Assembly: GCA_016748015.1 (NCBI GenBank)
Contig: JAAOMT010000786.1
Coordinates: forward strand, 561,814 to 625,813
Direction: 5' to 3'
Length of the DNA stretch: 64,000 nucleotides
From: Geosiphon pyriformis uo1
Lineage: Eukaryota; Fungi; Glomeromycota
Position 1 is the first letter of the stretch; each line of letters starts with the position of its first letter. Of the stretch, positions 1 to 64,000 are shown in pieces. A program made the translations under genes and the position numbers. The notes under the pieces were generated by a model. It was given only the letters and a program-made list of their open reading frames with translations, was not told the DNA's origin and searched no databases.

Positions 1-403
1 ACCAAGAAACCTAAACCAGCAACCCCCGAAGCCAAAGCCAATAAATAAACACCAAAAAATGGAACATATAATTTATTTAGATAAAATTTCAAGCTTTTTA
101 TCTGTCAATAGAATCTATTTTCAAATAATCCAATCTCTGCGACATATATACCATAAAACTAAAGAAGGTATAGAATCCAAATGTTGACGTCAACATAGCT
201 TGTGTTACTTTACTAGTTGAATTAGGTAGCCAATTGCCAATGGACAATTTTTAAAAAATTTTGAAGTTCAACTTTCAGCATTTTGCAAAGCTCTACTACC
301 TTAACGCTTTTCTTTATGTGTGGTAGTGTATCAATTTTCAACTACTCTATTCAACTCTTTACGTACGTAACGTAAAGGCCAGTCATTTTCCTACTGTTAC
401 AAA

Positions 404-3400
404 ATGGGAAGCCCACGGGATTTAAATCGTATACTATATGACATTGACGTGATCGCTATTTGGAAACCAGACGATGAAAATGTTGCAGAGCAGGACAATA
501 GTGATTCCCAACTTAGTCTGTTCCGAAATGCTGAGGGCCATCCATCCTATTCTCAGCTCCCAAGACGTGTTTTCCGACAAGTAACCCATCGATTGGCACG
601 TAGTCTGGAAGGCCTTGCAATTTCTACCACTGTCCCTCCTGCATTGTTACAAGCTTTGCCCAAAGTCTTGAGTGAATGGGCTATGCAACTGTCACCAGAT
701 GGGGAGATTCTTGCGATCTTGCAAGAGCATAAAATTGAGTTTCGTGCGAATAAAGATGGTTTCGAGTCAGTGCACTCGATCTACAAGTATACCGTGAAAA
801 GGGACACTTTTCCTAAGTGGAGACGTATTGCTTGGAGCTTAGATTCGAGAATTATCGCTGCATCTCGTAGTGATGGGACCGTTGATGTGGTTGACGTTGA
901 AGGGAAATTGGTGTGTGTCATTTTACCCACTTCGAAAACTTCTAACGTAGTGGTATCTTTGAGCGGAACATTATTGGAAAATGAGACTGAAGCACAACAA
1001 GCTGGTTCAAGCTTTTTCTTAGAACCAGTGGCGTTCTTAGCTTTCGTCGACCCGAAAAGAGGGCTTCGAGAAAGCAGTTACAAAGGATACATTTATCAAT
1101 ATGAGTTAATTGTCATCAGTTATGATGGTATTTTACGTAGCTATTTATTAAATGCAACTGACCCAGCAACCAAGGTAGACTCTTCTTTAAGAAGACCCCC
1201 TACAAGAATCATTTATTCACGGGAAGGTGACTCAGATCCGGGGTTGTTCATGTATTATCACAGGTTTTCGTTTAAACAATGGCTTTCCACTGTTGTATGT
1301 GGGGAAGTTGATCATGAAAGCCGATTATTGTGTCTTGGAGGCAAACCTAACACTCCAAGTGAAGAAAACGGTGTAAAGCCTACCTCTGTTGCATGCTGGC
1401 TTTTATTGGCTGAACGTCCTTTTTATCGAAATCTTGATTTGGAAGTGGCAATGGATCTGCCAATCGAGAAAATAAATCAATTAAGTGAAGAGGCATCAAT
1501 AGATGACTCTGGATTTTTTTCTCGTCTAAAGAATGTTTTTTCTACATGGAGAAAGATGAACAAGGATTTTACCGATGAAATAGTTGTACGAATGGTATTG
1601 TCGCCTGATAAGACATCTCTTTTAACGTTAGAATTTTCCGGAACTATAAAAATTTGGAAAGTGTCACTCAGCAAAGGTGTTGAAGCTATTCAGTCATGGA
1701 ATCCCGATCAACTTAATTATTTTGGTCGAGGACGAGAGTACAAAGAACTTTCTTTGGAACAGTTTAATGAAAAAATTGAAGATATCGAAGATGATGGTGG
1801 CTCGGTTGTTGGGATCGCTGGATTAGATAACGGCATAGTATTATCAATTGGATGGTGGTCAAATAACGCTGTGATTCTTGGTTATCAGAATGGATCTTTA
1901 GTAATCATCAGTCTATCTGAAATGGAAAACATATTGGGTGACGCCCCAGAAGTCTTCAAATCATGTCGCGAGATTACCAGTCAATGGGATAAGAAATTTC
2001 TAGTTATTGAAAATGAGAATAAAACAATTCGAGCTCGGGTTCATGGGGACAATGTTATCTCATATTCGAGAGCACAAGAGGAAGGTGACGATGATGAGTT
2101 TGATGAGGAAAAATCGCTAATGCGAAAAATAGCGTCTGCAATAGGAAACTCATTACATTATGTTACAGATACTTTTTTATGGCATTTTGAAAGTGACTCC
2201 TCATCTATGAGAGGCAAATTTATTACAATATCCAAAAGGACTTTTCGGTTAAATCGTATCTCAAAAATCTTACCGAAAGATTTACTTTATCGTAAAATCC
2301 TTGCTCTAGAATACAACGAAGCATTGGCAATTGCAGAAACATATAAGCTGGATACTGACCCTATTTATCAAGCACAATGGCGTGACGCAGAAATCACTGA
2401 AGTTACGATTCACGATTATCTTGGCAAAGTTCATAATCGTGAATGGGTACTTTCTAATTGTTTGGAGCGCATACCAGACTCGAAAGAAAATGTTCAAATG
2501 TTGCTCGACTATGCATTGGAGCTTTCCAATATTTTGGATCAAATACTGCAAGAGTCATCAGTAACAACTTTTGAACCTGGTTTCGCAAAAAATCTGAGAG
2601 AAAGACCACTTGATAGACTTCCGGAGTTTGAGTTTTTAAACCAAATGAAAATTTCGGAATACCATTTGAACATTTGTCGATATAGATACTATACATTGAA
2701 ATATTTAGACCGCTTGCATACATTTCAAGAAATTCTCAACGCAAGAACTATTCGTGACAGGAATACTGGGTCTATGGAAGCATCAGAGGAAGGGAATTGG
2801 CTGACATTTGCAGATTATACGTTAACGTTTGCTGAGGATTATGCATTATTCCGAGATGTGAACATTGCTGCTCAAGCGATGGATTTCGCGACCGAGGAAT
2901 TTTTTGAAGGATTGCAAATACTTTTTACTAGACATGGACCCGAGACATTACCTTACCGTTTTAACATACTGGAACAAATACCCGAAACATCTGATCCTGA
3001 TGCATATTCTATTTTTTTACCAAGTGTAGGGAACGATAACGAGAATAATCTATGTGAATGCCTTTGGCAGGAAAAACCATGGCGTCAACCTGATTGGGTT
3101 GAGAACCCAATCTTTAAAAGTCGAATATTGGGACAAAATGAATTGGAAGAATGTGATTTTGAAGGAATCGCTCTACACATGACTCCTTATCCAGCTCCAT
3201 CCGCTGATATCACAAAATGGTATTATGATCGAGCCCACAAGATAGACTGTATATCCGGACAAGTAGATACCGCTCTAAAATTTATACGTCATGGTATCGA
3301 GAAAAATGTGCGAGATTTGGAAACTTTGGAAGAAAATCTGCATATGCTTGCTATTCTTGTCTATGAATGTTACTCAGCTTCAGATCCTGTTAGCATCTCC

Positions 3401-5325
3401 ACAACTTTGGTTGAATGGGAAGATTATTCTGAGGCAGAAATTGTTCAAAAATTTCTGGGACAAACCGATAAAACTCGCATCGTTAGTGATGTCAAGCAGT
3501 TCGTTTTACCCTTTTTACAGTTGTTGTCAGCTCGCCATGCTCGCATAGCATCAGATCACCACAATAACAAGTATATGCAATTAGAACCCATGAATCTCCT
3601 GTATGATTACATTTTAACCTTGTCTGAGATTAGACTAGACCTTTGTTGCTTGCTTTTCGAGGCATCTAAACCTACCCTGGGCAAAGAAGAACGCATAATT
3701 GTCTCTGATAAAGATTTGGCCGTTTTGGCGCTCTCTTGTTTATACGGAAATGATAGCAATGATCAGTGGGCGGTCATGACTCGTATTTTTGAATGTCTAC
3801 CGATTTTTGACGTAGAAGTTACCAACGTATCTGATACATTAATTGATATCAAGAATTGGCAAAGTCCTTTAACTCCATCATGTTTTCTTGAACTTTTCAG
3901 GAATAAAAATGAAGAAGAGTTGCAATGCATAATTGAATCTCTGGATATTCATTTGAATGCTGTAGATATACTTTCTCGATATGATAACCCGGTTCCTTTA
4001 CGTTGGTTTCTTCAGAGCCTCAATGATTATCACCTTCAAAAGCAGCTTAGTATAAAGTTGGTCCGTAAAGCAAGTGGTGGACCTGATAGCCGTGGTGAAA
4101 GGTTGGAAAGTGAAGATGAATGGACATTATTACTTGAGGATATGATGAAATTATACGACAATGGAAATGGAGTACTTGGAAAATTATCCATCGAGGAAAT
4201 CTATAAAGATTTTATTTCAGGATTATTGAATTGTGGAAGTATCCTTTGAGATTTTTCACTCAAGTACCTTGGGATAAAGATTGGTTCTTTATCTAAAGAA
4301 TTTTTACAATTACTCTCCATGACTCTTCCATCTGATTGGAATTTAGAGCTTGAGTTGGCACGCGAAATTTTGCTACCAGTGGATCAACCAAAACCTCTGG
4401 AAATTTCGACTGCAGAGAAACTTGTCATTGATGCATCAAGAGAGTTTTTTGACAATGCAACTTCAGGGAATATGCATCATGGATATATGAAGATAGCATA
4501 TCAATGGTCAGAATATTTTATCCTTTCCGAGTCATTTACCACTGTATTAATTAAATCCAAATTATCTATAGCCTCCAAATTCTGCCAAAATCTGATGCCA
4601 TTAAATCGGAATTGGAATTTATAGAAGCGACACACATTCTTACTGAACGAAAGATATTCTACCAGCCGGGTATACCTATTCATCCGATTCAAATCCGACT
4701 CGCTCCAAATCGTCTTGATTTAATCGCACGTTTATTAAGCACAAATGAGACCGTATATCAAAATCCAGAATTAATTCTTGAATTAGCTAGGAAACTTGGT
4801 TTTCGGCAAGACAAAGTCGCTGAAGTCAAAGTGATGGCAATGCTTGCTGATGCTGCATTACGTGCTACTGATTACACAACTGCCTATCAACTGTGTAATG
4901 ATGTGGTGAGAGCAGCAAAGAATATTGCCACAGCAAGTTCAGCCTCTACTTTTGCTATCCCTGGTACCAACTATATCGAGCAATATCCAAAAACAGATTC
5001 ACTAAAATCTCGTGAAGCCAACGACGTATCATGGCGAGTTTGTTATGAAGTTGGTAAACAAGAAAATTTTCCAAATTTGGAACAACGTATGATTCTTCTA
5101 GGATATGCATTGGCTTTTTGTCCAACAGAGCAAGCTATTAATATACTCAATTTATGGCGCAAACTTGAGGCAAAAAACGAAGTACATCTGAAACAAAAAG
5201 CTTCTGATTTATTGGGCACTGAAAAGGCAAGATCAGTTGTAGAAGAAATAAGCGAACTAGGAGTTTTAGGAGCGCCTATTCTAAAAATTGACCGTTTAAA
5301 AAGTCTGGTTAGTAAGTGGTTTTAA
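404..5325 (+). CDS. SEC39: Sec39/NBAS (Dsl1/NRZ ER tethering complex subunit); exons 404-4238, 4347-4506, 4572-5325
   Basis: 1281-aa ORF with N-terminal beta-propeller-like region (KWRRIAWSLDS) and Sec39-like motifs (LFTRHG..LPYRF.IL..IPET.DP; EFFDNATSGN). Two GT-AG introns (4239-4346, 4507-4571) join three ORF pieces in frame (CG-K-LELA; YQ-C-LQILP). Confidence 0.88.
4239..4346 (+). other. Putative U12-type (minor spliceosome) GT-AG intron
   Basis: 5' splice site GTATCCTTT equals the U12 consensus; TCCATGAC at 4316-4323 resembles the TCCTTRAC branch site; phase 1. Confidence 0.65.
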
Positions 5326-6253
5326 TTGGGATAATCATAACCAAATTTGGTTATTGTAATAAGACTGAAAATGAAATTTGTATAAATCCCACCATGATGC
5401 GTGGATGTACTATATTTAATAAATAAATTTGCTTTTTAATATTTAAGACATTCATTCGAATTGATTTTCTGTTAATTAAGAACGCATCAGAATAAATAAA
5501 ATTTTGAAAATACTCGTAAAGATTATATACATTTTCAATACTATCGCGATCATTTGCAATTTTTGATAAAAAACCAATTGTGATATTGCCTATTTAATCC
5601 TGGGTTCCAGGTTAACAGTAAGTGACCGTATCTCTGGGCTATTCATCAAAAACAAAAGTCCACACCAGAGTTAATTGGGCCTTTAACTTGAAACCTCTCG
5701 TAATTCAAACCTCGATGAAAAGTGTCTTCACTATGATAAAATCCGCGTCTTATAGAAATAACTTGTACAATCAGAAGTAATATAAGTGAAGAAAAATGTT
5801 TGCAGGACGCTGAAGAGAACGCTAAAAGGTTAGCAAAGAAAGTGCAAAGTAAAGTCACGAGAGCTAACATTTAGTTAGCTAAAAGTAATTGACTGCATTG
5901 AAGATGATATGTGCTTGCCGTGCATACAAAACTGGCACTATAAGAACAACTATAGTCCTGGTAACATTAATTAAATTCTAAACACCACCTTCTTTACTTT
6001 CTTTCACAGCACAACTTGCCTATTACTTTAAAGGCCAACTTTCTTTTTTCAAATTAACATTAAAAACTCACCTTATCTACTCCGGAAACTCTTGAGTTTC
6101 CTTTCTCTGAACAATTTGAGCGCTTTGGAAGTTGAATGATTTTCCCTAGTCACTAAAAATCAAATTTCCCACAAAATCAATTTATTTTAATTGCGTTTGT
6201 CTTTTGCTAGTCAAAACGACACTTTCTCCACCTTTAATAAAAAGGCACCTCAA

Positions 6254-7144
6254 ATGACTACCAACCAACAGGCGCTCAAGTTGATCTCACTTCCGACAGA
6301 AATCCTCTTTCTTATTGTCTTTTCTATCAATAATCCTAAAGACCTGCGCTCTTTTGCTACCACCAACCGATACTTTAGAGAATTAGCAGGACCACACACG
6401 GTAACCGCGCAACTCTGGTTTGATAAGAATAGTCGTAATATTGCTTCCGAAAAGTTGTTGCGTACAGCAAACGAATGGGGGTTCCCTCTAACAATAGAAC
6501 ATGCGAAAAGGTTGCTCCTGTTGAATGCCCCTACCGAGCCCACATGTTTATTTATTGAGCCCCCAGGTCCTCGAAGGGCCCTGCAAAGAATCGAACGCGT
6601 TCTTCACATTGTTGAGCAATTTGCTTTGTTCTTGCATAACATGTTGGCTGTTAATTATTATTATACCCATGACTGGGATGCATTGCAACTTATTGCTGAC
6701 GAAGTGGACCAGTATCTAGAAGATTATGGTTGGGTGGAATTTTACCGTGGCCAAATGAAAAAGATTGATTCCAGGTTCCCCACGGTGAAGCCTGATGAGG
6801 AGTTTTATTCAGTTGCATTTAAGGTTTATTCCGGAAAACTGAAAAATGAGATTGCTTTGATGTCTACTATAAAAACTAGTCCAAGCAAGAAGACAAAGGC
6901 TAGCAATAGCTATGGCTATTTAGGATTATCCGAAACCGGCAAGGAAAAAGTCCAAGCTCACAGCAATGATAATGAATCTTTTGCTTCAATCTCCAGCGAA
7001 GAATTGTATTTAAAATGGACAAGTTTAATTCAAGATCAATTGGATTTATTTTCATTGGAAAAGCATATCATGGATAAATTCAAGCCTCCTAATAAATGGC
7101 AATTGGCTGAATATTTATCGGCCGTCCTTTCTGGAAATATCTGA
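6254..7144 (+). CDS. F-box domain protein, intronless
   Basis: N-terminal LISLPTEILFLIV...DLRSFATTNRYFREL F-box pattern; first ATG at 6254 inside ORF 6191-7144. Confidence 0.7.
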   Translation: MTTNQQALKLISLPTEILFLIVFSINNPKDLRSFATTNRYFRELAGPHTVTAQLWFDKNSRNIASEKLLRTANEWGFPLTIEHAKRLLLLNAPTEPTCLFIEPPGPRRALQRIERVLHIVEQFALFLHNMLAVNYYYTHDWDALQLIADEVDQYLEDYGWVEFYRGQMKKIDSRFPTVKPDEEFYSVAFKVYSGKLKNEIALMSTIKTSPSKKTKASNSYGYLGLSETGKEKVQAHSNDNESFASISSEELYLKWTSLIQDQLDLFSLEKHIMDKFKPPNKWQLAEYLSAVLSGNI

Positions 7145-8299
7145 TATCTGTTTTTCCATTTGATTCCTCCTTCTGCCCTCAAATATTATCCTGGGATCAT
7201 TTTAGTTTTTAACGAGGAAAAAACGGGAATCTACTCAAAATTGCTATATAGCAATGAGATCCAATGTATCATCAAACAATTTTTTCTCGATATCCATCAT
7301 CATAAATTGCCTCTGTTCAAATTAAAATATTTCCACCCACAAATTAGCACACTCTTCTTGAGAGTTTTTTGAGCTTTAGCCCAAATTATTAGTTTCTTTT
7401 CGAAAGAACTCTTCAATCAGTCGAAAAGCGATTGGAAAGTGGCATCACATATGTTTATCATCACATTTCCTCTGGTCAGACGCATCTAGGTTAAATATGT
7501 ATATAACTTTTTACGCATCATCTTCAAGTTTTTATCCCACTCTTCCCTTCCGCTTCTTCGTACATATTTTTCATTCTCTTTAAATCAAAATATTAACAAA
7601 TAGCCTTTAGGCTTGTCGTGCTGTGATAGACTGCTTTTACAAGAAATACTTTGAATCACTTAATATTACTGGTATTGCTGATAAATGATGATTAAATTAT
7701 TCTCAATGAAAAAATAATGGGTTAAATTATTGAACCGGGGAACAAAGAATAATTGCCAGAATTAAGAGTCAAAATTCGCCTCAATCAATCTGGCCTTTCG
7801 AAAATGATTCTCCAATGCATGGTTGTAACTCGGTGGGTGATGCATGGCCGCATCCTAATATTTACCATTGTGTTATAAATAATCAAAAAAAAAGCCTGAC
7901 CACCAAAGAGGTACAGAGATTGAATCAAAAAATTCAAGCTACTCCTTTTCGCTTATTACAATTTATGTACCTTCAGATTCTTATGTAGATAAAACTTATT
8001 TGTTGGTTGGGTACGAAAATTTCCGCAAAACAATCAAGTGATACATTAGGCTTGATATTCGCAGCTAGTTGACCCAAGATATCCTGTAAAGTGGACAAAG
8101 GTTAAGATGCATTGATCTGATTATAGTGCAGAACATCGAAAAATGTAATTGCTGGAATTAACCAACAGAAGATATTAAAAAGCAAATTTTGGCAAAACAC
8201 AAAAAGTTAAAAATCTATAAATCCAGAATAATCGCTTTAATATGGCTTCAATCACAAAACATTAAGCAAAAACAAACAATTTTTTTTACAAAGTGTGAT

Positions 8300-9450
8300 T
8301 TTACTGCTATTTACTTACATAAAACTAAACATTTTATAATAAGCACAGCTTGCACATTTATCTTTAAACCAAAAAGACCCAATGCTTCTATTTTACTCAA
8401 GTAATCTTTTAACACTTGTTTATAATAACCATGTTTATACATTTATTTTTTATTTAAAATTTAACAAAACTTTAAATATATTAACAATTAAATTAAAAAT
8501 ATTACCAATTTGTTTTTTTAAAAAAACATTTAAGTATTTATTGATAAATTAAAAATTATTTTATAATTAACAAAAAAATAAATTTATTAAAAAACCAATA
8601 AACTAAACAACAAATTCAATTAACCAAACCAACTTGTACAATTAAAATTCCAAAATATTCAATTTTAATTTAATAAAAATATTAAAAACCATTACAAAAT
8701 AAAAAGTTAAAGAAATAACAGCTTTAATATATAATATTAAGCCAATAAACTAAGTATTAAAATTTTTAAACTTAATTAAAAACTTAACAAAAAACTTTAA
8801 TAAACCAAAAAAATTGGTTTTATAACCAAAAACTAAATAATTTAATCTTAATACTTATAATAATATTAATATTTAAAAGTTTTTTACCAAATATAACTTT
8901 TTTTAAAGTATTAATTTTAATAATAACAATATTAAAAACATTTTTGAACTTAAAAATAACAATAATATATTTTTAATAATAATTAAATTTAATAAATTAA
9001 GAAATTAAACAATTAAATTACCAATTTTAAAAAACAATACAGCCAAAAAAAAGTTAATTAATTTGGTTTTACAAATATTTTAAAAAACAATTATTTTTTT
9101 TAATTATTTTTTTTTTACCAAAATTAATTAACAATTAAAACAATTTCAAAAAACTTAATATAAACAAACTTTAAAAACATTTTTAATATTATTTATAAAA
9201 ATATTTAAAAAACATTGTAAAAATTACAATATAAAAACAAAATTAAAAACAAAAACTACAAAAACCTTTACAACTTTAAGAATAATTAAAAATAAAAAAA
9301 CATTAAATTATATATTTTACTAATACTTAAATATAAATTAATAAAATATATAATAATATTATTAATAATTTTAATTAAATTTAAATTTTTAACAAAATTA
9401 TTTGTAAATATTTTAATAATATTTAAATTTATTTTTTTTGATCTTTTTTT
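8300..9450 (-). mobile_element. Extremely degraded LINE relic(s)
   Basis: Minus strand near 9300-9430 reads KIFTNNFVKNLNLIKIINNIIIYF, explicable by G>A/C>T changes from an RNase H motif like EVFTDGS..GLG..G..GAA.YF seen in the intact copies. Boundaries approximate. Confidence 0.5.
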
Positions 9451-9937
9451 AATTACAATAAATTATTAAAACTATATATTATAAAAATACAAATTATTTT
9501 ATTATTAATATTTTAATAAAGTATATTTAAAAATTATTTAATATAATATATCAAACTAAGTAATTTAAATTAGATATTAATCATGTATTTTCTATATATA
9601 ACTAATTATCTAAGTCAATTAAAGCATTAATTAAGCTAAACCAAAAGAAGTTAAGAGTAAATTCTGTTTACTAAGTCTTTTAATAATATTATTCAAATTT
9701 CTAGAATTAAAAATAAATTTACTTAAAAACAATTTATTTTTCTTAATATTATTTTTAATATTAAAACTACATATTTATCACAAAATAATTATATAATTAC
9801 ATATTTTTTTACTCAAAAAACATGCTTTAGCAATACTTAAATCATTATTATTCATATTATTAAATTTAATCTCAGTTTTAAGATTTATAAAGTTTTTAAA
9901 CAAACCAGCTAAAAAAAAACAAAGCTCTAAAAAGTAT

Positions 9938-10714
9938 TATTATTTATAAAAATTAAGAATTATAATAAATAGATAAAATGGCCAATTAGAAATAGGCATA
10001 ATAAAAAAAAATTCCAGAATTCTTTCAAAAAAATTGAAGAATTTCAAAAAATTTTATATAACATAAATTATGTATATATAGCAAAAGTATTAGAAGCAAA
10101 AAAGACAAACAATTCAGTTTAGAACAACAATACCCCTTCTTTCAAAAGATAGTTTTTTATAACTTGAAATGAAATTATACTTATATCAATAAAACATCTA
10201 TTATTATTTAAATTCATATTATTATTACTTAATTAAAAAAATATTAATCTATTTTATATTATTAATGCTTTATATTGATAAAATCTAATATTTAACTACA
10301 TTGAACCAATAGCTCTTGATTATGATTATTAATAGAATATTAATTTCTTATTTTTTTTCTTATTTTCTTTTTATTTTCTTTTATTTTGTTTTTTTTGTTG
10401 TTTACTAATTAATTAAAAGATTAAGCACTAAGTAATTAATATTAAGAATAGTTTGGTAAAAGATCTGGAAACAAAGATAAAAATTTAAAGATAGCTTATT
10501 AGAAGAGCACAATTGCTAAAATAAACTGGTTATTATATTGAAAAAAGAAATTCACAAAATAAAATTATCTATTAAATTTCTATTCATTATACAAAGAACT
10601 TAACCAAAACTTTTAGACTCTAAAATTTTCAAAAACTATCAATATTTTTAACTATTAAGCACCAAATTACGAGTTTGTTATTTGTTTTAACATTCCAAAT
10701 AATTATCTGTAATA
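9938..10714 (+). repeat. 5' LTR
   Basis: Colinear with 14291-15084; the differences checked are mostly transitions. Confidence 0.88.
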
Positions 10715-10716
10715 TT

Positions 10717-10733
10717 TGGTGCTTTCTGTAAAA
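10717..10733 (+). promoter_or_regulatory. Primer-binding site, probably elongator tRNA-Met
   Basis: TGGTGCTTTCTGTAAAA 2 nt after the LTR end; TGG complements the tRNA CCA and the rest fits G>A-decayed TGGTGCT..TGTGAGG. Confidence 0.6.
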
Positions 10734-11650
10734 TATAATTTAACAAAAAACCAGCACTAACATTAATCATCCAAAAAAATTACAGAATTAGAAGTAATAG
10801 GAACAAATTATTTAAAATTTGCCAAATTTTTATTTTAATATTACCAAACTCATCTTGAACTAACAAGTAACTATTGGTTAGCAGAATTAGCTTTCAATTT
10901 ATATGTTAACAAAAAAATTAAATTCTACTTGAGAAACCAAAAAGATCCAGAAGCCATACTTAAAATTTTTTATAGTGAATCACTCTAAAACATTATGTTT
11001 CCATAAAATTATTTGTTTATTTTACTAATCACAAAGATAAATTGAAAAATTGAGAATTACACTCAACAGAAATTTTTTATTATCTTCACAAACAAAAATA
11101 AAGGAAAGTTACAAACTCTAACAGAAAACCAAGAAAAATACAACCACTTACTTAAAAGAAACCAAAAGTTATTTCATCTATTTACTTATTATACTATTAT
11201 ATATCAAGAAGTACTATTCATATATTATTTGGATCTGTATTATTATTAACTGTAAAAACACTATTATCTAAAATACTATTCTAAAATAATTAAAAGAAAG
11301 CCAAATTATTAGAAACCTATGGCAATTTTTTTAAAGAATTTAAATTATAACCAACAATATTATTAAAACTTTGATTACCATTATCTCAACCAAATTTCGA
11401 ATCTACTAGTAATTGGGCAGATACCAAATCAAAAAAAAAAGAAGACAATAATCAGAAAAATAATAATCAAAACCCAATTCCAAATAACTTAAAAGTCTAA
11501 ACTTTAATTGTTTTAATTTAACAAAACCCAAACAATCTAAACCCAGCTCCTATTTTTCCACAAAACTTACCTTTAATTATCTTGATTAATCAACTGTCAG
11601 TAATACCAATTACTATTCAGTAATAACTACAACAATAACAACTTGCACAA

Positions 11651-14230
11651 ATAGTATATACATTAATTGCCAAACTTAAAAAATTTACAAATGAAGAAAA
11701 TAACATTTAAGTATACTTAAATGATATGACAAAAGCCATTGCAGCCAATAAATAGAATAATGCCAAAGCATTTCAAGCCATACTATACTTTTTTTAGAAT
11801 ACTGCTAACTTGTAGTATTAGAGCTTAATCAATAAGTTACAAATCTTTAATGTATTTAAAACCATGTTTTTATAATATTTTAACAATCATAACAGTATTA
11901 ATCAGTTATTAATTAGCTTTACTACTATTAAACAAAACAATACTAAAACAATCACCATATATCTGAAATGTTTCTATCAAAATTTGCACCAAATCCAGAC
12001 AATTAAAGCTAACTACTTTACAACATCACAGATCTTAAATCAATTCATTCATAAATTATACAGCAACTTATTACAATGAGTATGCCTAATATACCCAAAT
12101 ACTTTCTAAGATATAGTTATATATACCAGAAATTTTGAATTGACTGAACTCAAAGCTAACTATATATAAGTCATAAATTTAGTTATAAATGAATTATTTA
12201 AATTGGATTCTAAGCTGAAACAATTTAATAATTCAATCAACCAAAAATTAGAAAGATACTTAACTAACAATCAAGCAATCTATCAATCTCTTTAATATTG
12301 TGACAATTCAGAAAGTTTAAGTTGATTCTAAAATCAGCTGTGTCTATTATTATTATTATTATAAAATTAACTATGACAACAAAAAATGCATAATTGCTAC
12401 TACTGTAATAAACAAGACTATTTAAAAATAGATTGCTGCTTTAGATTTAATAACTCACAATTAGAAAACCAATATAGAAACTCTAATCACAGATTTCAAA
12501 CCCAGAACTACACCAACAATTTGTTATTAGAATTATACTAATCTTATTATGTACCAATAATATAATAATCTATATATATACCCTTAATATATCAAATTTT
12601 AGCACCAGTAATTTATTAATTATAGTCACAAGTAATTTATCAACTTTAACAAATTTAAACACCATTCCAACATATTGTGCTAATATTAATTAGAAACTAA
12701 AAACTAAAAATTATGCACATCTAATAAAACTAGAAATCAGTGATAGTAATGCACTAATCAATTATTGTAATATATAGATGCCAAAGTTAATAAACAATCT
12801 ATTAAATTAATCTTTAATAATAAATCAGCAAGCAGTATTATTACTTGACAATTTATAAACCAATTAGATTGTCAAGTTGATCATACTGCCACAGTTAAAA
12901 TTATTACAACTAATGAAATAACCAAGACTTTTATTGGTAAAATTAATGATTTCTTTTTCAAATTTAATAGCATTATTATATTTATTAAAGTTTTCATTAT
13001 AAAAGTCACATAATACCAAGTTCTTATTAGTAATAACTAACTGTTCAAACTAATATTATGCTTAACTGGAATATTCAAGAGTTATAACTTAGTCAAAATA
13101 GTCAATATACTTGAATACTAGTAATTTTTAGTTATTTTAAAACAATTTAATCACAATTACTAATAGAATTTGAAAAAAAAATAAACAAACTTATCTAAAA
13201 AGCTTATCAAATATTGTGGACTGAAGACAATCACAACAAACTATTACCAATCCTATTGTAAGATAACAAAAAAAAAAAAAAAAGAGAATAAACTGCAAGC
13301 TACTACTTTCACAAAAAAAACAAATAATAGTTGGTATGTTCTATACTTAATAGAACCAAAAAAAACCCACTTTATATTTTATTCAGATACAAAGACTACA
13401 AGAAAAAGTTTTTATTCATAGAAGCTTAAATATTATTCAAAGAAAACTACAAAATCTGTACTTGCTTCTATTGTAAAATGGGCTACTAAAAACATTTTAG
13501 GTATTCAAAATGATAAGAAAAGTAGAACAACAAATTATGTTTCACTTGTAAAGAAACATTACTTAATAAAAGAATATGGAATGACATTCCTGGCTAAAGA
13601 AAAATGTGTGACACATCTTATTAATACACAATTCTTATTAGTAATTGGATAAATTAAAGAATACTTTTTAATATTGTATAGAACCAAGTATTTTTGTATT
13701 TAAATAGCTATCTACATGATGAAAATAAGATTTAAAGAATAACAATTGTTAAAATTAAAAACATTTTACCTAGTAAAATACTTATCATAAAAACCAATAT
13801 ATTAAAACTCATTAAAACTATTTTTATTTCAAATTCAGACATTTTTGTCAATATTTTAAATAATTTAAAGCAATTTCACGAATATTATTAAGATCTAACA
13901 CTTACTAAAGAAAAACAAGAGCAGTATTTAAAACAATTAAATACTAAACTCTGTAAACATTGTCTAATTCTTAGTGACTTTAAATATTGTGACAATTGTG
14001 ATCTTATTTACAATTTATTATTATATATTATTTATTTAATTCCCAAAGAAAAAGAACTAATTAGCAGCTGTGCTTCAAAATTAAAATTAAAATTTAATCC
14101 CAATTTAGTCTTCAATAATAATAACAACAACAGTTTTAACTTTATCCATAATGATAATAACAATAATGATAATTTAAACTTCAATAAAAACTTCAAACAA
14201 TATATTGTGTTTTCAAATCTTTTCAAGAAG
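11651..14230 (+). pseudogene. Decayed gag - CCHC knuckle - aspartic protease - Cys-rich region
   Basis: Gag-like text from 11651; CYYCNKQDYLKIDC at 12395-12436 (decayed CX2CX4HX4C); IKLIFNNKSASSII at 12801-12842 (decayed IKLILDSGSAGSII); CKHCL...YCDNCDLIYN at ~13952-14015. Confidence 0.75.
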
Positions 14231-14290
14231 CTAGAAGATTTAAAAGATTTAAAATATCTTGATGGAACTTAATATTAAAAAAAATAATAT

Positions 14291-15084
14291 TATTACTTAT
14301 AGAAATTAGAAATTATAATAAATAGATAAAATAAACAATCAAAAATAGATATAATAAAAAGAAAAATTCCAAGATTCCTTTCAAGAAATTGCAGGATTCC
14401 AGAATTTTTTTCAAAAAAATTAAAAAATTTCAAGAAATCTTGTATAATACAAATTATATATATATAACAAAAGTATTAGAAGCAAAAAAAACAGACAATT
14501 CAATTCAGAATAATAATACTCCTTCTTTTAAAAAATAGTTTTCTATAACTTAAAGTGAAATTATACTTATATTAATAATACATCTATTATCACTCAAATC
14601 CATATTATCATTATTTGATTAAAAAAATATTAATCTATTTTATACTATCAATACTTTATGTTGATAAAATTCAATATTTAACTATACTAAACCAATAGTT
14701 TTTGATTATAGTTATTGACAAAATACTAATTTTTTATTTTTTTTCTTATTTTTTTTATTTTGTTTTCTTTGTTGTTTACTAATTAATTAAGAAATTAAGT
14801 GCTAAATAATTAACATCAAAAATAGCCTGATAAAAAATCTGAAAACAAAGATAAAAATTTAAAAATAGCTTACCAAAAAAGCACAACTGTTAGAATAAAC
14901 TAGTCATTACATTAAAAAAAATTCACAGAATAAAACCATTAATTAAATCTTTGTCTATTATATAAAAAACTCAACCAAAATTTTTAGACTTCAAAACCTT
15001 CAAAATTACCAACATTCCCAGCTATTGAACATCAAATTACAAGTTTGTTATTTGTTTTAATACTCCAAATAATTATCTGTAATA
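14291..15084 (+). repeat. 3' LTR
   Basis: Matches the 5' LTR and is followed by TSD GTAT. Confidence 0.88.
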
Positions 15085-16004
15085 GTATTAAGTATAATAA
15101 GCAAATTTTTTTCAACTTTGTGACTTTTGCACATATTGTTTAATATTAAAAAAGTAACTAAAACAACTAAAAAACTAATAAGTTCAATAATAAATTTTAC
15201 TAAAACAATCAAACTTAAAATCTAAAATTCTAAAAAATTCAATCTAGACTTAATGACAAAATCAATAATAAAAATAGCCAAAAAAACAATAAAAAAAAAT
15301 TAAAAAAGCAGAAACTATAGCATAAGATATGTTATTAATAACAGAAAACATAAAAAACCAAGAGTTAACAACTGATTTTAAAGACAACTTGAAAAAAAAA
15401 GAGAAAACATCTTATAATTAACAAACAAATGATTTAAATTTTAATATAATAGTAATAGCATTTAACAGTTTCTTATTAAATACAATATTTGTGTAAAGTA
15501 TTAGTTTTTTTTATATTAAGCTTTAATATTTTTTTCTATTTAAAAGTAACAACAGCAAATGGTTAATAACAATAAGAATTTAGAAAATAAAAAATAAAAC
15601 AAGTATGGCTACTAATTTAAAAAATTATATTACTAATTTTAAAAGCAGTATAGATAAAAAAAAAATTAACCAATTTGGTCTTAAAAATTTTTTTTGAGAT
15701 AATAACTTTTTTTTAATTAAGAAAAAAAAAATTCAAATACTATTTTTTTTAATCTGTACAAATTAGTTATTAAAAGCAGCAGTAACAAATAAAAAGTTCT
15801 TAAAATTAATAATAATATATTATTATAAACCAGTAAGTTTTAATTTAACAAAAATAACAATACCAAAAACACTAAAAATATTTTTAATATTATTAAAAAA
15901 TATATTAAGAAAAACATTATAAAATATAATAAAAATAAAAAAAAAGACCAGAAGCTACTACAAAAAATTTTGCAATCTTAAATATAAACAAAAAAAATAA
16001 CCAC

Positions 16005-16979
16005 TGTTACTCATAGAAAATACAAAAAAAAAAGCTGAAAAAACAGATAAAAAAATAGACTAATAGAAGAATAATACTTAATATATAAGCACAATAATAT
16101 ATTGCTCAGCAATATGCATATTGTTAGCAAATTATGACACACTGCTTAGCAATGTAAACAATGTTAGTAAATTATGGCACACTGCTCAACAATGTAAACA
16201 ATATTAATAAATTAAAACATATTACTCAAGAAAATATGAAATTTCATAGAACAAAAAATATGTATATATAGTAAGAGTATTAGAAACAGAAAAAACAGAA
16301 TTTATCCAAGAATTCAGTTCAGAATCAATACTCACAACTCATTAATTATTTTATATTTCTCTCTTTAAAAAGTAGTTTTCTATAACTTGAAACAGAATCA
16401 AATTATATATTAATAAAATATTAATTATTACTTAAGTCTATATTATTATTGCTTGATTAAAGAAATATTAAACACTTCTACTTTATCAACACTTTATGTT
16501 GATAGAATCTAATACTTAATTCTATTAAACCAATAACTTTTAATCATAGCTATTAACAGAATACTAATTTCTTAAATTTTTTAATTTTTTTTTATTTTTT
16601 TATCTTTTTTTACTTTCTTTTGTTTGTTTTGTTGATTTACTAACTGATTAAAAAAAATTAAGCATTGAGTATTTTAATATTAAAGATAGCTTGATAAAAG
16701 ACCCAGAAATAAGTGTATAGAATTCGAAAATTAAAGATAGCTTATTAGAAGGGCATAACTGTTAAAATAAACCAGCCATTACACTAAAAAAAAATTGATG
16801 GAATAACTATTCTGAAAGACTACTAAAACAACTATTGAATTTTTGTTCATTATACAAAAAACTCCATTAAAATCTTCAGATCATAAAAATCTTCAGATAT
16901 TATCAATACCACTCAACTATTAAACACCAAGTTATAAGTTAGTTATTTATACCAACACTCCAAATAATCACCTGTAATA
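16005..16979 (+). mobile_element. Solo LTR (long subfamily with internal 40-bp tandem repeat)
   Basis: TGTTAC...GTAATA ends; TSD CCAC (16001-16004) / TTAC (16980-16983); 3' part homologous to the other LTRs. Confidence 0.85.
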
Positions 16980-17901
16980 TTACTAATAGAAATTTTAATA
17001 ACAATAACCAAAAAAGCTTTAAAAACAAAATTTATATAGAACAACTTAATATTATTTTTGGAAACCAACTTAAATCTAACAAAGCCAGACAATAAATAAA
17101 ACAAAAAATTAACTAAGACCAACTTGATCTTAAAAATAAAGCCAAATATCAAAAACTATTTATTTAAAAAATTTTTAATAACTAAAAATTATTTTTCAGA
17201 CATTATCAAAAACAGTACCAAAAACAAAAAAAAAGAAATTAATTTAATTTCTATTTAATTAGTTCAATTTTTAAAATCAGATAATTTAATAAATTGTTTT
17301 GTTTTTAGAACTAACAATAATTTGCTAAAAGACACTATATTTGACAACACAATTAGTAGTTAATTTTAGTTTATTTTAAGAAACATATTATTATTAAAAA
17401 CTTTTAGGCTTTTGGAAAAAATAAAAATAATACTAGAACTAACTTGAATGTGTTTTTTAAAAAAACTTTAACTGATAAAAAATCACTAATTAAAAATAAA
17501 AAAAATGCTTTAAAAGCTGTCAAAATAACAGATATTAAGAATTTTTTTATTAACAAAAAGTATATTTAAGCCAAATTTTCTTAAAATGCACTTAAACATT
17601 AAATTTTTTTCAAATATAATGCTCAAAAAAATATTGTTAAATAAATAGTTTTCTTATTTAGTTTTAGTAATTTTGTAGCTTATAATTGATTATTAAACAC
17701 AGTTTAATTTTATGACTAAAAGTATATATCAGAAATAAGATATTATAATTAAAGAAGACTTTGATTTAAGACTAATTTGCCAAAAGACTTTACATTATCT
17801 ATTTTTATATAGATTGAAATTTTTTGAACAAATACAAGCAGAAAGCAAAATAGTTTTGGTAATTAAGTTCTTTAATATAGTAAAAATTCTTAGTTATTTA
17901 T

Positions 17902-18676
17902 TATTACTTATAAAAATTTAGGAATTCTTAATAAGAATATAAAGTAGTCAATTAGAAATAGGTATAGTAAAAGAAAAATTTTAGAATTCTAAGAATTTTA
18001 GGATTCTCGGCTAGAAAAATTAAAGAAATCCAAAAAATTTTATATAATAGTAATTATGTATATATAACAAAAGTATTAAAAGCAAAAAAAAGAAGAATCA
18101 AATCTAATTTTCAATTAATTATTCAATATCCCTTTCTTTAAAAGATAGAATCAAATTACATATCAATAAAATATCAATTATTATTTCAATTTATATTATT
18201 ACTATTTGATTAAAAGAAATTATAACCATTTTTATTTTATCAATACTCTATATTAATAAAATTCAATACTTAACTACACTAGACCAATAGCTTTTGATTA
18301 TGGCTATTAACAAAATATTAATTTCTTATTTTTTTTATTTTTTTTATTTTGTTTGTTGTTACTAATTGATTAAAAAATTAATACATGAAATTATTGACAT
18401 TAAAAAAAACTGGTAAAAGACTCAGAAACAAGGGTAAAAACTCAGAATTAAAAATAGCTTATCAAAAAAAACTGGCCATTAAGCTAAGAAAAAATTTACA
18501 AAATAAGCTTTTAAAAGGATACTGAACAACCATTGAATCTTTGTTTATTATACAAAAGACTCAACCAAAACTTTTAGATTACAAAAACATTTAGAATTAC
18601 CAACAGCACCAAGTTATTAAGCACTAAGTTATGAGTTTGTTATTTATATCAACACTTCAAATAATCATTTGTAATA
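17902..18676 (+). mobile_element. Solo LTR inserted in LINE ORF2
   Basis: TATTAC...GTAATA ends; TSD TTAT/CTGT; removing it restores the LINE codons (GHL-FE). Confidence 0.85.
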
Positions 18677-19935
18677 CTGTTTAAATACTGTTTTTTGAAT
18701 TTGCAAATTGCAAGCTGGATATTAATAAACTTATTGTAATATCTAATCATATTAAAAGTTAGCTCTATAAATAATTTTTTTGTAAACATAGTAAAAATAT
18801 TTTTAAACAACAAGATTTCTTTGGCAAATAATTTGCTTAATGTTTTTTGTTTTTTTGGCTGGTTTTTGATGTTTAAAATTTTGGGTAATTTTTATTATTT
18901 TGGTGTGGTTTATTCTTTAAAGTGTTTTAAAATTGTTTTATAAAACAGATTGTTAAATAAACATAGATTGGTGATAAATTAAAAGACTTTTCATTGTTAA
19001 AAAAAATTGAGTTTTAAAGATCTAATACTATTGTGATTTGTAAAAATTTTAATCTATATAAATAATTCCTCTGTTAAAACTAATAAAATTATTTTTAGTT
19101 TGGTTGTTTAAATTTTTTGTGCTTGAAAAATTTTTCGAATATTTGGAAATATTTGCACAAACTATGAACTAAAGTAATTAATATTTATATTAATAGTTTT
19201 TTGAAAAAATTGGAAACAGCAAAGATGACTGATAGAAAAGTGGCTTATTTTTTTAATATTAAAATAAAAATAGGTATTAAAGTTTACAAATTGTTGTTTT
19301 TAATAATAATAAAACTATAGACAATTGTTTTGGCTTTGAAATATATTCTTTTGTCTTGTTTAATAGTTTTGTAAACAAATAGTTAAGCTATTATAAATGC
19401 ATATAATTTGGAGTTCAAGCAGTATTTATCAGATTTTTAGAATAAATATTGAATAAAAAGCATTATGTAACTAATTTAATTAGATTTAAGAATATTTTAA
19501 TGTAATAAGTAAAAATCAAAAAACATTTAAAAAATATTAGCAATAATTGGACAAATATTCTTGCTGGTATTATGATATAATCTCATATAATTTTTCTTAT
19601 TAGTGTTCACAAAAGATTTATTATGGCTAATAATTTGGTTATTTTGGACAATATTTGTTATTTTGTTTATAATATTTATTAGATTATTTATTATACTCAA
19701 TAAAAAGTGAATTTAGATTTAAGTATTATTAATAAATTATTTATTTATAAGATAAATTGGGCTTGTACTGTTAAAGTTTGGCATCCAAATTTTTATATGC
19801 TTTCTAGATTTATAAATAAAGCTTTAATAACTCTATATATATATTTGATAAAAGCAGTTTATAAAAAATTGTCAATTGTGATTAAAAAAAACTGTATAAC
19901 AAAGATTATTCAAATGTTTTCTACTTGTTATATAG

Positions 19936-20830
19936 TGTTACAGATAATTATTTAGGATGTTAAAACAAATAACAAACCTGTACCTTGGTGCTTAATAGCT
20001 GTTGATGATAATAGTTTTTGAAGATTTTGAAGTCTAAAAATTTTGGTTAAGTTCTTTGTATAATGAACAAAAATTTAATTAATAGTTTTTTTTGGTAAAA
20101 TTTTTTTTTAGTGTGATAACTGGTTTATTTTGACAGTTGTGCTCTTTTAATAAGCATTTTTAAGTTTTTTATTCTTGTTTTCAGATTTTTTACCAAATTA
20201 TCTTTGATATTAATTACTTAATACTTAATTTTTTTAAGTAATTAATAAACAATAAAAAAAACAAAACCAAAGAAAATAAAAGAAAATAAAAAAATGAAAT
20301 AAAAAATTAGTATTTCATTAATAAGCATAATTAAAAACTATTGGTTTAGTATAATTAAGTATCAAATTTTATTAATATATTTGTTAATAGTATAAAAGTA
20401 ATTAATATTTCTTAATTAAGCAATAATAATATAAATTTGAATAATAATAAATAATTTTATTGATAGGTATAATTTCACTTTAAGTTAATAAAAACTATTT
20501 TTTGAAAAATAAGGTATTAAGTAATTATTAATCTCTAGCTACTGTTTTTCTATTTGAATCTGTCTTTTTTGCTTTAAATACTCTTATTATATATATATAA
20601 TTCTTGTTATATAAGATTTCATACATTTCTGAACAATATGCTATGATTTTCTAATAATATATTTATTATTAAACAATATGTCATAATTTTTTAACAATGT
20701 GCTTATTGTTAAACAATATGTCCTAATTTTCTGAAAATATACTTATTTATTGAGTATTATTCTTTTATTAATTTATTTTTATTATTTGTTTTTTTTACTT
20801 CTTTCTTGTACTTTTTTTTTATAGGTAACA
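19936..20830 (-). mobile_element. Solo LTR, inverted, inserted in the LINE zinc-finger codons
   Basis: Intact TGTTAC...GTAACA ends; TSD ATAG/GTAA, both derivable from the GTGG of TGT GGT; reverse-complement homology to the other LTRs. Confidence 0.85.
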
Positions 20831-22669
20831 GTAATAATATTGAACTGTTAAATCATGTTTTTACTTGTTTAAAAAATATTTTTATATGCTTTAAAATTTT
20901 ATTAAATTGTGTTAAATTGTAAAAGTCTGTAATAAAAGCTTGTTTTTAATGTTTTTGGTGCTTCAGATTCTTTTATAATATATTTTGAATATAAATATCT
21001 ATACAATTTTATGCAAAAGTTTTGTTTTCAAAAATTGAATTAATAAAATAGTATTGGTTTTTGGTAATAAAAAAGAAATAATTTTAATAATAATTAATTT
21101 TGTCCACTATTTATCTAAAAAACACTATAATGTATTATGATTATTTAAATCCAAATTTAGAATAAATATAAAAAAAATAGCTTGATTAATAACACAAAAA
21201 TTTTATTAGATAATATATATAGATTGTTTAATATTTTATTAAAAAAAGTGGTTTATTTGCTTAGTGTTGTTGAATTATTTGCTATTAGTTTTAATTTGTG
21301 TAGAATTTTTTTGTTTTTTTCAGATTTAGATAATAGTATAAGTATTTATATAAGTGTATAATATTGTTATAATTGGTCTAAGTGATTGATCATATATAAT
21401 AAATACATAAATCATATTTAGTTGAGATTATTTAGTTTGTTTTTATATATTAAATAGTAGTTAAGTTATACTTATTAAATAATAATAAATAAAATAAAAT
21501 TTGGCTTAAATATTTTATAAAATTATATTATTTATAATTTTAAAAATAATTTTATTTTTATTAAAATTAAGTTGGTTTTTTTAATATAATATTTTTATAT
21601 ATATTTAATATCTAACTTTTTATTAATATTCTTATAAAAACTGTTTATTTTATTATTTTACAATACAAAATTTTTAAAAAACACATTAGATTTATTTATT
21701 TTTTTATTTAAATTATTAATAAATATTTTTAATACAAATATATTAATATTTAACTTTCTGGTTTTTTTGTTAAATTTGTTAAATTTAAAATTTAATATAT
21801 ATTTTTTTTATATTAAAATAGGTTTATTTTTACTTTTATTTTTAGTTATATTTATAATAATTATGTTTGTTCTATTTAACTTTATAAATAAAAAAAACCA
21901 AATAAAAAATTTTTTTTTGCTTTTTTTATAATTTAAAATAAATATATAAAACAATAATATATGCTAAATTAATAAAAAATAATATTTTTTAAAAGTTTTA
22001 AAAATTTTAAAATAATTAAAATTTGATAAATTAATAATTAAACTTGTTAAATTGGTTAAAAAAGCAACAAAAATCAGTTAAATAATTTATTTTAATTATA
22101 ATAACACAATACAAAAATTACATAAATAATATATTTAAATTAATCAAAATAAAAGTTTTTAAATAAACCAAAAAACTGTTTTTTTATAATACAATCTTTT
22201 TTAAATTATAAATTAATTTGTATTTATGTTTATATTATATAAAAAATTATTATTATTTAATTTTAATGTTATACAAATTTTATTAATATTTTATTAAATT
22301 AATAAAACATTATAATTATGTTATTTTCGAATTTAAAATTATATTAATATTAAAATATTATTTTTAATATTTAATATTTAATTATTTTAAATTATTTCAG
22401 TATTTTTTAAGTTGATTATATAAGTTTGATAATTTGTTATTTTTTCTTAATTTTAACAAATTTTTCCAGTTTACAATTTACATATTTACAAATTATTTAT
22501 TTTTTAAATTACTTAGTTTTTAAGCTATTAATTAATTTTATTTAAGATAAACCTTTTACTGAAATTAATTCAGATGAATATAATTTGCCTTTAAGTATAT
22601 CAATTTTATAAAAAATATAATTATTTTTCTACCACCTTTTTGGGTTTTGGAATTTTTAATAATAAAATT

Positions 22670-22906
22670 ATGGAAATTGATAAAGATGAATGACTGAATT
22701 TATTCTACTTTGATTTAACTTTTATCTTAAAATTTATTTCAACTATTACCATTAAACCTGTTAAATCTGTTAAATTAACAAAGAAAAGCGAAGAAAATTT
22801 CCAACCAATTGAATTAACCTTTATAGTAAAGCCCGATGATTTAGAGAGCGCTCGAAGAATTCGAGAGCTTGAAGGGATAGAACAGAATACTCGATTAAAA
22901 AAGTAA
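22670..22906 (+). pseudogene. 3' remnant of a protein-coding gene fading into the AT-rich island
   Basis: Single frame MEIDKDE*LNLFYF...ENFQPIELTFIVKPDDLESARRIRELEGIEQNTRLKK* with one TGA; CpG and gene-like composition recover toward the 3' end. Confidence 0.4.
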
Positions 22907-23591
22907 ATTCGCCATATTTCATCGAACAACCATCTCGGTGTGGCTTTACTTTTTTAGTTACAAAGTATTTAAGCCATTATTGACGACCTATACCAAAACA
23001 TTGATTGGTGTCTCTAGAAATATTAAAATTTCCAAAATACCACCGAGTATTACCATCCACAATTTTCACGACATGCTGTCATTTTCAATGCTAAAAATTT
23101 TAAAGTTTGTGAAACTGAAGAAGGAAAATTTTCAAGCACCGAGTTTCAAGTGATGAGTTTAACAATAATGATAGGACTTAATCAAACTAACACAACGATG
23201 TATGACGAATTTACGCGTTCCAAGATCACTGCTTGAAAAAAATGTATAAATGCATTTATACAAATTATTTCTAGCAAGCCTGTGTAGCTTACCACTTTGA
23301 AAAATATAATTTGTCACCGTCAACACTAATTTCTAGTGTTAATTTTTTTTCCTCCTTCCTCCTTCCTATCTCCGCCTCCTCTTCCTTCTACTTCTCCTCC
23401 TCCTCCTCTTATACTCCTTTGGACTTTCATGAAGGATAACTTATTCTAGCTACGGTTTCGGTCGAGTCACCCTAATATAAGTCCGTTCGTGGCGGAATTG
23501 TAAAGCTGGCCTGGCTATACTCCCTTCCCCCCCGCTTACCTTCTTTGCTTAACCTTTCCGCTGCTGCGGAAAAAACGACTTCACACAGTCG

Positions 23592-25733
23592 ATGAAACTT
23601 TTACAATTTTGTTTCATCGCTAGCTTGTTTGGGCTATTGGTGGCTAACAATAGTAAGTTTTTTAAAAGGGAAAAGAGCTTGATTTTCTTTGAAGTCTTAC
23701 CTTTTCTGTCGCTACTTTAGCATTTGCCCATGCTAATGATAGGCCAAAGCCTTCCACCGCGGCTGGCTTACAGAATGGGAAACGAACAACGAACCGAATA
23801 CAACGGAAAATTGCCATGTTTGGTAAATTTTATTGAAATGTTGATACATCCCTTATTCGGATATTTGGTTTCTTTATAACATCCTAAACTTCTCGGTAAT
23901 CTTTTAGTTCAACAAGCCAAGCTAAATGGGCCCAAAAAGAATATCAAAAGGCCCTCTCAAGCACAAGGTGTGTTACTATTCTTTATAAAACTATATTCAT
24001 GGAAAAGATTAACTTGAACCATTTCTTTCTTTCTTTATTATACTTTGATAGAATATCAGAATTCACAGCATAGTTCTTCAAAAATCAAATCAAATAATGG
24101 CTCGGCTGGATCGAGTGCATCAAAAGTACAAAACGCAGCCTCCATTAGTTGTAACAGTACTATCGATAAATCAAAAACATCTAATGGCAAAAAATCTTTT
24201 CAAACTCTTCAACTCAATCCTCCCGACTTATCAATTCCGAAATCAATTAATTCAGCTTCACTTACGTTAACTAGTGAAACCATTGCCGTTAGCATCAAGA
24301 TAAATGCGACAGTCACTATATCACCCACTAGATCACGACCACCCCTCAGTCAAAGTTTAACTGTGACACACACTCCTGAAACTTCCATATCTCAGACAAT
24401 ATCTAATCGATCTCGACCTCCACTTCCGACGATTTCTATTAATTCGAGTTCCCCTTCCAAAACTGACACTCATGGTGTTATAACTGTTAGAGGTGTAGTT
24501 AAAATCGGGGCCCCTAAAATCAAAAATGCCAAGGAAAATGACAATGGCAATAATGGTAATAACGGCAACGGAAACAATGGAAATAACGGAAAAAATGAAA
24601 ATAACGGCAACGGAAACAATGGAAATAACGGGAAAAATGAAAATAACGGCAACGGAAACAATGGAAATAACGGGAAAAATGAAAATAACGGCAACGGAAA
24701 CAATGGAAATAATGGAAACTATGGAAATAACGGTAGCAATGGAAGTAGTGGGGGAAATAATGGAAATAACGGCAACAATGGAAGTAGTGGGGGAAATAAT
24801 GGAAATAACGGCAACAATGGAAGTAGTGGGGGAAATAATGGAAATAACGGTAGCAATGGAAGTAGTGGGGGAAATAATGGAAATAACGGCAGCAATGGAA
24901 GTAGTGGGGGAAATAATGGAAATAATCCGGCTAATATTGGCGGGAATAATTCCACTAATGGTACCAATACCGGGAATAATAGTGGATCGAATGGAAACGC
25001 TGGTAGTAATAGTAGAAACAATATTAACAATGGTAATTCTAGTGGCAAAGATTTAATAAATACAATCAATACTGGAAATAATAGTAATGAAAATAATCGT
25101 AGTAGTAATGGAAATAATGAAAATAATGGGAACGGTAATAAAGAAAGTAATAGCAATGGGCATAACGAGAATAGCGGAAATAATGAGAACACTAATGATA
25201 GCAATTCAGTAAACACTAGCAATAACAATCAACAATCTTCGTCAGATCTCACTTCTACCTCCACCGACACTTTCACCTCCACCTCCACCGATACTTCCTC
25301 GAACTCAAAAAACACTCCTCACGATTCTCATGATCCATTATCTGCAAATAACAATTTACCTGACCTGATGGATCCTGCGACCCAAAGTTCATCAAATAAG
25401 TTGGGTTTGTTAATCGGTGGGATTTTTGGTGGAATAGCTCTGCTCGTAATTATTGGTTTACTTGTGGTTGCACGTCGATTATCATCCTCACCACAAAATC
25501 CTTATATTCCTGAAGTTTCTTGGCCAGATACACAATTCGCAATGAACCATGGAGGATTTGATGTTGCATCAAAAACCATGCTCCGTCCACAAAGTTTCCT
25601 TGAAGTTGTTAAAAATGTCGTTAGCATGTTGCCTTTGCCTCATGATGCAGCAAATCTAACCGGTGAAAGCAAATTTATTGAGAAGATGGGATCGGATATT
25701 ATTGATCCCGTTAAAATCGATCTCAGCGAATAA
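23592..25733 (+). CDS. Type I membrane glycoprotein (signal peptide, Ser/Thr-rich, Gly/Asn repeats, one TM, cytoplasmic tail); Mid2/mucin-like; exons 23592-23652, 23721-23822, 23908-23967, 24052-25733
   Basis: MKLLQFCFIASLFGLLVANNTFA signal peptide joined by three phase-1 GT-AG introns to the 562-aa ORF; TM segment LGLLIGGIFGGIALLVIIGLLVVA followed by RR. Confidence 0.8.
24545..24925 (+). repeat. Coding tandem repeats: 42-nt unit x3 (KNENNGNGNNGNNG) then 39-nt unit x5 (GSSGGNNGNNGNN/SN)
   Basis: Directly visible in DNA and protein. Confidence 0.9.
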
Positions 25734-26322
25734 TAAAATTTGACTATTTATTTGATTATTTAAATTTCTTGTAATGGGTAAGTTTTGTTTCTATTGTACC
25801 ATAATTCTTTTTTTATTTATATAGAATTGACCTTTGGAAAATACGTGCGGGAGACCGTTTAAATTAAACACGAAACTAATTCTTATTTTGGCAATTTAAT
25901 ATCTTCCCTCAATCTCACCACTTTACATGTTCCACCCATTTGTAGATTTTCTGTAACTAAAACATCATTGTCTCCCTCTGATTATTAGTAAAAAATTGAG
26001 CCGATTGATATGATAGTTTCATAGTATACTAGAGGTGTGAGTGATTGTATAGACATAGAATTGGCTTTGAAGCAGTATTTAGAAAATTCCTTTATCTGGG
26101 GGTTTTTTTTCAATATTAAAAAAATGCAATCAATCTTAGACCCTTTGATGGACAATTCGATGAATGAGAAATTGATGTCGTCATAGGCTTACTGGCCTAT
26201 CAGTTAGTTTCGTATTTATTTATTATCCAGGAATTCAGTAATAGTTGATAAACGTAAAATTTTTTCTGAATTTGCCCCTCGTCCCCGTATTAATTCACGT
26301 ACGTCCTTTCCAACAAGCATCT

Positions 26323-28187
<1,865 letters not shown>

Positions 28188-28949
28188 AACCGGGTTCTAA
28201 TTTTTGTGTTAAACATATTCATTTGTGGTAGCCTTTCTTGAGAAAGTAGGTAAAAATGGCATCATATTTTGAAAAAAGGTTTTTTTTTTATTGTCCTACT
28301 TCACGGTGCTTTTTAAAGTGTAGCCAGGTTTGGGTTAATAGGTTGGGAAGCCAAAAAAGATAATGCATCTCGTTCATGTTTTCAATTTTTAAACTTACTG
28401 AGCCGATTTTTTATTCCATTATTTAGGAGTTGAGGAGATAGCAGGTATGTGAGAAAAAAACATGGAATTGAGTTCATAATTGTGTTTTGAATGATGAAAA
28501 AAATCAAGTCTTATGCACAGAGTTCAGTAGAGGACGCCTTTAATTAGGTTGAACCCACCTTTGCCCTCTTGTGTCATTATTGAAAATACTGTATACCAGT
28601 GACTGACCAAAATGCAATTGATGAAAAGCAATTACTTGGCTCTGATCATCTTGCAGATTTCAATTTTGTTCACATGACTCTTATTTATTTCTATCGATAC
28701 ATAATAGGGTATTCATTCACAATTCTCGACTACGCAAAAAGAAACCTCTCAGAATGGCTTTGTTTGAAAATATTTATCGGGACAGATTTATTGTGTATTT
28801 TACAATAAAGTCTGGAGATTTAGGAAAATTTTATTTATAGAGTTAATAAGATCCCCAAAATAATATAAGCAATTTGTTTTGAAGCTCATTCATTTGTAAT
28901 TATTAATCAGATATTAAATTTTTAACGAGTCACCGCAATAATGGGATTT

Positions 28950-30436
28950 TTATTTTTTTAGCATTTCATGGGCTTGATTTATAACTTTCACTACACCGAG
29001 CACCTCAACTTCATTCTTGGGGGCATACTTCCTTAATAAAAATTCAATCGCATGAGTCTGTTCTAAAAAATCGTGAATAACGTCGCAAAGCACACGCAAA
29101 ATAAAATCGATCGGAGGTTGTAAAGCAAGGGGTGGTACTTTCCATTCTTGCTTATTTTCGTGACGCTGCTCTATAGATGGTGTTATGTGCAAACAATTTT
29201 CTTTAGACGCCATGTTTAGAATATCAAGCTCCCTCAAAAATCTACTCGAGATGCAATTAATTAATTGCCATAATATAACCCAATCCCACCCAGCATTAGC
29301 CATCAATAGTCGCTGACATGTTTCTATGAATTCAAATTTGGCCATTTCATCTTGCAAATCACGGATAGCATATTTGACCTCAAGTAAATCTGCCTTCATC
29401 CCAACATACATTATATCGAAAGCGGTCGATTGCGCCCAATTGTGATTAATGGAAATACAATCGCCTATGTTCTCAACCATGTGATACCATGATGAAGGAA
29501 CAAAAAGTGTCTCTCCAGTATGCTGATATACAACAAAGCGCCGGGCCTGTGCAAAATTTGGAAACATCTTTGAATCAACATCACGCAAGTCGTATACTAT
29601 ATTACCGAGGGGGTCTCTCAAAAGATGCTCTTGATCTGGAGGAAAAAGTGTCCATTTCTTTATACCGCAAATGTTTGCTGACCAAGAATAGGATCGATAA
29701 ACATCACAATGAAAGGGGGTAAAGGTCCCGTGGCCTCCCATGTAAACAAATCGATAATCATCGTTGGTATGGGCGATCCAGAATTCATTCATCCAATCAT
29801 CTTTACAAGACATGGAATTACTATGGTTAGATGATATAAACAACTTTTCACCTTAAAATAACTGAATTATTGATTTAAAACACCTTGAAATATTTCTGGT
29901 GTTTCGTAAGCATAATATTCAGGAAAAGTCTGGGCAAAGTGCCAATCCTTGCAATAGAGGAAAGGTTTTATTGGCAGGGATAGATCTTTGGCAGTTATAT
30001 TACTGATCTCCAAGGAAGTTTTTCGCCAGATATCAATAAACTCTTTAAATAACATTTTACTTCGAGCTTGATCCGTAAAATATTTTTTAGAACAATCAGC
30101 CACACATACCAGAGCCTCACCAAATTGTGATCGAAGATATTCAAAATTAGGCCGAACTTTTGCCCCGAGTGCGAGGCTATTATGATTCGAAACAGGTGTG
30201 ATTAAATCATCAACAGGGTTTGATGAGAAAGTCGTTATTTTTTGATTTTCATTCTCCACGTCAATCACCCATTCCTTTCTTGCCCTCCAATTCTCGGTCA
30301 TAGAAGGACCAATCAATAAAGGAAAATTTGGTAACAGATGATGGTTGAAAAAGTCTTGATATGAGGGTGGTTCGACGAGATATGGAATTTCTTGTATTTG
30401 GTTATAGGATCGTGAATAAGGCAAGGTTGAAGGCAT
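28950..30436 (-). CDS. JMJD4: JmjC 2-oxoglutarate/Fe oxygenase JMJD4 (eRF1 lysyl hydroxylase family); exons 30436-29884, 29800-28950
   Basis: YCKDWH, DDWMNEF, DYRFVYMG..TFTPFHCDV..SYSWSANICG.KKW, FVPSSWYHMVEN, SINHNW. Confidence 0.9.
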
Positions 30437-32329
30437 CCTTTCACGAGGATTGGCCAAAGTTCTTTAAAGCGAAGCCATTTATATAATTTAAAAAAAATAC
30501 GGATTAAGAATTTAAAGAAAATCAAACAATTAATATCATCGTCTTCAAATTATAAGCTTGTGACAAACTATAAGCAGCCTCTTGAACGTTCTCGATAATC
30601 AACCTTCAAAATAAGTATCTGCCGTAATTGGCAAGTTTTCTTGTCAGCGACTTTTTTTACTTCTACCGAAGCAAAAACAAGCTTTAAAAAATTGAATCAT
30701 GAATTTTTGATTAATAGAATCAGAAAAAGTGAACAAAGAAATTTCAGCGAGCAAAAATCGGCTAACATTTTCATTTAATCATATGCTTAGATTTTTTGGA
30801 ACCAATAGCAAAGCCAATAAAACCAAGTGAAGAGTAGATAATTTCAGTTTCGGAGGAGGGTAGAAGTAATAATTAAAATAAATTTGGATAAATCTACTTT
30901 CTGATTAAATAAATTATATATTTGTTTTTTGTTAAAACTTCTTCCAATCTTTGATTTTTCTCAATCTTTTAAAAGCAAATAATGTAAAATCTCAGTTTTT
31001 TATTGTGAAATTTATTTTTAAATTTTTTAGAATTTTATGTAAAGCTTATTCTAACTTCACAATAAAATTTTTGTTAAGTTTTGCACAAAATTTAATTATA
31101 AAACTTTTTATTATGTATTATTTAAATACATTGGCATTTTTAACCATATATTTAATTGTTATATATTTAATTGATTACAAAAGTTGATTATTAATAATAA
31201 ATATTCAAACTTTTTTTTTTGTATTTTTTTATTTTTTATTTTTGTTAAATTTTTGGCTTTTAAAAATATTTTTTGTAAAAATAAAACTGTAATTAAAAAA
31301 TTCAAACTTGGACATTTTTATGTATATTTTTAATATTTTTATATGTTTTATGGTTTTAAGTCTTAAAACAATATAATATATATATTTTTATTTATTTATT
31401 TTTGTTTATAATGTAGTTTAATTACAAATTATTTTTGTATAAACCAATTATTATATATTAAATATAAATTGTATATAATTAGCCATTTATATTTTTTAAT
31501 ATATAATTATAATATTTTAATATTTTTTAATAAATAAATAAATTTAACACAAATTTTTAGACAAAAATATTTTTATAATTACAATTAAAACAAAAAACAA
31601 AAAACTTTAAGTTTTTTTTAAATAATATAAACACAAAATAGTTTTTGTATGCTAATAAAACATTTTTTTTGGCTTTAAATATGAGTTTATTCTTATTTAA
31701 TATTTTTTTATGTAATATTTTTTTATTAATAAAACCAATTAACAAATAAAAACAGTTTTAATAGCTTTAAAAAATTTAAAATACATAATAATATATTGTT
31801 ATAAACTAATAAATTTAACTTAATATTAAAAATATTTTTTATTTATTAAAAAAATATCTAAAAACATATTATATACAATTATAATAGTAAATTCAAAAAT
31901 AAAAATAAATATTACAAAATATTTGACAATTTTAAAAGTAAAAAAAAATGTTTTAATAAACTTAATTTTGGCAAGAATATTTAAAAAAAACTTAAAAAAC
32001 AAATTTACATAAAAAAGTATAATATTAATTTTAATAATTAATTTTAAATTAAAATTATATTAAAAATAATTAAAAATACCAAAGTATTTTATGATTAAAA
32101 ATAAATATATGTATAAATAATATTAATTAGCAAAAAAAATTTAGTAATTAAATTATCAAAAAATTAAAATTTATTTTTATTTTAAATAAAATATAACTTA
32201 TTATTATTTATTAAACAAATATTGTTTTAATATATTAAATCAATAATTTTTAATTATAATTATTAATAAAATATTAATTTCTTTTTTTATTATTATGTTA
32301 ATTAATTAATTTATTAAAGAAATAAGTAT

Positions 32330-35300
32330 TAAATACAAATATTACAAAAAGTCAATTTTGTCAGAAAAATCTTTTCAGGTGTAAATGGTTTTGGAGGGGC
32401 CTCTACTCCCTCAAAATTTGGTGGAATCATTTGGACTACTTTCACTTCTGAAGAGACGATGATGACTGCAGCTAATCTGGCTAATGACCGTGGTGTTGTG
32501 GTAAACACTAATCTCAAGCACCCTGTCAACAATCGTACAAATCGGGCAATTGTGCTGAAAGAAATTTCTGTGAGAACATCTTTGGAGGCTGTGCATGTGG
32601 CTGTAGCCGAATTTGGCTTCATTAAGTCAATCAAAATGCAGCTGGTGGGTTTATGGCAAAAGACGATCATCGAATTGGAAGATCAAGACCAGGCTGATTT
32701 TCTGGCCTCTAAGTGGTCTATCCTCATTGAGAAGGACATGATTCGGGTGGCCAGGACTAATATCAACAAACAATCGTGAGATGCCAGGGATAATTTTAGG
32801 GCTTTGCTATATACTCTTCCCATGGGAACCACTGCTCATGATTTGTGGGATTTTATTGGTTCTATTGATGAGAAAACCTGCTTCATCGATCGCAATCCCA
32901 TCAGTTATTCTCACGTCCGCTGTGCCACTGTGTGTTTTAGCTCAGAAGAGGAATTAGTTAATGCAATGGTGACGACTTTAATTATAAAGAGCTTTGGTCT
33001 TCATTGGTCCCGTCTTTCTTTAGCTTCATGTGCAGTTTGTAAGAAATTTGGTCATACTTCTCTTGGTTGTAGAACAGTCAAGGGTGCCAGGATTGCAGGA
33101 GGCAGAAAGGCTCGCCTTTTGGTTCAGGACCAATCCAGATTGGCGAAAATTTATGCAAGGAGATCTGTACCTATCTCTCGTCCTTTGGCTTTTGGTGGTA
33201 AAACTTGGGCATTGGTGGTTAGTGCTCCCTCTGCTCCCTCTCTCTCTGGTGATAAGACAAGTTTTGGTTCCGTCGTCAATGGTAAACCTACCCCTCCTGT
33301 TGCAAAAGATCTGGAAAAAAGACTGGTCAGTATCGAAGATGGTCTTGTCAGTCTCGCAAAACAAATTGATGGGTTGGCCAAGAGGTTAGATTTGCTTGTG
33401 CTGGTGGTTCCCCAGTCTGGTCATGGATGCCGGCTGCCAGTAGTCGCCCCGCCACAGAATTCGGAAAGTGATGTGACATTAGATATAGACTTGAGTATGG
33501 CTAATGGCCATGAGTCTGCCATGGTTGTGGACTCATCCACGTTCCCCCATGTTGTCAAGTTGGAAAATATGTTGGAGAGCCTCTCCAAATCTGTGTTGAT
33601 CTTGTCCACTCATTTCGATAGTCTGGCTTTGGCTGGTGGTGCGAACTTCCAATCCCCCTTCCAATGAGTGAATTAGTATGGAGAGTCACTACATGCAATA
33701 TTAGAGGAATGAACAACCCTGCGAAGCAGGGTGATGTCGTTCGTTGGCATAAGGACATGGACAATTCAATTTCGATTTTTACTGAAACTAAGTTAAAAGG
33801 TAAGGTTCGGCCCTGGATCATTAACAAGTTTGATGGGGTTTGGGTGTTTACTACTGGTTTGGATTCTGGATATCTGGGTGCTGGTGTGGTGGTGGTTATG
33901 AACTCTTTTTTGGCGAGACATGTGTGCAAGGTGTCTGAGGTCCTGGGTTGGTTGTTGTCTATCAAGTTACTTTTCAAGAACAGGCTCTCTGTGTCAATTT
34001 TGGGACTGTACGCTGGCACTTCTTCGGCGGTCCGGTTCTCTCAGGCAGGCAAAATCAACTCTATCATCGCAAAAGCTGTTAACGAGTCCTCCTTTGTTAT
34101 CCTCGGTGGCGATTTTAATGAAGACGGCTCTCATAAGTGTGCGAGTTTCAAGAAGTGCCTTGATTTGGGATTGATTAACTCTTTGGTCAGGAGCCCGGCT
34201 GTGAAAATGCCCACTTGGGAGAACTCTAGGGGTGTTAAAAGAACAATTGATTACATGTTTGTCTCTCCGAATCTGGTCAATGCGATGGTGCATCATAATG
34301 TTTCGGGTGTTAGTGAGCACTTTGACATGGATTATCAAGCTGTCTCAGTGTCTTTGGATCTGGGTGGGCTTCTGAATATGCAATTGAGCTCTTTTCGCAA
34401 GCAAGCAAACAGAAACAGATGGAAGTTTGATTTCAAGGGTGCTGATGAGAGTAAATAGATCAATTTTAAGTGTGCCACATTGGCTAATGCAACAATGTTC
34501 TCAGATGAGTTTGCTGTTTCTGTGAGGTTTTTGGATTTGGATGCAATGTGGGATGTTGTTCGCAGAATAATGATTCTTTCGGCTAATAAAGTGTTCAAGA
34601 AAAAGTGGTTCAAGGAATTTGATGGTGTCTTTACCAAAGAGTCATCAAGGTTCCACAAGTTGGAGCTTCTGGTTTCAAAAATTATTAAGGCTTTTCGTGT
34701 AGGGTGTGCTGTGGATTTTGCTTCTCTTATGAGATGTTGGGCTTCTCTGGACAGTGTCAAGGCTTTGGTCGTTCAGGATCTGGTGGACTCTGGTGTGGAA
34801 TCTGGTCGTGTTTGTTCTGCTTTTTTTGGTACCAGAAAATCTTATCGAAAGTCCAAGCTCATTGAATCTCAGAGTACTAAAGAAGCATGCATCAGATCTG
34901 CGATAGACAAGAAGATGGAAAGCTTTGAGATAAATAAAGGTCATACAATAAGAAGTGTGTTGGAGCACCCATTTCGTAAGATTGTGCTGGATCATTTGGT
35001 GGTTGATGACGAATTGATTTTGGAACCTGAGCAGGTCAAATCCAAGGTAGATGCGATCATGGAAGGTTGGACTAGGAAGCGTTGGGTGGTCGATAATGTC
35101 TCGGATGATTGGTGCCTTCAATATTAGCCGCTGGAGTATGTTTTTGACGAAGCTTTTTCTGGTGTCATGTGTTTGATTGGGTATGATGAGTTCTTTGGGG
35201 TGATTTCTGATCTTCCGGAGGGTAAAGCGGCTGGTTTGTCGGGTATTTCAAATGAGCTTTGGAAACATTGTGATAGGTCAGTTTTGAATATGTTGTTGGT

Positions 35301-38300
35301 GCTCTTGAATTCTTGTTTGTCTAGTGAGTCAGTGCCCGGCCCTTGGAAGGAAGCATGGGTCTCGATGATTCCGAAACCTTATGAGTGAGAAGGTGTTTTA
35401 ACGAACACACGTCCTATTGCCTTGATCGAAACAGCTCGCAAGGTTCTTTTCAAGATACTCTCGGACAAGATTTCTTTGGCGTGCAGTACTTTTGACATGC
35501 TTTGAGGGGCTAATTTCTCAGTTTTGAAGGATATAACAACCCAGTCTCCTATTTTTGCAGTTGGTTCGGTGGTCGAAGATGCTTTGGAAAAAAACAGGGA
35601 GCTATGGCTGGTTCTGCAGAACATGCGGAAGGCATATGACTCGGTTGGCTGGGAGCATCTCGAGAAAAGTTTGGTCAGGATTAAGATGTGTAGCAAGTTT
35701 ATTCGGTTTTTTGGTGGTATTCATAGGGATCGTACCAACTGAGTCATGACTGATTTTGGACTGACAAGCGGTTACCGTGTGCACGATGGTTTGGACCAGG
35801 GAGAGGTCTTCTTTTCTCTTCTCTGGCGCATATTTTATGATCATCTTTTGTGCGAAGTCAAAAGACAGGAGAGTGTATGTGGGTATAGGTTGAACTCTCA
35901 CTTTGTTTCCAAGAATGGTCGTTCCAAATTCTAGACTGGGTTTTCTTTTTTTTTTGCCGCTGGTGCTTTTGTTGATGATACAATTTGGGTTGGTAGCAGT
36001 CAGATGGCTACTCAACATATTCTCGATGTTGCTAGTGAATTTTTTTTTATCAATGACATTTCTATTAACAATGACAAAACGGTAGCCATTCCTATCAATA
36101 GCAGAGTCAGCAGTCCCTCCCTTTCTATCAGCGGTTTGCCCATTTCTATTGCCAAAAAGGGCAAATCTCACTGATATTTGGGCATTTTTCTATCAACTGA
36201 GGGTCTTTCAAAGCCTAACTTGGCTAAGACGCATTCGGACATTCGCTTTTTTACCAATCTGGTGTTGAGGAAGGCGGTCTCAGATAAGCAGTTTTTGTAT
36301 TTGGTGTCGGCAGTTCTGCATCCGATAGTCAGCTATAGAACTCAGTTCAGTTTTATTCCTGTTGGTGTGTGCGGGAAGTGGGATGCTCTGATTCGTAAAG
36401 GTTTGAAGCTCAAGTCTGGTTTGCCACTCAATTTCCCCAATAATATGGTTTACCACCCTTCGTTTTATGGTTTGAAGTTATTTTCTCAAGTTCAATCTGA
36501 AAGCAAGATTGTTTTCCTTGTCAGTTTTGCGAACTCTGGTGGTATCTTGGGTCGTTTGTTTTCCCACAGGTCTCATGACTTGCAAGTTTTGTGTTGGCAC
36601 CCTGTTCATCCATTGTGTTCTCCTGTTCGTATTTGTGTCAGTGCTTCTAATAACTTTCTGGCAGGCATGGTTCGTGTTCTTGTCGATTGCAATGTGTCTC
36701 TGGGTGGCTCTTTGGTTAGTTTCTTTTGGTCTTATGGCGGAGTGCCTATGTCTGAGGTTCTGGGCGAGTCAAGGTTTCTCAAGTTTCTCCCTTCCCTCCA
36801 GCGGTATGGTATTGTCTTTGTGAATCAACTTTGTGACCATTATGGTGCTGTCTATGATTGGTACACTTTCAAGCGGTGGAAGAGATTGGACCCCCATGGC
36901 CCAGTTCCTGAGTGGTTCAAGCATTCTGTTTTGTTTCTCAATAGTGTGAGATCTTTTCGCGATCAGTCTCTAGTTTTGGAAGATGGTAGTCCTTCGAACA
37001 TTCTTGAGTCTGGTGATTTTGTGTCTATTCATGATTGTCTCTTGGTGACCGGTGCTAGCAGTCTGTCAGTGTATACGGATGGATCTCTTAGTGGTCTTGG
37101 CATGGTTGGCTGTAGAGCTGGTGCTGCTGTTTTTTTTGAGGACATTGGTTTGGGTTTGGGCGTAAGGGTTTCGGGTTTGATGTCATCTACTTTGGCGGAA
37201 TTGCAGGCTGTTGCTTTAGCTCTGGAGTGTGTTCCCCCATCAAGCTCTGTTTGTCTGTTCTCAGATAGTCAATCGGCGTTGAATGCTTGCAGGTCAGAGT
37301 TAGATCTGGTGTGTCCTGATTTTCGTAATCAGTATTGGGTCAAACGTCATCATATTGTCAACGTAATTTGTAGTAAGAAGTTAAGGGTTAGCTTTTGCAA
37401 GGTGAAAGGTCATTTTGGTGTTCCGAGAAATGAGCGTGCTGATGCGATCGCTGGTGCCGCTTCTCTCTCCAATTGGTATCTTCCCCCTTGCTTGAGTGAG
37501 CACTTCTTGGCAGCTGATGGTGATGTTGTTTCTGGAAATTCGAGGCATTTTGTTCGTGATATTTATTGTTCTATTTGTCGTGTGCGGTGGGAGGTTGGTT
37601 CTGGTTCTGGGGTTTTGGCTGGCAGTTTGTCTTCTGAGGTTGATTGGCCCTGTTCGTTGTTGGTGTGTCATCCTGATTTGCACATGGCTGCAGGATTCAC
37701 CAGCAGGTATTTGTCCAGTATGTGTACTTATTTTATAAAGTCTTTGCACCATCGGCTGCCAGTTGCTGTTCGAAAGCGCCTCTATGATAAACGTTATCCT
37801 AACGTGTTGTGCTTGTATTGTGATGAGGTGAAAGTGTCGGATCATGTATTCTCTTGCAAGGTTGACAAGTCTGTTTGGCGCCAGTTGTTGAATTCTCATG
37901 TTGGGTTCTGGAAGGTGCTTTCTGGCTTCTCTCACTCCTCCTCGGGTATATTACAGCTGTTGTCATCCAGTATTTCTGATTCCTCTGTGTCTATGGCTCT
38001 TTTTAAGGGCTTTGTTTTCAATGGATGGTTTAGCGAGGCTGTTTCCATTTTTCACGACCCCAAGATTGCTGTTTTGGAAATCGTCAAGTTTGTGCACTCT
38101 CTTGGTCTTGCTTTCAGGAAGGATGTCTGGTCGATTCGTGCTAAGCATCGTGCGTATATGGAGAAGAATGGACTGATCCCGCTAGATGGTTCAGCCATCG
38201 TCTCAGTTCATGGTTTGGCTTCGAGGTTCTCTGCAGGGGTGGTTAAGTTACTTGGCATTACTAGTGCTTTAGGTGTTCATTTTGGTTTTCACAAGACTTG

Positions 38301-38483
38301 CTTGTTTTTTTCAGGTATAGGTGAATCAGTGTCAGTTCATATAGCTGTGTAGTGTTGTTCTGATCAGCCCGAGTGGTTGGTCATGTGTAGAAAGTGCATG
38401 ATTCATGCCTAGTTTAGATCAATTCCTTGATGTATAGTGCTAGGTAGTGTTTGGACCTCACTCGTTAAGCGAAAAAAAAAAAA
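32330..38483 (+). mobile_element. Near full-length LINE (ORF1 with zinc knuckle; ORF2 APE-RT-RNase H-zinc finger; 3' UTR; poly-A), inactivated by in-frame stops, 5' part eroded
   Basis: ORF1 pieces 32459-33667 share one frame (CAVCKKFGHTSLGC); ORF2 pieces 33664-38352 share one frame; poly-A at 38472-38483. Confidence 0.95.
33664..38352 (+). pseudogene. LINE ORF2 (~1560 codons) with 7 in-frame stops and no frameshift
   Basis: APE motifs TCNIRG, ETKL, GDFN, IDY; RT motifs RPIALI, KAYDSV, GLDQG, FVDD; RNase H motifs YTDGS, AELQA, SDSQ, KVKGH, NERAD; CLYC...DHVFSC. Confidence 0.95.
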
Positions 38484-38589
38484 TTACAAATAGTTTAATA
38501 AAAACTACATATTATATATAATTAAATTATTAAAGTTTAATAATTTATCAAAAAAATAATTAAATACCAAAATATTTTTTTATTATTAA

Positions 38590-40835
38590 TGCATTTAATA
38601 AGTGTAGCCCAATCACTATCTAGTACATAGAGCCAAACTAAGAGGCTCAAACTAAATGCAACTCATGTACTCTCTACATGTGGCTAGCCATTCAGGCCAG
38701 ACAAGACTATACTACACACTTATATTAACCCGCACACTGCCACCCAGACCAGAAAAGAAACAAAATGGCCTTTGATGACCAAAGCTAACAGCAAAAGAAT
38801 TGGCCACATCAAGCAATCTTACAATGCCATCAGAAACAACACCACCATCACAAACCAGACCAGCCTTCTCTATAACCACCCAGAGGCTGGACCTAACCAA
38901 CCACACCTTAGCACGATGTAACCTAACAACAAATCTGACATAATCAACAATCTGAGCAGCAGCCACCTTTCTATCCTCGAAAACACTGCAAGCCTCCTCA
39001 AACCATTCCCTCAGCACAAATTCTTTGCAAACTAAAGAATACAACCTGACATCAATAAAACATTGAGACAAAACTCACAACATGGCGGAAGTAAGAGAAC
39101 CACCAGCCAAAACTAACCAATGGGCAGAAGTCTCAGCCAAGATCTCACCATGAATGCCAACCTCATGAACACAAATAAAAACATGGTCAGAGAATTTCAT
39201 CCCACTGCACAATAAACACAACACATTAGGGTAGCACCTATCATACAATCTTTTTTATACCACCACTGGCAATTTCTTGTGTACAGCCTTCATAAGATAA
39301 GTGCGGAGCATTGAGGACTTATGACTAGTAAACCCAGCGAGCATATAAGAATCAGGATGCCATACTTTTGCAGTGACAACCCAGTCTATGCAACCAATTA
39401 TCACGTCTGAAACCACATCACAACCAGGACCAGCTTTTCAACAAGCACAACAAATAGACTGAAAAATATTCCTAACAAAATAATGGATATTGCCAGAGAT
39501 AGCAACATTCTCAGCAACCAAAAAATGTTCACGCATATTGGCAAAAAGAGAAAAGGGGGATCCAGAGGCAGCCCCAGCTGCCAAGTCAGCTTCCACATTT
39601 TCAGGAATCTCAGAGTAATCCTTTACCTTAACTCAACTTACACTAAGATCTTTATCTCTGACCAAATTAAAAATATGCCACTTCTCCAGCCAGCATTGGT
39701 TATGGAAATCGGAGGTAGCCAAAAACATCTTAGACACACATACATCAATAGCAGCCTGACTGTCAAGATACAACACCACAGTACTTGAAGAAAAAACACA
39801 CACCAGAGACAAAGCAACAGTCTGTAATTTGGCTATAGTAGATGACAAAAGACCACGAACAGTAATACTAATGCTCTTATCCAAGACTAGAAAGTATGCA
39901 GCAGCACCACAGGTAACCTCAGCAGAGCCTGCATTCCTTAAAGACCCATCCATAAAAACTTTAAAAGAGCCTGACCAAATGTCATGCAAACCATCTTTCA
40001 CTACAGAAAATTCCCTAGACCCCAAAATGTCCAAACCAAGCTTCTCCATAGAGCTAACAGGACCAGAAAATGGATAACCCTGATCCTTCAAAAACTCAGA
40101 AGAAACCATGAACCAATGAGACACAGGACCATGCAGATCCAATTTTTTCCAATGACAAAAAGTTTTTCAATCCAACAAGACACCTTTCTTATCAAAAAGC
40201 CAATCACTAAAAGCGACATCAAAGCATTTAAGAGATTTGACTGAATCAAAATACAGAGACTTTCCAAGAATAGAGGACAATAGAAAATGACCAGGATTAC
40301 AAAATGCAGTAGGGAAGTTGTTCACCAAAAACAACTTATTGCCCAAAAAAATCTTTACCATCTCAGCCAAAAAATTGTTCACTGGATTAATATGCAACCT
40401 AACCGGAAACTGCAACGGATCCAAAGGAATCCAACCAAAAACCTGTAGATCCAAAAACCTATAACAAAACAAAAGTCCAAGAATACTAAGGGCATTAGAG
40501 AACATTATCAGAGCAGCAACCTTTCCTTCTAATTGCACCTGCTCAAAAGGCTTCAGGCCATATAATGAAGGATGATACAAAGCAGCATCAGGAAAATCAT
40601 GGAAAAGACAAGCCTTAGACCTGAGACCTTTTCTAACCAAGACATCTCACTTGCGACAGACATTAAAAGAGACAAAACTGAACTGAATACGATAACTAAC
40701 AATAGGCTGCAAAACAGCCAAAACCAGATAGGAGAATTGTTTATCTGTGATAGCCTTCCTGAGCACAACATTGACGAAGAAACGTACATTTACATGAGTC
40801 TTGGCAACACTCAGCTTGGAAAGCTCCTCAGTTCC
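38590..40835 (-). mobile_element. LINE 3' portion (RNase H, zinc finger, 3' UTR), tail-to-tail with the previous copy
   Basis: ORF pieces starting 40640, 40142 and 39071 share one frame and are homologous to 36178-38352; 3' UTR at ~38590-38711. Confidence 0.92.
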
Positions 40836-42491
40836 AAAATAAATTTGTTAAAAAAAAAACAAAAAACATTAAAAATATTATTATAATAATTAAATTTCTG
40901 TTTTTTTATAAAAAAAACTTTACAATAAAATTTTTAAATTTATTATATATATAATAGCATTAAATTATAAAAATTTATTCAAAAACAATATTTATAAAAA
41001 TATTATTAAAATTAATAATATTTTTAAAAAACAAAAAAAAAATATATTTTGGTATATATTTTATTAACTTAATTTATAAAATTAAATAATTTAATAAATT
41101 AATTAGTGTAAATTATAATTAGAAACATAACTTGTTTTGTATTTAAAACTAATAATATACAATTAAAATTTAACATATTAAGCAACTTAATTATATGTTA
41201 TAATTATTATTATTATTAAAACAAAAAAAAATATTATTTATAACCAAAATATTATAATTAATACAGTTATAACAAAATTAATAAAAACATTAAAAAATCA
41301 AAAAAGTTAATGTTTTATTTTTACAAAAAAAAAAGATAAATCTTAAATCAAAAATAATAATTTTAGAAAATATTAAAAAAAATAGTTTTTTTAAGAAAAA
41401 TAAAGGTTGTTTTTTTGGTTTTTTTTAGTTATTTAAAAAAAAGTTAATAAATAAAAAAGTAACTTTGTTAACAGTTTGCTGTTAAAAAATTTTGAATTTT
41501 ATAGTAGTAATAGTTTTTATTTGATTACTTGAAAAAAACTTTCTACTTACAACTGAAAAAAAGTTGGGTTTTTAATGATCAAAAACTGTTTTGTGTATCT
41601 TTATTATTTAGAAAAAGCACTTTAAAAAATACTGTTTAATTGGTTTTATTTTAAAAAAAACTTTTTGAGTATTAAAACTATTAAAAATAATAGAAAAATA
41701 AAAAGTTGTTTTTTTATTACTTTTTGCTTTAAATATTATTGTAAAAACATAAAGTATTATAAATTATATGACAATACATATTAATATTATAATATGTATT
41801 TTTTATTGTCAAATATTACAAATATTTGATAATTCAAGTATTTTAAAATAAATTTGGGTATCAACTTCAAAATAATTATTAAAAATAAAAATTTCATTTA
41901 ATTAGTAAAAATTCAATAAAACTGATTTTTTCTGAAAATTGAATTAATTAATACATATTAATTTGAACATTGAACAACGCTTTTCCAAAAAAAGTTTCCC
42001 CGACCGCCGTAGCACTGAGATGATCCGGAGAATAACCGGAACTTTATGAAGAGAGTTAGGCCATTTGAGTTAATAATGTTTGGCCAATCTTTGCCGCTAA
42101 GGAAAAATATGGGTGGCATAAGCAAGAATATACCGACGTTTCATTTTTACATTTCGTGTAATACTATCAACTATTCTGTGTTCTTCCAATAACTCTACGT
42201 AGTAAGTCTCCATCTTCTCGTTGGTTTATACAACAGAACGAAACCCTTAGAGAAAATTTTTGACCGTACAGAGTGTCTGTCACCAGCTTGCTACTCTTTG
42301 TGCCCGTTCTTATTGTCAACTTAAAACGTGTTCTTTCTCCTGGCACTTGTTGATATATATTGCACTTTTGGTAAACCGTACTCCCTGTTTTGAACAGGAG
42401 TTTAGCCTCTTTGTTCGTTCCCATAACTTACCCCCATAGACCTAATCATCCCTCGTAGCCTTATTTTTGAAAAAAAGCTTTTTGATTCGAG

Positions 42492-43818
42492 ATGATGCTA
42501 TACAAGCTCGTTGTACTTGGGGATGGAGGTGTTGGCAAGGTATGGAAACTAGAGCTGCAAGCAAACTCTGCGTTTTTGTATAATTAAACATTTTTAGTTC
42601 CTCTTAACAAAAAAATTTTTCTTACCTTAGACAGCACTCACAATTCAGGTTAGCGAAGTTTACTCTTTTATAAGATTGCTATTTTGGTTTTGTTTCCTGT
42701 TCAAGTCAGGGTTTTATTTAATTAACTAAAATTTATATATATTTATTTTATAGTTATGCTTGAATCATTTTGTTGGTAGGTATAGATGGAATCTCGCAAA
42801 ATATTCACAATACAAATGCTCTCTATCGAGGCCAAATCTTAATTAATTTTCCATCCCCAATTTATCTATTCTCCTGAAAAATATTTTTCAATATTGTCTA
42901 TAATTCACTTCACATGAAATATGGACATTAATAGAGGTCTGTAGAAATTATTTTTTAATTCCTATCAATTGTCTATAAATATATTCTGTATCTCTGTATG
43001 TTCTAAAATTTTCACAATTTTCATTATTAGACCTACGATCCCACAATTGAAGATTCATATCGAAAACAAGTAGTCATTGACGACCAACCATGTGTACTTG
43101 AAGTACTTGATACGGCCGGGCAAGGTAAGACTTAAAAAATTTTATTTATCCTAAAATCCATGAAATTCTTTTAGGTAATAAGGGAAGTTGAATACCTCTA
43201 TTTATAATGGGACCAGGCGAAATTAAGATTACAAAATTAAATTTTGAAACAAAATAATTTCTATTACGGAATATCCTTTATTTCATAAGAAGGTTCTCTT
43301 AAACATCAAAGATTTTTAATTTTTATATATATTATTCGCAAATATAGAGGAATACACGGCATTACGTGATCAATGGATCAGGTAATTTCGAATTGAAAAT
43401 ATTATTTTACATAATTAAATTCTTGGTAACTCTTTTAACTTTACATTTACTTATGATTATAAAAAATAAACATAGAGACGGGGAAGGTTTCCTGTTAGTT
43501 TATTCTATATCCTCACGTTCAACTTTTGACCGTGTACGACGATATCGTGATCAGATGATTCGTGTCAAAGACTCTGATATGGTACCACTTATGCTCGTTG
43601 GAAACAAGTGTGACAAAATTACGGAGAGAGAGGTCTCACGGGAAGAAGGAATAAACATGGCACGAAGTCTTGGATGCGAATTTATTGAAAGCTCAGCAAA
43701 AACCTGTGTTAACGTGGAAAGAGCATTCTATACAGTTGTAAGAATGATACGAGCCGGCCGAGAAGGCGGGAAAGAACACAAGAAAAATAAGAGAAAGGCC
43801 AAGTGTTTAATTTTATAG
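42492..43818 (+). CDS. ras2: Ras GTPase, fungal Ras2/RasB type; exons 42492-42539, 42631-42648, 42754-42775, 42935-42936 (microexon), 43031-43124, 43348-43381, 43476-43818
   Basis: [29 protein letters not shown](E)[13 protein letters not shown]...[22 protein letters not shown]...GNKCD...ESSAK; polybasic region plus CLIL CaaX. Confidence 0.93.
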
Positions 43819-45062
43819 ATTCTATTTTTTAATATTTGGTAATTCTTGGGTTAGGATCGAAGTTAGTTGGGAGGTGGGGGGAGTGATATTGAAATTGTAG
43901 ATAGAGCCTATGGTTGGAGATTGGAGGTGGGAGGTGAGAGGTGTGTGAGAGGTTAGGAAAAAAAGGCCGTAATTGAGAAATGGGAATGCATCGGTTTATT
44001 ATTATTAACCTATTTTTTATATATGTGCAACGCGTGAAACCGTCAAATACACCTACTTTTTTATAAGTTGATTTTTAGCACAAGCCCTTCTTTTTTGCTC
44101 TAACTACAGCCATCATTAGCATGATGTTTCTCGCTCTTTCTTGATCCTGTTTATTAGTCTAGAAAACCTTTACTTAGAATGGTTTCACCGTTTATAAATT
44201 TGATCTCTTTTCTATAATCATCCTCTTATTTTATTCCGAAAAACGACACATTCTTGACGTAATTTGATCGCATTACCACTTTATACCTCGTCTTTTCAAT
44301 TATAATTAAGTATTTTTTATTTTGAAAAAAAGAACTTCAAATTCACCTTTGTTTGTAGTACATGCAAATACCTATGCAAAAATATTTAGCGATCAAATCA
44401 CCACATGACCATTAATATATCATTTATTAGTATAGATCCTTTGGTTTTGAGGCTTCTTGTGGTCGATACCCCATCCCTCCCTCCCCCCCTCCTTTTATCC
44501 TTGATCCTAAAGAATCTTTGTTTCCTTTATTTGTAATACAAATACGGTGATGACATCTTATTCACTTATCCCAGTTATATCACTCAAATAAATATTGTTA
44601 TCACCATTTTAATTAATAATCACTTATGTTCTATTGGGTCACAATTTTCTTACTATCATACTAGATACAGTTTTTATGCCATTATTTTAAGCTAGGTTAT
44701 TTGATTCTTGAAATTAATTTTTAAATTCTCTTCTTTTTATCATTGTCTTATTTATATTTTACATTGTTTGTTCAAATCAACTTAAAAAAAATTAATTTAT
44801 ACAAAATATATTCAAATTGTGATATAAAAAAAAAATAAACGAATTTGATAATTATTCAGTTTGGGAATAAATTTTTTATTCAAAAATCAGACATCAAAAA
44901 AATAAAAATAAAAATAATAATAATTTCCAATTTATTTTGCCTTTTTATTTTATTAAAAATCTTTTTTATTATTAATATAACATATATATATATATGTTAT
45001 ATATGTATTATAAAAATGAATATTTATTTGATAATAAAAATTTTTTTTTATCACAAAAATAT

Positions 45063-45120
45063 ATTGTATTGTATTATATTATATTGTATTGTATTGTATT
45101 GTATTGTATTGTATTGTATT
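45063..45120. repeat. (ATTGT)n microsatellite
   Basis: Visible pentamer array. Confidence 0.9.
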
Positions 45121-45608
45121 ATAGAACAAAATAATAATTTTTTATTATGTTCAATCTTTTTTTTTATACCCGATTCTGAAACCAGACTAGATTTTTGGTA
45201 ACCTGGAATTGTACGTCCTCATGTTCCCATATGAAATTGCTGAGCCCACCTCTAAATACACATATTGGGGTTAACAAGATCATGTTTATCAAAAAATTTT
45301 GTGAGAAAAAGGTCAAAAATCATAGATCGCCTTTCTTGATTACAACCAAATATTAAAAAAATTCACAAAGGTATTGATATTCAGGGTACACTATTACCCA
45401 TTATTCTACTTTTAAATCTAATAAATCTAGTGAACGGCAATTTCTCTATTAACTCTGACGTGAAAATGCACAAAAAAGAAAAGAAATTAAATTACATGGG
45501 GAGGAAATATTGGGGTAACATTGAAAAATCTTTTTTTGGAATTCAAATGGAAATATTCAAAAAATCCAGTTTTTTTAATAATATACTAGGGCATATTCTG
45601 CTAGTAAA

Positions 45609-46503
45609 CTATATCAATCGAGCTAGAAAAACCGCTAGGAATAAAATAGCAAATCCCATCATGCCATTTAATGAGGATGGTTTGGATCCTTGTACTCCCG
45701 TGCCAGATACCAAATTCTCGCAACTGCATTTATTCGAATTTGTGATAAATTTTCGACCATCCTGTGAACACTTTTCCCGAATCATATTACAATTTGCCGT
45801 TGCTACGACAACCACTGTGCTTGCTATAGGAATAATTAAGTTGAATTACTAAATGTGTAATTTAGGGCGTCATTCTAACATGTAAAAATAATTTTAAAGT
45901 TCTCTTTCTTACTTGTTGGAGGATTTGTGGTAGTAGTCTCAACAGTTTGAGAAGTAGTCGTGGTCTTTACAGCGGTATTGTTATTAGCGATAATACGAAA
46001 ATTTGGCCCATCAAATTTATCAAGAAATAAATCAAATGGATCTTTACGAAGTTTCTATTTAAAAGAGAAAATATTAAGCAAAAAAGTAAAAATTATTTTA
46101 AATCAGATGAATTTAAACTAACCTGTATCCTAACGAAATAATTATTAGCAGTTTCCGGTGAACTGACCACCATCCAACTCACATTTCGATTAATTGATGG
46201 TACTGAACCAGCGATTGTCGAAATCAATTTACCCCCATTTCCGAAAGGCGAGTTCGAGGATTGATACAACTCTAATTTTAATTGATTCTGGTTATCATCT
46301 GAATCTGTCGAATTAAAGTCCCAAGTTATAATAACTTGTTGTCCGACGAACCAGTCAGTAGTAGTATTTGGGTTTGTGATTATGTACTTGGTGTCCCCAT
46401 ATATTGGTTTTATTAAAGTAATGGTAATTAAGAAAAATAATGTTATGAAATAATTTAGAAAGATTGACTGTTGGGATAATTTTGAAAATGTACTATAAAA
46501 CAT
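45609..46503 (-). CDS. Probable GPI-anchored surface protein with Kre9/Knh1-like N-terminal domain, Thr-rich linker and small Cys motif; exons 46503-46123, 46054-45913, 45823-45609
   Basis: Hydrophobic N-terminus; ITNP...W.VGQ...ITW, LELY, SW.V, YFVRI pattern; TTTTSQTVETTTT; hydrophobic C-terminus GFAILFLAVFLARLI; two in-frame GT-AG introns. Confidence 0.78.
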
Positions 46504-46510
46504 GACAAAA

Positions 46511-46556
46511 GTTTGGTTTGGTTTGGTTTGGTTTGGTTTGATTTGATTTGATTTAG
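46511..46556. repeat. (GTTTG)n/(ATTTG)n pentamer array just upstream of the GPI-protein start codon
   Basis: Visible array. Confidence 0.85.
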
Positions 46557-47188
46557 TTTTGAGAATAATGAAAATATTACAAAAAAAATAGAAAAAGAGA
46601 AAGGAAAATCCTATTTACAAAAAGTAAAGGTTTTAATGCCTATCAAAGGCTATTTATATATATAATTCAATAATAATAATAAAGAAAGAAAGAAAGAACT
46701 TCCCAATACTTGAAAGGGAAAAGTAGGATGTTAAAGAAACTAGAGAAGAAAGAGGGAAGGTTGAATAAATGACCAGCAAGTAAAATTCAACAAGGAGAAT
46801 GAAAATTAGAAATCTTTTAACACGCGCATTTTATATAGATTCTCGTTTTTTTTTTCTACGCGTGATATCAATAATAAAAATTAATTAAACCCCAACAACT
46901 CCCTATTTATACTCAAAGGCTTCCCAAACAGGCAAAGATCGTGGATTATGCTCAAATTAGAAACTATTCAAACTTCGAGGATAGTTGTTGGTTTAACTGA
47001 GGCCGAACTCTACATAACTCTCAACCGGACTTTGCCACAATCATCACTTTCTTTCCTCTTTTGTACCCATATCGATATGGTTTGAAACATTTTAATCTCG
47101 GGGTGCGTGGCAAAAACTGAGAAATGTGCCACGAGCCGTTTTTTTATCTGATCTCTAATATTGAAAATTGATGAACGGTAACACTATA

Positions 47189-47189
47189 T

Positions 47190-47220
<31 letters not shown>

Positions 47221-47255
47221 ACACACACACACACATACACACACATACACACACA
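47189..47255. repeat. (CA)n microsatellite
   Basis: Visible array with CATA interruptions. Confidence 0.95.
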
Positions 47256-47520
47256 ATTAACAAAGTCTGAAAAAAGCCGAATCAAAAATAAAGAAATCCG
47301 AATATTTTTTTCGATTGGACATTTACTTTTTAATCCTGAAATTTTTTCGGCTCTAATGTAGAAATTTACAAATCCTGAAAAATTTTCGATCCAACACATT
47401 ATTAAAAAAAGAAAAAAGAAATATCAACTTTTAAGTCATCAATTGTGATGGCCCAATGCGCAGGACACTTTAATTTTCATGATCCTCATTCTCGCATCAT
47501 TATTTATTGTTATTCCCCAT

Positions 47521-47522
<2 letters not shown>

Positions 47523-47560
<38 letters not shown>
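47523..47560. repeat. Poly-A tract
   Basis: Uninterrupted A run. Confidence 0.95.
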
Positions 47561-47562
<2 letters not shown>

Positions 47563-47733
47563 TTAAGCAAGGTATATCGAAAAAGTCAAAATTGACCATA
47601 ACTTTTAAAAGTAAAACAAAACTAATTTTATAATATTGAAAGCCTGCTATTTGTGTGATAAATGCTTTCACACATTCAGTCGTAGTGAATAAAAAATCAC
47701 TTTATAAAAGATGGGTATAAATTTGGGAAAGTA

Positions 47734-47794
47734 TGGAGTTGGAGTTAGAGTTAGGGTTGGGGTTGGAGTTGGAGTTGGAGTTGGAGTTGGGGTT
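47734..47794. repeat. (GGAGTT)n hexamer array with TTAGGG/TTGGGG variants
   Basis: Visible array. Confidence 0.85.
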
Positions 47795-48060
47795 CAAATT
47801 AAAATATTTTACAATAGAAATTTTGAAAGCCGGAAAAGGCCGGATCAGTTGATGGTTGATTAGGGCCGTGGGATGAGTGTATTTTTAAGATTTCTCAAAA
47901 CTAATTACAGTTCTATAATATGAATGATGGCTTTTGTACGGAGATTAACCAATCCTGGCTGGCTGAGCAAAGTCTTTATAGATTGAAAATCAATCAAAAT
48001 GACTTTGGTCTAAATATCCCCCGTCATCATCATGATATTTCGATTAAGGTTGATAATCCC

Positions 48061-50425
48061 TTAAATACTTTCATCATCTTTATGATGTTTTTGTGGGTTT
48101 CCATGTTCAATTGATGTCGCTTTACGTTTCTTTTCATTTGAAATGGTAGGCGGGGAGGATGGGTTGTTACGGTCAAGTATCATTGACTTTAAAAGTTTTT
48201 TCTTTAAACAAAAACAGAAACAAAAAAAAATATTAATTTGTTAAAATTGTTTACCCCACCTGATAACTATTCAGAAAATATGTTCAAATTGAACGTACCT
48301 CTATCTCGAGCTCAGTAATTCGTTGAGCAAGCTCTCTACGTTCCTGAGCTAATTCATTTTCCAATTCAAGTACACGATTTTCAAGGAAAGCATTACGTTC
48401 TCTCAATTCTAGTTCGGACTTTACAGGAATTCGTTCTCTCAATTCCACCAATTCGGTTTTCACAGGAACTCGCTCTACTCTAAATTCCACTTCTGTTTTC
48501 AGAGGAATTGAATGGGAAGTTTTTCTTTGATCTTGTTCCGTAGAGGATGATGGAATATGAGGAGAGACATTGGTATATTCCATTGGAACTGCAGAGCCTG
48601 GTGTGTATCGCAGGTGGTGATAGTGACTAGATTGATTTTGGGTTGCGGATGGTGTACTACCAGAGCTTGAAGGATTGTCTACCGCAGAGAAGCCCAATTG
48701 AGATGAGGTAATGGGAAGCGAAGAATTATTGGGAATGATCAGATTAGGAAGAACCGGTTTCACCATATTATTCTGAGATTGAGAATTTACAGCAACTGAT
48801 TGTTGGGTGTGCTGTGAATTAACCTGAGATGGAGGATGAGGATGAGGATGAGGAGGATGAGGAGGAGGAGGAGGCAGAGGAGGAGTAGATCCATTATTCA
48901 GCGTGATTAATGATGGTGTTATCGGCATTTGAATTTGTGGTGGCGGTTGATGTGATGGTTGGGGTGATAGACTTTGAAGTGAAGACCATTGCTTATATTG
49001 ATCTTGGGATTGAGCTTGATAATGTGGTCGCTGTTTCAAAGTTTCCGATTGATGTAAATGAGACTCGTTACTGGTCAAAGGTGTGGCTGGAGCACTAGGA
49101 AGTTGTTTATGGGTTGACTCGGACTGTGGGACAGTTAAAACGCCATTTGAAATTTGTTGCTTTTGCGATAATGATTTTGATCCTAAAGGTGCAGGGGATG
49201 GTAATGATGGTGGGTTTTGTTGAATTACTGGGGACATTGTTGGAGTTTGGTTTGAAATTTGTGGGACGTGTGATGGTGATGAGGCAAAACCTGATTGTGG
49301 CCCCTGGGGTGATGGTGGCAAGGGTTGAAGTTCTACTTTTGGTTTGAGATCGGATGAAGATTGTGGTGATTGTCCGGTGGGAGAATTTTGGTATAATTTC
49401 TTTTGAGGACCACCACAAAAGCTTTCTGCTCTGAGATGTCTATTCAACGCATCCAATCTTGCAAACTTTCTATTACAATGGGGACAAGAATAAGGTTTCT
49501 CGCCAGTATGTAATTTGGTGTGACGCTTTAAATCATGTTGACGTCTGAATAAATGTTGACAGGTGGTACATTGAAATGGTTTATCTTGAGAATGAGTTAA
49601 AGCGTGAGATTTTAAATTGTGTTGACGACTAAAGGTCTGATTACATTGTTGACAAGTATACGGTTTAGTTTTATTAGAAGGAGTTGGACTTTTAGCTTCT
49701 ACGCTTCCCGGACTTTTTTTTCCTTGAGGATTTACAGAAAACAAATTATAAGATCCACCAGAAGATGAAGGACCCATCGGTGTAGAAGGAGAAGAGAAAG
49801 TTAAAGAATCTGGAGTGTATTGAACCGGAGAAGGGCTATTAGATAATCCATTGTTATTTCTAAGGGTGTGAGGTGAAGTTGTTAAAAGCATCATATCAGT
49901 TGAATTATTATAATTGTTTGCTTGAGTCAAGGTGAGGGGAGTCAAATTATGAGGAGAAACTTGTTGTTGTTGTTGTTGTTGTTTGGGTGTTGATGGGTGT
50001 GTGATTATTACTTCCTTTTCTATTAAGAGAGAACTTTCTGAGTCAGTGGTACTTTGACGTTCTGTTGAATCATGAGTGGAAGTTGAAATAGGAACTAGTA
50101 AATCATTAGAATTACTAGTATTCTTTGGTGAATGAAGAAGGTTAGAAGTTAACTGAGTTGAAGAAGATCCAGGGGAAGCATTTTGATGGTGAGTTAAGTT
50201 AGCCGGTTTTATATTTTGGGAAGTAGAGGAGGAGGAGGAGGCAGCGGAGGAGGAGGAAGAGGAGACCACAGAGTTGGATGTAGGGGTAAGTGGTTTGAGA
50301 GGTGACGAAGAAAGTTCCGTTTTCGAGTCATTAAGAGTTTTGGAGGAGGTTAGTGAAGTTGAAGTGTTGGAAGTAGTAGTATTGCTGGTGGTATTGTTTT
50401 TGTTGTTCCTTACTTCAACGTCCAT
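48061..50425 (-). CDS. C2H2 zinc-finger transcription factor, Crz1/Prz1-related fingers, C-terminal coiled coil; exons 50425-48299, 48201-48061
   Basis: Three fingers (FSRQHNLKSH, FRRQHDLKRH, FARLDALNRH) with a TGEKPY linker; S/P/Q-rich regions; last intron 48298-48202 gives ELEIE-KKLLKSMILDR...ESI*. Confidence 0.88.
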
Positions 50426-51118
50426 ATCTCCGCGATACTAGAGTGAGGGGTTTTTTTTGTTGTGTTGTTGGGTTTGGGTGTGGCTGGAACAAAAAAAAGT
50501 GTGGGTGAGTTGTTGAGTGACAAGCAAGGTGACCAAGAGGAGGCAAAAAAAGAGCCGCTTCCTTTTAGTATTTTTTTTTTTTTTTTTGAGAGAGGCTAAG
50601 TGAAGATGATAGATCCGAAGAGTGACTGATCACAGTAATGAAATTTTTGTGTATTACTGGGCAAAGAAACAAAACAGGACAAGCAAAGCAGTATAGGACT
50701 TAAAGGAGTGGCGTTGCAGGAATTTTGAGTGAATATAAATTTAAAAAAAGGCTAGAATAAAAAAGGAATAAAACGGAAAATGTTTAATCCTTTTTTAGGT
50801 AATCAAGGCTGGATGGCTGGGTGATGTTGATGAAATCAGCTGTATAAATCATGAGATGTAGTAAAAATGTGCAGAAAATTAGTAATTTTTATTTTATTTT
50901 TTCAAGAGTCAAAGAATGAATTACCTTAAAAAGCAAAAGAAGATTTGGGTTCCCTCTTTATTTTTTTTATTTCTTCTTTGTTTCTTCTTTGTTCCTTCTT
51001 TGTTTCTTTTAAACGAATTCAATTTTGAAAAAGTCAATGTGTTATTTAAGATATTTTTTCGATGAGATTGTGGTAACAAAGCCTCTCAACACAGCCTCAA
51101 AGACTTGCCTTATATGTA

Positions 51119-51133
51119 TATTATTATTATTTA

Positions 51134-51211
<78 letters not shown>
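51119..51211. repeat. (TAT)n microsatellite
   Basis: Visible array. Confidence 0.95.
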
Positions 51212-51601
51212 TCATTAGTATTTATAGCTGATTTTCATAATCCCGAGAATTGGTTTTATTTGGTAAGGGAGGAGTAAGAGTAGAAGTAGTAATAAAAATG
51301 TAAGAATAGGAGGAGGAGAAGAAGAAGAAGAAAGAGAAAAGGATTAACATTTTCTATACTCTATAAAGATAGATATGTTGAATGAAAATGTTGAATAGCC
51401 ATCTTGAATCTGTTAAATTATCAGTTTTCTACCTGGAGTTAATAGCTTTTTATTCCTTGTTGACTTTTCATTAAGTATTTGGGTACTCCTTGTAACTTTT
51501 TAAATTGTAACAAGCCTCAATAAAAAGATATTTACTTGCCATGTGGCTAAGATAAAATAAATTGATTTTTTCTCGAATATTTCAATTAATAATAACATTT
51601 T

Positions 51602-51707
51602 TGAGTGAGTGAGTGAGTGAGTAAGTGAGTGAGTGAATAAATGAGTGAGTGAGTAAGTGAGTGAGAGGGTGAGTGGTTGGTTGGTTGGTTGGTTGGTTGG
51701 TTGGTTG
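51602..51707. repeat. Compound (GAGT)n(GGTT)n microsatellite
   Basis: Visible arrays. Confidence 0.92.
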
Positions 51708-52549
51708 CTATAGCAAATTGACGTTCATCTTTGTAACATTTTACTAGTAAATATTGCGTCTAATTGTTTATTCCCCATTTTTATTGAAAGAATTTATCAT
51801 TAATACTTTTTACTGTCCATTTGTTCATATTAATTAATTAATTAATTAATTAATAATTATTTTTTTTAATCTATTATCAACTATTGAAATTTGACAGGTT
51901 AAAAACGCCAATTTTTGTTTTTTACAAAAAATTTACACTTACGAAAAAGGGGTTTCTCAAGATTGTTTCGTGACAAAGCAAGTAAATAACAAAAAATGTG
52001 GCTCCTTCAATAAAGCCTCATTTTATATAAAAGCTAAATCATCAGCCATAAAGAATTATATACATGTTTGGTAATCAATACTTACAGCCAACAAACCTGT
52101 TATTAACACCATTTTTCAAGACGGTACTATCGTGCCACAACCGTTTTTTTTTTTTTTGAATGATCAAAAGCCAATCGAGTAACGGATTACAGGAGATGAT
52201 CCAGTTTTACTAATCAAGTATCCCATTCTGAAGGCTGCAAAAGAAAGTTATGACGGAATTCACTGGTCGAAACTTTTTTTTTAAAAAAAGTTTGTGAAAA
52301 TTCCACTTTAATCATGTGATTAAATACATGCAATGAATTACAATAAATTTAGAAGATTCTGAAATGGATGATATGGGTGATCTGTTTTACTGCTGTGTGT
52401 CGTTTCCCCCACCAGATGCAGCAAGAATCAAAGTTTGGCGTTGAGCAAACCATAAATTCAGAAATTTTTCATCTTTTGTTATAATAATAAAAAATAAACT
52501 TCTTATATTACCTTTTAAAGCCATTTTTTTATTCTTGCCAATAAAGTAT

Positions 52550-53755
52550 AATCAAATCAAAAAATAATGATTTTACTTTATATATATATATATATATATA
52601 TTAATTGATTGATTTTTTTTATATTTTTTAATTTTTAAATATTCTTTAATATATTTTTTTATATTATTAAACCAAGTTTTTTGTTTAAATATGTTATTTA
52701 TTAACAAAAATGAAATAAAATAAAATAAAATAAAATAAAATAAAATAAATAAAAACTAATTTTTTTTATTCTAAATTTTTTAAAAAAAATCTTTTTTTTT
52801 AAAAAAAGTTTTTTTGTTTAATAAATTGCAATATTAAAAAGTAAACAAAAAATATTAACACTAATAATATATGACTAAATTAAATTATATAAACAAAAAA
52901 AAATATTTAGTAAATTAAATATTATAAAAAAAAAGAGTTTTTTTTTTGAAAAATAATTTTTTTTTTTAAAATTTAATATATTAATTAATTAATTAATTAT
53001 TAATTTAATAATAATTTAATTAATTTTAATTTAAATAAAAAATATTTTTTTATATTTTTTGTTTTATATTATTAAATAGTCTATAATTGAAATTTCTTAT
53101 AGAAAAATTTATTTTTAAATATAATTTGTTATTAAATATAATTTGTTTTTAAATATTAAAAAAAAGTTTATTGTAACAAATAATATTAAATATTTAATAA
53201 TACTTATTATTTTATTAAAACTTTATATAATATTATTAATTATTTTTAATAAAATATTTTTAGTTTTAAATTTGATTTTATTAATCAAAAAACAATTAAT
53301 TTAAAACTATATTTAATAAAAATTTTATATAAAAAATTATTATTAATATATAATATTATTTATTTAATTATTAATTATATTAAATATAAAAAAAAATTTA
53401 ATTATATGTTTTTTATAAATTTAATTTAAATAATAAATTATTTGTTCTTAATAAATAAATATATATATATATATTTGAAAAATTTTATTTAAAATTTTAA
53501 TTCTTTTTGTTTTAAATATTATAATTATTAATTTAAATTTAAAAATAATAATAATAATTTTGTAATTTTAATTATTGTTAAAAAATTATATGTTTTTTGT
53601 TTTAAGTAAAAATTTTATTAATTTATTTATATTATTTAATATTATTTTATTAATTAATAATAATATTTAATGGTTTTTAATATTACTTATTTTTTAATTT
53701 TAAAAAATATAATTTTTTTTAATAATATAAACCAAATAAAATTTAGTTTTTAATA

Positions 53756-53786
<31 letters not shown>

Positions 53787-54100
53787 TATTAAATTATTTA
53801 ATAATTTTTTAAATTTGTAAATTTTTAATATAAAATCTAATAAAAAAAAAATACTAAACTATAATTAAATAAGTTGTTTAAAAATAATACAACTTTAAAA
53901 AATAAATAAATAAATAAATAAATAAATACAAAAAAACTATTATTAATACTTTATTTAATATAAAATATATATATGTTAAATATATTTAAAATAGTAATTG
54001 GAATATACTTTGTTAAAATAAAAATAATAATCAATTATGTATAAAAATTTATTTAATCTAAATGATAAATAATTTTAAAATTGACTTAATACATTAAAAA
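52550..54100. other. Ultra AT-rich island, probably a terminally eroded repeat
   Basis: Only scattered G/C over ~1.5 kb, same texture as the TE-island borders; no recognisable ORF. Confidence 0.6.
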
Positions 54101-54684
54101 AATAAGTATATTTTTTGTTTGCAAGTATAAAATTTGTTGATTTAATTGAAAGTTCGTAACGTCGGTATTTATTAATGTTTTGAACACATTATTAAACCTC
54201 ATTAACAAAATAAGCTTTTGTTCAGTTTTAAATAATGTTTATTATTTTTTTATTGCCTTTTTTTGAAATATTTCTATCATTATTTTTCAGACTATCAATT
54301 TTTTCCGTTGTTTAAAAAATGATGTTAAAAAATAATGAAAATTACTTTTACCATCAAAAATTATGAATTTGTAATCAAATCTTTTTAATAAAGTATAACA
54401 TATGACTGATAATATGTCATTTAATATAGTATTTATTTGAAAAAAAAAATAACAGCCATTTTAATAAAATTTTCTGTTCTAAGAATTTTGGGATTTTATT
54501 AATTGATTGATTTTCCACGTTCAAATTCAGTGAATTCTTCTCTATTGAAAATTAAAAATTAGCTATTCGTAAATTAGTTTTTGCCAACTGTGTCACTATG
54601 TTACTATTTAGGGATCGATAAATAGAAATTAACAATCTCTTCATTATAAAGCGCCCAGTGACTTTTTTCCATCTTCATTATTAA

Positions 54685-55961
54685 TTAAACTTTTGTAAAA
54701 CAATTATAGTATATTAATGCGGTAGTGATAAATGATAGAACGATAAACTTGACTTGCTGGGAATTCAAACATGTACATATTGGGGGGCAATTAGTATTGA
54801 TTTCAAAACCGTTCTTCCACAAATCTTCGCGTAAAGGCATTGACGCACATTTTTCAATCGTATCCAGTGATGCTTGAATAATTTGCTCATGGAGTTCAGA
54901 TTTAGATTGACGCGCGTCTAAAACCTATATATAAATAAATAAATGAAATTGTCATTTATGAAACAAGTAAATCTGTTATTAACGAAATCCCATATAGAAA
55001 ATTTTACCTTCCAAGAAGGATCTTGTAGCTTCATGAACATGGTTCTAACTTTTTCCTGAAAAGCTTGTTTTTCGTATCTTTCCTCCCCAAATCCACTTCG
55101 TTTCATGGCCTCCTCAGAACTTAAATCCATGAAGAAAACAAGATCTGGCTGAATGAGGCCAACATCAGGTGATTTGCACCAATCGATATCGATCCCCTAG
55201 AGAAAGGTTTAAAATGAAAGAAATTTCTGAAAATTGGAATATCCAAATATATATCATTATTAATATATAAGGATGTCTATTAATTTTGAATATAATTACC
55301 TTCGCAGCAGAATATGCTACACCTGAATACGCATAGCGATCCATTATGACAGTCGTTCCACTCAAAAGTATATTTTTGATGGACGTCCTGTAAGGCAAGT
55401 CATTTGGTCATCAAAGAATGAATATTTTTTTGGCCATTTTAAAAAGAAATGAAGAAATATATTTTCATAATTACAGAACGTTTATAAATAATCATATATT
55501 AAATACTTACATACACTCCCAACGATTAGCTGAAAAAAGTAGATGTATGGAACGATCATCCAAATCTTTGCATTTGAGATAGTCGTTGATTATTAGTCCA
55601 ATTGGAGTTGTACGGTCTTTCAACAATCATAAAAAAATTAAGAAACATGAAATATTTCCTCATGACTGTGTTTGAAACAAAACATAAAAAGAAAACAAGT
55701 TTAAATAAAACGTGTTGTCGGCACCGTACCAGGGAACTTCCATAGTCGCACAGGCTCAATGGCATTATTATTTTCCAATTTATTATCACCAAGACCAATA
55801 CGTGAATACTTTTGCTTTATGTACTCAACAAGTTTGGCAGCCTGTGTCGATTTTCCAGCTCTATCACAACCTTCAAAAATTATGAGCGCCCCACGTCCTA
55901 TTTGCTTTGTGGCCGTCGCTGCGACAGCAAGGTTTGAGGATGGTTTGCTGAGAAGAGCCAT
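54685..55961 (-). CDS. CDC8: Thymidylate (dTMP) kinase; exons 55961-55730, 55616-55511, 55387-55300, 55196-55008, 54924-54685
   Basis: [19 protein letters not shown]-loop, [47 protein letters not shown]; four GT-AG introns in frame. Confidence 0.94.
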
Positions 55962-56123
55962 TGGGGGTGGAAATGATTAACAACTCGCGATTGACGCGTC
56001 AAAATTCAGCTTGTAACTCCATTGGCTAGATGATTTACAATAATATTTGATCACCTCTGGGAAAAAACTTTAGCTTTTTCTGTAATTCTTTCATATCTTT
56101 TAATATTTATAGACAAATTTGTA
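55962..56123. promoter_or_regulatory. Bidirectional promoter with MCB-like elements
   Basis: 162 bp between divergent ATGs; TCGCGA at 55985-55990, ACGCGT at 55994-55999, ATTGG (reverse CCAAT) at ~56021. Confidence 0.6.
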
Positions 56124-57313
56124 ATGGAAATTCCAAGAAACAAAAATTCCTCCAAAGATCAACAAACATCAAAAAGCTCAAATAAACAGCAAAAAAACCG
56201 GTCCAATTTATTTTCAACCAGCAACACAAGTATTCCTAATATACAAAGTAAAAAAAGAAAGGTTACGACAACTTTTAATGGTGTCCTGCTAGAGATAGCA
56301 AAACCTTCTCTCAAACCAAAAGATCCAGGAGTATCAGCCCCCCAAAAACTCCCACCAAATGCAACAACGAATAGTTTCCAATTATCAGTGCCCAACATTA
56401 GTTCGCAAACTGAAATCAAAGATGACTTGCCTCCAGGACCAGTTGAGAATGAGTTGCTACCTTTTATTCCTACAGAACAAAAATTAACAGATAATTCAGT
56501 GTTACCATCACGAACGCCAACAAGCTTTAAATCATACCTTCAGTCACGATATCGAAAATTGAAAGACCAAAAACCCAGAGAGGCACGAATCTTTTCATAA
56601 TATAAAAAATTGATATTTTTTTGTCGAAATATGTTTATATAAGTGTGTGTTAATGTTTGTATTGATCTTTGGGGTACTGGTCTAACACCTCAGTTATCAA
56701 AACTATTCAATGGAATAGTTGTCTACATCAATGGTAAATAACGAACAAAAAATCCATTGGGATTTCCTTCCATTCTAATGCTACATCCTATTAAGGGATT
56801 CCTTTAATTTACAAACAATCTTAGGCTTCACTGGGAAAATTAATGATCTTGAGGTGAAGAGATTGATAAAGGCACACGGTGGTGAAGTCAGGTACCAAAA
56901 TCTTATAACCCTGTCTTTCAGTAATTTTTATTTTTAGTCTTCTTATACCATCACCGAATAACCCTAGCATGCTTGCATAATTCGGCTTCAACCAAGTTAC
57001 ACATTTAGCACAATTAAATGCACACATGTGGTTACCGCTATGCCCCTAAATGGTTCAAAAAATCATCAATACCTTACAGCAAAGACATCACGTATAAAGA
57101 TTGTTACACCTGAATGGGTGTCTCAAAGCGTAGAAGCTGGAAAGCGCTTGAATGAGGCTCGGTTTCGAGTTGTTCAGGATGAGGTTAGGCAATGATTATG
57201 TTGATAATTAAACATTTCTATAATGAGCTTACAAGCTTTTGTTTCAATAGACCCAAAAAAGTGTAGTAGAATTTATGTTCAATAAGTCACAAAGTGCGGC
57301 TAGGAATATTTGA
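56124..57313 (+). CDS. Stand-alone Rev1-like BRCT protein; exons 56124-56582, 56694-56733, 56825-56891, 56997-57183, 57251-57313
   Basis: SYLQSRYRKLKDQ...LFNGIVVYINGFT...LIKAHGG...CTHVV...IVTPEWVSQSVEAGKRLNEARF; the first intron needs a GC donor; no polymerase domain follows. Confidence 0.82.
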
Positions 57314-57749
57314 ATTTTAAGGAAGCAATGTGCTAAATAGCCATCATATAGGGTGCAATTAATTGCATTTATATAATTTGGAGTTATTAGAAAATTAAAA
57401 ATCAATGGTTATTAAATATCAATATTACTATATTTTATTTTGATATATATTTTTTGACAAAGTTTTTGATTTGAATTTTATTTATATCAAACATACAATT
57501 TAATCAATCATAGTTATGTTAAGAAATAAACATTATTATCAATTAAATTAAAGATTTTTTAGTTTTGTATTATTAAATTAAACTTCATTATTTTTACTAT
57601 TAATATTTAATAATAATATAATTTTAATTTTTTTACAAACATTACAATATTATATAAATTATATATATACATATATTAAACTTAAAAACCAATTTTTTTA
57701 ATTTAAAATATGTTATAAAATAATTTTGTTTTTTTATTGTTTTTTTTTA

Positions 57750-60700
57750 TTGTTTAATGAGTGAAATCCAAACATTACTTAGTACAATACATCATAAGAG
57801 ATCTAAACTAGGCATGAATCATGCATTTTCTATACGTGACCAGCCACTCAGGCCAATCAAAACTACACTAAGCATCTATAATAACCAACACAGAATCCCC
57901 AATACCTGAAAAAAATAAACAAGGTACATGAAAGCCAAAGCTAATGCCAAAAGCCTCTGCAATACCCAACATCTTTATTACTTCCACAAAAAATAATGAA
58001 GAAAGACCACACACTAGGCCAGAAACAAAGCCATCTTTAGGAATCAGGCCACGCTTTTCCATTAAAGCATGGTGACTCACACGAACCAGCCAAACCTCAT
58101 TCCTAAAAGCAAGACAAAAATTTCGCACAAATTCCACCACTCTTTGACAACCAATCTTCGAGTCCCTGAAAACTGAAACTGCTTTCTGAAAACAAAGTTT
58201 GAACATAAAGCCCTTACAAAATGCCAAACACAACAAAGTATCAAAAATGCAAGAGAGCATAAGCTGTATAAGTTGTGATGATAACTGGGGTAAACTGGAG
58301 AGTGCTTCTCAGATAGCCGCATACATGTCCAACAGCTGAGCATGGATAGCAGTATCAAAACCACAAGAGAAAACATGATCGGAAACTTTGACTTCACCAC
58401 AATACAAGCATAAAACACTGGGATAAGATCTACTATAAAGGCACTTGCAGACAGCAACAGGCAGTTGATGATGTAAAGCCTTCATGAAGTAAGTACAAAC
58501 ACCGGCAGAACATTTATCAGTGGAACCAGCAGCCATATGCATATCAGGATGCCACACGAGAGAAGACCTACACCAGTCCACATCATCATGCAAACTGGTG
58601 ACCAAGACCCTAGAACCCAAACCAATCTCCCATTGAATACGATGAACACAATGGAAAATATCATGAACAAAATGTCTAGAATTCCCAGAAACAGCCACAC
58701 CACCTGCCAAAATATAGCATGCATTCACATGCAAAGAAAGAGAATGTTCAGACATAGCAGCAGCTGTAGCAAGAGCATCTGCATGCTTATTACCCACAAC
58801 ACCAGAATGTCCTTTGACTTTAAATCAACAGATGTTCAGATTTTTATTATGAATCAAATTGTAAATGTGACAGTATTCTAACCAGCATCAATTTTGAAAG
58901 TCCAGAACCACCAGACCCAGCTTAGATTTGCATGCATTCAAAGCTGCCTGATTGTCAGAGAACAAATGAACAGAACTAAAGGGGGAAACACACTCAAGAG
59001 AAGACACCAAACCAGAGACTTCAACACCCAAACCCAAATCAACACCATCAAAAAAAATGGCAGCACCAGCCTGCATGCCAACAGTACCCAAACCAGCCAA
59101 AGAATCATCAGTATAAACCAAAATACTATCAGTATTAACACCAAGTAGACAATCGCAAATTGTAGCAAAATCAATCAAATCTAGAACATTTCAAGGGACA
59201 ACCCCACCAACAGCAGAAGACGTGACAGAAATGAGAGCCACTATGTTGATAAAAGAAACTGAAAGATCAAACCAGACAGGAACTGGCCCACATGAGTCCA
59301 ACCACTTCCAACATTTAAAGGTTGTCCAAGTAAAAGCAGTCCCACTGCGGTTTTGAAGTTGGTCCACAAAAGCAACACCATAACACCGAAGAGACAAAAG
59401 ACATCTGACAAATCTAGACTTACTAAGAACAGATATCATAGAGGTCCCTTTTTGAAAACAAAAAGCATTGGCTCCAATGCCACTCAGAGAAAGATTATAA
59501 TTATGAAATATATAAACCAAGCCTGCCAAAAAATTATCAGAAGCACTAACACTAATACGAGTAGGAAAATCCAAAGGATGGATCAAATGCCAACACAAAA
59601 CTTACAAGTCATAAGATCTGTAAGCAAACAAATGACCCAAAATACCAACTGAATTTGCAAAACAAACAACAGACACCACTTTGTGTTCAGTCTGGATTTG
59701 TTCAAAAGTTTTCAAGCCATACAATGAGAGGTGATGTAATGCATTATTGGAAAAATCCAAAGGCAGACCAGATTTTGATTTCAAACTCTTGCGAATTATA
59801 GTATCCCATTTGTTGTACATACTAGGAGAAACAAAGCTGAACTGAGTTCTGTAATTCACAATAGGGTGAAGGACTGAAGACACCAAATACAAAAATTGTT
59901 TATTAGAGATGGCCTTTTTTAACACAAGATTAGCAAAAAACTTGATGTCCAAGTAAGCTTTAGCAAGACTGAGTTTAGAAAAGCCTTCAGTGAACAAAAA
60001 GATACCCAAATACCAATAAGATTCCCTCTTTTTGGCCACAGATATAGGCATCTCACTTATTAAAAGAGAGAGATTTGCAATCCAGCAGTTGATAGGAATG
60101 GTCACGGTCTTATTATTGTTAATTGAAATGTTATTAATCTTAAAAAATTCACTAGTAACATCTAAAATGTGTTGTGTCACCACTTAACTACTACCAACCC
60201 AGATTGTATCATCCACAAAAGCGCCAGCAGCAAGAAATGAAGTTAACCCAGCTTGAGATTCCACACAACCAGTCCTAGAAATGAAATGAGAATTCAACCT
60301 ATACCCACATACACTCTCCTGTCTCTTAACCTCACACAGAAGAGGATCATAAAATATCTGCCAAAGAAGAGATGAGAAAACCTCTCCTTGGTCCAAGCCA
60401 TCATGCACATGATAACCACTTGTTAGTCCAAAATTGGTCATAATCCGGTTGGTATGACTACCATAAACACCCCCAAAAAATTGGATAAACTTGCTACACA
60501 TTTTGATCCTAACCAGACTATTTCTGAGATGTTTCCAACCAACAGAATCATAAGTCTTTTGCATGTCCTACAAAACCAGCCAGAGCTCCCAGTTCTTTTC
60601 TATAGCATTCTTGATCACTGAACCAACCACAAAAATGGGGAACTGAGTCGTAGTACCCTTTAAAACTAAAAAATTGTCATCATAAAGAACGTCGTACTTG

Positions 60701-63700
60701 CTGCACACCAATGAGATCCTGTCAGAAAGAATTTTGGAGAGAATCTTGCAAGCTGTCTTAATCAAAGCTATAAGATGAGTATTAGTGAGCATGTCTTTTC
60801 ATTCATAAGACTTAGGAATCATCGAAACCCAAGCCTCCCTCCAAACACCAGGAATTGATTCATCAGAAAGACAAGAATTGATGAGCACCAAAAGCATATT
60901 AAGAGCTAAACCATCACAATGCTTCCAGAGTTTGTTGGAAATGTCCAAAAGACCAGCAGCTTTTCCATCAGACAGATTGGAGATCACACCAAATAATTCA
61001 ACAAAACTAACACAGTCTATAACATTGGAAAAGGCACCATCAAAAACATGTTCTAGAGGCTAATACTGACAAGACCAATCCTTAGGCACATCATGAACCA
61101 TACCTTGCTTCTGTGTCTAATCCTCCATTATCTTATCTACTTTATCTTTAACATGATCAGGCTCCAAGATCAGCTTTTCACCCACCACCAAATGATCTAA
61201 AATGACTTTGCAAAAGGGCCACTCTAAGACACTCCTGATAGTGTAACCTTTGTTTGACTCAAAGCTCTCCATCCTTCTATTAATAGCAGACTTGATATAA
61301 GAATTCTCAGCACATTTCAACTCTAACAACTTAGAAGCATGATAAAATTTCCTGATCTTTGAAAGAACAGATTGTATATCATTCAAAGGAGAGCCTAAGA
61401 GAAAAAGAGATTTCACCAACAAAGCATTAACAGAATTAAGCAGAATCCAAGTTTCCAGCAGTGAAGTGAATACATCATGATCAATCAACCGGGAAGCTTT
61501 AACCAATTTAGACACCAGCAGCTCTAATCTATAAAACCTGGATGAGGTTTTGGTAAAAACTCCATCATATTCCTTGAACCATTTTTTTTTGAAAACCACA
61601 TTTGCCAAAAAACACAATGTCTTATGAACAGCATCCCACATAGCATCCAGATCCGAATGCATTTTGGCATTCAAGAAATTATCAAAGAGCATGGCAGCAT
61701 TAACTGCCATTTCATCCTTAAACTTTGACCATAAAGCATCATCAGCATCTTTAAAATTGTACTTCCAACAATCCTTATTTGCCTGTTTATGCAATGAGTT
61801 TAATTGCACATCCAGCAAACTGCTAAGACCCACAGAAACAAAAACAGCCTTATGATCAGTATTGAAAAACTTCTCAACACCAGTCACACCACGATCTAAA
61901 ATCGCATTAACTAGATTCAATGACACAAACACATAGTCAATAGTTTTGGCAACTCCCCAAGAATTATTCCACATAGCTTCTTTTCCATATGAGCTCCCAC
62001 CCAAAGAGTTAACCAAACCTAAATCAAAACACCTTTTGAAACTTGCACATTTGTAAGAACCATCTTCATTGAAATCGCCACCCAAGATGATGAAAGAAGA
62101 CTCATTTACTGCCCTTGCAATTAAAGAATTAACATTATCTGTCTGAGAGAAACGAACTGCCAGAGAAGCTCCAGCATACAGCTCCAAAACTGAGACAGAA
62201 AGATTATTTTTGAAAAAGAGCCTGAGAGAAAAAAACTGGCCAGAAATATCCAAAACTTTGCATACATGCCGAGCCAAAAAATTGTTTATAATAATCACAA
62301 TCCCAGAACTCAGGTGACCAGAATCCAAACCAGAAGTAAAAACCCAAACACCATTAAACTTGTTCATGATCCAAGAACAAAGAATTTGAATTTGCAACCA
62401 TAGACAAAACTAAAGCAAGAGGTTGAGAGACAGACATAGCAGGGGTTTTATTTGAAACAGACACCAAAAACACCAACTTGGCACCATTTAGGCATTTTAG
62501 TATACATAATACTTGGTCCAACAGGAGTTTCAAAGATTATTCTAAAGACAACAAGCATTCATTCAAAGCAGAGTTAAGTGTGAAAGTAGAAGGAGGCAGA
62601 CCACCAGAACCTGGACCACCAAAGGAAAAGAAACTTGAATCAGAACCAACAAAAAAACTAGAAGACGTAAATGCAAAAGAAATAACTTAAGCCTATAATT
62701 TACTGCCAAAGGCAGTTGGGCGAAAGATGGGAACACTTTTTTTTGCATACAACTTGGCAAGTTGGAGGCAATTCTCATCCAAAATGACCCGCTTTATAAA
62801 TGATTTTGGAGGCTTGGGAGTGGAAGCAATCTCAGCATCACACTCCAAAACTAAATGACCAAGTTTCCCACACTTATCACACCAAACAAGACCCAATCTA
62901 ACCCAAGAAAGCTTCACTCCACCAAGAATTGGAACTGTGCAAAAAGCTGACTCCAACATTTCGTTAGACTCAAAGCCGACCACAGCACAGCGAGTCCTAT
63001 TGCCACTTTCTAATGACTAATTAATAACACACATCTTCTCACCAGCCCCTTCCAAAAGATTTCCAAGATCATGTGCAGTTGTACCCACAGGCAAAGTAAA
63101 CAAAAGCGCTCTGAACTGATCTCTTGATGTCCATGTCTCACAATTCCCCACAGCTTTGGCCACTTGCACTGAATCTTTCCCGATCAAGAATGACCACTTA
63201 GCTGCCAACAGATCTACTTGGCTCAATTTGGCAAACTCTACCACAGCCTTCTGCTACAGCCCAATGAGTTACAATCGGATCGACACTACCTGACCAAACT
63301 CAGAAAGAGCAGCAACAATCATTCTCTTTGGTGTATCCATGGGAATTTTCTTTATTATTATGGCCCAATCTGAACAAATTCCTTGTTTCTTAAGATTGAT
63401 GTTTACGGTGATCCCCTCTTTTTTGGCCAATGATGTGGCCTTTTCCATGCTGATCTCTAAAGTGAAGGTAGATCTGATAATCTCTTCAAATTTTGAGGAG
63501 GTAGTGGTCTCCCCAAAACCATTAATTTTCGAAAATAATTTTCTGATGACCTGAATTTTAGCTGTAGCCAATTTGTTTTTCACAGCTAAAAAATTAATGT
63601 CCAGAGCAAAAAATTTTTTCACAGCAACTTCCACTTGAGTTTTGACTATTTTGGGATTTAACTACTTTCTTTCCAAAGAAATACCAAGAGGGGAAGGGAG

Positions 63701-64000
63701 GAAACCACCATTGTCGTCATCTATGTCATAATCCAGAGAACCAAAAGGGGAACCACAAGCCAAATCATTTTTAACTCTCTTTGCTCTAGGAGTTGTAGCA
63801 GCTGAACCAAGAAAAGACTTATTATTGTTACCGACCAGAATGTCATTAACAATACTACTACTAGAATCACTTTCCATATCAGAGTACATGCTTCTATCAG
63901 AATGAAATTTGGCCAAAGAAACACCACCTTTAATACCAGAATGCTTGACATTGCAAAGAGAAATCCTTTTTTTTTGTGAAAAAGAGCCACCAGCAGGACC
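57750..64000 (-). mobile_element. LINE (ORF1 plus ORF2 APE-RT-RNase H), stop-riddled, running off the window; ORF1/ORF2 junction deleted
   Basis: ORF2 pieces from 62397 to 57868 all share one frame and are homologous to 33664-38352; ORF1 pieces at 62693-63916 (CDKCGKLGHLVLEC); 3' UTR and T-rich tail at ~57725-57867. Confidence 0.95.

Follow-up and report, generated by a model that had tools for sequence, protein, structure and literature searches.

Evidence for a two-nucleotide exon in the Ras2 gene of Geosiphon pyriformis and of most fungal phyla

The Ras2 gene of Geosiphon pyriformis and its reading frame

The window, that is, the whole stretch of 64,000 nucleotides of the Geosiphon pyriformis genome analysed here, contains at positions 42492-43818 of the + strand a gene for a Ras-family GTPase. 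The last exon of this gene matches the public G. pyriformis protein G9A89_022916 (P0001) with 100% identity, and all Ras motifs are found, namely G1 (GxxxxGK[ST]), the switch, G3 (DTAGQ), G4 (NKxD), G5 (SAK) and the C-terminal CAAX box (CLIL); the Pfam Ras profile (PF00071, cut-off 21.6 bits) yields 88.8 bits for exon 6 and 29.4 bits for exon 4. The Ras2-type motif LCLNHFVETYDPT is matched by the exons combined, with LCLNHFV contributed by exon 3 and TYDPT by exon 4, and the closest relatives (in Ustilago, Lobosporangium, Gigaspora and others) bear the name small G-protein Ras2. The gene is the single Ras2-type GTPase of the Geosiphon genome; the Ras1 and Ral-like genes (loci L015 and L014, respectively), which are located elsewhere and differ from Ras2, have no intron at the position of the microexon described below. 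The Ras2 gene is located just past one of the blocks of low G+C content (12-23%, at window positions 8001-22000, 30001-32000, 40001-42000 and 52001-54000) that separate gene islands of 35-44% G+C. The exon map is as follows, all features lying on the + strand.

42492-42539, exon 1, 48 nt, with the start codon and the P-loop GDGGVGK (translation, spliced RNA contigs)
42540-42630, intron 1, 91 nt, GT-AG, absent from both RNA contigs
42631-42648, exon 2, 18 nt, TALTIQ (translation, RNA contigs)
42649-42753, intron 2, 105 nt, GT-AG (RNA contigs, splice signals)
42754-42775, exon 3, 22 nt, LCLNHFV and the first base, G, of codon 30, ending in phase 1 (RNA contigs)
42776-42934, putative intron 3a, 159 nt, gtaggt...attaatag (from conservation)
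42935-42936, very probable microexon AG, bases 2 and 3 of codon 30 (GAG, Glu) (mRNA and conservation in 24 loci)
42937-43030, putative intron 3b, 94 nt, gtctgt...cattattag (from conservation)
43031-43124, exon 4, 94 nt, with switch I and G3, ending in DTAGQ (translation, RNA contigs, Pfam)
43125-43347, intron 4, 223 nt, GT-AG (RNA contigs; joint 43122/43346, cut +2)
43348-43381, exon 5, 34 nt (translation, RNA contigs)
43382-43475, intron 5, 94 nt, GT-AG (RNA contigs; joint 43379/43474, cut +2)
43476-43818, coding part of exon 6, DGEGF...CLIL, with NKCD, SAK and the CAAX box; stop codon TAG at 43816-43818

According to the RNA contigs, the transcript continues past the stop codon to at least 44100. 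The acceptors of exons 5 and 6 (43340-43349 and 43470-43479) also contain a tandem tagAG, and the codons split there are G/AG and AG/A (slashes mark splice sites throughout), so that splits around AG recur in this gene.

The peculiarity of the locus lies between exons 3 and 4. Exon 3 reads TTA TGC TTG AAT CAT TTT GTT G and is followed by gtaggt; exons 1-3 total 88 nt and accordingly end in phase 1. Exon 4, preceded by ttattag, opens at 43031 with the complete codons ACC TAC GAT, the first of which encodes Thr. This clash of phases had been pointed out in a first-pass annotation made from the sequence alone, and every statement on which it was based checks out. A direct join of the two exons yields LRSHN followed by a stop, that is, termination after 5 codons. 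The alternative donor at 42780 is likewise out of frame, as the first-pass annotation had noted, and leads to a stop after 13 codons. The AG at 42778-42779 would require an impossible 2-nt intron to serve as the source of the missing bases, and no other acceptor is available upstream of 43030, given that there is no AG from 42945 to 43029.

The remaining candidate is the one proposed in the first-pass annotation, the AG at 42935-42936 within aatag/AG/gtctgt, which, as the sequence confirms, splits the 255 nt between exons 3 and 4 into 159 and 94 nt. This element (42933-42938) is the sole AGNNGT and the sole AGAG of the interval. The hexamer alone is not rare in Geosiphon, with AGARGT present in 4% of shuffles of the interval, and what makes it significant is the mRNA together with its conservation in other fungi. 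At 159 and 94 nt, the two pieces are inside the length range of introns in the Ras2 gene (91-223 nt). Weak branch-like TTCAC motifs (yTnAy) are located 23 and 28 nt from the 3' end of intron 3a and 17 nt from that of intron 3b, and the donor of intron 3b, gtctgt, has a C at +3. In an alignment to KRas, codon 30, which the two bases would complete, corresponds to Asp30, at the start of switch I. In all likelihood, the 255 nt comprise two ordinary GT-AG introns flanking a constitutive 2-nt exon.

Transcripts and orthologous loci

Four public runs, in the form of assembled contigs, were aligned to positions 42200-44100. One spliced contig is present in run X2 (study P2) and one in run X3 (study P1), of 1428 and 1623 nt, respectively, both with zero mismatches to the window; the aligned blocks (42200-42537, 42629-42646, 42752-42775, 43029-43122, 43346-43379 and 43474-44100) are contiguous in the records. 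In both contigs all introns are gone and the junction reads TTTGTTG-AG-ACCTAC, in frame, so that the mRNA predicted in the first-pass annotation, TTTGTTGAGACCTAC, is found in two runs from two studies. The bases AG between 42775 and 43031 cannot come from the flanking exons, the direct join of which leads to a stop. The same junction is seen in a second species, in which a metatranscriptome contig (L004) that matches the exons of a Gigaspora margarita locus (L006) at 100% identity reads GTG-GAG-ACA across the genomic sequence ...G/gt..atag/AG/gt..ttag/ACA.

A more trivial cause of the frame shift that results from joining the obvious exons could be an assembly artefact, with two bases lost or an AGAG collapsed at 43029-43030, or else a frameshifted pseudogene. 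An unspliced DNA contig from run X1 is identical to the window but may itself be the source of the assembly and hence is not an independent confirmation. The chance that the artefact or pseudogene explanation is correct is nevertheless negligible. The mRNA contigs are gap-free, mismatch-free, spliced and in frame; the same architecture is present in eleven independent fungal assemblies and 12 metagenomic contigs; and there is no second Ras2 in the genome. A collapsed AGAG, the possibility that the first-pass annotation had singled out for a check against raw sequence, is excluded by the identity of the X1 contig to the window and by the orthologous loci, none of which carries a tandem AGAG at the final acceptor. 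Nor are the spliced contigs derived from a retrocopy, exon 4 being single-copy in the genome and the spliced form being absent as DNA from the Geosiphon assembly. Within the reach of these data, the matching, in-frame, spliced mRNA rules out assembly error, a pseudogene and post-transcriptional recoding. A second DNA contig of run X1 (record 3) matches, with mismatches, two short pieces, 43031-43058 in exon 4 and 43451-43474 at the end of intron 5, and has 4640 other letters in between; rather than this locus, it probably represents a repeat or a different gene of the Ras family.

The aligner assigned the two bases to 43029-43030, with a joint at 42775/43029 that was reported as 'GT..TT, skips 253'. 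Among the assembled contigs, neither a splicing intermediate or lariat nor a sequence joined at 42934 or 42937 was encountered. Since exons of 2 nt are beyond what the program can take into account, a microexon and a non-canonical acceptor are not separated by the mRNA on its own, and orthologous loci were therefore compared. The hexamer YAG/AR/GT is present in the orthologous interval of 24 loci, of which 12 are named (including the window) and 12 are metagenomic, as expected from the suggestion of the first-pass annotation that ag/AG/gt would be conserved in orthologues; together, these loci cover most fungal phyla. The named loci, with taxon names as given by the sources, are from the Glomeromycotina Ambispora leptoticha, Rhizophagus irregularis, Gigaspora margarita (two loci) and Cetraspora pellucida, in addition to the window; from Umbelopsis vinacea and Lobosporangium transversale; from the chytrid Rhizophlyctis rosea and the zoopagomycete Piptocephalis tieghemiana; and from the basidiomycetes Violaceomyces palustris and Microbotryum lychnidis-dioicae. 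In each of the eleven other named loci, as in the window, exon 3 ends in ...HF[VI]+G/gt and exon 4 begins with ag/ACN TAY GAY. The 12 further genomic loci with the split structure were detected in a scan of metagenomes, and 11 of them are of the FTLNCFVETYDPT type, that of Agaricomycete Ras; the named members of this cluster are Agaricomycetes, among them Laccaria, Armillaria, Schizophyllum and Piloderma.

When the 24 loci are anchored on the exon, information is confined to positions -3 to +4 and +7 (with the first exon base as 0); YAG/AR/GTnnG shows little or no variation, and the flanks contain approximately 0 bits. AGARGT occurs by chance in 0.2-13% of shuffles per locus; multiplied over ten independent lineages, these per-locus values give approximately 4e-15. 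The half-intervals have the normal intron size for the respective genome, for example, 62 and 61 nt in the chytrid R. rosea, where CTAAC and TTAAC precede the two acceptors, and about 50-85 nt in Agaricomycetes. The microexon is AG in 21 of the 24 split loci and AA in the other three, namely a G. margarita paralogue (L003), L061 and L076, in which the resulting GAA codon preserves Glu. One Agaricomycete-type metagenomic locus (L056, upstream of 3004) has a C at the end of exon 3, before gtgagt, which would change the codon to CAG (Gln), and its exon reads FTLGCF; this may represent a paralogue that has diverged or a copy in decay.

These comparisons bear on the placement chosen by the aligner for both RNA contigs, under which a single non-canonical intron (42776-43028, GT..TT) is removed, the AG of the mRNA corresponds to genomic 43029-43030 and the ag/AG/gt in the middle of the interval is idle. 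Such an intron would make the 2-nt exon unnecessary and, given that AG directly precedes the Thr codon at every locus, the product would always be GAG. To our knowledge, spliceosomal introns ending in TT are essentially unheard of, which by itself speaks against this solution. Furthermore, the acceptor dinucleotide that it requires varies among the orthologues (TT, AT, AC, CC, GT, GC, CA and TC), whereas the only conserved element of the interval, YAG/AR/GT in 24 loci, and the normal intron length of each half-interval are left without an explanation. In the Agaricomycete family, two of the five transcripts of this type read GAA, bases that the AG at the acceptor could not supply, and all 11 genomic loci fetched for this family are split, although the GAA transcripts may derive from species that lack the introns. 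No close match to the AA loci (L003, L061 and L076) was found among the metagenomic transcripts. Considering all this evidence together, the GT..TT intron appears highly improbable. The requirement for a 2-nt AG microexon in Ras2, the central claim of the first-pass annotation, is supported by the AG in the mRNA and by the hexamer conserved in 24 loci; the use of the splice sites at 42934 and 42937 in particular is suggested by this conservation.

Distribution, age and misannotation of the microexon

The microexon is present in Chytridiomycota, in Zoopagomycota, in all three subphyla of Mucoromycota (Glomeromycotina, Mucoromycotina and Mortierellomycotina) and in three of three subphyla of Basidiomycota (Ustilaginomycotina, Pucciniomycotina and Agaricomycetes). 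It is absent from Ascomycota-like genomic loci, in which HFVETYDPT is contiguous, and from some chytrid-like loci (e.g., L065). The simplest reading of this phyletic pattern is that the microexon originated before the split between chytrids and Dikarya and that the two introns were subsequently lost jointly on repeated occasions; an age at least that of the common ancestor of chytrids and Dikarya is largely shown. The exon records a pair of intron positions, separated by 2 nt, that most fungal phyla have retained and Ascomycota-like lineages have lost jointly. Two metagenomic loci that resemble Pezizomycotina (L083:795-960 and L050:100-360) lack the microexon; in these, HFVE-T is contiguous and a phase-0 intron separates ET from YDPT, one codon later, which may reflect intron sliding or an independent intron.

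That annotation would miss the 2-nt exon had been anticipated in the first-pass annotation, and this is the case in Geosiphon itself. The public model P0001 (G9A89_022916, 178 aa) goes straight from exon 2 to exon 4 (42631-43124), a join that is in frame because exon 3 and the microexon together comprise 24 nt, and consequently lacks LCLNHFVE, including the Phe that aligns with Phe28 of KRas; the mRNA retains these residues. Of the 189 proteins of the Ras2 type that were gathered, 138 extend to the TYDPT exon; in 53 of the 138, the model breaks exactly at this junction, with exon 3 skipped, Val-Glu missing or an intron read through. The broken models include those of Rhizophagus irregularis, Mucor, Rhizopus, Phycomyces, Microbotryum and several mushrooms; further cases in Agaricales are Tetrapyrgos, Collybiopsis, Panaeolus, Agrocybe, Piloderma and Armillaria nabsnona. 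The model of Microbotryum lychnidis-dioicae (L012:2552-2810) uses the acceptor of the microexon but reads 14 nt through the donor to a later gt, resulting in HFIEVSML, with four false residues in switch I. Proteins derived from transcripts are intact, and so are some genome models (Lobosporangium, Laccaria and R. irregularis P0130), which indicates that some pipelines already place the junction correctly, albeit without comment. Thus, a central signalling GTPase is misannotated in many fungi since gene finders cannot place a 2-nt exon. A simple rule for repair is to look for an exon end ...HF[VI]+G, then YAG/AR/GT, and then ACN TAY GAY.

Probable mode of splicing of the microexon and its relationship to known ultra-short exons

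An exon of 2 nt would be too short for U1 at the downstream donor and U2AF at the upstream acceptor to be bound together, so introns 3a and 3b are probably removed one by one through intron definition, in the manner of recursive splice sites. Removal in either order would work. If intron 3a were excised first, the product TTGAG/gtctgt would be a donor in which AG forms the consensus exonic end of the 5' splice site; if intron 3b were excised first, aatag/AGACC would be an acceptor followed by AG, an acceptable first dinucleotide. The fit of AG to both steps may explain why it is found in 21 of the 24 split loci. In contiguous, mostly Ascomycota-like loci and transcripts, GAA and GAG were each found 12 times, although codon usage differs among taxa. 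Assistance from RNA folding that would bring the splice sites together was considered and rejected: the fold of 42754-43060 is unremarkable, with no unusual structure (z = -0.97).

The first-pass annotation had further proposed that Ras2 could be switched on and off by regulated splicing of the 2-nt exon, either included or skipped, an addition to the microexon reading rather than an alternative to it. Skipping would lead to a stop after five codons, leaving the skipped transcripts dead, such that inclusion would be needed for any Ras2 protein to be made, and the exon is retained in many lineages even though it can be absorbed by intron loss, as in Ascomycota-like loci. However, purifying selection on splice sites also predicts long retention, the interval contains neither a conserved element beyond the bare splice signals nor unusual RNA structure, and only the included, in-frame form was detected in the two runs, with the caveat that assembled contigs drop rare variants. 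The switch is accordingly unsupported, and we regard it as quite unlikely; the exon is apparently constitutive and very old. A related conjecture, also unlikely if perhaps slightly less so, is that the AG exon of Ras2, which could rank among the smallest and most ancient conserved exons known, has been retained for more than inertia, in that obligatory two-step splicing at the start of switch I would set or gate the level of productive Ras2 mRNA, with nonsense-mediated decay clearing the mis-spliced forms. Independently of such a role, the exon is an old natural test of how an intron-defining spliceosome deals with an exon too short for both splice-site complexes, and several of the fungi that carry it are transformable.

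Two known arrangements resemble that of Ras2 without being identical to it. Recursive splice sites are zero-length exons, AG/GT ratchet points in long introns of Drosophila and vertebrates. As in these sites, an acceptor in Ras2 adjoins a donor, removal would be stepwise and the regenerated 5' splice site would use the end of the upstream exon; but no base of a ratchet point persists in the mRNA, and such points serve very long introns, whereas in Ras2 both introns are short and two bases stay. A recursive site proper is therefore rejected, the AG being present in the mRNA. In stwintrons, an inner intron interrupts the splice signal of an outer one, with no exon bases between them. The Ras2 arrangement shares with fungal stwintrons two short introns, nested or abutting, and their probable sequential removal, but it is not a stwintron, given that the two exon bases between the introns are kept in the mRNA.

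Exons of comparable size have been reported in both fungi and plants. Long-read re-annotation of Coprinopsis cinerea lists 13 internal exons of 1 nt, 57 of 2 nt (spread over 50 genes) and 27 of 3 nt, the omission of which produces premature stops and broken gene models (PMC12230235). This survey is a genome-wide tally for one species, whereas the Ras2 exon is a single exon traced through most fungal phyla; its main text contains no statement that we could find on Ras or on conservation beyond the species (PMC12230235). In CYP621A of Fusarium, a 1-nt exon located inside a conserved motif is needed for the frame and had been missed by annotation; it was found via comparison of orthologues and is supported by public RNA reads (PMC12940212). 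That exon, however, is 1 nt long, is confined to one genus and belongs to a P450 of unknown function, in contrast to the 2 nt of the Ras2 exon and its spread across chytrids, Zoopagomycota, Mucoromycota and Basidiomycota. Land-plant APC11 and VPS55 contain constitutive 1-nt exons that have been conserved for hundreds of millions of years, are absent from reference annotations and were absorbed into a larger exon where the flanking introns were lost (PMC4674806, PMC8831610). These are other genes in another kingdom, and VPS55 has documented isoforms with and without the exon, whereas for Ras2 the two runs showed the included form alone. A literature search retrieved no paper on this Ras2 exon or on any 2-nt exon from Glomeromycota. 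Both plants and fungi are already known to have exons of 1-3 nt, and among these the Ras2 exon stands out by its age, by its location in a core signalling protein and by the extent of its misannotation.
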